From Faecalibaculum rodentium (GTDB taxonomy: Bacteria; Bacillota_I; Bacilli_A; Erysipelotrichales; Erysipelotrichaceae): DNA of 32,000 nt. The stretch spans positions 720,001 through 752,000 of the forward strand of contig NZ_CP011391.1 in NCBI RefSeq assembly GCF_001564455.1. The letters are read 5' to 3'. Below, piece after piece: positions 1 to 32,000 of the stretch. The position numbers and the translations under genes were made by a program. Below the pieces are notes generated by a model, which made no database searches, was not told the origin of the DNA, and saw only the letters and a program-made list of their open reading frames with translations. How positions within the stretch are numbered: the first letter of the stretch is position 1; every line of letters begins with the position of its first letter.

Positions 1-581
1 CCTATGGCTGGAGCAAGTGGATGCTCGAGCAGGTGCTGACAGACCTGCACACGGCGGATCCGGAGTGGAATGTGGTGCTGCTGCGGTATTTCAATCCCAT
101 CGGTGCCCATGAATCCGGGCTGATCGGGGAAGACCCGAAGGGGATCCCGAACAACCTGCTGCCGTATGTGGCGCAGGTGGCTGTGGGCAAGCTGAAGGAA
201 GTGGGTGTGTTCGGAGACGACTATCCCACACCGGATGGCACCGGCGTGCGAGACTACATCCATGTGGTGGACCTGGCAAGGGGCCATGTGGATGCACTGA
301 AGAAGATCGAAGACCGGGCAGGGGTGTTTACCTGCAACCTGGGGACCGGAAAGGGAAGCAGTGTGCTGGATGTGATCCATGCCTTCGAGAAGGCGGCAGG
401 GAAGAAGATCCCGTACCAGATCAAACCGCGCAGGGCCGGGGACATCGCAGAATGCTATGCAGACTGTGCGCTGGCGGAAAAAGAGCTGGGCTGGAAGGCA
501 CAGCATGATCTGGATGACATGTGTGCTTCCTCCTGGAAGTGGCAGTCCATGAACCCGAACGGGTATGAGACTGCCGACTGA
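1..581 (+). CDS. galE: UDP-glucose 4-epimerase, C-terminal part (5' end outside window)
   Basis: The reading frame is open to the window edge. The translation ([36 protein letters not shown]...[20 protein letters not shown]) is typical of the GalE C-terminal half. TGA stop at 579-581. Confidence 0.9.
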
Positions 582-610
582 CTGGGAAAAATCGAAGATT
601 TTTGCCAGTC
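580..610 (+). terminator. Stem-loop overlapping the galE stop (possible terminator, no clear T-run)
   Basis: 14-bp stem gactgggaaaaatc / gatttttgccagtc with one mismatch and a 3-nt loop. It is followed by tcatcc rather than a U-tract. Confidence 0.35.
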
Positions 611-750
611 ATCCCGCAGTCATGTAATGGCTTCGTGGCTGGAAGGCGGAGGAACGTTTGAGCTTCTCAGAGCGTCTCTGATGTGCAGTCAGAGCCGGAT
701 TCCTGGAGTGTGTTCAGCAGCGGCTTAGACTAGACAGAATGAATGGTTGA

Positions 751-793
751 ATCACCCGGTGATCTGCGCTTCTGCAGGCATCGGGTGATTTTA
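751..793 (+). terminator. Hairpin plus TTTT in the untranslated galE-tRNA spacer
   Basis: atcacccg ... cgggtgat outer stem with an inner ctgc/gcag pairing, followed by tttta. Confidence 0.4.
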
Positions 794-937
794 CATGCAA
801 ATCAAAAGAGAGATGGATATCGGCTTCATTGGGTGCGAAGGAGGGAGAAACCCGGATACATCAGCATCCGCTATGGAGAGCGGTTACCCGGACTGCAGAG
901 TTTTGGCAGATTTTCCCGGAAATCGCATAAAAAACAG

Positions 938-967
938 TTGCAAAGCTCCGGCATCCCGTGATATTAT
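938..967 (+). promoter_or_regulatory. Sigma-70-type promoter candidate for the tRNA cluster
   Basis: TTGCAA (938-943), an 18-nt spacer, then TATTAT (962-967) preceded by tga (TGn extended -10). It lies about 35 nt upstream of tRNA-Thr. Confidence 0.5.
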
Positions 968-1000
968 CAACAAGCAGTCAGCCAAGAGGCTAACGACAGC

Positions 1001-1076
1001 GCCGACTTAGCACAGCTGGTAGTGCAACGCACTCGTAACGCGTAGGTCATAGGTTCAAGTCCTGTAGTCGGCACCA
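1001..1076 (+). tRNA. tRNA-Thr (anticodon CGT), CCA encoded
   Basis: Hand-folded cloverleaf: acceptor gccgact/agtcggc, anticodon loop ctCGTaa, T-arm atagg-ttcaagt-cctgt, terminal acca. Confidence 0.9.
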
Positions 1077-1085
1077 TTTATAAAT

Positions 1086-1161
1086 GGTCCAGTGGTGTAG
1101 TGGTTAACATGCCTCCCTGTCACGGAGGAGATCGTGGGTTCGAGTCCCATCTGGACCGCCA
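1086..1161 (+). tRNA. tRNA-Asp (anticodon GTC), CCA encoded
   Basis: Acceptor ggtccag/ctggacc, anticodon stem cctcc/ggagg with loop ctGTCac, T-loop gggttcgagtccc, terminal gcca. Confidence 0.9.
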
Positions 1162-1166
1162 TTTTT

Positions 1167-1240
1167 GCAGATGTAGTTCAATGGTAGAACACGACCTTGC
1201 CATGGTCGATACGGGGGTTCGATTCCCCTCATCTGCTCCA
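1167..1240 (+). tRNA. tRNA-Gly (anticodon GCC), CCA encoded
   Basis: Acceptor gcagatg/catctgc, anticodon stem cgacc/ggtcg with loop ttGCCat, T-loop gggttcgattccc, terminal tcca. Confidence 0.9.
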
Positions 1241-1242
1241 TC
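1235..1242 (+). repeat. Left copy of 8-bp direct repeat GCTCCATC (tRNA-Gly 3' end, putative attL core)
   Basis: The identical octamer recurs at 15226-15233, at the far end of the AT-richer accessory block. Confidence 0.5.
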
Positions 1243-1275
1243 AGAATTGTCCGTTTTTCGATAGAAAAACGATTG

Positions 1276-1302
1276 CCGTCCCTATTATAGGGGCGGTTTT
1301 TT
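1276..1302 (+). terminator. Rho-independent terminator
   Basis: ccgtccc-tattata-ggggcgg stem-loop followed by tttttt. Confidence 0.6.
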
Positions 1303-1322
1303 GTTTAGCAAACTCCATTCAT

Positions 1323-1353
1323 AGCTGTGTGCATACTTGCACACAGCTTTTTG
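1323..1353 (+). terminator. Perfect 11-bp palindromic hairpin plus T-run at the island left end (insulating terminator or operator)
   Basis: agctgtgtgca-tact-tgcacacagct followed by ttttt, about 60 nt upstream of the first island gene. Confidence 0.5.
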
Positions 1354-1410
1354 TCGTTTAGGCAGCTGTGGTTGCCCTTCCCTTTTAACTCGGATCACGG
1401 AGGAACGGAT

Positions 1411-2094
1411 ATGAACGGACTCATCAGAAATATGTGGACTAAGTTTTGCAAAGATTACTCATTAGATAACGTTTTAAGGATGATAGAAACATGGAGTGAA
1501 ATGTCGCTGCATAATGCAGACCTGATCAGCTATGCTCCATCGACCAGTCCCAGGTTTGACACTGTACAGACAAATCCGACACTAGGGAAGGATAGGCAAC
1601 TAGATCTGCTTTGCAAATTTTGGAAAGACCTTGAAATCTATCGTCTTGTTAAGTGCGCGCTGGAGAAAATGGCAAACTCTGATCAGGAAAAATTCGTAGA
1701 AGCTTTTCGTTACGGACTTGTCGGTACGCAAACTCTGGAGCTGATCCAGCAGGAACTGATAGTTCTGCTTTCCGCAAACCTAGCCAATTATCCGTATGCC
1801 CAGACAATACTCAATGATTACAGCGATAGGCGAGATGATGTTGTGCAGCGGCTGAATTGCAGCTGGAAAGCGGTTCGGAAAGTTATTCCAGAGATGGTGT
1901 CAAAGCATAAATCCTTTTTTGAGGATCATTTTACATCAGAAGAGATCAGCACTCTGATATCTACTAACGACTGGCAGCGAAAGAGGAATGTTTCATTGCT
2001 GATCCTGTATCTGGAAGGAGAAATATCCAGATCAGAGCTTACGAAAGTCCTGAAAAACGTCCGCGGCGGCAAGAAGCTGCTCAGCCGGATATGA
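1411..2094 (+). CDS. Hypothetical island protein (227 aa); the C-terminal segment weakly resembles a sigma-70 region-4/HTH
   Basis: ATG at 1411 lies downstream of ggagg (1399-1403). No family recognised. C-terminal LLILYLEGEISRSELTKVLKNV is HTH-like by eye only. Confidence 0.6.
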   Translation: MNGLIRNMWTKFCKDYSLDNVLRMIETWSEMSLHNADLISYAPSTSPRFDTVQTNPTLGKDRQLDLLCKFWKDLEIYRLVKCALEKMANSDQEKFVEAFRYGLVGTQTLELIQQELIVLLSANLANYPYAQTILNDYSDRRDDVVQRLNCSWKAVRKVIPEMVSKHKSFFEDHFTSEEISTLISTNDWQRKRNVSLLILYLEGEISRSELTKVLKNVRGGKKLLSRI

Positions 2095-2105
2095 GGTAGC
2101 CGATT

Positions 2106-3590
2106 ATGAATGCAAAAGATGTAATCAGCTATATCCATGCAGATATGGATAAAAAATACCGCCTCCAGGATACAACGGAATGCCATGCGGCGATCCTGAA
2201 AGACTGGATGAGGAATGATGCCTTTCTTCCGGATCAGGATGTAGATGTCCTGCGTCTCAAATATGATGACGCCTATATGGGAGATTACGAACACGGATTT
2301 CATGACCTCTGTTTTAGACAGGATATGTTCATCCGATATATCGAGCAGGCAGCCAATGGGGAAGAGGATGTCTACTTTTCCATCAACTCTTTTTGGAACA
2401 CGAAGAGAACAGAAGCTAACATCCGTCATCTGAATGCCTTTGTCATTGACTACGATTATTACAAAATTGCTGAATATGCAGATCTGTCAGCTGCAGAGAT
2501 GTATCAGCAACACATTAGGCCGTCTTTGGTCATAGATCCAACCTTCGTGATCGACTCTGGGCGCGGTCTGTATTGTATATTCTGCATCGATCATGCGCCC
2601 TATGCATGTACTGGTCTTTATAAAGCAATCTACAGCAAGCTCGTAGAGTCACAGGAGCGATTTGGAGCGGATCCTAAGGCCATGCTGACTACACAGGTCA
2701 TAAGAGTACCAGGCAGCATCAACAGCCGCTCAGGGCGGACCGTGGCCGTTCTGGAAGCCAAAGACCAGAGATATACACTCTCTGAGCTGGCACACCAGTT
2801 CTTACCTTATACACGGCAGCAGGTGCGGGACTATAAGCGGGAAAAGGCGAAGGCTGCATTTGGGCAGGCTAAAAAGGCTGCAGCAGGCAAAAGAAAAGCT
2901 AACAGGTACCAGTCGGAGCTGGCAGAGCTGGAATCGGATCTCATTGCCCTGATTTCCATGCGCAATGATGTCGGAATCACGGTTGGATACCGTGAGGTGC
3001 TGCTGTACCTCTACTGGGAGCGTGCAGCAAAAACGAAAATGGAAGAGGAGTCTATCACCAAAAAAATCCTATGGCTGAATAGTCTTTTCACCATGCCTTT
3101 GACAGAGAAAGAGGCACTGAGCAGATGCAGACCGGCACAGAATTACCGATTCTTAACCGCCCGTGAAAAGATGGTGAGAAAACTTGGGGTCACGGATGAG
3201 GAACAGGGAAAACTGAAATTTCTTGTAAACAGGACGCTCAGAGATTCTTTACGACAGGCTAAGTCCAGAAAAAAGGCCCGTATCAAGCACAAGGGCCGTA
3301 CAGCTGCCCAGGAAGCCAGATATAACCGGCGCTGTGCTCTACTTAAGGGGCTTGACCAGGGATTGGATCTGCAGGCTCTCTCACAGTCTCTGGGAGTGAC
3401 CAAAAAGACGTTACGCAATGACTGCAAGTACATCCTTAGCCACCATGCGGAGTTTGCGGCAGTCATCAAGGCAATCAAGCAAACATTGAGGTATACAATC
3501 AAGACACTGCGTACAGAAGAAACACATAGTGACTATACAGATAAAGAATATCCGAAATGTCAACAATTTGATTACTTTATCAGGCGGTAG
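2106..3590 (+). CDS. Primase-polymerase (AEP)-like replication protein with a basic/HTH-like C-terminal region
   Basis: Motif order fits AEP prim-pol proteins: YFSINSF...NAFVIDYDY (DxD), IDSGRGLYCIF (sGxG), IRVPGSINSRSG (RxPGxxN). Confidence 0.6.
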   Translation: MNAKDVISYIHADMDKKYRLQDTTECHAAILKDWMRNDAFLPDQDVDVLRLKYDDAYMGDYEHGFHDLCFRQDMFIRYIEQAANGEEDVYFSINSFWNTKRTEANIRHLNAFVIDYDYYKIAEYADLSAAEMYQQHIRPSLVIDPTFVIDSGRGLYCIFCIDHAPYACTGLYKAIYSKLVESQERFGADPKAMLTTQVIRVPGSINSRSGRTVAVLEAKDQRYTLSELAHQFLPYTRQQVRDYKREKAKAAFGQAKKAAAGKRKANRYQSELAELESDLIALISMRNDVGITVGYREVLLYLYWERAAKTKMEEESITKKILWLNSLFTMPLTEKEALSRCRPAQNYRFLTAREKMVRKLGVTDEEQGKLKFLVNRTLRDSLRQAKSRKKARIKHKGRTAAQEARYNRRCALLKGLDQGLDLQALSQSLGVTKKTLRNDCKYILSHHAEFAAVIKAIKQTLRYTIKTLRTEETHSDYTDKEYPKCQQFDYFIRR

Positions 3591-3707
3591 GTGGTCGGGA
3601 AAAAATATGTCACAGCAATGGTATCTGTGTCTCGAGCGTGGGCCGCCCTGGCGGCAATCAACTACTACCTGTTTAATGCGCGAACGCTTTCGAAGAGGGA
3701 GGAACTT

Positions 3708-4028
3708 ATGAATAAAAAAGAGAATAAAAAAGAACTTCTTGATGAAGTCCGAAGGATCGCAAATTCTTTGGAACCGGCAGCTCTGTGGCTGCTGGACCAC
3801 CCATGCGGTTTTGGTAAAACGAAATGGTCAGATAACAGCTGCACATCAGCTGAAGATATGGCCGCCTGGATGGTATCTGTACCTGATGATCTGAGAGAAG
3901 CGGTTGCTTTTCTGGAACCTGCTGCAAAAAGTCTCCTGGATCCACTGATGATGACCAATGCTCTGATGATTGTGATGGAATCTGGAATCACTGATATCAA
4001 CAGGAAATTGTCTAAATCTGAGAGATAG
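3708..4028 (+). CDS. Hypothetical protein (106 aa)
   Basis: ATG at 3708 lies after gagggagg. The upstream part of the 3591 ORF overlaps the previous gene end and lacks an RBS. Confidence 0.55.
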   Translation: MNKKENKKELLDEVRRIANSLEPAALWLLDHPCGFGKTKWSDNSCTSAEDMAAWMVSVPDDLREAVAFLEPAAKSLLDPLMMTNALMIVMESGITDINRKLSKSER

Positions 4029-4080
4029 AACTATGTGGGAATAATCTGCAATAAAAATTTTGGCCAGAAGGGTTCATGAA

Positions 4081-4212
4081 TTTTTATTGCTTGTATGGCT
4101 TTTATCAACGCTTTTATTGTTACCACACCCCGTTTGTCTGCAAGGGTACGCTGTCGCCTGCCTGCGGCAGCCCTTGCTGACTGCACTCTCGGCGTGGAAC
4201 GAAGAAATCAGA
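4081..4212 (+). repeat. Structured intergenic module, copy A (divergent)
   Basis: Shares tttattgct, cttttattg, ccacac, tgcaagggtacgctgNcgcctgcc-NNN-ggcagcccttgc, gtgg and cgaagaaatcaga with copies B and C. Hairpin is 4123-4197. It ends about 28 nt before the ATG of 4241. Confidence 0.8.
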
Positions 4213-4240
4213 GAAACACATTCCTGCAGGAGGTAAAAAC

Positions 4241-4609
4241 ATGAAGCTATTTGAAGTTGGTAAGGAATATTTCATCGGTAATGCAGCGTACACGGTGGTT
4301 AAGCGGACAGCTAAAACCGTAACACTAAAACACTATGGCGAAACCAAACGGTACAGCGTAAAGGCTTGGCCTTGCGGTGAAGTGGTTCTCACTGACGGAA
4401 CTACGCTGTATGCCAGCCATGATGAAGCATGGCAGAAGAGAATCGCAGAAAGAGAAATGCAGGAAGAAGCCGCAGCAGCAGCCTACAGAAGCGCAGGCGA
4501 AGCGGCAGACGCTAGACAGTTCCAGCGGCTATTGGACTGTGGAATAGCCCCAAATGCTGCGATTGCAGTCATGAATGAGATGAGAGAAAGTATTTCTATC
4601 TGTGGGTAA
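4241..4609 (+). CDS. Hypothetical protein (122 aa) with an Ala/Glu-rich C-terminal half
   Basis: Strong RBS gcaggaggt upstream of the ATG. It lies 24 nt upstream of the Rpn-like gene. Confidence 0.65.
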   Translation: MKLFEVGKEYFIGNAAYTVVKRTAKTVTLKHYGETKRYSVKAWPCGEVVLTDGTTLYASHDEAWQKRIAEREMQEEAAAAAYRSAGEAADARQFQRLLDCGIAPNAAIAVMNEMRESISICG

Positions 4610-4633
4610 CAATCAGCAAAAGGAGGTGAGCAG

Positions 4634-5401
4634 ATGTTAGAAATATCTGATGAAAAACTGGAAATCATTCTGTCGATGACTGCGTTTGACAATGCGTTCA
4701 TCAGAACGTTTTTTGATAGAAATACCGTGGAGTTTCTTCTTAGGCTGATTTTGAAAAAGCCGGAGCTTTCTGTAGAAACTGTTACGTTTGAGCATGTACT
4801 GGATGACCCGGTTTCAAAAGGTGTGCGGCTGGATATTCGTGCTGTGGATGATGCGGGGAATTGGATGGATATAGAGTTTCAAATCAATCCCCGGGAAGTG
4901 AACGGCAGGCGCTTACGGTATTATCACAGCCGGATGGATGTTCAAATGCTGGAGAGAGGCAAGCAATATACAGAATTGGCAGACGCCTGTGTGATTTTCA
5001 TTTGCCGAGGTGACCCAATCGGAAAAGGCAAGCCGATGTACTGTTTCCAGATGAAAGACCAGGACAATGAGGTTCTGGAAGATGGACAGCTAACGCTGAT
5101 TCTCAATGCAGATTTTCCCGGAGACTGGGAATATAAAAATCTTATGGAGGATTTGAAGAGTGCAGATTCAAAAGATATGCACTATGATGTTCTTAAAGAA
5201 CGGATGCAAACCGTCAAAGAAAAGGAAGGTGAAATCATGGAAGCCGGGCACGTTTTAGAAGATTATCTGAAGAAACAGGAAGACAAAATGAAATCGGAGA
5301 TTGTCGCAAATATGCTTAAAGATAAAATGCCGGAAGAGACTATCGTACGTCTGGCGGTTGTCTCCCCGGAATTTGTAAAGCAAGTACAAGCGACTATGTG
5401 A
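4634..5401 (+). CDS. Rpn/YhgA-like PD-(D/E)XK nuclease (putative transposase family PDDEXK_2)
   Basis: Core KGVRLDIRAVDDAGNWMDIEFQ...RRLRYYHSRM...YTELADACVIFI fits the D...(D/E)xQ/K nuclease core of Rpn-family proteins. RBS aaaggaggtga. C-terminal helical tail EIVANMLKDKMPEETIVRLAVVSPEFV. Confidence 0.75.
   Translation: MLEISDEKLEIILSMTAFDNAFIRTFFDRNTVEFLLRLILKKPELSVETVTFEHVLDDPVSKGVRLDIRAVDDAGNWMDIEFQINPREVNGRRLRYYHSRMDVQMLERGKQYTELADACVIFICRGDPIGKGKPMYCFQMKDQDNEVLEDGQLTLILNADFPGDWEYKNLMEDLKSADSKDMHYDVLKERMQTVKEKEGEIMEAGHVLEDYLKKQEDKMKSEIVANMLKDKMPEETIVRLAVVSPEFVKQVQATM
5237..5401 (+). CDS. Candidate internal in-frame translation product (54 aa C-terminal peptide) of the Rpn-like gene
   Basis: In-frame ATG at 5237 is preceded by aaaggaaggtga, which is Shine-Dalgarno-like. 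Confidence 0.3.
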   Translation: MEAGHVLEDYLKKQEDKMKSEIVANMLKDKMPEETIVRLAVVSPEFVKQVQATM

Positions 5402-5408
5402 TTATGAA

Positions 5409-5431
5409 AGTGGCAAACCTGCCACTTTTTT
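5409..5431 (+). terminator. Rho-independent terminator (GTGGCA...TGCCAC family)
   Basis: agtggca-aacc-tgccact followed by ttttt. Confidence 0.7.
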
Positions 5432-5433
5432 AA

Positions 5434-5601
5434 TTGGCTGGAAATGAAGATTTGAGGATTGTCCTGGAGCTTTTATTGCTCTTATTTCTCTTATTCAGGC
5501 CCTTATTGATCCCACACACCGCTTGTATGCAAGGGTACGCTGACGCCTGCCCATGGCAGCCCTTGCATCCTATGCTTGCTGTGTGGGGCGAAGAAATCAG
5601 A
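5434..5601 (+). repeat. Structured intergenic module, copy B
   Basis: Aligns without gaps to 5938-6105 (offset 504) with 4 substitutions. Hairpin 5511-5588: outer stem cccacaca/tgtgtggg, middle stem gcaaggg/cccttgc, apical stem ctgcc/ggcag. Confidence 0.9.
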
Positions 5602-5617
5602 AGGAGAGGTAAATACT

Positions 5618-5896
5618 ATGACCCAAAAAAAAGAATGGCTTCCGCTGGGTACGGTAGTCACCATGAAAGAAGGAGTTAAACGGCTGATGATTGTTGGGCG
5701 TATTCAGCGAGGAAGTGATGACCTTCTTTATGACTATGCTGGTGTACTCTGGCCGGAAGGGATGATTCGCAGCGACCGCCTGTATCTCTTTAACTATGAG
5801 GACATTGATATCCTCTGGAGCATTGGATATCAGGAGAAGGAGGAATTCAATTTCCGTCATGTTCTCAACGAGCAGCACGATATTCTTCATGAATAG
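5618..5896 (+). CDS. DUF4176-like small protein (92 aa)
   Basis: LPLGTVVTMKEG...LMIVGR...YDYAGVLWPEG...LFNYEDIDILWSIGYQ resembles the DUF4176 pattern common in Bacillota. RBS aggagagg. Confidence 0.65.
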   Translation: MTQKKEWLPLGTVVTMKEGVKRLMIVGRIQRGSDDLLYDYAGVLWPEGMIRSDRLYLFNYEDIDILWSIGYQEKEEFNFRHVLNEQHDILHE

Positions 5897-5911
5897 AATC
5901 TGATTTCAAAA

Positions 5912-5935
5912 GTGGTGGCAAACTTGCCACTTTTT
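5912..5935 (+). terminator. Rho-independent terminator (GTGGCA...TGCCAC family)
   Basis: gtggca-aact-tgccac followed by ttttt. Confidence 0.7.
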
Positions 5936-5937
5936 AT

Positions 5938-6105
5938 TTGGCTGGAAATGAAGATTTGAGGGTTGTCCTGGAGCTTTTATTGCTCTTATTTCTCTTATTC
6001 AGGCCCTTATTGATCCCACACACCGCTTGTATGCAAGGGTACGCTGACGCCTGCCTATGGCAGCCCTTGCATCCTGTGCTTGCTGTGTGGGACGAAGAAA
6101 TCAGA
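5938..6105 (+). repeat. Structured intergenic module, copy C
   Basis: Near-identical to copy B. Hairpin is 6015-6091. Confidence 0.9.
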
Positions 6106-6134
6106 GAGAGCGAACAGCTCAGGAGGAAATAACA

Positions 6135-6446
6135 ATGATGAATGTATTCTGTATTGCGGGAAAATTAGCTGGGGAACCTGCCGTTAGTGAAACACCGGGC
6201 GGTCTTAAAATGGCCTTGCTTACAGTTGAAGTAGAACGCCCGTTCGCAAATTCAATGGGCATCTATGAAAAGGATAAAATCCAGATTGAGGTATGGAGAG
6301 GACTGGCAGAAATGCTTGCATCAACCTGCAAACAGGGAGATTGGGTGACCGCTAAAGGCCGCATTGCATCCCGTCCATACGAAAAAGATGGAAAAGTCTG
6401 GAATAACTATAACTTTGTTGCGGAACGCGTTGACGTGCTGAAGTGA
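6135..6446 (+). CDS. ssb: Single-stranded DNA-binding protein, short form (OB fold only, no acidic C-terminal tail)
   Basis: MMNVFCIAGKLAGEPAV...LTVEVERPF...IQIEVWRGLAE...KQGDWVTAKGRI...YNFVAERVDVL matches the SSB OB-fold pattern. RBS aggagg. Confidence 0.8.
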   Translation: MMNVFCIAGKLAGEPAVSETPGGLKMALLTVEVERPFANSMGIYEKDKIQIEVWRGLAEMLASTCKQGDWVTAKGRIASRPYEKDGKVWNNYNFVAERVDVLK

Positions 6447-6461
6447 ACCGGAGGAGATAAC

Positions 6462-6710
6462 ATGAGTAAACTTGAAAGACTGAAAGCTCTTCTGGATGAA
6501 GAGTTTGATATGGAATCTGTAGCGGCTGATGATTTCGGAGAGGCAAGAAATCTTGCCTATGATTTGGCCGAAGAACTGAACGTTCTTGAAACGGATGAGG
6601 ATGGAAATGAGTACATCCTTGGCCGACTGGTTCACTATTCCGGCACTGCTGGGGCTTACTGGAACCAGGAAGCAGGTCGATACAAGCGGTTCTGGACGAT
6701 TGCAGAATAG
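6462..6710 (+). CDS. Small, strongly acidic hypothetical protein (82 aa)
   Basis: RBS ggaggag. By hand count about 19 D/E versus 8 K/R. It starts 15 nt after ssb. Confidence 0.65.
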   Translation: MSKLERLKALLDEEFDMESVAADDFGEARNLAYDLAEELNVLETDEDGNEYILGRLVHYSGTAGAYWNQEAGRYKRFWTIAE

Positions 6711-6715
6711 CAGAG

Positions 6716-6739
6716 AAGCGGTGCAAATCCGCTTTTTTT
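6716..6739 (+). terminator. Rho-independent terminator
   Basis: agcgg-tgcaaat-ccgct followed by tttttt. Confidence 0.65.
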
Positions 6740-6758
6740 AATCCAGAGATATGTGTTT

Positions 6759-6797
6759 CTTTATTGCTTTTATTTCTCTTATTTTTGCCCTTATAGC
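6759..6797 (+). repeat. Structured intergenic module, copy D (5' part only, truncated by IS66)
   Basis: ctttattgcttttatttctcttatttttgcccttat matches the upstream third of copies B and C and stops at the IS66 left inverted repeat. Confidence 0.75.
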
Positions 6798-6870
6798 GTA
6801 AGCGACGTTAATTACCCATCTATGACAAATCCCTCCGTAGCGGGACAATACCGGCACGGAGGGATTTTAC

Positions 6871-7224
6871 ATGACTGGACTTGATGATATTTCCCGATTA
6901 TACCTGGTCACTGAACCTGTGGACTTTCGCAAAGGCATAGATGGACTGGGTACATATGTCCAGTCGATCCTGAACACTGATCCATTCCAGAATGCGATGT
7001 TCGTCTTCACCAACAAACGACACAACAAGCTCAAGCTCCTCCATTATGACGGTACAGGGTTCTGGCTCCTTCACAAGCAGCTGAGCAAAGGAACCTTCAA
7101 ATGGCGGATGAGTTCCCCGGATCCGTTTCTGCAGATCTCCCCACAGCAGCTGGACTGGCTTTTGGAAGGACTGGACATAAACCAGAAGCGGGCTTTCAGG
7201 CATGTGATGCCTCAATATATCTAG
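6871..7224 (+). CDS. tnpB: IS66 family accessory protein TnpB (Orf2)
   Basis: LVTEPVDFRKGIDGLGTYVQ...MFVFTNKRHNKLKLLHYDGTGFWLLHKQLSKGTFKW is the conserved IS66 Orf2 signature. Confidence 0.9.
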   Translation: MTGLDDISRLYLVTEPVDFRKGIDGLGTYVQSILNTDPFQNAMFVFTNKRHNKLKLLHYDGTGFWLLHKQLSKGTFKWRMSSPDPFLQISPQQLDWLLEGLDINQKRAFRHVMPQYI

Positions 7225-7348
7225 ACAGATCTCCTGATCCCTGACGGTTTTCAGTCATATCGAATGAACCATTTCTGGAACTGTGAGCATAATAATTATT
7301 TAAGGCATTTCAGTTTGCCCCTTTTCCTCTTTATCCTATACTTTTGCC

Positions 7349-9022
7349 ATGGACTTCTTATCTTCTTTTGACTTCGAAAACTACACCCGCAAATCCATGA
7401 AAGAAAGCCTCGAATCTCTGGATCATGATGACCTGGTCGATGCCGCTCTCTTCCTGGCCGACAACCTGTTCCTGAAAGACCAGATCAACAGGAAGGCGGC
7501 CATGGACCGCTTCGCTTCCAAAAGCGAGCAGCTTTTCATATCCCTGTTCAACGAGGCGGAAGAGATCGCATCCACGTCTTCTCCCGAAGACCTGGATGAA
7601 TCAGCTGTCCTGGAAACTGTGAGCAAAGAGAGACCGGCGTCCCCCAAAAAGCGCAGATCCATGAAGGAGAAAGCAAAGGCGCTTCCTGAAAAGATCATCG
7701 ATGTGTATCCGGATGCAGGCAAGGACCCGGTGTGCCCTGTATGTGGCACAGCCATGAAGGAGCTGAAACCGACTGTACACCGGACCATCAAATACGTTCC
7801 GCAGCGCCTCTATGTCGAAGTGGAAGTGGATCATAATTATGTCTGCCCCAAAGGTTGTGAAGATGAGGATGGAAAGCCTGTGATGATCCCGGCTGCCCGC
7901 AAAGAAGCACCGCTTCTGGAGAATACGATGTCTTCGCCTTCTCTTGTGTCCCACATCATAGCCCAGAAAACAGTCATGGGACTGCCTCTTTACAGACAGG
8001 AACAAGACTGGCAGCGAAGAGGATTCAACCTCAGCAGGAGTATCATGGCCAGCTGGATGATCCGTTCTTCCCAGATCTATGGAGAAGCTCTGGTGGACAG
8101 GATGATACAGGATTTCAGGGAATGTGATGTGGTCCATATGGATGAGACCGTACTGAAATGCCTGGAAGTGAGTCGGGATCAGGATCGGACGAACTGTTAC
8201 ATGATCGTCGGGGTCAGCGCAGAGCATGAAGCCAGACAGATGGTCATATATCAGTTCAAGAAGAGCAGGGCCCAGAAGTTCGTATGGGAATTCCTGGGAG
8301 AAGGATTCGAAAAGGCCCTGATGTCAGACGGATTCGAAGGCTACGATAATTACACAGCAGCCATCCATCTGAGTTGTATGGCCCATGCGAGGCGGCATCT
8401 GTATGATGCGGTGAAGATCCGTGCAGACTACCAGACATTCAAGAATCTGCCAGACGATACAGAAATGAAACTGAAACATATCAGGGAGAATCCGGCACTG
8501 GGGATCCTGTTGGAGCCACTTGGGAACATCAACAGGCTTTATGAGGTGGAGAGCAGAGCGAAAAAGAAGAAACTGAGTCGGGAAGAAGTATACGAACTGA
8601 GGCAGAAAGAGTCTAAACCGCTTTTTGACCAGGTGATCGCAGGAATGGAGCGGATCGCCCGGAGTTTTGATAGTGGTTCGAAAGCAGTAAAGGGAGCAAA
8701 CTACTTCCTGAAAAGGAAAGACTCGCTGGCCCTTTATCTGGAGGATGGGAACTATCCGATCGACAATAACCTGGCGGAGCGGATGGTGAAGCCGTTCGTG
8801 ATAGGCCGGAAGGGGTTCCTGTTTGCGGACACGGAAGCAGGAGCGGAAGCAACAGCAGTATGGTACAGTCTGAGCCAATCGGCAATCATGAATGGGCTGG
8901 TGCCTGAGAAGTACATCGAATATGTGCTGACAAGGCTGAAGAACGAAGGGATCAGAGAGGAAGTACTCGAAGACCTGCTTCCATACTCCAGGACACTTCC
9001 AGGACATCTGTATAAGAAATAG
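7349..9022 (+). CDS. tnpC: IS66 family transposase (TnpC)
   Basis: 557 aa with an N-terminal coiled-coil/leucine-zipper-like region and CPVCG...C zinc motif. Also VHMDETVLK, CMAHARRHLYDA and NNLAERMVKPFVIGRKGFLF, typical of IS66 DDE transposases. Confidence 0.9.
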   Translation: MDFLSSFDFENYTRKSMKESLESLDHDDLVDAALFLADNLFLKDQINRKAAMDRFASKSEQLFISLFNEAEEIASTSSPEDLDESAVLETVSKERPASPKKRRSMKEKAKALPEKIIDVYPDAGKDPVCPVCGTAMKELKPTVHRTIKYVPQRLYVEVEVDHNYVCPKGCEDEDGKPVMIPAARKEAPLLENTMSSPSLVSHIIAQKTVMGLPLYRQEQDWQRRGFNLSRSIMASWMIRSSQIYGEALVDRMIQDFRECDVVHMDETVLKCLEVSRDQDRTNCYMIVGVSAEHEARQMVIYQFKKSRAQKFVWEFLGEGFEKALMSDGFEGYDNYTAAIHLSCMAHARRHLYDAVKIRADYQTFKNLPDDTEMKLKHIRENPALGILLEPLGNINRLYEVESRAKKKKLSREEVYELRQKESKPLFDQVIAGMERIARSFDSGSKAVKGANYFLKRKDSLALYLEDGNYPIDNNLAERMVKPFVIGRKGFLFADTEAGAEATAVWYSLSQSAIMNGLVPEKYIEYVLTRLKNEGIREEVLEDLLPYSRTLPGHLYKK

Positions 9023-9110
9023 AAAACAGGACTGTCCCCAATACCATGATGGTACAGGGAATCAGTCCTGTTTTAATATGGGCAATTAACGTCGCTTACA
9101 GTATATGAAG

Positions 9111-9136
9111 AAAAGGTGGCAGAACTGCCACCTTTT
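9111..9136 (+). terminator. Orphan terminator hairpin of the GTGGCA...TGCCAC family directly after IS66
   Basis: aaaaggtggca-gaac-tgccacctttt. No gene precedes it in the present arrangement. Confidence 0.5.
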
Positions 9137-9158
9137 CCGGTAGAAAGGAAGATATAAA

Positions 9159-9482
9159 ATGAAAAATGATAGTAAATTAGGCACTTGTCCACTCTGTGGG
9201 GAGGATGTGATCAACAGTATGTACTCCTGGTACTGTGTTGAAAATGGCAGAAGCTGTGACTTCAAACTGCCACACAGTATACCTTATGGTTTTGGGGATA
9301 AACGGAAGCTGATCCAGCTTGAGGAAGACGAAGCGCGGATCTTAATTGGTGGAGGATCCATTGTGCGGGAATTGGTTTCGAAGAAAGGAAATACGTATCG
9401 CGCTCGATTAAAGCTGTCGATTCGAACTGATGCAGCTGGCCGCCATTGGAGCAATCTGAAATGGGATAGTTATGCTGATTAA
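9159..9482 (+). CDS. Stand-alone zinc-ribbon plus topoisomerase-IA C-terminal-repeat-like protein (107 aa)
   Basis: CPLCG...C...C zinc ribbon, then LEEDEARILIGGGSIVRELVSKKGNTYRARLKL, which resembles the Topo IA/III C-terminal repeat seen in conjugative-element topoisomerases. Confidence 0.6.
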   Translation: MKNDSKLGTCPLCGEDVINSMYSWYCVENGRSCDFKLPHSIPYGFGDKRKLIQLEEDEARILIGGGSIVRELVSKKGNTYRARLKLSIRTDAAGRHWSNLKWDSYAD

Positions 9483-9484
9483 GA

Positions 9485-10495
9485 TTATCGACTGATTCCC
9501 CTGTCAGTACTCAGTGGCCTGTATCCTAACTTTCTCATTTCGGCATTATTTGTGCTTTTAATTCTGCTGATAATTCTGTCTTGTTCATGAGGCGTTAGAT
9601 CTTTATATGCTAGTCGAACATAGGCTTTTAATAAGACCTGGTTATACCGGATTTTGATAGATTCAATCATAGCTTTCTTACGTATATCAGACATGAAAGG
9701 TGTGCTCTGAATCGTTGTATATATATTGGCTAGATTGATTCTGGGAAATATTTCCAGGATGGATTTTTCCAAATCGGGATTTGGAGAGGATAGTACTTCC
9801 TGGAATGAAAGACGTTGGCCATTTGTAGAATTGGCAAAGGGAGTAAAGACTTCTTTGCTCTTTCCAGTAAAATGCCTCGTATGGATTTCCTCGCGTAAAT
9901 CGTCATCACTCATCAACGGGAATAGGGATGATCCACAGTCGTATACTGGTGCAATGGTTTGTTGACCATTATCTTGAACAGCCACTCCCCAGTTTTCCAA
10001 ATGACGATCGTAATTAGCTATTAGGTAATCTACTACGAACATGTTCCAAAAATGCTTTACAGCAGCTTGCTCCAAGTCTGGATTTTCCAGTTCATGAATG
10101 ATTTCATATACCCGGTCAATTGTTATTCGTCTGGTCTTGTTGCTTGTGCTCCAAGGATCGCTTGAATGAATAAACTTCATTGGATACAGCTCGATTCCAT
10201 CATTTTTAAAGTCCCGACAAGCTACTGCGATAAATTCACGGTCGTTATATGTACTTTTGCCCAGGTATGTTTTTTGCACAGGTATACCTATAGACTCATA
10301 GATATGACATCCAACATATTCAGAAAATTGATTGTTTATGTAGGAGAGAGAAGAATTCTTCTCTCTGATGGGGTCGGGATATTTGAGCATGTAGACTGTA
10401 CCTTTGATTGTCAGCCTCCGTTTTCTCTCAGACCCACTATAATTGCTCCATTCGTTGGTTCCAGACGAGAAATCAAGGATACCCTCTTGATTCAT
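9485..10495 (-). CDS. HipA-like serine/threonine kinase (toxin-type, short form, 336 aa)
   Basis: YSGSERKRRL (SGxQxK-like loop), VVDYLIANYDRHLENWGV (DxHxxN catalytic loop) and APVYDCGSSL (Mg-binding D) match the HipA_C kinase core. Confidence 0.75.
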   Translation of the reverse strand: MNQEGILDFSSGTNEWSNYSGSERKRRLTIKGTVYMLKYPDPIREKNSSLSYINNQFSEYVGCHIYESIGIPVQKTYLGKSTYNDREFIAVACRDFKNDGIELYPMKFIHSSDPWSTSNKTRRITIDRVYEIIHELENPDLEQAAVKHFWNMFVVDYLIANYDRHLENWGVAVQDNGQQTIAPVYDCGSSLFPLMSDDDLREEIHTRHFTGKSKEVFTPFANSTNGQRLSFQEVLSSPNPDLEKSILEIFPRINLANIYTTIQSTPFMSDIRKKAMIESIKIRYNQVLLKAYVRLAYKDLTPHEQDRIISRIKSTNNAEMRKLGYRPLSTDRGISR

Positions 10496-10725
10496 GCGAG
10501 GAACCCCAGAAAGTACTCCAACATTTCATCTCTTTTTTTGGTTGTTATGATGCCATCACTGGCAATTACTTTGAGTGAAGTTCTTAAAGCCATCATGTCG
10601 TTTTGCAAATCGAATTTGTCAGAGATTGATCTGCTTTTCTGCCAGCGATCAGCGTCCTGATAGACCTTCTCCATGAACTCGCCTGCATACCAGTCATAGT
10701 CTGCGGGATTATATTTTCTTTCCAT
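10492..10725 (-). CDS. Hypothetical 77-aa protein translationally coupled to the HipA-like kinase (candidate antitoxin/partner)
   Basis: ATGA overlap with the kinase start (10492-10495). RBS aaggaga. No HTH recognisable. Confidence 0.6.
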   Translation of the reverse strand: MERKYNPADYDWYAGEFMEKVYQDADRWQKSRSISDKFDLQNDMMALRTSLKVIASDGIITTKKRDEMLEYFLGFLA

Positions 10726-10830
10726 ATTTTGTCTCCTTGAATTGTAGTCACTTCATTCCAGGTTCATGGCTCAGGATTTATCAAATTCTAGCCATACCGA
10801 AAGTACCTAAATCACAGCTGAGATTCAAGG

Positions 10831-10854
10831 TGCATATCTTCTTTAGATATTGCA
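10831..10854. promoter_or_regulatory. Imperfect inverted repeat in the hipA-like operon upstream region (candidate operator)
   Basis: tgcatatct-tcttt-agatattgca. Confidence 0.3.
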
Positions 10855-10907
10855 TCCTATGTTCCTCCTGACACTATGACTGTATCATATTTCACTATTT
10901 CTTAGGC

Positions 10908-11021
10908 TGTCCTTTTAGGGTGGTGTTTTTATTTCCGGACAAAACGAACGCCAATTAGCCGTGTTTTCAGCTGTAGTAGCTACCGAATCGCTGTCCTTTT
11001 AGGGTACACTCTAAACGGACT
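10908..11021. promoter_or_regulatory. res-like recombinase binding sites upstream of the small serine recombinase
   Basis: TGTCC...GGACA spans 34 bp (10908-10941) and TGTCC...GGACt spans 30 bp (10992-11021). Both start with the 15-nt direct repeat gctgtccttttagggt. The half-site resembles the TGTCYNNTA resolvase consensus. Confidence 0.45.
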
Positions 11022-11073
11022 TAGAAATGGGGAAGATTGGAGAAATACCAATCTCGGAGAATAGGAGATTATT

Positions 11074-11640
11074 ATGGCCAGAATAGGGTATATCCGTGTT
11101 TCTACTGTAGACCAGAATTTGGACCGTCAAATCGCGTTGATGGAATCGCTTGGGATCGAGAAGATTTTTCAGGATGAGTCCTCTGGCAAGAACATGGACC
11201 GTCCTGGGCTCTCTGCAATGCTGGCTTATATTCGGCCAGGGGATGAAATACACGTTGAATCCTTTTCCCGGTTGTCCAGATCCACGGCTGAACTCTTGCA
11301 GACTGTCAATGATCTCATGGATAGAGGAATCCATCTGATTAGTCACAAGGAAAACCTGGACACGACAACAGCCTCTGGACGACTCATGCTGACAGTATTT
11401 GCTGCCATAGCCCAATTTGAACGGGAAATCACCCTGGAACGTCAGAAAGAAGGAATTGCAGCAGCTAAAGCCAGAGGAGTTTATAAAGGACGGGCCAGGA
11501 AGCCTGATACTCCGGAACTGAAAATGGCCATAAAGGGGTGGGAATCTGGCGAAATATCAGCTGCGGATGCGATTCGCATCAGTGGATTAAGTAAATCTGC
11601 ATTTTATGAGCGTACGAAGGGGTATCTTCGTAAAAAATAA
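11074..11640 (+). CDS. Small serine recombinase (resolvase/invertase family) with C-terminal HTH
   Basis: MARIGYIRVSTVDQNLDRQ...GDEIHVESFSRLSRS...GRLMLTVFAAIAQFEREI...RQKEGIAAAKARGVYKGR is the canonical resolvase catalytic domain. RBS aggaga. Confidence 0.9.
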   Translation: MARIGYIRVSTVDQNLDRQIALMESLGIEKIFQDESSGKNMDRPGLSAMLAYIRPGDEIHVESFSRLSRSTAELLQTVNDLMDRGIHLISHKENLDTTTASGRLMLTVFAAIAQFEREITLERQKEGIAAAKARGVYKGRARKPDTPELKMAIKGWESGEISAADAIRISGLSKSAFYERTKGYLRKK

Positions 11641-11686
11641 CTCATTGGTCCTGTATCATCTTTCGTTAAATAGTTATCATCTTATT

Positions 11687-11708
11687 GCGGCAGAAATGCC
11701 GCTTTTTT
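11687..11708 (+). terminator. Rho-independent terminator
   Basis: gcggca-gaaa-tgccgc followed by tttttt. Confidence 0.65.
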
Positions 11709-12698
11709 ATTTGGAGGAGAATAATTTGAAAAGAATTACAGCTATCTATGTACGTGTTTCTTCGCGTGAGCAGGCGTTACAGGGTTACTCTCTGGATGCG
11801 CAAGAATTGAAGTGTCGTCAGTACGCAGATCTAATGGGATATGATACTGAAAATTTGGTTTTATACAAAGATGATGGGTTCTCAGCAAAATCACTGAATA
11901 GACCTCGAATGCAAGACCTGATCAAGGGAATCAAAGATGGAAAAATTGTCCGGGTCATAGTTTACAAACTGGATCGACTGACAAGAAGCGTTACGGATGT
12001 GTATCAGTTGATGCAGATGTTTATGGATTTTGATTGCGAGCTGAAAGCTATTGTTGATAGTCTGGATCTTACCTCAGCCAATGGTCGGATGTTGGTTGGG
12101 ATGTTGTCTATCATCGCCCAGTGGGAGAGAGAAGTGATTTCCGAAAGGACAAAGGATGGATTGGCAGAAAAGGTCAATCAGGGAAAATATCCTTACGGAG
12201 GCAGAGCGCCCTTTGGATGGGATAAGCAGAAAGATGGGAAACTCTGCATCAATGAAGAACAGGCATCCATCAAGAATGCAGCAGGCGACTGGATTCTTGA
12301 AGGGTACAGTTTGAGCAGGGTTTGCGAGTTGGTCCAGGAACACTATGGCTATAAACCGACATTCGACTCGTTGAAGCGTTACATGGAAGATGAAAAGAAT
12401 ATTGGGATTCTGGTTTATAACGGTGAGCGGAAAGTGGATTTTGTCCCTGCATTGATGGATGACAACAAGTTCCAGGAAGTCCAGTATTATCTGTCATTCC
12501 GCGCTCATCACGCACCGTTCAAAAGCAGATATATTTTCCATTCACTTGTTTATTGCACCAAGTGTGGTAGTCGCTTAGATCAGCGGTCCACGGTCAAAAA
12601 GCAAGGCGCAGAAAGAAAGAGGTATTTCTATTATTCTTGTCCCAATTGCTCGAAAAGGATCAGCCAGAAGATTCTGATCGAACAGACTTTTTTTCATT

Positions 12699-13008
12699 CA
12701 TGGACCTCGCATGCGAGGTCCACCCTTGGATCAGTGAAACTTAGATGGGGCCGTTCCGGCCCCTGTTATATTTATCTTGCCGGAGCTGGTGAGAGCACGA
12801 TACACATTTATTCCATGCGGACTTCTCACACAGTCTTCATGAGATTGTTTTTTTATAAGTCGCCGTTGATCTAAATAGTATCCCTGGGTAGAAATTCATC
12901 ACGAATATTCTGAACATTTTGTATAGGCTGTCGGTTTTTTCTCGACAAGTTCAATGGATGGATCAACTTCCACTCCGGCATTTTTTTGTTTGAGAGGAGT
13001 TTTCGACC
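12699..13008 (+). ncRNA. Non-coding left end of the IS110 element; candidate bridge (guide) RNA locus
   Basis: No plausible ORF. Hairpins at 12702-12721 and 12747-12763. Stem 12789-12794/12824-12829 encloses a loop. Segments 12810-12822 and 12837-12856 echo the IS-end and target sequences. Confidence 0.4.
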
Positions 13009-14430
13009 ATGGCTGTTCGTAACAGAAAACCGGTCTGTGTCGGTTTGGATGTCCATAGAAATAATGTCTGGGCCTGTGTGACCTTCAAAGATCCGGCCAA
13101 AGGGAAAGACGGGCTTGTGTTCGTCACCAAAAAATTTGACTCAAATCATACAGATCTTGCCTCAATGTGTGAATGGATCTATACAACTCTTCCGGATCTG
13201 GAAGACAGAGCGATAGATGTTTATATGGAATCGACCGGAAAGTATTCCACCCCTGTTTTTGATGTCTGTGAGGAAATGGGATTGAAACCCCATATCGTCA
13301 ACCCAAAGCATGTCCGGACCATAGCCGGACAAAAAACGGACCAGAAAGACTGTGCCTGGATCGCTGAACTTGGGGCCAACGGTCTGTTGAGAGAGTCATA
13401 TATCCCGGTCCGGGAGCTTCGGGAATCCAGAAGGCTCTCACGGTCCAGAACTAAACTGGTACAGGAAAGAGGGGATACGATCCGAAGGATCCGGAATATT
13501 CTGACAGAAGCGAATATCCGTATGGATCTTGTTTTTTCCGGGATCGAAGGAGAGTCGGCCCGAAGTGTGATCGAATACCTGCTCACGACAGAGGAACCGG
13601 ATTTGGAGGAAGTGAAAAAGCGGATACGGAAAAGCTGCCGGATCATGCGGTTCTCCACCCATAAAGAGCGCAAAGAAAAAGAAGAAGAACTTCGCAAAGC
13701 ATTCGCTGGTGCAAAGTTCTCCTCCGTCCAGAAATTCGAGCTTGAAAATGCGTATGAAAGAGTTGACCGACTCACTGCGCAAATCCAACGCTACGAACAA
13801 ATGATGACGGAAATTCTCGAACCATTCAAGTCCTATCTTGATTTGCTTGATTCCATCCCGGGAATCTCCGGGCTTTCGGCGATGCAGATACTAAGCGAAA
13901 CAGGAACAGACATGGGACAGTTCAAGAACGAGAAGCACTTCATAAGCTGGTGTGGACTGTGCCCTCAAAGCAATCAGAGCAACAACAAACATAAATCGGT
14001 CAAAATTGGAAAAGGCGGATATTATCTAAAGCCTGTGTTGATTCAATGTGCTCTGAACGCAGTGAAGCACCCATATTTCAAGGGGAAGTATGAGGCTATC
14101 GCAGCCCGACGCGGTAAAAAACGCGCATTGATTGCGATTGCGAGAAAGATGATGGTTCTTGCCTATCATATGTTCCAGACAGGTGAATATTTCCAAGAGA
14201 GAAAGAAACAGATCCCGGCGGTATTGGAAAAAGAACAGAGTGAGCGGGAACAGAGTATGGAGACATCAGCAGAGGCAACAGATGCTCCGGCAATTATCAG
14301 GACCGCAAAAGAGATCGTAGAGATGCTGCAGAATACAGATGATGAGATGAAACACAAGATAGAGCAGTTACTGGCCCAGATAGGAATTGCTCAATGTGAA
14401 TATCAAACTGGAGCGATATCAACGATTTAG
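13009..14430 (+). CDS. IS110 family transposase/recombinase (DEDD RuvC-like N-domain plus Tnp C-domain)
   Basis: N-terminal VCVGLDVHRNN...ESTGKYS...DQKDCAWIAE. C-terminal LLDSIPGISGLSAMQILSETGTDMGQFKNEKHFISWCGLCPQSNQS...KGG..LK is the IS116/IS110/IS902 signature. RBS gagaggag. Confidence 0.9.
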   Translation: MAVRNRKPVCVGLDVHRNNVWACVTFKDPAKGKDGLVFVTKKFDSNHTDLASMCEWIYTTLPDLEDRAIDVYMESTGKYSTPVFDVCEEMGLKPHIVNPKHVRTIAGQKTDQKDCAWIAELGANGLLRESYIPVRELRESRRLSRSRTKLVQERGDTIRRIRNILTEANIRMDLVFSGIEGESARSVIEYLLTTEEPDLEEVKKRIRKSCRIMRFSTHKERKEKEEELRKAFAGAKFSSVQKFELENAYERVDRLTAQIQRYEQMMTEILEPFKSYLDLLDSIPGISGLSAMQILSETGTDMGQFKNEKHFISWCGLCPQSNQSNNKHKSVKIGKGGYYLKPVLIQCALNAVKHPYFKGKYEAIAARRGKKRALIAIARKMMVLAYHMFQTGEYFQERKKQIPAVLEKEQSEREQSMETSAEATDAPAIIRTAKEIVEMLQNTDDEMKHKIEQLLAQIGIAQCEYQTGAISTI

Positions 14431-15103
14431 ACAATATGTAAGCATTCAGAAAATTTAAAAAACCTCCCGAGAGGAGGCCTTTTAATCGTGGCTTTCATTT
14501 TATGAGAGTTTCACATTTTGATGTAGCCAAGGCACTTGCCGACTGGCGACAGACTGAGCGGATGAAGAGAGTCGAAATCAGTCTGAACGCTATAAATAAA
14601 AAAATCCAAGATTTGGAGCAGGCGTATATGGATGATGAATTTGATGCAAAGTCATATATGAAAGCCAGACAGCCACTGGATAAGAATGTGGAGGATCTGG
14701 AGAAGCAGATAAGGATCTTTGATGTAAAAGACATAGATGCATTTTATGCTTTGGACTATAAAGACCAGTATTTGATTATGGATCTGGTAGTTTCCAAGGT
14801 CGAAGTTGATTTGGAAAAGAAGAGAGTCGTCACTCTTAAATTCAAAAGCAACGATTAGAGCTGCGTTACATAAGCAGCTTATTTGAATCACTGAGTAAAA
14901 ATGGATAAATTTGATGGGTTTATTTCGTTGTGAACCCGTTAATCGTGTATAATGAAGTCATCACAAAGAAATAAAAAAATCCCTCCATCTTTTGGCCGAG
15001 ATGAGGGAACCGATGATAGCAGAAGATGCTGCTTCATGTCTTTAGTATAACATCAAAACTCGAATTCTCAAGATGTTAATCTGAAAAAGTGATAGAAATT
15101 ATC

Positions 15104-15136
15104 GCTGGTAGCGCTTATTCGGCCTACCAGCTTTTT
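15104..15136 (+). terminator. Rho-independent terminator in the island right arm
   Basis: gctggtag-(12 nt)-ctaccagc followed by ttttt. Confidence 0.6.
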
Positions 15137-15225
15137 GTTTTACAAGTTGATTACATTCCATATATAAAAGTATGTATATCAGTACTGATAGGGAAGGCAA
15201 CTGTTTGAGTTATCTTTGGCTGATG

Positions 15226-15233
15226 GCTCCATC
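15226..15233 (+). repeat. Right copy of 8-bp direct repeat GCTCCATC (putative attR core)
   Basis: Identical to 1235-1242. The following bases tag-TTG partly parallel agaa-TTG after the tRNA. Confidence 0.5.
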
Positions 15234-15245
15234 TAGTTGCGAAAT

Positions 15246-15278
15246 GAGCCCGACTGGGTTCGTTTTTTTTTTTTTTTT
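15246..15278 (+). terminator. Hairpin plus T16 tract; probable original terminator of the tRNA cluster, displaced by the island
   Basis: tgagccc-gact-gggttcg (7 bp including 2 G-U pairs) followed by 16 consecutive T (15263-15278). Confidence 0.5.
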
Positions 15279-15329
15279 GGTATCTGGCTGCTGCATGACA
15301 GTGGCTTTGTATCCGGGAACACTCATACA

Positions 15330-15366
15330 AAAAGGCGGAAGATCACTACTGGTCTGCCGCCTTTTG
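15330..15366 (-). terminator. Bidirectional terminator downstream of the femAB-like gene
   Basis: aaaggcggaagatca...tggtctgccgccttt long stem, with A-run and T-run on either side. Confidence 0.65.
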
Positions 15367-15383
15367 TATTATTCAGATTTCGC

Positions 15384-16715
15384 TTACCGATTCAGCTGTC
15401 TGATGAGTTTCGCAGCTGTCGGCTTGAGAATGAGCGTGAATTCACCGGCATACTCAACTACGTGGGCACCGAACTCTTTTTTGTATTTGTACACACCGTA
15501 GCCTTCTTCCTCCGGCTTGAATTTTCCGGAAATTCCCCAGAAGTTGTAACGAAGTGCCCCGCGTTCGATAGACTGCCTGATCATTTCGAACTGCACGGCA
15601 TAGGGACCGAAAAACTGGGAAAGAGAACGCCTGGATCCGCCAAACAGGTAAATCGTTTCTGCAGGCGTGATGATAAAAAGACCTGCAGCCAGCGGAATCA
15701 TCGTACCGTACTCTTCGATCAGCCCATCCAGCTCCTTCGCACGCTTTTCCAGCGGCCGCATATGTTCCAGTACGGAATTCACTTTGTTTTTCCGCTTTTT
15801 GGAACCCGGTGCTTCCGAAAGCTCCGCCTGTGCCTTTTCAAGATCTGCCTGTCCCTGACTCAGTTCTCTGTCCAGGTAGGCTCTGTAGCGGTCTGTATCC
15901 AGAAATGAAGCCATGACTTTGCAGTCCTCTCCAAAACTGTGTTTCCATGCCCTGTACGTTTCCAGATCCGGTGCCTGAAAATCGTGAACCTGGGCGCTGG
16001 CTTCCTCCAGCTCATGCATGATCTCCAGTTCGTCTGTATCCAGTTCCCTGACAACGATGAAGTCCTGCATGCCCTCCCGGATGTGACGCGGAATTTTCAT
16101 GGAGAACCCATTGAAGACTTCTTCAACGCTTTTGTGACGAATACCGGGCTGCTCCTGAAGGAAGAAGGAGGTATGCATCATGCCATCCTCGGGCTGCTCC
16201 CGTTCCACCAGGTCCAGCACAGACACCCATCTGGCCTGTCTTGACATATCCAGTCCATCCGACCAGAGTTCCTCGGGATGAAAACCGGCGCTCTGAAGCA
16301 GCTGCCGGTAGGACTCGTTGTTGAATCCCCCCTGGACGATTTCGCCATCGGCATCTCTTTGCTGATACTCCACGCCGGATTCCAGCTTCAGCCAGACAGC
16401 CCCTTCCTGCCTGAGCAGGGGAGTCAGTCCGTTGACGAATGCCTTGATCAGAGCCGCATCTTCGGGCCGGTCTGTAACCCACTCCCGAAGGGATCTGGCG
16501 GATTTGAAGACTTTCATCAGGGGATCGATCCTGACGATGAGGGCAATGACCAGGGTTCCTTCCTGGAACCCGCCGTATATCCGGGGCTGATATCCCCTCT
16601 CCTCCATAAAACGGAGGTATCGGGGATGCTGAAACATATTGTAATCTTTGTCTTTGACAAACATCTCATATTCCTCCCGGGAAATGAGCCGTATGTCCAG
16701 TACAGTTGTATCCAT
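15384..16715 (-). CDS. FemAB-family peptidoglycan interpeptide-bridge aminoacyltransferase
   Basis: The N- and C-terminal GNAT-like halves are separated by a coiled-coil insert. The C-terminus FGGSRRSLSQFFGPYAVQFEMIRQSIERGALRYNFWGISG...EGYGVYKYKKEFGA is typical of FemX/FemA/MurM. ATG 16715 follows gagaggag. Confidence 0.8.
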   Translation of the reverse strand: MDTTVLDIRLISREEYEMFVKDKDYNMFQHPRYLRFMEERGYQPRIYGGFQEGTLVIALIVRIDPLMKVFKSARSLREWVTDRPEDAALIKAFVNGLTPLLRQEGAVWLKLESGVEYQQRDADGEIVQGGFNNESYRQLLQSAGFHPEELWSDGLDMSRQARWVSVLDLVEREQPEDGMMHTSFFLQEQPGIRHKSVEEVFNGFSMKIPRHIREGMQDFIVVRELDTDELEIMHELEEASAQVHDFQAPDLETYRAWKHSFGEDCKVMASFLDTDRYRAYLDRELSQGQADLEKAQAELSEAPGSKKRKNKVNSVLEHMRPLEKRAKELDGLIEEYGTMIPLAAGLFIITPAETIYLFGGSRRSLSQFFGPYAVQFEMIRQSIERGALRYNFWGISGKFKPEEEGYGVYKYKKEFGAHVVEYAGEFTLILKPTAAKLIRQLNR

Positions 16716-16926
16716 GTTCAGACTCCTCTCTGAGACTTGTTCCGGTGGCTTCACTGCACATACACGACACAGTCATGACAGAAAGCGGCATTCCGGAAAC
16801 TCTCTTTGACTATATACCAGTTTTCAGCCGGACAAAACTGTGTTGGACAGAGACAGTGCGGGGGTCACATTGGTTTCGCGATTGGAAACCGCTACCGTGG
16901 ATGCGTTGTATACGGGAGGCAAGGTC

Positions 16927-17930
16927 ATGAATATCGTGGTTGCGGGAGTCTGAAAAGCCGGTCACGCCCTGGTCCGTCAGCTGGATGCAGAGGGACATGA
17001 TGTCACGGTGATCGAGAGCAAAAGCCAGGTTCTCGAACAGACGCCGGATTATCTGGATGTAGTCGGACTCCAGGGCAGCGGCATGGATGTGGATGTCCTG
17101 CGGGAAGCAGGGGCTGCGAAAGCCAATCTTGTGATTGCGGCGACAAGCACCGATGAAACCAATATTGTCATCTGCCTTCTCGGCCGGGGCCTGAAGGAAG
17201 TCATGATCGCAGGGGGATCACGCATTGCGGCCTATCTCGCCACCAGACTCCTGGATATGAACATTGCGGTAAAAATCATCGAAAAGAACCCGGACGAGGC
17301 ACTCGATCTCACCCTCCGCTTTCCTGACGTCACGGTCATATGCGGAGATGGCACGGATCAGGCCACACTGCTTTCAGAGAATCTGGATGGAATGGACGGC
17401 TTCGTGTCCCTGACGGACAACGGTGAGGAAAATGTCATCATTTCCATGTTTGCAGAACAGCAGGGCGTGGAACATGTGGTGCCGAAGGTCAATCGTGTGG
17501 AACTCGGGTTTCTGCTGGAAAAACCGGGCTTCTCCAATGCCGTGACACCGAAGAACATAGCGGCAGACAAAATCGTTCAGTATGTACGTGCGATGCAACA
17601 CTCTGTGGGTTCCAACGTAGAATCCATTATTCTCGCCGCCGACGGCCAGATGGAAGTGCCGGAGTTCCGCGTGGCGTCCAATTGCCGGTTCATCGGCAGA
17701 CAGGTGAAGGATCTGCTTCTGAAAAGCGGTATTCTGGTCTCTTTCATCACACACAAATCCCGTCCTATGGTTACCCGGGGAATACCTGTGTCAAGCAGGG
17801 GGATTCGCTGATTGCTGTATCGAAAGTGAAAGGACTGCGTGACATCAATGACGTTCTCTTTGCGCCGAATGGCAAGGAAACTGAACTGGCGGGTCATTCT
17901 GCAGGTTCTGGGATTCGCGGTTCTTTTTGA
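16927..17930 (+). pseudogene. trkA: trkA (K+ uptake NAD-binding subunit), decayed
   Basis: ATG 16927 follows gggagg. An in-frame TGA (16951-16953) sits at the middle Gly of GxGxxG (AGV*KAG). The first TrkA_C domain appears missing (ETNIVICLL joined to KEVMIAGGSRIA). The frame shifts near 17760-17780 (ITHKSRP / YPGNTCVKQGDSLIAVS). Confidence 0.7.
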
Positions 17931-19589
17931 ATCCGTTCTAATGATTCTGACAATGCTGGTGGTGCTGATTCACAAGGAAACCGCCATGGTCCGCGCTCTG
18001 GGGATCACAATTGCCGGGACCGGCATTGCCGGATTCCTCCTTTCAAGGGTCCAACCGAGGAAAAAGAACCATTTTGCCAGAGACGGTCTGACAGTCGTTG
18101 GGCTGATCTGGCTCGTTCTGTCTGCAGCAGGGGCAATCCCATTCTGGATCAGCGGGGAGATTCCATCCTATGTAGACAGCTTCTTTGAGACCGTATCCGG
18201 GTTTACCACGACAGGTGCAACGATACTCACAGACATCGAATCCCTGAGCCGGTCGGCTATATTCTGGCGGAGCCTGACACACTGAGTTGGGGGCATGGGG
18301 TGCTGGTCCTGCTTCTGGCGGGGCTGCCCAAAACCAGTAAACAGGCGATGCACCTGATGCGGGCGGAAGCCCCTGGACCCAGTATCTCGAAGCTTGTACC
18401 CCGGCTCAGCACATCGGCCATGATTCTGTATGGTCTGTATCTGTTCCTTTCGGTTCTGGAGTTCTGTTTTCTGTTTTTAGGAGGCATGCCGCTGTCTGAC
18501 GCCCTGGTGCATACCTTCGACACCGCCGGGACTGGCGGCTTCAGCCTGTATGCAGACTCCATTCCCCATTCCAATTCTGTGTATTTCGAAGCCGTGATCA
18601 CCGTGTTCATGTTTCTGTTTGGCGTCAATTTCAACCTGTACTTTTTCCTGGTGATCCGTGAATTCACACCGGTGGTGCGGGGTTCGGAATTTCGCGCCTG
18701 TCTCCGGATTGCAGCCGGATCCATTCTTCTGGTGGCACTGAACATCCTGCCTCTTTACAGAGGTCTGTCCCAGGCTTTTTGCCATGCATCGTTCCAGGTT
18801 GTCTCGGTCATGACCACCACCGGGTACGCAATAGCGGATTTCGGTCTCTGGCCGACGTTTTCCAGAATGATCCTGTTCTTTCTGATGGTGGTGGTGGCCA
18901 TGGCCGGAAGCACAGGCGACAGCGTGAAAGTGGTGCGGATCCTGGTTGAGTTCAAGGCCCTGAAGCTGAACATCCAGAAACTTGCACATCCGCAGAAAGT
19001 GGAAGCCCTGACTCTCGGGGGCAAGCCGGTGTCGAGAGAGGAAATCACGAAGACTCTTGCATTCTTCAGCTTCTGGTTTGTCCTGATTGCCATATGCTCG
19101 ATTCTCGTGGCTCTGGATGGTCAGGATTTTGAGAGCACCATCGCGGCTGTCTATACCTGCATCGGCAGTGTGAGACCGGGATTTGGAATATGCGGTCCAA
19201 CAGGCAGCTTTGCGCCGTTTTCCGCATTCTCCAGGCTGGTCCTGTCCTTTGCCATGCCTGCAGGGCGTCTGGAAATTTATCCGGTCCTGATCCTGATTCT
19301 TCCGCTGCTTTCTCTGATGGGGGCTGCGCAGACCGGCCACCGGGCGGAGCGCAGAGAAGAGCAGACCGAAGGTTCGGACATAAGCTCCAGGGACAGTGAC
19401 AGTCGGGGAGGATATGAAGGCGGAAACCGGATCCCTGCCTGGATTCAGACCCGGCCGGGTTGGAGCATGAGACAGCGGACCTGCCCCTTTTTTACTGAGC
19501 ACGATCATCTCTCACCATGTGATACAACTGTATTTTTTTATGGCGGATTTTCTCAAAAAACCAACCGTCTGGCGAATATACAAGTATGA
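17839..19589 (+). pseudogene. trkH: trkH (K+ transporter membrane subunit), decayed
   Basis: TGA at 18283-18285 sits where the conserved Trp of ...FWRSLTHW.GGMG is expected. One G is missing in the run 18297-18300, shifting the frame to ...VLVLLLAGLP. There is about a 90-codon non-TrkH-like 3' extension to 19589. Confidence 0.7.
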
Positions 19590-20266
19590 GGGTACAGGAA
19601 ATCTGTGCGGAGCAGCGCCCGCGGGAAAAAGCGCTGCAGCAGGGACTGAGGTCTCTGTCAGATGTGGAACTTCTGGCTTTGATGCTTGGAAGCGGAACCA
19701 GAAACCGACCGGTGATGGATCTGGCGGCAGATGTGCTGAAGGCAACATCGAATCTGGCGGACTGGGAGTCCTTTACGCCGGCATCTTTCATGAAGATACC
19801 GGGCATCCGGGAGGTCAAGGCCCTGCACCTGGCTGCAGCAGTGGATCTGGTCCGCCGGATCAAACGCGCCAGAGCCTTCAGAAGCCGGCCGTTTGTTTTC
19901 AATGAAGTGCTGGAATGGTGTCAGCTGGAATTCGGGTTCAGTTCACGGGAGCATTTTGCGGCTGTGTTTCTTGACACAAAAGGCCGTATACTGAGCAGCC
20001 GGGTCCTGAGTGTGGGAACGCAGACCGAGAGTCTTGTGTCGATCAAAGGAGCTTTCCGGGCAGCACTGGAGGAAAATGCTGCAAGTGTGATGTTTTTCCA
20101 CAATCATCCCAGTCAGGATGTGAGTCCTTCGCCTCAGGACATCGAGACCACCCGGGGTCTGGAGGAAGCCGGCTGCACCATGGGAATCGATGTGGTGGAT
20201 CATATCATTGTCGGAGGCTCTGACTGGTTTTCGATGAAACTGTCCGGTTACATGAAAGGAGAATGA
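19586..20266 (+). CDS. radC: RadC-like JAB/MPN domain protein
   Basis: RPREKALQQGLRSLSDVELLALMLGSG plus the HNHPSQDVSPSPQD JAMM-like motif. Confidence 0.85.
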   Translation: MRVQEICAEQRPREKALQQGLRSLSDVELLALMLGSGTRNRPVMDLAADVLKATSNLADWESFTPASFMKIPGIREVKALHLAAAVDLVRRIKRARAFRSRPFVFNEVLEWCQLEFGFSSREHFAAVFLDTKGRILSSRVLSVGTQTESLVSIKGAFRAALEENAASVMFFHNHPSQDVSPSPQDIETTRGLEEAGCTMGIDVVDHIIVGGSDWFSMKLSGYMKGE

Positions 20267-20357
20267 ATGAAACACCGCGGGCGGTTCTGACAGCCGGCGG
20301 TGTTTGCCATTCCGGGAAGCCAGAAGGTATAATGTTGGGCGACAAAGGGGGAACATC

Positions 20358-21194
20358 ATGAAACGTTTCAACAGAACACAGCGCAGGCTGCTGACTGCCA
20401 TTCTTGTGATCCTGACAGCCGGCAGCGTCATGATGGCCCTGCGACAGGCACCGGTCTCCAATGCAGGATACAGTGCCTGGGCTTATATCCGGTATGGGCT
20501 GGTGGACAGGCCGCTGACTTCTTTGGGAAACATGTTCAGGGATGTTGCCGGGCTGTGGTCTGTATATCAGGACAACGTCTATCTCAATGAAGAACTGGCT
20601 AGTCAGCGGTCCTATCAGACGATGTACCAGGATGAAAAAAACAGAAATGAAGAACTGCAGGAGATGCTGGAAATGAAAGGCTCCCTGCCGGAGAGCCTGC
20701 AGGTCAGCTGCAACGTCCTGACCCGTCCGGCTTCCGCCTGGGACCAGTCATTCACCATTTCGGCCGGCAGCATGCAGGGGGTCCGGGAAAATATGCTGGC
20801 TGCCAGCAGCGAGGGTGTGGTTGGCCTGGTCAGCCATGTGGAAACTGCCACAAGCACCGTGGAGCTGCTCACAAGCGACACCCTGGTCAATGACATTGCC
20901 ATTTCCATTCCTCTGGAAGACGGAACCACAGTGGAGGGAATCCTGCAGTCGTATGATGCCCGGAAACAGGCCTATCGTGTGTCGCTGTTCAACAATGAGG
21001 CTGTCATCACCTCCGGCCAGAAAGTGTCCACGTCCGGAAAAGGCGGCAATTATCCGTCAGGTATATTTGTGGGCACAGTCACTGAGAGCGTCGTGAATGA
21101 TGATGCCATCATCTCGACGATTTACGTCAAGCCAGTGGCCAACATCAGCAGTTTCAGCTATGTGACAGTCATTGGCAGAGAGGACAGCAAATGA
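20358..21194 (+). CDS. mreC: Rod shape-determining protein MreC
   Basis: N-terminal TM segment, coiled coil (NEELASQ...NEELQEML) and C-terminal beta domain ...VSTSGKGGNYPSGIFVGTV. ATG 20358 follows aaggggga. Confidence 0.8.
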   Translation: MKRFNRTQRRLLTAILVILTAGSVMMALRQAPVSNAGYSAWAYIRYGLVDRPLTSLGNMFRDVAGLWSVYQDNVYLNEELASQRSYQTMYQDEKNRNEELQEMLEMKGSLPESLQVSCNVLTRPASAWDQSFTISAGSMQGVRENMLAASSEGVVGLVSHVETATSTVELLTSDTLVNDIAISIPLEDGTTVEGILQSYDARKQAYRVSLFNNEAVITSGQKVSTSGKGGNYPSGIFVGTVTESVVNDDAIISTIYVKPVANISSFSYVTVIGREDSK

Positions 21195-21760
21195 TCCGCA
21201 AACATCCCCTGATACTGGCGGGGTTTGCCCTGCTTGGTCTGTTGGACGGGTTCATTGCCTATGCCTGGCCGGCCAATTACATGCTGACCGGATTTTCGGT
21301 GATACCCCACTTTTATCTCATTGGTCTTCTCGTATTTGTCTACAACAAAGACATCCTCACCAGGGTTCTGGCCGGACTTCTGGCCGGACTGGTACATGCT
21401 TTTGTGTTCCAGGGGAGTTTTCCGTTCGATCCGGTGTACTTTACTGCAGCCGCCTGGCTTGCAGGCCTGGCTCCCCGATGGAGCAATTCGATGCGGTATT
21501 CCTGGCTGTTCTTTCTTCTGTTTGCCTTTGGATTCGATCTGCTTCCATGGATCTGGCTGCGCATCACCACTCCACTGAATGCATCCATTCTGACATGGCT
21601 ATGGCGAATGGAAACCTTCACGCTGCTTCTCAACATCGCCTCTCTCTGGGTCATTCGCTATGCAGCCGACGTCATGGACCGGTATTTCAAAATCGTTCGT
21701 GTCCGCCAGGCCAGAGAGGACAGAAAAAAACTTGCGCAACTTCATGCAGCCGGCCGGTAA
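21191..21760 (+). CDS. mreD: Rod shape-determining protein MreD (polytopic membrane protein)
   Basis: ATGA overlap with mreC. Multi-TM hydrophobic profile and the expected position after mreC. Confidence 0.6.
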   Translation: MIRKHPLILAGFALLGLLDGFIAYAWPANYMLTGFSVIPHFYLIGLLVFVYNKDILTRVLAGLLAGLVHAFVFQGSFPFDPVYFTAAAWLAGLAPRWSNSMRYSWLFFLLFAFGFDLLPWIWLRITTPLNASILTWLWRMETFTLLLNIASLWVIRYAADVMDRYFKIVRVRQAREDRKKLAQLHAAGR

Positions 21761-21892
21761 GCCGGCTTTTCTTCACCTGCCAGAGACACGGATCTTTTCT
21801 CTGTTTTGCAACAGGCGGGAAGACAATGGGACAGACAGCCAGGCTGTAACGGACACCCGGCGCTTTTCTATGACAGAAGCAGACGTGGTAAA

Positions 21893-24454
21893 ATGAAATG
21901 TATGAAGAAATTATTGCTTGTGGATGGCAATTCCATGCTGTTCCGCACCTACTATGCAACCATCGGCCAGTCCCGCCGGATGACCACTAGTCAGGGCATC
22001 CCCACCAATGCAGTATTCGGGTTCATTCATCTGCTACAGAAAGCGATTGCCCAGATCGAACCGGATGCCATGCTTGTGGCATGGGACTGCGGGAAACCGA
22101 CGTTCCGGCACGAAAGATTCGAGGCCTACAAGGGAACCAGAAAAGAACTGGATGAAGAGCTGATCGTACAGATGCCCATCGTCCGGGAGTATCTGGATGC
22201 CGCCAATATCACACGATATGAAGAGGAAGGATACGAAGCGGATGACATCATCGGTTCCATGGCTGCTTCCGCACCGGACATGGAAACCTATATCCTGACA
22301 TCCGACCGTGACCTTCTGCAGCTTGTGGATGATTCCACCCGGGTCATTCTTATGAAGAAAGGCCTGGCAGAGCTCGACATCGTGGACAAACCGGAGCTGG
22401 AAAAGCGCTATGGACTCAGCCCTGCCCAGATCACAGACCTGAAAGGACTGATGGGAGACGCCTCCGACAATATCCCGGGGGTCAGGCACATCGGAGAAAA
22501 AACTGCACTGAAGCTGCTTCACGACTTTCAGACAGTGGAGGGTGTCTATGCACATCTCGACCAGATCAGGGGCAAGCGCCGGGAATATCTCGAGGAAGGA
22601 AAGGAATCGGCGTTTCTCTCCAAGGAACTGGCCACGATTTACCGGGAGATGAAGCTGCCGTTTTCCATGGAGGATCTGGCACTGAACCCGGACAGTCCGC
22701 AGGATTTCTACAGAAAATATGAAATGCGGAGCCTTTTGGCCCAGGAAGAAGCACAGGCCGTGCAGCAGAGCTGGGAAATCGAGGCCATTGACCGCCTGGA
22801 GTTCGATCCGGATGGAGACATTATGCTGGCAGTGGCCAGCCTGGATCCCTTCATGGACCAGACACTGTACGGATTTGTTTTCCCGCACGGTAACACCGCA
22901 GCCTGGCTTCCGGTGGACAAAGCCCTGGAAGATCCTTCCTTTGTCACCTCCCGTGCATGGACGACATGGGATTCGAAGGACTTCATGCATCTCCTGGACC
23001 GCAGCGGTTTTCCTCCGGCCCGGTTTTCCGAGGATCTGCATGTTGCGTCTTTTCTCCTGTATTCCCAGGCCACCAGCATCGATACACTGATGGAAGCTCT
23101 GGAAATCGTGCTCCCGGAGACTTTCCGGGACCTGGGCATGAAATCCAAGGGCGGCAGTAGTGTGGAGAGGATGAAGCCTGTCATGGCGGCTCTGGCCGGG
23201 CAGCTGGCACAGAAGAAAGATGCGGTTCTCGCCAGGCTGAAGGAAGAAGACATGGATACACTCTACCGGACCATCGAGCTTCCTCTGATCCCGGTCCTCT
23301 ATGAAATGGAGAAAAACGGCATTCAGTGTGACCGCGGCCGCCTTGAGCAGCTTCGCGCTGAGTTCCAGGAGCGGATGGATTCACTGGCAGAAAAAATCTA
23401 TGAGCTGGCTGGTCACCCGTTCAAAATCGAGAGTCCGAAGCAGCTGGGAACGGTCCTGTTTGATGAACTGGGTCTGAAAGGCGGCCGGAAACGCAGCACG
23501 GCAGCCGATGTGCTGGAAAAACTGCGGGATGAGCATCCCATAGCGGAACTCATACTAGAGTACCGGAAGTATTCCAAATTTATGACCACGTACATCACCG
23601 GACTTGTCCGGTACATCGTGGATGGCAAAATCCACACCACATTCAATCAGACCATGACACAGACAGGAAGACTGTCTTCCTCTGATCCGAATCTCCAGAA
23701 TATTTCCGTCCGCGATGAAGAAGGACGTCAGATTCGAAGCATGTTCACAGCCCCCGAGGGACATGTTCTGCTTTCGGCGGATTACTCGCAGATCGAACTT
23801 CGCATGCTGGCACATATGGCGGATGAGCAGGCCATGATCCAGGCATTTCTGGAAGATGCGGATATCCATACCCGGACAGCCTGTCAGCTTTTCAATGTCT
23901 CTGCCAAAGACGTCACGGATCAGATGCGCCGTGTGGCGAAGACGGTGAATTTCGGAATTATCTACGGCCAGACGGATTTCGGACTCTCGCAGACACTCGG
24001 CATCACCCGCAGGGAAGCCAAGGAGTTCATGAACATTTACTTTGCGAGCTACCCCAATATTCACCGGTACACAAACAGAGTCATTGAATTCTGTGAAGAG
24101 CACGGATATGTAGAGACGCTGATGCATCGCCGGCGGATGATTCCGGAAATCAAAGACAAGAACTTCATGACCCGGGAGTTTGGAAAGCGGGCAGCGATGA
24201 ATGCACCGGTGCAGGGCAGCGCCGCGGATCTGATCAAGATGGCCATGATTGCGGTCAAAAGACGCATGGAGGAAGAGGGCGTCAAGTCACGTCTTCTTCT
24301 GCAGATTCACGATGAGCTGATCCTGGATGTTCCGGATGATGAGGTGGAACAGATGAAGAAACTGGTTCAGGACGCCATGGATCATGCCATGGACCTGAAA
24401 GTACCGCTGAAAGCCGGAATCCACACAGGCAGAACCTGGGATGAGGCGAAGTAA
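21893..24454 (+). CDS. polA: DNA polymerase I
   Basis: 5'-nuclease LLLVDGNSMLFRTYYA...GYEADDIIG. Pol motifs LLSADYSQIELRMLAH, RRVAKTVNFGIIYG and LLLQIHDELILD. The start could be 21893 or 21902. Confidence 0.9.
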   Translation: MKCMKKLLLVDGNSMLFRTYYATIGQSRRMTTSQGIPTNAVFGFIHLLQKAIAQIEPDAMLVAWDCGKPTFRHERFEAYKGTRKELDEELIVQMPIVREYLDAANITRYEEEGYEADDIIGSMAASAPDMETYILTSDRDLLQLVDDSTRVILMKKGLAELDIVDKPELEKRYGLSPAQITDLKGLMGDASDNIPGVRHIGEKTALKLLHDFQTVEGVYAHLDQIRGKRREYLEEGKESAFLSKELATIYREMKLPFSMEDLALNPDSPQDFYRKYEMRSLLAQEEAQAVQQSWEIEAIDRLEFDPDGDIMLAVASLDPFMDQTLYGFVFPHGNTAAWLPVDKALEDPSFVTSRAWTTWDSKDFMHLLDRSGFPPARFSEDLHVASFLLYSQATSIDTLMEALEIVLPETFRDLGMKSKGGSSVERMKPVMAALAGQLAQKKDAVLARLKEEDMDTLYRTIELPLIPVLYEMEKNGIQCDRGRLEQLRAEFQERMDSLAEKIYELAGHPFKIESPKQLGTVLFDELGLKGGRKRSTAADVLEKLRDEHPIAELILEYRKYSKFMTTYITGLVRYIVDGKIHTTFNQTMTQTGRLSSSDPNLQNISVRDEEGRQIRSMFTAPEGHVLLSADYSQIELRMLAHMADEQAMIQAFLEDADIHTRTACQLFNVSAKDVTDQMRRVAKTVNFGIIYGQTDFGLSQTLGITRREAKEFMNIYFASYPNIHRYTNRVIEFCEEHGYVETLMHRRRMIPEIKDKNFMTREFGKRAAMNAPVQGSAADLIKMAMIAVKRRMEEEGVKSRLLLQIHDELILDVPDDEVEQMKKLVQDAMDHAMDLKVPLKAGIHTGRTWDEAK

Positions 24455-32000: not shown

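Follow-up and report, generated by a model that had tools for sequence, protein, structure and literature searches.

The small-gene cassettes in the window, a stretch of 32,000 nucleotides from Faecalibaculum rodentium, are preceded by copies of an intergenic module, and it is strongly supported that the secondary structure of this module is under selection. On the best reading, the module would be a cis-acting head of cassettes in the leading region of a gut-Clostridia ICE family with a PF03432 relaxase. The window itself contains only the left stump of such an ICE, a decayed conjugative island truncated by an IS66 element. As to the mechanism, it is tentatively proposed, with somewhat less than an even chance, that the module works as a Frpo-like ssDNA promoter, with operator heptamers of the Reg576 type beside it. 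Among Gram-positive elements, this may be the first ssDNA promoter type to be seen.

The first-pass annotation had described three copies (A, 4081-4212; B, 5434-5601; C, 5938-6105) and a fourth copy cut by IS66 (D, 6759-6797), and all of them were recovered at these positions. In a repeat search of the window, one family of 180 nt was found at 4038-4217 (66% identity), 5427-5606 and 5931-6110 (96%), and a T-rich family of 35 nt has its fourth copy at 6760-6794. A covariance model of the module family retrieved exactly three full copies in the 32 kb (4119-4213, 5508-5602 and 6012-6106). The alignment of B and C verified that they differ at 4 positions, none of which is in a stem pair. Every module has the same orientation and lies between a terminator and a RBS.

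Module A starts with a T-rich heptamer array of TTTATTG.. repeats (4083..4118, repeat family and alignment), located on the plus strand like all arrays, tails, cassettes and terminators in the following. Its hairpin has outer, middle (GCAAGGG/CCCTTGC) and apical stems and an asymmetric bulge (4121..4199, folding and a covariance-model match of 98 bits), and the invariant tail CGAAGAAATCAGA (4200..4212) is followed by a RBS and the ATG at 4241. Cassette 1 (4241..5401) contains a 122-aa ORF (weak DUF2849) and a 255-aa PD-(D/E)XK_2 protein, and its intrinsic terminator (GTGGCAAACCTGCCAC plus T-run, 5410..5430) was found by the repeat family to be within the repeated junction unit. In module B, four YTTATTN heptamers with a 9-nt period (5472..5509, repeats and Tandem Repeats Finder) precede the hairpin (5510..5588, folding and 97.6 bits). 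The module had been said to end 15-30 nt before the RBS; this is not true for B, the tail of which (CGAAGAAATCAGA, 5589..5601) directly adjoins the RBS. Cassette 2 encodes a DUF4176 protein of 92 aa (5618..5896) and has a terminator of the same type as cassette 1 (5915..5935 from the repeats, called at 5914-5931 by terminator prediction). Module C consists of a heptamer array (5976..6013, repeats and Tandem Repeats Finder), a hairpin (6014..6092, folding and 101.4 bits) and a tail (6093..6105), followed by a small GAGCG..GCTC hairpin and the RBS of cassette 3 (6135..6710), which encodes a SSB (103 aa) and an acidic 82-aa ORF and ends with a terminator read directly from the sequence (6716..6739). 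Of module D, only the heptamer array is left (6760..6797, repeats, alignment and Tandem Repeats Finder), while the hairpin, the tail and the remaining ICE were lost. The cut at 6798/6799 was made by an IS66-family element (TnpB, TnpC; 6799..9099, plus strand) with inverted repeats at both ends. No target-site duplication was found around this element, and therefore the DNA adjacent to the insertion must have been deleted.

Exact-protein look-ups with the SSB and the DUF4176 protein of the window led to intact elements from mouse and human gut metagenomes. These contain the same cassettes, two further modules and then, after a gap of about 630 bp, a NikA/MobC-like protein, a PF03432 relaxase, ParB/ParA-like proteins and a SpaA/TED adhesin, with a candidate oriT between the modules and the NikA/MobC-like gene. 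Module D is intact in L055 (10626-10745), and in the intact relatives its hairpin is of another sequence type than those of A-C. The same architecture precedes nearly every cassette in relatives with relaxases that are 87%, 46%, 44%, 41%, 32% and 31% identical, and the cassettes include SSB, ArdC, DarA/Fic and PemK. Each element has a single oriT-like core, AGCAAGCAAG, which is confined to the plus strand and followed by an inverted repeat, so that on the minus strand the repeat is 5′ of the core. In known nicked strands the inverted repeat is located 5′ of the core. The relatives have 5-12 modules in an array just upstream of the oriT and 1-2 downstream, i.e., 5 and 1 in L055, 12 and 1 in L067, 6 and 1 in L078, and 7 and 2 in L081; the modules on the downstream side head 1-2 operons that lie beyond the relaxase. 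The earlier comparison with the leading regions of transferable elements is supported by the intact relatives, in which the array directly precedes a conserved oriT-like core with mobC and the relaxase, and all of these have the same orientation. Genuine module matches were all on the relaxase strand; a few matches on the opposite strand overlie the same hairpins with lower scores.

The module was shown to be restricted to this ICE family. This distribution contradicts the reading as a plain dispersed repeat (REP/MITE) without dedicated function, which is hardly credible although the module is repeated, palindromic and intergenic. The scattering over the genome irrespective of gene context that is typical of this reading was not observed: the covariance model had no match in the chromosomal part of the window (18 kb) and none in loci with distant relaxases, and the core 18-mer had no true match among 185,579 GTDB species genomes. 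Orientation and place between terminator and RBS are constant, and covariation extends across relaxase lineages with identities down to 31%. Searches for the module also yielded no match to a plasmid or a phage.

The hairpin with three tiers that had been described was obtained again by folding, as were its asymmetric 11-nt bulge TACGCTGNCGC and the tail. The folding energies were better than those of dinucleotide shuffles, with z-scores of -2.5 to -5.2 for B and C and of -1.4 to -2.6 for the weaker hairpin of copy A. The suggestion of a selected secondary structure was corroborated by compensatory changes in 18 of the 27 pairs within the family of the window and in all 27 across families. About 90% of the cells were paired in the module alignment versus 30-47% in slid controls, and none of 500 shuffles matched the observed covariation. 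The architecture is conserved and the hairpin sequence varies across relatives. A pair triplet, CAA/TTG, stays unchanged in 70-71 of the 74 distinct rows, with covarying neighboring pairs, and sequence conservation was also found for the apical motifs TGCCCTACGGCG... and GCTGCGC and for the tail YGAAGAAA, which abuts the stem and is 99-100% conserved in 77 distinct copies.

Conserved structure with variable sequence and a strand bias recalls integron attC sites, which are also located at cassette boundaries and, when conjugation delivers them as ssDNA, fold on one of the strands. The module might be a cassette-boundary recombination site, either attC-like and single-stranded or offering plain homology for the shuffling of cassettes between elements. 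Close relatives share the junction units and differ in cassette content, B and C are about 97% identical across 180 nt including the upstream terminator, and in one copy (L084_1040) the 3′ arm has been converted to a perfect complement. Nevertheless, such a site is highly improbable: there is neither an integron-type integrase (IntI) nor R/L core sites (R′′/R′, RYYYAAC/GTTRRRY), the position at the 5′ (expression) end of the cassette, with an invariant tail at a fixed distance next to the RBS, points to expression, and ordinary homologous recombination can shuffle cassettes without a hairpin.

The claim that ssDNA rather than RNA is folded received only statistical support, from the wobble polarity of the template strand and from the scarcity of G-U intermediates. 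One-sided changes of the G-U type occurred in 24 cells, 17 of them at the terminal pair, versus 477 double changes. With families taken together, strand-neutral counting revealed 65 A·C cells in 31 contexts versus 16 G·T cells in 11 contexts; the respective numbers were 17 and 0 for internal 1x1 mismatches and 23 and 7 in the model-fitted alignment. An A·C on the coding strand is a G·T on the template strand. The polarity was reversed in the same-strand terminators that lie some 60 nt upstream (16 G·T versus 6 A·C; Fisher p = 0.02), and transitions outside of the stems were balanced (21 versus 23). The strand asymmetry of the mismatches is moderate: with DNA parameters, no more than 49 of the 77 modules have z-scores in favor of the minus strand, and the 17 T·G at the terminal pair on the plus strand run against it. 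Taken together, the A·C excess and the near absence of G-U intermediates argue for DNA-level folding of the predicted transferred (template) strand.

These numbers make an RNA-level 5′-UTR element very unlikely, be it a processive antitermination element (put/EAR/conAn-like) for readthrough of the cassette terminators, or a mRNA stabilizer or translation enhancer for a higher early protein output. In a structured RNA leader, G-U pairs and a polarity of the plus strand would be expected, contrary to what was observed; internal A·C cannot pair in plus-strand RNA, while the adjacent terminators do behave as RNA. In addition, a promoter upstream of the hairpin was not found, and Rfam contained no match even at an E-value of 10. 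The conserved terminator at each cassette end, with the next module directly 3′, would fit this explanation, as would the purine-rich GAAGAAA(G) tail, which we take to be a partial match to the extended anti-SD complement. Furthermore, stem-loops in the ardC leader of p576 raise expression two-fold (PMC6294495).

Promoter prediction found no sigma-70-like dsDNA promoter in the window modules, and reading of the sequences found none in most families. As already noticed in the first-pass annotation for both arms, a canonical -35/-10 pair is absent, and none is rebuilt in the stem. A conserved TTG in the stem is followed 19-21 nt beyond by an ATAA-containing element; the best minus-strand readings (TTGCAT-19-AATAAG, TTGACC-20-TATAAG, TTGCAT-19-TAAGAT) are devoid of T-7, and their spacers are 2-3 nt too long. 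According to the proposed mechanism, the template strand of the cassette genes, i.e., the minus strand of the window, would enter the recipient as ssDNA during conjugation, and the inverted repeat of about 79 nt would form a DNA hairpin on it. Host RNA polymerase would use this hairpin as a single-strand promoter, with the invariant inner-stem TTG as a -35-like anchor and, at the base of the stem, the unpaired flank with ATAA in a -10-like position. Transcription would probably start in the YGAAGAAA tail, pass a short leader hairpin and the RBS and reach the cassette while the complementary strand has yet to be synthesized. The four upstream heptamers may be operators for an element-encoded repressor, which would silence the module in the double-stranded DNA of the established element. 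The modules downstream of the relaxase would count against this mechanism, because their operons would enter last.

In the case of Frpo, the template T-strand carries copies ahead of the leading operons (PMC9849209, PMC11541004). Like the Frpo/ssi promoters of F and ColIb-P9 (Masai & Arai 1997; PMC9849209; PMC11541004), the module is a non-coding inverted repeat of which several almost identical copies precede operons of the leading region (ssb, anti-restriction genes), the transferred strand would be the template, and an ssDNA-stable stem-loop carries a -35-like TTG. However, there is no sequence similarity, and the hairpin is much shorter, with the 19-21-nt spacing. The module adds a heptamer array, an invariant GAAGAAA tail and conserved apical loop motifs, and it occurs in a Gram-positive ICE host with up to 13 copies per element. 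The earlier claim of a Frpo/ssi-type promoter was thus not established, given the missing canonical -10, the missing plasmid similarity and the modules downstream of the relaxase.

Single-strand initiation (sso/ssi) sites would agree equally well with the evidence for strand-biased folding at the DNA level; in such sites, hairpins of the transferred strand recruit RNA polymerase or primase for complementary-strand primers and the location before genes is secondary. The conserved apical motifs are in line with such sites, and the minus-strand CAGCGTA presumably resembles the CS-6 motif TAGCGT of ssoA, while RSB and CS-6 motifs were not demonstrated in the module. The ssoA/ssoU-type origins of Gram-positive rolling-circle plasmids and sso1 of ICEBs1 are strand-specific DNA hairpins that host RNA polymerase reads as promoters when single-stranded, as proposed for the module, and Frpo also makes primer RNA (PMC4595007). 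Priming sites are distinctly unlikely nonetheless, as the elements have 6-13 copies, each locked to a terminator on the 5′ side and to the invariant tail, a small hairpin and a RBS on the 3′ side, whereas known sso occur 1-2 times per replicon, yield short primers and are uncoupled from gene starts. In addition, the heptamer arrays would have no explanation if the modules served only as priming sites.

The main rival of the ssDNA promoter, although rather unlikely, is a repressor-controlled dsDNA promoter with a structured leader, i.e., EGeRS2-like zygotic induction. The heptamers would be bound by a ribbon-helix-helix repressor that the element encodes and that may be the NikA/MobC-like protein, a weak or non-canonical promoter would lie in or beside the inverted repeat, the hairpin would be a leader or operator feature and not a promoter, and, with no repressor present at first, the genes would be expressed for a short time in the recipient. 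A repeated promoter/operator regulon had been listed as an alternative before, and for the T-rich part it gained real support. The blocks of B, C and D have a 9-nt period (Tandem Repeats Finder), which represents four heptamers per module with 2-nt spacers (TTATTNN-nn in the window, TTATCCC/TTATCTT in L078 and L170), the same design as in the Reg576 operators TTATCCC-nn-TTATCCC of p576 (PMC6294495). EGeRS2, the Reg576 (RHH) operator-promoter units of this Bacillus plasmid, also belongs to a Gram-positive conjugative element and heads each establishment operon, including ardC (PMC6294495, PMC8708921). In contrast to the module, the p576 heptamers abut the -35 of a strong canonical sigma-A promoter, whereas about 50 nt of covarying hairpin lie in between here, and the 27 covarying pairs are not explained by a dsDNA promoter or operator. 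The establishment genes of p576 are opposite to the conjugation genes, while the ICE cassettes are co-oriented. No repressor gene was identified, neither a Reg576-like gene nor a RHH or HTH regulator among the small ORFs.

EGeRS1 of pLS20-family plasmids (PMC8708921) is likewise a repeated, conserved inverted-repeat region that directly precedes the RBS in establishment operons, without a strong sigma-A promoter. It has no sequence match to the module and is larger (400-600 bp with many branches, compared with about 170 nt and one hairpin). The transferred strand of pLS20 is the non-template strand, which argues against a ssDNA promoter in EGeRS1, whereas that of the module is predicted to be the template.

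Three further observations fit the repressor-controlled dsDNA promoter. The modules downstream of the relaxase are more easily reconciled with a general regulon than with an early-entry device. In the intact relatives, an extra heptamer array is located between the last cassette and oriT/mobC. In the L071 family, a plausible dsDNA promoter, TTGCCA-18-TACGAT, is conserved in the 3′ arm and would place the transcription start in the tail.

A repeat search of the window recovered a 180-nt family at 4038-4217, 5427-5606 and 5931-6110 and a 35-nt T-rich family that includes a copy at 6760-6794. This agreed with the first-pass annotation, which had described three full copies (A, B and C) and a fourth, T-rich copy (D) of a non-coding module heading each small-gene cassette. 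An alignment verified that B and C differ at 4 positions, and copy A was found to be about 66% identical to them. The proposed three-tier hairpin was also obtained by folding, with an outer stem, the middle stem GCAAGGG/CCCTTGC and the apical stem CTGCC/GGCAG, together with the 11-nt asymmetric bulge and the tail CGAAGAAATCAGA. The fold energies of the window copies were far lower than those of dinucleotide shuffles. With DNA parameters, z for B and C was -5.2 on the minus strand, i.e., the template strand of the cassettes, and -3.4 to -4.2 on the plus strand, and the mean across 77 modules was about -5. The module has a size of about 170 nt and contains one main hairpin, while the T-rich blocks are tandem repeats with a 9-nt period. 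One detail had to be revised: the module had been placed about 15-30 nt before the RBS, but in copy B the tail abuts the RBS directly.

Copy D stops at 6798 and an IS66 element encoding TnpB and TnpC (6799-9099) starts at the next nucleotide, verifying that D was cut by this insertion. The terminal inverted repeats of the IS66 are intact, its flanks lack an 8-bp target duplication, and thus adjoining DNA has been deleted. On its right, the IS66 borders unrelated DNA that carries a 107-aa zinc-finger ORF and, in addition, a HipA-like gene. An IS-mediated deletion probably removed the relaxase and transfer genes of the integrative and conjugative element (ICE). Pfam searches revealed three cassettes in the window, i.e., a 122-aa ORF with a PD-(D/E)XK_2 gene, a DUF4176 gene, and an SSB gene with an 82-aa ORF, while some window genes had no Pfam match.

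Contigs encoding the exact SSB protein of the window were found in 246 index blocks, and those encoding the exact DUF4176 protein in 159, from mouse and human gut metagenomes. In intact contigs the shared cassettes are followed by a 58-aa ORF, DUF3846, a 110-aa OB-fold ORF and a gap of about 630 bp, beyond which lie a NikA/MobC-like gene, a PF03432 relaxase gene, ParB/ParA-like genes and a SpaA/TED adhesin gene. Because these contigs carry the same genes and then the relaxase region, the island in the window represents an ICE of which the left stump is left. The first three ICE genes (window 1327-4028; 5178-7794 in the relative locus L055) encode proteins of 255/227 aa, 494 aa and 145/106 aa; they have no Pfam match and are kept at the left end in all close relatives. 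Three tRNA genes and an epimerase gene border the left end in the window (1001-1237), L055 and L056; it is next to PTS/Mga genes in L057 (1-4700), and next to a gene for a 733-aa serine recombinase in L058 (1-4400), showing that the ICE occupies several insertion sites. In the close relative L159 (4680-6917) a second SSB paralogue of 126 aa lies behind a duplicated module C, and an IS110-family insertion is present inside the array, indicating that cassette turnover is ongoing.

Elements with homologous relaxases were found at identities of 87% (L067), 46% (L167), 44% (L070 and L074), 41% (L071-73 and L080-86), 32% (L170) and 31% (L078). In all of them, nearly every inter-cassette gap of about 200 bp upstream of mobC/relaxase had one layout, which is, from 5' to 3', an intrinsic terminator, three to four YTTATYN heptamers with 2-nt spacers, a hairpin of 75-90 nt, the motif YGAAGAAA, a small hairpin and the RBS. 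In the intact elements, D and a fifth module, E, share the heptamer block and the tail, and their hairpin sequence is unrelated. The cassettes of the relatives encode SSB, ArdC (L078 and L170), DarA_C and Fic, PemK, RadC, ParB_N, Amidoligase_2, DUF3846, DUF4176 and PD-(D/E)XK proteins, a content that is typical of leading regions or of anti-defence functions (compare PMC11541004). The cassette terminators form a conserved family, (G)GTGGCA-N4-TGCCAC(C) followed by a T-run, with members at 5410-5430, 5915-5935, 9116-9136 and 11687-11707 in the window and, among others, at 1544-1561 and 3940-3957 in L071. As this family is common even to ICE lineages with 41% relaxase identity, the upstream terminator seems to belong to the repeated junction unit. 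A further heptamer array, the sixth, was found between the last cassette and the oriT (L055 11960-12045, L067 about 8900-8990), and may act as control region of the oriT/mobC-relaxase operon. The hairpin after this array is of a different kind, is perfect (GGAGATTTTATTTCGCC...GGCGAAATAAAATTTCTCC), and has neither tail nor RBS.

A covariance model was built solely from the hairpin type of the window and run over 872 kb. In the window it matched only the three full copies, and modules upstream and downstream of the oriT-like core numbered 5 + 1 in L055, 12 + 1 in L067, 6 + 1 in L078 and 7 + 2 in L081. Other hairpin types were matched at weaker scores, and loci with relaxases of only 27-30% identity gave no match. 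All genuine matches were on the relaxase strand; the few on the opposite strand had lower scores and lay over the same palindromic hairpins. It had been pointed out that the repeat could be a plain REP or MITE, scattered irrespective of gene context. The model matches occurred only in ICE cassette arrays and in a single orientation, with no true matches genome-wide, and a dispersed repeat was thus rejected. A search of 185,579 GTDB species genomes with an 18-mer of the hairpin core yielded 54 loci, all of them chance matches in unrelated genes. The comparison with Rfam that had been suggested was unproductive, as the window and five relatives gave only tRNAs at the gathering threshold and nothing plausible at E <= 10. 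Module B had no blastn match in a phage collection or among 72,556 plasmids, a collection that presumably includes F-like plasmids. Likewise, no match was obtained with the relaxase against the plasmids (tblastn) or in IMG/VR, which was searched with one relaxase profile and two DNA patterns, and no description of the module was found in the searchable literature.

Comparison of the copies verified that a secondary structure is under selection. In the window's family (17 sequences) 90.4% of the cells pair, versus 30-47% with slid partners, two-sided changes are present at 18 of 27 pairs, and none of 500 shuffles reached the observed covariation. Across all families (74 distinct sequences in a model-fitted alignment) all 27 pairs covary, with 90.2% of the cells paired versus 32-46% in the slid controls. 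Within the inner stem, the three adjacent pairs CAA/TTG are nearly invariant (70-71 of 74), while neighbouring pairs vary freely. Directly behind the last pair, the 8 nt YGAAGAAA show 99-100% conservation among 77 distinct copies, and the apical regions contain family-specific conserved motifs, e.g., TGCCCTACGGCGTCTCG. In one copy (L084 956-1053) the 3' arm has changed so that it pairs perfectly with the 5' arm, even across the internal loop, which is usually mismatched; the RNA-parameter MFE of this copy is -44 kcal/mol, compared with about -25 in sister copies. This suggests template switching within the hairpin or gene conversion.

The conserved structure could be formed by the mRNA or by single-stranded DNA. 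One-sided changes from G-C to G-U are common in RNA families, but in the modules changes of this type were almost absent, with 24 cells (17 at the terminal pair) versus 477 double changes. In a further test, each hairpin was folded allowing Watson-Crick pairs alone, and the mismatches that lie within helices or extend them were classified. On the plus strand, A·C was found in 65 cells (31 contexts) and G·T in 16 cells (11 contexts), and the internal 1x1 mismatches comprised 17 A·C and no G·T. The internal helix positions of the model-fitted alignment, which is biased toward G-U and thus gives a conservative count, contained 23 A·C and 7 G·T. The terminators about 60 nt upstream on the same strand, which are true plus-strand RNA structures, had the opposite polarity (6 A·C versus 16 G·T; Fisher p = 0.02 on distinct contexts). 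In the stems of the L071 subfamily (28 copies) 9 distinct A·C types faced 3 G·T types, while non-stem transitions of the corresponding classes were balanced (21 versus 23), which argues against a mutational bias. An A·C on the plus strand is a G·T on the minus strand, and the RNA-parameter MFE favoured the minus strand in 67 of 77 modules. With DNA parameters and a composition control this advantage was small (49 of 77), and therefore the energy comparison is not the main evidence. A caveat is that 17 rows have a plus-strand T·G at the terminal pair. The window's own family alone gave no clear outcome, and the small leader hairpin, used as an RNA control, had a wobble polarity of 7 versus 7. 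With moderate confidence, the hairpin is assigned to the template (minus) strand at the DNA level instead of to the mRNA.

The module array adjoins mobC, the relaxase gene and an invariant oriT-like core, AGCAAGCAAG, and the cassettes are co-oriented. In each element, the gap upstream of mobC contains a single, exclusively plus-strand copy of the core; candidate sites are L055 12259-12320, L067 9180, L071 8646, L078 9058, L167 3130 and L170 about 2779. A literature search with the core sequence gave unrelated matches only. The core is followed by a pair of inverted or direct repeats, with GGGNTTTGTAC.. repeats or an inverted repeat at the candidate sites, and hence on the minus strand the inverted repeat lies 5' of the core. 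In well-studied oriTs the inverted repeat is 5' of the core on the nicked strand, and relaxase operons usually enter last. By analogy to these two rules, the minus strand would be transferred and serve as template, and the cassette array would be the leading region. F and ColIb, in which leading genes use the transferred strand as template (PMC9849209, PMC11541004), have the same arrangement as that predicted for the ICE modules, whereas that of pLS20 is the opposite (PMC8708921). The motif GCAAGGG is common to the candidate oriT and the middle stem of the window's hairpin type. About 45 nt upstream, the candidate oriT region contains the palindrome GATTTTCTTCRAAAATC, the opposite strand of which carries the tail motif; this may be a coincidence.

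A canonical promoter scan of the window's modules detected no sigma-70-like dsDNA promoter, and a conserved TTGCCA-18-TACGAT is present in the 3' arm in the L071 family only. In the minus-strand hairpin the invariant TTG sits on the non-template arm. Sequence reading placed an ATAA-containing element (AATAAG, TATAAG, TAAGAT, GATAAT) 19-21 nt past it, either at the stem base or slightly outside, where it faces non-complementary template sequence of the tail. This geometry is reminiscent of a pre-opened promoter, from which transcription would begin in GAAGAAA. A sigma-54 site was rejected, because the spacing in TGGCAG-N3-TTGC would have to be 2 nt longer, and a sigma-H site and an extended -10 were ruled out on sequence reading. 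Like Frpo/ssi elements, the module would form a stable ssDNA stem-loop, in accordance with the well negative DNA z of B and C and the covariation. However, the Frpo/ssi stem rebuilds a canonical -35/-10 at about 17 bp, while the module stem contains only the conserved TTG, the best -10-like sequence (NATAAG/TAAGAT) is 19-21 nt off and outside or at the stem base, and the plasmid blastn with module B revealed no sequence homology. With a non-canonical -10 and a long spacer, the feature that defines Frpo is lacking.

The heptamers resemble the Reg576 operators of p576, TTATCCC-nn-TTATCCC (PMC6294495), and the design of heptamers with 2-bp spacers is shared with EGeRS2 of the Reg576 regulon. The window has TTATTGC-TC-TTATTTC-TC-TTATTCA, and upstream of ardC and further genes L078 and L170 carry TTATCTT/TTATCCC, likewise spaced by 2 nt. 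The EGeRS2 heptamers directly adjoin the -35 of a strong sigma-A promoter, whereas in the modules the hairpin follows directly after the last heptamer. The search for the presumed repressor identified none: Pfam gave an RHH-type match only in the NikA/MobC-like protein, and three candidates had no relevant match in PDB sequence searches. EGeRS1 of pLS20 is a region of 400-600 bp with multiple inverted repeats that is homologous among pLS20-family and pBS72 plasmids, while the module comprises about 170 nt with one main hairpin and has no plasmid match. The integron site attC has R''/L''-L'/R' core sites and an adjacent IntI integrase, while the module is flanked by YTTATTN and YGAAGAAA, which are not complementary core sites, and Pfam detected no tyrosine recombinase among the array genes. 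The closest known systems are Frpo/ssi, EGeRS2, EGeRS1, sso and attC; the module shares logic with each of them, lacks at least one defining feature of each, and matches none of them by sequence.

It is very probable that the module is the cis-regulatory head of ICE leading-region cassettes, i.e., a regulatory sequence for establishment genes, and possibly an ssDNA promoter. A composite of an ssDNA-active hairpin promoter and a repressor operator is proposed tentatively as the specific mechanism. A further-reaching and more doubtful reading is that of a new ssDNA promoter class, unrelated in sequence to Frpo, with which Gram-positive (Clostridia) ICEs would express every anti-defence and establishment cassette off the incoming strand, using a hairpin with the invariant CAA/TTG and a conserved loop, a start in GAAGAAA, and a Reg576-like heptamer operator as a later off-switch.

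Whether a conjugative element survives on entering a new host depends on the early expression of its anti-defence and establishment genes, and experimental evidence for ssDNA promoters with this function exists only for F/IncI-type plasmids. No Frpo-like sequences were found in a Gram-positive island in a large survey (PMC11541004), and the regulatory regions of the pLS20 family are still mechanistically unexplained (PMC8708921). If true, the proposal would describe the first ssDNA promoter family beyond proteobacterial plasmids, and a possible answer to how promoter-less Gram-positive establishment regions, e.g., EGeRS1 of pLS20, are expressed. The module is a compact, highly repeated element of abundant gut-Clostridia ICEs that clearly covaries and leads to a strand prediction open to testing. 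It could reveal the timing of leading-region genes in Gram-positive ICEs, flag unannotated anti-defence cassettes, as the gene after any module is a candidate, and provide portable early-expression parts for conjugative delivery to gut Firmicutes.

The window contains three tRNA genes in total and, in addition to the IS66, a HipA-like gene, two serine recombinase genes, an IS110 element and the chromosomal genes from trkA to polA. Other genes of mobile or defence type form a mosaic to the right of the IS66 (9485-10725 on the minus strand, 11074-12874 and 13009-14430), comprising a HipA_C-like kinase gene with a small upstream ORF, genes for a resolvase and a 422-aa serine recombinase, and an IS110-family transposase gene. 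Further downstream, trkH is split into two neighbouring ORFs at 17839-18285 and 18300-19589, which match the TrkH profile at 22-100 and 109-490, respectively, and this may reflect a frameshift, a pseudogene or a sequencing error.

Follow-up and report, generated by a model that had tools for sequence, protein, structure and literature searches.

An IS110-family insertion in the large serine recombinase gene of a tRNA-Gly island and its probable effect on island mobility

Background

The locus described here raises the question of whether a genomic island has been locked in place by an insertion sequence (IS) within its integrase gene and, if so, whether that state is permanent or reversible. 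The original prediction, made from the letters of the sequence, was of a large serine recombinase (LSR) gene split by an IS110-type element, with the IS acting as a switch on the mobility of the island. Coordinates are positions in the 32,000-nt window (the whole stretch of DNA analysed) unless stated; the recombinase genes, att cores, target site and IS features of the window lie on its + strand.

Results

The interrupted LSR gene occupied positions 11726–14858, with an IS110-family element inside it in the same orientation. Its 5' part (11726–12694) had a TTG start and comprised codons 1–323, including the catalytic Ser12, the recombinase domain and a four-Cys zinc ribbon, while its 3' part (14520–14858) comprised codons 324–435 plus the stop, encoding what is left of the helix behind the ribbon, together with the coiled coil and the C-terminal strands. 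The 5' frame continued into the IS as far as a stop at 12872–12874, giving a product of 323 native and 59 foreign residues (382 aa). The resolvase catalytic domain was identified in the 5' part (PF00239, E = 9e-36), which also matched the catalytic domain of the TP901-1 integrase (E = 2e-22). Matches to the Recombinase (PF07508, E = 0.0013) and Zn-ribbon (PF13408, E = 0.0014) families fell below the curated Pfam cut-offs, and the protein reached no NCBIfam equivalog cut-off. Across 41 homologues R10, S12, R59, R84 and R87 were invariant; the zinc-ribbon residues C277, C280, C305 and C308 were nearly so among homologues, and all four were encoded 5' of the break. Directly upstream was a small serine recombinase of the resolvase/invertase type (11074–11640, 188 aa).

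An uninterrupted allele was found in L005, where the protein (P0001, 435 aa) was 99.7% identical and read ...EQTFF|DVAK... across the site. The alignment with L005 covered positions 10997–12697 and 14516–15247 at 99.6–99.7% identity, and the empty site there was GAACAGACTTTTTTT|GATGTAGCC. The pair of small serine recombinase and LSR also adjoined the intact allele in L005. Excising 12695–14519 (1825 bp) from the window produced a frame of 1308 nt without a stop, identical in length to the intact allele and differing from it by four nucleotides and three amino acids. Each LSR piece matched the single 435-aa protein P0001 at 98%, so the two halves belonged to one gene rather than two, and neither contained an internal stop, in agreement with the undecayed appearance first reported. 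The predicted structure of P0001 (AlphaFold, pLDDT 87) placed the zinc-ribbon strands at residues 275–313, the following helix at 314–333, the coiled coil at 336–389 (helices 336–360 and 366–389) and a C-terminal part at 395–431; its best fold matches were full-length serine integrases (9dxd, 9iu2 and 4kis; E = 1e-13 to 1e-19). The break therefore lay within the helix that follows the zinc ribbon, cutting off the coiled coil and C-terminal 112 residues; the coiled-coil helices were encoded beyond the IS, within 14520–14858. The catalytic domain with its Ser and Arg residues, the recombinase domain with its four-Cys ribbon, and the coiled coil that define an LSR were all present.

Because the uninterrupted allele of L005 reads ...EQTFF|DVAK..., the insert measured 1825 bp and not 1801 bp. 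Its size accounted for the whole of the extra length relative to the empty site, and T's alone were shared between the two junctions, in a run of seven at left and four at right. Before insertion the gene held the site GAC-TTTTTTT-GATG, that is, a T7 run (12688–12694) preceded by C12687 and followed directly, in the intact allele, by GATGTAGCC. The junction expected of an uninterrupted gene is GACTTTTTTTGATG, and a read derived from precise excision would contain GAACAGACTTTTTTTGATGTAGCC.

The borders given in the original prediction were 24 bases off. It had proposed that deleting 12699–14499 (1801 bp) restored the native gene, with the heptamer tttcatt at both junctions as a 7-bp duplication or recombination core. 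The heptamer was indeed present at 12692–12698 and 14493–14499, and the frame was open once the 1801 bp were removed; yet the fused protein had 443 aa, retaining at its junction eight residues (HFMRVSHF) absent from the intact allele (...ILIEQTFFDVAKALADW...), an outcome that contradicts the proposed borders. The right-hand copy lay within the right end of the IS, some 20 bp in from its border, and marked no junction, every IS copy shared sequence through 14518, and related elements kept the terminus TCACATTTT rather than the inner heptamer, the stretch around which was not conserved among them. The sequence truly common to both junctions is the T run, and the 1801-bp model is refuted by the empty-site allele.

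The IS (12695–14519) has borders that can slide left by up to four T. It began with a non-coding left end of 314 nt (12695–13008), containing a terminal hairpin, a terminator-like hairpin (12747–12763) and a conserved structured core. This was followed by the gene for an IS110-family (DEDD) transposase, or bridge recombinase, of 473 aa (13009–14430), and by a right end of 89 nt (14431–14519) with a hairpin at 14455–14485. The transposase matched PF01548 (E = 4e-23), PF02371 (E = 6e-20) and NF033542 (224.5 bits; cut-off 140). The element started with CATTCATGG... and terminated with the conserved ...GTTTCACATTTT; it lacked terminal inverted repeats, and nothing apart from the shared T's was duplicated. 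It was assigned to the IS110 group from its DEDD and Transposase_20 domains, the layout of its ends, and its sequence- and orientation-specific insertion. The domain assignments, together with the location of both LSR pieces on P0001, upheld the reading of a single LSR gene cleanly split by an IS110-type element. The genome carried four copies of the IS, 99–100% identical, which with the undecayed halves of the gene supported the recent origin of the event. Four related IS types, with transposases 60–64% identical, had matching ends and were likewise flanked on the left by [C/G]T6-7. One sequence resembling the left terminus (CATTCATAG, at 1316) was treated as chance, because such a 9-mer, having one degenerate position, should turn up about 0.5 times per window.

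All four genomic copies, and further sites in other samples, had C-T7 at left and T3-4 at right. The pattern of [C/G]T6-7 at left and T3-4 at right held for the four related types and for this IS at nine or more distinct sites; the usual site for the IS and most of its relatives was C or G plus T6-7, commonly at a terminator-like hairpin. An empty C-T7 site was identified at G000 363297, the right flank of which matched that of an occupied site in L067. One insertion site, L053, was atypical. These patterns suggest that the circular junction of the IS (...CACA-TTTT-CATTC...; ...GTTTCACATTTTCATTCATGG...) recombines with a T run following C or G, which would leave seven T at left and three or four at right. 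Typical homes are a terminator-like hairpin with its T run, and the LSR gene happened to hold a suitable GAC-TTTTTTT-GATG. The genome contained 194 C-T7 sites and there was, therefore, no hint of selection for the position in the LSR, which is a chance C-T7 within a gene.

The non-coding left end occupies the position of the bridge or seek RNA in IS110-group elements, and it resembles them in its conserved, covarying RNA structure (PMC11208160; PMC11187229). In the conserved core (12836–12971), 93% of cells were paired across five IS types, and 13 of the 33 pairs were compensatory, a value equalled in none of 500 shuffles. Two conserved segments were unpaired: U7 (12848–12854), which repeats the left half of the target, and ACAUUUU (12914–12920), which repeats the right end of the IS. 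The left-end RNA may guide the choice of T run. Target and donor are both invariant within the sub-family. The candidate U7 guide leaves the conserved C before the T run unexplained (guide G with target C; guide C with target G in the L064 type). A variable segment, ACACAUUUAUUCCAUG (about 12808–12823), was rejected as a donor guide because IS of the L055 type are without it. A search of Rfam gave no match, either at gathering thresholds or at E ≤ 1. A covariance model of the core produced weak, non-significant matches in more distant relatives (L048, E = 0.15; L035, E = 0.61), which sat upstream of transposases 33–38% identical.

The LSR belongs to an island of about 14 kb (1235–15233) at the 3' end of tRNA-Gly(GCC) (1167–1240), and lies at its right end. 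The borders were set by comparison. The core GCTCCATC occurred at both ends, as attL (1235–1242, at the 3' end of the tRNA gene) and attR (15226–15233). The right flank (15234–15278) matched the sequence after a paralogous tRNA-Gly, an unoccupied attB (tRNA-Asp/tRNA-Gly) in the same genome about 750 bp upstream of the window. Among relatives with a 67%-identical LSR, the sequence after the gene was chromosomal in three (L006, L007 and L009), while in L008 it was joined to homologues of positions 1410–4090, that is, in the attP form. An exact 28-mer scan of genome contigs for an empty attB found nothing, and there was no close relative among the 30 species representatives searched. A metagenome match (L019) was considered as an island-free allele and rejected; it is the same locus as in the source genome and shows the paralogous unoccupied site.

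The LSR is the only integrase-type gene of the island, and border comparison confirmed its terminal position, in keeping with the integrase role first presumed for it. A second, intact LSR, 40% identical, was found elsewhere in the genome (C1:540216-541484); given this distance, it is unlikely to act in trans on the island. Also present in the island is an IS66-family element, so the island may have lost its mobility beforehand from some other cause.

Discussion

The 1825-bp insertion at codon 323/324 is interpreted, with considerable confidence, as a recent and probably permanent knock-out of the integrase of the island. It parts the catalytic, recombinase and zinc-ribbon regions from most of the next helix, the coiled coil and the C-terminal strands. 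Because the IS separates the LSR parts and appends a foreign tail of 59 residues to the first of them, the integrase is most likely non-functional, and its recombinase activity has presumably been lost. Lacking a working integrase, the island would not excise or re-integrate by itself; that it has been locked in place is a reasonable consequence.

Alternatively, a subpopulation of cells might excise the IS precisely, restoring the 435-aa enzyme and making the mobility of the island phase-variable. The site gained the IS and nothing else, and no damage was done to it, so recombination in reverse would return the gene to exactly its intact form; the four near-identical copies mean that both the enzyme and its RNA can be supplied in trans. 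The copy in the LSR is intragenic and in the same orientation as the gene. A similar case is IS492, a member of the IS110 family within epsG of Pseudoalteromonas atlantica, which is likewise intragenic and the exact removal of which restores the frame; it is said to excise precisely at high frequency, reportedly causing phase variation. Post-excision junctions of genomic IS621 copies have been detected by PCR in E. coli, excision being dependent on transcription into the left end (PMC13626964). Given those junctions and the precise excision of IS492, the LSR may be restored on rare occasions.

Even so, a reversible switch is unlikely. For IS110/IS1111 elements, excision is reported to be less efficient than insertion (PMC13626964), and mobilisation to follow mostly a copy-out route in which the donor site stays occupied (bioRxiv 10.64898/2026.08.31.748434; PMC11187229); IS621 reportedly releases mostly a single-stranded circle, with its donor site still filled (bioRxiv 10.64898/2026.08.31.748434), and for ISEc11 the re-joined target was undetected (PMC11187229). 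Terminator-like hairpins lie just upstream of the LSR start (11687–11702) and inside the left end of the IS (12747–12763), so transcription should reach the guide RNA region only weakly. Nor does a position that is one among 194 C-T7 sites suggest selection. There is also an outside chance that low-rate exact excision, perhaps on transcription of the LSR, allows an RNA-guided IS to gate the mobility of an unrelated island; and, separately, that the sub-family represents a natural bridge-type recombinase with a guide that reads the T run beside terminator hairpins.

Less probable again, and doubtful on structural grounds, is that the truncated protein, with 323 native residues and a 59-residue tail, acts on the island ends as a deregulated recombinase without a coiled coil. 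The break lies beyond the catalytic domain, the recombinase domain and all four zinc-ribbon cysteines, and the Listeria (LI) integrase without its coiled coil relaxes DNA and yields a small product fraction on PxB and LxR substrates (PMC5499577). As a clean coiled-coil deletion of that enzyme retains weak, non-directional activity in vitro (PMC5499577), the loss of LSR function may be less than complete. However, the break considered here is not a clean coiled-coil deletion, for half of helix 314–333 and the helices and strands of 395–431 are lost also; the product bears 59 unrelated residues, and the island is still in place. The knock-out of the integrase is therefore preferred.

The island LSR is like the well-known LSRs, or serine integrases, of phages and integrative elements (those of SPbeta, Bxb1, phiC31 and Listeria A118, i.e., the LI integrase, as well as CcrAB, XisF and TnpX) in its Ser catalytic domain, recombinase domain, four-Cys ribbon and the coiled coil after it, in the location of the gene at one end of the element and in the short identity of the att sites. 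It differs in being short (435 aa), in its sub-cut-off Pfam matches and in being broken; its integration site, the 3' end of a tRNA gene, is moreover one seen more commonly with tyrosine integrases. The IS, in turn, resembles IS621 and the IS110 group in its DEDD and Transposase_20 domains, its long left and short right ends, the absence of inverted repeats and of a true target duplication, and its strict orientation and site preference. Its target is a terminator-like homopolymer T run after C or G, whereas that of IS621 is a REP sequence, and its RNA, which matches no Rfam family, shows no obvious correspondence to the two-loop guide layout of IS621.

Conclusion

The disruption of a gene by an IS is a routine event, and nothing here is new in kind. 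For annotation, the two LSR pieces represent one pseudogene interrupted by a 1825-bp IS, and the island at 1235–15233 is probably immobilised. For the IS110 family, this locus, the three other copies and the related elements together supply cleanly defined sites, both occupied and empty, for one sub-family, in which C or G plus T6-7 sites, being mostly terminator-like, offer a low-cost landing place.

Interruption of the recombinase gene

At the right end of the island, an open frame starting at TTG 11726 on the forward strand contained a resolvase catalytic domain (Pfam, E 9e-36), while matches to the Recombinase and zinc-ribbon domains were weak. It was followed on the same strand by a transposase gene of 473 codons (13009–14430) and a 118-codon frame ending at 14858. 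The middle gene combined DEDD_Tnp_IS110 and Transposase_20 (Pfam) and exceeded the cut-off of the NCBIfam model 'IS110 family RNA-guided transposase'. Searching with the first piece found P0001, a protein of 435 aa encoded on another contig (L005), with 99% identity across all 324 residues; beyond residue 324, P0001 reads on into what the third piece encodes. Against the genome, residues 1–324 corresponded to 11726–12697 and residues 321–435 to 14511–14855, both at 98% and free of stops. Since both pieces match a single protein, they represent one large serine recombinase (LSR) gene split by an IS110-type element, as originally predicted, and neither half contains the further stops that the prediction had also discounted.

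The borders required revision. Deletion of 12699–14499 (1801 bp) had been proposed to restore the gene, but it yields 443 residues, with HFMRVSHF extra relative to the intact allele: at the break P0001 reads ...ILIEQTFFDVAKALADW..., where the proposed fusion reads ...ILIEQTFFHFMRVSHFDVAKALADW.... These additional residues count against the junction and not against the split. L005 (2431 bp) aligned to 10997–12697 and 14516–15247 at 99.6–99.7%, and its empty site consists of GAACAGACTTTTTTT joined directly to GATGTAGCC. Therefore, the insert is 1825 bp, at 12695–14519 or in any register up to four T leftward. Its removal leaves a 1308-nt frame exactly as long as the intact allele, from which it differs at 4 nucleotides and 3 amino acids. 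The heptamer tttcatt, thought to mark the junctions, is present at both proposed positions, but the right copy lies ~20 bp inside the IS and is unconserved in related elements. With its borders corrected (1825 bp, with an overlap in the T run), the disruption of the island's integrase gene by the IS stands as a genuine knock-out, clean and recent.

A second, paralogous LSR, which is intact (L014; 40% identical, 436-codon open frame), was found in the host genome at G000:C1:540216–541484, with another small serine recombinase close to it (L017; 543661–544068); the two probably belong to a second related island.

Consequences for the protein

The intact allele was modelled with AlphaFold on the basis of 41 homologues (mean pLDDT 87); the model comprised zinc-ribbon strands (275–313), a helix (314–333), two long helices (336–389) and a C-terminal helix-strand unit (395–431). 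The top Foldseek ranks were full-length serine integrases, i.e., 9dxd (1.6e-19), Bxb1 9iu2, phiC31 and LI integrase 4kis. Given the modelled fold, the break after F323 cuts the first helix beyond the ribbon, and takes away the coiled coil and all downstream parts. The upstream piece runs on through 59 foreign codons; an ATG in frame with the downstream piece lies within the IS at 14502, but no ribosome-binding site was seen by eye at a usable distance from it. A clean deletion of the coiled coil in LI integrase leaves weak, non-directional activity (PMC5499577); since the lesion here is larger, the LSR has likely lost its function. A terminator-like hairpin with T run (11687–11712) stops 14 nt short of the TTG codon, which suggests that the recombinase would be expressed only by read-through or very weakly.

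Island borders and content

Relatives with a 67%-identical LSR (P0002) have the same neighbours, namely a HipA-like kinase, a 107-aa zinc protein and a small resolvase. On three relative contigs chromosomal genes follow the LSR, while on another, L008, it is followed by homologues of 1410–4090 (81% identical), an arrangement that, judged by sequence, is a joined attP. In the window, P-arm homology stops at 15233 and P'-arm homology begins directly after tRNA-Gly(GCC) (1167–1240); GCTCCATC occurs at both 1235–1242 and 15226–15233. A scan for the predicted attB gave one match (L019), which is the same locus as in the host genome. A second tRNA-Asp/tRNA-Gly(GCC) pair lies ~750 bp upstream of the window (L012 1338–1545, equivalent to G000:C1:719274–719481), the two pairs being identical across the 160 bp compared. 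It is followed at once by TCTAGTTGCGAAATGAGCCCGGACGGGTTCG-T19, a 94% identical counterpart of 15226–15278. This pair is a putative attB, paralogous and unoccupied, within the host genome itself, and so supports the island borders.

Within its ~14 kb the island also encodes an IS66-family transposase (7349–9022; PF03050, E 5e-69), a PD-(D/E)XK protein, SSB, a HipA-like gene and a small serine recombinase; the LSR is its sole integrase-type gene. Given the IS66-family transposase, the island has been hit by IS at least twice. Compared with a related element (L006 825–3052), the HipA-like gene and small resolvase at 9112–11640 are inverted, with the 107-aa gene on the opposite flank of hipA; between resolvase and LSR, that element has a 166–179-aa gene that is missing here.

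Target sites of the insertion sequence

The host genome (2.54 Mb, one contig; GC 54%) has four copies of the IS, 99–100% identical, which share sequence from C12687 through 14518. Named matches to the recombinase and transposase came from Faecalibaculum, Allobaculum and Faecalicoccus, which with the GC content makes a host within the Erysipelotrichaceae probable. The left flank of every copy is C-T7 abutting CATTCATGG, and the right end is ...GTTTCACA, after which come three or four T. At the other three copies, the 40 nt upstream folds at -12 to -17 kcal/mol immediately before the T run, in the manner of terminators. Contigs from other samples with an identical transposase provided more sites of this form, and the right flank of one (L067) is the counterpart of an empty C-T7 site in the host genome (GGCGGC-TTTTTTT-GTATCC at ~363297). 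In L067 the IS joins flanks at 398906–398995 and 363297–363903 of the host genome, 35 kb apart there, which suggests that the IS mediated a deletion or rearrangement, or that synteny differs.

Comparison of occupied and empty sites showed that a T7 target becomes 7 T at left and 4 at right. These counts would fit a circle junction, CACA-TTTT-CATTC, whose crossover keeps a constant register relative to the left C. The IS ends had no inverted repeats, and no duplication besides the shared T's. The termini CATTCATRG and TYTCACATTT recur in four more IS types (transposases 60–64% identical), as does a left flank of [C/G]T6-7, with one atypical site (L053). There, a related IS (63% identical transposase; 873 and 2731) lies between CTCGATT and GATTG, with no T run, and adjoins the reverse-transcriptase gene of a group II intron; this copy may have inserted off-target (a 'half-match'). 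In L062, both flanks of a related IS (~780–860 and ~2748–2830) are the same ~80-bp sequence, which could reflect either copies in tandem or an artefact of assembly. At G000:C1:331108–332220 lies a fifth IS110-family transposase gene, unrelated to the other four (40% identical).

C-T7-non-T sites number 194 in the genome, about half with an upstream hairpin of -8 kcal/mol or below. The LSR target is one of them, with a hairpin (GATCAG...CTGATC) 8 nt away from the T run. The insertion is read as accidental, into a sequence that resembles the usual sites, rather than as targeting of the recombinase gene.

A structured RNA at the left end

The non-coding ends of the IS (314 nt at left, 89 nt at right) follow the layout of the IS110 group, in which the sequence for the bridge (seek) RNA precedes the transposase gene (PMC11208160; PMC11187229). 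Alignment of the five IS types produced a consensus left-end fold with compensatory changes. In a 135-nt core (12836–12971), 93% of cells are paired, and changes on both sides occur in 13 of the 33 pairs; none of 500 shuffles reached these values, and slid controls paired at 26–42%. A conserved unpaired U7 (12848–12854) repeats the left half of the target, and a conserved unpaired ACAUUUU (12914–12920) repeats the right end of the IS (CACATTTT). These are candidate left-target and left-donor guides, tentatively so because target and donor are invariant in the family, leaving nothing to covary; because a G precedes U7 at the position of a C in the target; because right-hand guides were not found; and because the left-end RNA had no match in Rfam and the core model did not extend to remoter relatives.

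Some 50–80 nt inside the left end, a conserved, covarying GC hairpin precedes a U-rich tract (12747–12772, and homologous positions in L051, L055, L062 and L064). This looks like a built-in terminator, which would shield the IS from outside transcription.

Precise excision

The original prediction saw the IS as a reversible switch on island mobility, operating through precise excision. This is unlikely, even though the insertion left no scar in the LSR, IS and LSR are in the same orientation, IS621 can excise when transcription enters its left end, as it must, and empty sites are then detected (PMC13626964), and IS492 reportedly excises precisely at high frequency. Against a switch, IS110-type elements excise less efficiently than they insert (PMC13626964). 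In IS621 it is mostly a single strand that is released, the donor site remaining occupied (bioRxiv 10.64898/2026.08.31.748434), and for ISEc11 no re-joined target was observed (PMC11187229). Terminator-like hairpins just before the LSR start (11687–11702) and within the IS left end (12747–12763) also weigh against a switch.

The knock-out of the integrase gene is an ordinary event among parts that belong to known families; the only, mildly, new points are the homing of this IS sub-family to T runs and its putative guide RNA.

What the first reader, a model, noticed from the sequence alone, without database searches (positions are those of the whole stretch)
12699..13008. 310-nt non-coding left end of the IS110 element: bridge-RNA candidate with segments echoing the target and the IS end
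IS110-group elements are known to encode a structured guide (bridge) RNA in the long non-coding end 5' of the recombinase gene. That RNA has two internal loops that base-pair with the target DNA and with the donor (IS end) DNA.

This left end has no credible ORF and contains:
- A perfect hairpin, ggacctcgcatgcgaggtcc (12702-12721).
- A second hairpin, ggggccg-ttc-cggcccc (12747-12763).
- A stem gtgaga/tctcac (12789-12794 with 12824-12829) enclosing a 29-nt loop.

The loop contains attccatgcggac (12810-12822), which resembles the left junction cattcatggacc (12695-12706). Just downstream, tcatgagattgtttttttat (12837-12856) echoes both halves of the reconstructed target tttttttcatt/ttatgagag. These matches are short and were found by eye, so they are suggestive only. 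Because the exact insertion target is recoverable here (see the recombinase finding), this copy gives a matched guide/target pair.
Basis: partly seen in the sequence, partly recalled or inferred. Interest (0 to 1): 0.8.

Follow-up and report, generated by a model that had tools for sequence, protein, structure and literature searches.

The report
IS110 guide RNA with poly-U target guide

Summary
The general idea is supported and most details are wrong.

**Boundaries and target**
- An uninterrupted copy of the disrupted serine-recombinase gene exists (L090). It shows that the IS spans 12695-14519 (1825 bp), not ~12699-14500.
- The true target is GAACAGAC-TTTTTTT-GATGTAGCC.
- Seven independent copies of the same IS all sit after C+T7, and their right flanks are unrelated.

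**The RNA**
- Thirteen left-end sequences from relatives were compared (12 in the trimmed RNA alignment), plus about 54 distant Clostridia IS110 elements.
- Together they define a ~200-nt RNA at about 12778-12980. It lies downstream of a terminator-like hairpin (12747-63) and a conserved extended -10 box (12764-72).
- A covarying stem P1 closes the RNA. Inside it are two nested three-way junctions.

**Guides found**
- Two single-stranded blocks have the same sequence as the DNA top strand:
  - UUUUUUU (12848-54) equals the left target plus core.
  - ACAUUUU (12914-20) equals the IS right end ACATTTT (14513-19).
- In relatives both blocks change together with their own flank or right end.

**Not found or not supported**
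- No right-hand guides (complementary to the core plus right target or right donor) were found.

Verdict: a new variant of a known kind, of moderate interest.

The parts
12688..12694 (+). Target T7 run, read as left target (5 nt) plus TT core. It was retained at the left junction.
   Evidence: The empty site in L090 reads GAC-TTTTTTT-GATG. All 7 copies of this IS have C+T7 here.
12695..14519 (+). The whole IS110-group element, 1825 bp. The left non-coding end is 314 nt and the right end is 89 nt after the stop codon.
   Evidence: Comparison of 7 insertion sites with the empty site; Pfam domains.
12695..12703 (+). Right donor (RD) CATTCATGG, the first bases of the IS.
   Evidence: Conserved start of the left end in relatives.
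12702..12721 (+). Terminal inverted repeat (hairpin 1) in the donor DNA. It lies outside the predicted RNA.
   Evidence: A perfect palindrome in the window. In relatives the sequence differs but the two arms stay complementary.
12747..12763 (+). Terminator-like hairpin 2 with a T-rich tail. It probably insulates the element from read-in transcription.
   Evidence: Terminator scan. Conserved in position in relatives.
12764..12772 (+). Predicted extended -10 promoter box TGTTATATT. No -35 box was found.
   Evidence: Most relatives carry TGnTAnAAT or a similar box at the same place, 5-8 nt before stem P1. The promoter scan found no full sigma-70 site. This is an inference.
12778..12980 (+). Predicted bridge-type guide RNA, about 200 nt.
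   Evidence: Bounded by closing stem P1, which starts at the expected transcription start. Covariance-model hit at 12846-12969 (E 3e-26). G-U pairs fix the strand.
12778..12785 (+). P1 5' strand UGCCGGAG. It pairs with 12973-12980 (CUCCGGCA).
   Evidence: Every relative has a different but complementary pair of strands here. Mean helix score is 8.5 for own pairs against 5.5 for mismatched pairs.
12973..12980 (+). P1 3' strand. It is followed by a U7 tract (12981-87) that may act as a leaky terminator tail ahead of the transposase ribosome-binding site (12992-99).
   Evidence: A U-rich tract follows P1 in relatives. The terminator role is an inference.
12794..12799 (+). Conserved single-stranded motif AGCACG. 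Function unknown.
   Evidence: Nearly invariant in 12 relatives and in the distant group.
12800..12847 (+). Variable imperfect stem-loop P2/P3.
   Evidence: Its length varies from about 22 to 61 nt among relatives. No covariation with RD.
12848..12854 (+). Left target guide (LTG) UUUUUUU. It has the same sequence as the top strand of LT+core, so it would pair with the bottom strand.
   Evidence: Conserved block UG-U7-AUAAG. L141/142 have UGUUUU and flanks TGTTTT/TGGTTT. In 54 distant elements the homologous 7-mer equals the left flank (same = 0.96-1.00).
12865..12871 (+). P(a) 5' strand GUUGAUC. It pairs with 12961-12967 and is extended by P4 (12879-82 with 12957-60).
   Evidence: 7 of its 8 pairs show compensatory changes. 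P4 comes from constrained folds.
12889..12912 (+). Hairpin P5.
12914..12920 (+). Left donor guide (LDG) ACAUUUU. It has the same sequence as the IS right end plus core.
   Evidence: It matches 14513-19 exactly, including the T-run length. Covarying cases: CAUAUUUU with CATATTT, ACAAUU with CACAATT, ACAUUU-A with CACATTT|G. In the distant group same = 1.00 on the diagonal.
12927..12949 (+). Hairpin P6, the inner hairpin of the donor module.
   Evidence: 5 of its 6 pairs show compensatory changes.
13009..14430 (+). IS110-family DEDD recombinase gene, 473 aa.
   Evidence: PF01548 3.8e-23 and PF02371 5.5e-20.
14513..14519 (+). Left donor (LD) plus core, ACATT-TT, the last bases of the IS.

Best explanation
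**What it is.** The left end of this 1825-bp IS110-group element encodes a ~200-nt guide RNA at about 12778-12980 on the + strand. I infer that it is transcribed from an internal extended -10 promoter (12764-72). That promoter sits just downstream of a terminator-like hairpin that would block read-in transcription.

**Fold.** The RNA is closed by stem P1 and contains two nested three-way junctions. Each junction presents one 7-nt single strand with the same sequence as the DNA top strand:
[quoted passage not shown] **Mechanism.** By holding a T7 tract and the joined IS ends together for the DEDD recombinase, the RNA would direct insertion at the 3' end of C-T7 tracts. Many of these tracts are the tails of intrinsic terminators. 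This is the bridge-RNA principle.

**Shown:**
- the element boundaries and the target;
- the conserved structure;
- covariation of the two left-hand guides with the flank and the IS end.

**Inferred:**
- the promoter and the RNA ends;
- the pairing itself;
- the position of the core;
- how the right halves (RT, RD) are recognised. No right-hand guides were found, so they may be read by the protein, by DNA hairpins, or not at all.
For: **Boundaries and target**
- P0121/L090 is an intact serine recombinase with ...EQTFFDVAKAL... and the DNA GAC-T7-GATG.
- Seven copies of the IS lie in unrelated contexts. All share C+T7 | CATTCATGG ... CACATTT(T).
- The T count fits. Left T7 plus right T4 minus empty-site T7 leaves T4 in the joined ends, which equals the U4 of the LDG.

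**Structure**
- Model R1 hits the window at 12846-12969 (131 bits). It also hits relatives and four distant elements at the same place upstream of the transposase gene.
- 94.1% of cells are paired against 76% in shuffles and 23-40% when partners are slid.
- 14 of 18 pairs show compensatory changes.
- P1 covaries.
- Frequent G-U pairs fit only the + strand.

**Guides**
- The blocks UG-U7-AUAAG and UCUG-N-ACAUUUU are conserved.
- LDG and LD change together in the P0005/P0003, P0022 and P0031 elements.
- LTG and LT change together in L141/L142.
- In 54 distant elements the homologous 7-mers equal the left flank and the right end.
  - MI reaches 1.6, and identity on the diagonal is 0.96-1.00.
  - With an independently defined anchor, the last 4 guide positions all match in 16 of 26 own pairs against 23 of 632 cross pairs.

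**Precedent**
- IS110 bridge RNAs pair the bottom strand of LT and LD with same-sense guides (PMC11208160).
Against: - There is no expression or binding data.
- A U7/T7 match in a single AT-rich sequence is weak on its own. The left end holds another T7 at 12981-87.
- Within the close subfamily the target is nearly always T7, so LTG covariation there rests on one small lineage (L141/142). The rest comes from homology to the distant group.
- No RNA column is complementary to the core, and none covaries with RT or RD. Two of the four guides that define a classical bridge RNA are therefore missing.
- rU:dA hybrids are intrinsically weak.
- The promoter is only a conserved -10-like box. No -35 was found, and no promoter spanning the RE-LE junction as in IS621.
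- Three of the seven sites have only T3 at the right junction. This needs an extra assumption, either a TC core in the target or T-run slippage.
- Rfam gave no hit.
Confidence: 0.72

Rival explanations
1. It is a canonical four-guide bridge RNA like that of IS621. Right-target and right-donor guides exist, but I failed to recognise them. Possible reasons are that they are short, pair discontiguously, use G-T wobbles, or lie in poorly aligned variable parts.
For: - IS621 uses all four guides, and its RDG pairs discontiguously (PMC11208160).
- CAAUGGAUGGA (12953-63) can pair with core+RD TTCATTCATGG at 10 of 11 positions if G-T wobbles are allowed. This is my own reading.
- In the distant group the 5' strand of the target module carries GGAGGAG, which is complementary to the CCTCC found in nearly all right flanks. 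One element (L026) has CCUGAG opposite CTCAGG.
Against: - GGAUGAAUC is already explained by RNA helices P4 and P(a), which covary.
- Elements with a different RD (L138, L100, L134, L141) do not change it accordingly.
- No column is complementary to the core across 5 core types in 54 elements.
- MI with RT is at most 0.37.
- The register of GGAGG against CCTCC varies from site to site.
Confidence: 0.3
2. In it the RNA starts at the IS end and includes hairpins 12702-21 and 12747-63. The 29-nt loop closed by gtgaga/tctcac is a guide loop for the donor, and tcatgagattgttttttt reads the target tttttttcatt/ttatgagag.
For: - The strings and hairpins exist.
- The stem appears in the single-sequence minimum-energy fold.
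- IS621 transcribes its RNA from a promoter that spans the joined ends (PMC11208160).
Against: - The target is wrong.
- ttatgagag is inside the IS in all 7 copies.
- The stem is not conserved.
- The loop-to-RD resemblance does not covary.
- Hairpin 2 plus its T tract would terminate a transcript coming from the IS end.
- The covarying closing stem P1 begins downstream of both hairpins.
Confidence: 0.04
3. The conserved left-end structure is a cis-regulatory leader of the transposase mRNA, controlling translation or stability, and is not a DNA guide. The matches to the flank and to the IS end would then be by-products.
For: - The RNA lies directly upstream of the ribosome-binding site and may be co-transcribed with the transposase gene.
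- IS110 small RNAs were earlier proposed to modulate recombinase expression (ISPpu9, cited in PMC11208160).
Against: A leader gives no reason for two 7-nt single strands to track, base by base, the left flank and the right end across more than 50 elements with about 19 different target words.
Confidence: 0.08

Closest known systems
IS621 bridge RNA (IS110 group; Durrant et al. 2024, PMC11208160; Hiraizumi et al. 2024, PMC11208158)
   Same: - The RNA is encoded in the long left non-coding end, upstream of and on the same strand as a DEDD/IS110 recombinase gene.
- It is structured and about 180-200 nt long.
- One module carries a same-sense guide for left target plus core. The other carries a same-sense guide for left donor plus core.
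- Both guides end in a shared dinucleotide.
   Different: - The modules are nested inside a closing stem instead of being two tandem stem-loops after a 5' hairpin.
- The guides lie in three-way-junction strands, 3' of an extra hairpin, rather than in simple internal loops.
- The guides are 7 nt long rather than 8-9.
- No right-hand guides or core-complementary positions were found.
- The predicted promoter is internal and sits behind a terminator, rather than being rebuilt at the RE-LE junction.
- The recombinase is 473 aa. The IS621 figure of 326 aa is from my own memory.
- The target is a T7 tract rather than a REP sequence.
ISPpu10 and its target stem-loop (bioRxiv 10.64898/2026.03.19.712850)
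   Same: It is an IS110 element whose guide-matched target is immediately preceded by a GC-rich stem-loop. Most sites of the present IS likewise have a GC hairpin directly 5' of the T7.
   Different: - Here the hairpins differ in sequence from site to site and look like ordinary intrinsic terminators.
- One site (the window) has no hairpin.
- The frequency of a hairpin before the T run (9 of 18 by a strict rule) is not clearly above that for all T>=6 runs in the window (15 of 42).
- A structural requirement is therefore not shown.
IS1111-group bridge/seekRNAs (Durrant 2024; Siddiquee et al. 2024 as cited in 10.1101/2025.10.25.684509)
   Same: Their donor-binding nucleotides are described as lying in a multi-loop rather than in a simple internal loop (PMC11208160).
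   Different: - Those RNAs are in the right end, and the elements have long sub-terminal inverted repeats.
- Here the RNA is in the left end, and the right end is short (89 nt).
The IS110 element CazIS110-1 of Caloranaerobacter (10.1101/2025.10.25.684509) was not compared with them here.
   Same: - They have the same RNA architecture: a -10 box, P1, ACAGAGCACGG, a variable hairpin, a 7-nt guide followed by AUAUG/AUAAG, P(a), and a second 7-nt guide.
- Model R1 detects four of them.
   Different: - Their left guide reads CAT+4 nt and their right flanks carry CCTCC. They therefore insert antisense between a Shine-Dalgarno site and a start codon.
- The window's subfamily has switched to T7 tracts.

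Membership tests
IS110 family insertion sequence (IS110 group) | DEDD (RuvC-like) N-terminal domain plus Transposase_20 C-terminal domain | tested here: met
   PF01548 3.8e-23 and PF02371 5.5e-20.
IS110 family insertion sequence (IS110 group) | Long left non-coding end, short right end, and no long terminal inverted repeats or target duplication beyond a short shared core | tested here: met
   LE is 314 nt and RE is 89 nt. Only a T run is shared at the two junctions, and the empty site is restored by removing 1825 bp.
IS110 bridge RNA | Non-coding RNA encoded in the LE on the recombinase strand, with a conserved, covarying secondary structure | tested here: met
   94.1% of cells are paired and 14 of 18 pairs are compensatory, with clear slide controls. 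P1 covaries. G-U pairs fix the strand.
IS110 bridge RNA | Left target guide: an unpaired segment identical to the top strand of LT+core that covaries with insertion sites | tested here: met
   U7 at 12848-54 against T7 in 7 sites and in the empty site. Covariation in L141/142 and in 54 distant homologues.
IS110 bridge RNA | Left donor guide: an unpaired segment identical to the top strand of LD+core | tested here: met
   ACAUUUU at 12914-20 equals 14513-19. Covaries in P0005/P0003, P0022, P0031 and the distant group.
IS110 bridge RNA | Right target guide complementary to the top strand of core+RT | tested here: inconclusive
   The right flanks of the 6 copies whose right flank is held share no motif. 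MI with RT is at most 0.37, and no column is complementary to the core. Only a GGAGG/CCTCC match in variable register is seen in the distant group.
IS110 bridge RNA | Right donor guide complementary to the top strand of core+RD | tested here: inconclusive
   The candidate GGAUG(G/A)A is explained by helices P4 and P(a) and does not follow variant RDs. No complementary diagonal appears in the MI analysis.
IS110 bridge RNA | [quoted passage not shown] | tested here: not met
   The consensus is P1 enclosing two nested three-way junctions. Each L guide lies between an extra hairpin (P2/3 or P5) and the next helix.
IS110 bridge RNA | Sigma-70 promoter rebuilt across the RE-LE junction of the circular form | tested here: inconclusive
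   No full promoter was found in the linear left end. By eye, the joined ends give TTCACA but no -10 at 17 bp. Instead a conserved extended -10 lies at 12764-72, behind a terminator-like hairpin.
IS110 bridge RNA | Match to a curated covariance model | not testable with these tools
   Rfam 15 gave nothing for the left end at the gathering threshold. At E<=10 it gave only chance-level hits (mir-8196 and Esr41, E 2-3.6). I saw no evidence that Rfam contains a bridge-RNA family.
IS110 bridge RNA | The RNA is expressed, binds the recombinase and is required for recombination | not testable with these tools
   No transcriptome or biochemical data are available here.

The most novel reading that the evidence does not exclude
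This Firmicutes clade of IS110 elements may use a 'left-half-only' bridge RNA. Two 7-nt same-sense guides, displayed in nested three-way junctions, would read only the bottom strands of the left target and the left donor. The right halves would not be read by complementary guides of the classical kind. Instead they might be defined by DNA hairpins (the terminator stem on the target side and hairpin 1 on the donor side) or by the protein. A third same-sense RNA segment matching the DNA just after hairpin 1 may also contribute. In the window's subfamily the target guide has become poly-U, which would make T tracts of intrinsic terminators a generic, low-cost landing site.
Probability: 0.25. Interest if true: 0.65.

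Novelty: new variant of a known kind. Interest (0 to 1): 0.48.

Why it matters
**What the locus offers**
- An IS110 element for which the target, the donor ends and an empty site are all known at base resolution.
- A comparative set that pins down two guide segments.

**What would be informative if the architecture holds**
- It would show how far natural bridge RNAs can depart from the IS621 design. The departures here are nested junctions, an own promoter behind an insulating terminator, 7-nt guides and no detectable right-hand guides.
- That bears on the minimal requirements for RNA-guided recombination. It also connects to recent reports of half-site ('half-match') activity in IS621.

**Host biology**
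- A poly-U guide aimed at T tracts after terminators would be a simple way for an IS to spread while rarely breaking genes.
- In this window, however, it did break a gene: a large serine recombinase.

**Limits**
- It remains a member of a well-studied class, and nothing here has been tested experimentally.

Tried and rejected
1. **Rfam scans.** Neither the gathering nor the E-value threshold gave a meaningful hit in the left end.
2. **Extra copies in the window.** None were found.
3. **Plasmid and phage collections.** No match to the IS. A viral contigs pattern scan gave 0 hits.
4. **CACATTT at 12803-09 as the left donor guide.** This was my first idea. I rejected it because relatives do not keep it, whereas the block at 12914-20 is conserved and covaries.
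5. **GGAUGGAUC (12956-64) as the right donor guide.** Rejected. It forms helices P4 and P(a), and it fails to follow variant left ends; in L138 it runs opposite to expectation.
Own-versus-cross alignment scores show no diagonal.
7. **The 5' strand as a right target guide.** The 6 known right flanks match it only in shifting registers, so I treat the matches as chance.
8. **The junction strands UUCAAU (12950-55) and UUCCA (12968-72) as right guides by position.** They show no complementarity to core+RD or core+RT.
9. **A hairpin requirement at the target.** The excess over background T runs is not significant under my simple rule.
10. **A junction promoter as in IS621.** None was recognisable.
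11. **L001 and L002** could not be used for the left end because of runs of N.

Full report
**1. What is at the coordinates**

- A perfect 20-nt palindrome lies at 12702-21.
- A 7-bp hairpin with a 3-nt loop lies at 12747-63, followed by a T-rich tail.
- gtgaga (12789-94) can pair with tctcac (12824-29).
- The two 'echo' strings are at 12810-22 and 12837-56.

The downstream gene (13009-14430, 473 aa) carries the two Pfam domains of IS110-family recombinases. Rfam has no match in the left end. Single-sequence folding is only modestly better than shuffles: z is -2.5 for 12699-13008 and -1.8 for the 203-nt RNA.

**2. Boundaries and target: the key correction**

The identical transposase occurs on other contigs, and a DNA pattern scan found two more copies. 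Counting the window, that makes seven copies in unrelated contexts.
- All seven share C-TTTTTTT-CATTCATGG... on the left.
- All seven share ...GGCTTTCATTTTATGAGAGTTTCACATTT(T) on the right, after which the sequences diverge.

I then joined the two halves of the interrupted serine recombinase both ways and searched for an intact protein.
- P0121 (435 aa, 99% identical) reads ...KILIEQTFFDVAKALADW....
- Its DNA (L090) reads GATCGAACAGAC-TTTTTTT-GATGTAGCC.
- The IS is therefore 12695-14519 (1825 bp), and it inserted at the 3' end of a T7 run.
- The T counts are 7 at the left junction, 4 at the right junction and 7 in the empty site. The joined IS ends must therefore carry T4: CACA-TTTT-CATTCATGG.

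**3. Relatives**

Protein searches found about 30 relatives at 40-84% identity, mostly from gut metagenomes, with Faecalibaculum and Allobaculum among the named sources. I retrieved eight related elements with flanks and one more from the pattern scan (L130).
- All start with C(A/G)T(T/C)CAT- or a variant, followed by an inverted repeat whose sequence differs but whose arms stay complementary.
- All end in ...CACATTT(T) or a variant.
- Almost all sit after T6-7.

A genome scan also returned 76 loci at about 37% identity in Clostridia and Bacilli.

**4. The RNA**

Aligning 13 left ends shows the following order:
- terminal hairpin 1;
- a motif CCACCC(T/A)TGG;
- terminator-like hairpin 2 with a T tail;
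- a conserved TGnTAnAAT-like box (12764-72 in the window);
- 5-8 nt later, a segment complementary to a segment about 190 nt downstream.

This closing stem P1 (12778-85 with 12973-80) has a different sequence in every relative. Mean helix score is 8.5 for own pairs against 5.5 for mismatched pairs (sd 1.1). Eight of 12 own pairs score at least 8, against 5 of 130 mismatched pairs.

Inside P1, RNAalifold and constrained folds give:
- a variable stem-loop P2/P3 (12800-47);
- a long-range stem P(a) (12865-71 with 12961-67), extended by P4;
- hairpins P5 (12889-12912) and P6 (12927-49).

A covariance model of the 3' domain (R1) scores 131 bits in the window. It also finds the same region upstream of the transposase gene in all relatives and in four distant elements. 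On the model alignment:
- 94.1% of cells are standard pairs, against 76.3% in shuffles and 23-40% with slid partners;
- 14 of 18 pairs have changes on both sides;
- many pairs are G-U, which fits only the + strand.

The caveat is that this alignment is fitted to the model and the sequences are related. The slide control and the sheer number of compensatory types argue that the helices are real.

**5. Guides**

Two blocks are single-stranded and nearly invariant in the subfamily: UG-UUUUUUU-AUAAG (12846-59) and UCUG-N-ACAUUUU-GUAUAG (12909-26).

*The first block* equals LT+core (T7). Evidence that it tracks the target:
- L141/L142 have UGUUUU, and their flanks read TGTTTT and TGGTTT.
- In the distant group, the 7-mer at the homologous place (just 5' of AUAUG/AUAAG) equals the left flank in nearly every locus. 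Examples are CATAATT, CATAAAT, CATATTT, CATGTTT, CATAGTT and CATTATA.
- Column-by-column, four consecutive RNA columns match four consecutive flank positions. Identity is 0.96-1.00 and MI reaches 1.6.
- I repeated the test with an anchor defined from the IS end instead of from the guide. All four variable positions then match in 16 of 26 own pairs against 23 of 632 cross pairs. The remaining misses are mostly anchoring errors.

*The second block* equals the last 7 nt of the IS (14513-19), including the length of the T run. It changes with the right end:

| Elements | RNA block | IS right end |
|---|---|---|
| P0005/P0003 | CAUAUUUU | CTCATATTT |
| P0022 | ACAAUU-A | CACAATT followed by G |
| P0031 | ACAUUU-A | CACATTT followed by G |
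| distant group | ACUCUU, ACACUU, ACACUAA, ACGCUAA, AGAUUUA, AUACUU, AACCUUA | each with its own end |

Both guides have the sense of the top strand. This is how the LTG and LDG of IS621 are described (PMC11208160). Because each guide ends where the conserved AUA(A/U)G or GUAUAG begins, I place the core at the last two T of the run. That gives LT = TTTTT, LD = ACATT and RD = CATTCATGG.

This placement fits the window exactly. Three other sites have only T3 followed by C at the right junction. Those would need a TC core in the target or T-run slippage, which I could not test.

**6. What I could not find**

A classical bridge RNA also has right-hand guides complementary to core+RT and core+RD.
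- The right flanks of the 6 copies whose right flank is held share nothing.
- In 54 distant elements with five different cores, no RNA column is complementary to either core position. RT shows no covariation (MI at most 0.37), and RD gives no clean diagonal.
- GGAUGGAUC can be drawn against TTCATTCATGG, but it is accounted for by helices P4 and P(a). It also does not follow variant left ends.
- The gtgaga/tctcac stem has no counterpart in most relatives.

Right-half recognition therefore remains open.

One further correspondence is unexplained. The RNA segment between P4 and P5 resembles, in the same sense, the DNA motif that follows hairpin 1.
- This is strong in the distant group, with up to 12 identical nt. 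Mean score is 8.9 for own pairs against 4.4 across groups.
- It is weak in the window copy.

**7. Target preference**

Most sites look like intrinsic terminators: a GC hairpin followed by T7. By a simple rule, though, a hairpin precedes 9 of 18 sites against 15 of 42 for all T>=6 runs in the window. A structural requirement such as that reported for ISPpu10 (10.64898/2026.03.19.712850) is therefore not shown. A C precedes the T run in 17 of 18 sites, which the guide does not explain, since the RNA has G at that position.

**8. Comparison and verdict**

The element works on the bridge-RNA principle, and the left-hand half of the definition is met. It departs from the IS621 type in four ways:
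- its topology is nested three-way junctions with extra hairpins;
- its predicted promoter is internal and sits behind a terminator;
- its guides are 7 nt long;
- right-hand guides are apparently absent.

Durrant et al. already reported that IS110 bridge RNAs are structurally diverse and predicted one in 85.7% of IS110-group elements. This is therefore a variant within a known class, not a new class.

The value lies in the exact target/donor/empty-site triple, the poly-U guide aimed at T tracts, and the testable possibility of left-half-only guidance.

Noticed in passing
L083 right flank; L123 right flank; L101 (about 2630-4041) and L102 (1-1084): In three independent sites the sequence right after the IS and T run is (T)GTGTGCC(C/G)GGCATGG. 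In L101 the ORF that follows (3171-4041) has RVT_1/GIIM domains; L102 has such an ORF upstream of its IS copy (1-1084). This looks like the 5' end of a group II intron sitting just after a terminator T tract. If so, two different mobile elements use the same kind of landing site.
   Followed up: partly
L107 about 375-459 and about 2335-2420: About 85 nt of flank (TCACCTGAATACGCC...GCACGTTTCTTTTTT) is present on both sides of the IS copy. The upstream copy is preceded by GGTTTCAC. This may be a remnant of a tandem or rearranged insertion.
   Followed up: no
L102 about 1160-1175 and about 3030-3040: One copy of the P0008 element sits at ...CTACTCGA-TT|CATTCAT with right junction CACATTT|GATTGAACC. 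There is no T run here, so this is an apparent off-target insertion that shares at most one or two T with the guide.
   Followed up: partly
L004-L079 (distant IS110 group): These elements insert antisense between a Shine-Dalgarno site and a start codon. The left flank is CAT+4 nt (read by the guide), and the right flank carries CCTCC at 1-4 nt. In one subgroup the IS left end itself starts with ACCTCC, which would supply a replacement Shine-Dalgarno site for the displaced start codon.
   Followed up: partly
window 14478-14492, and the same place in relatives' right ends: A conserved right-end motif TTTT(C/G)GTCGTG(C/G) follows the transposase terminator hairpin (14463-77). In the window it reads TTTTAATCGTGG. 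Its reverse complement resembles the RNA's invariant AGCACGA motif (12794-12800). The meaning is unknown.
   Followed up: no
window 12877-12888 versus 12720-12729; L027-type loci: There is a same-sense resemblance between an RNA junction strand and the DNA motif just after terminal hairpin 1. It is strong in the distant group (GCACAAA[C/T]AAGT in both) and weak in the window copy. The RNA would pair with the bottom strand about 25-35 nt inside the left end.
   Followed up: partly
left junctions of 18 sites (for example window 12687): The base before the T run is C in 17 of 18 insertion sites. The RNA has G at the corresponding position, so guide pairing does not explain it.
   Followed up: partly
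right junctions of L081, L083, L114: Only three T follow CACA, and then C, instead of four T. This fits targets of T6C with a mismatched core resolved in favour of the bottom strand. It also fits T-run slippage.
   Followed up: no
L001 157-172; L002 about 2365-3000: Runs of N replace part of the left end in two genome-collection loci, so they could not be used. In L001 the sequence upstream of the N run is unrelated to the left end, which suggests a chimeric or scaffolded contig.
   Followed up: no
window 11074-11640, 11606-12694 plus 14520-14858, and 1001-1237: The IS interrupts a 435-aa large serine recombinase after codon ...TFF. A small resolvase gene lies immediately upstream, and the same gene pair is intact in L090. 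Three tRNA genes lie at 1001-1237.
   Followed up: partly
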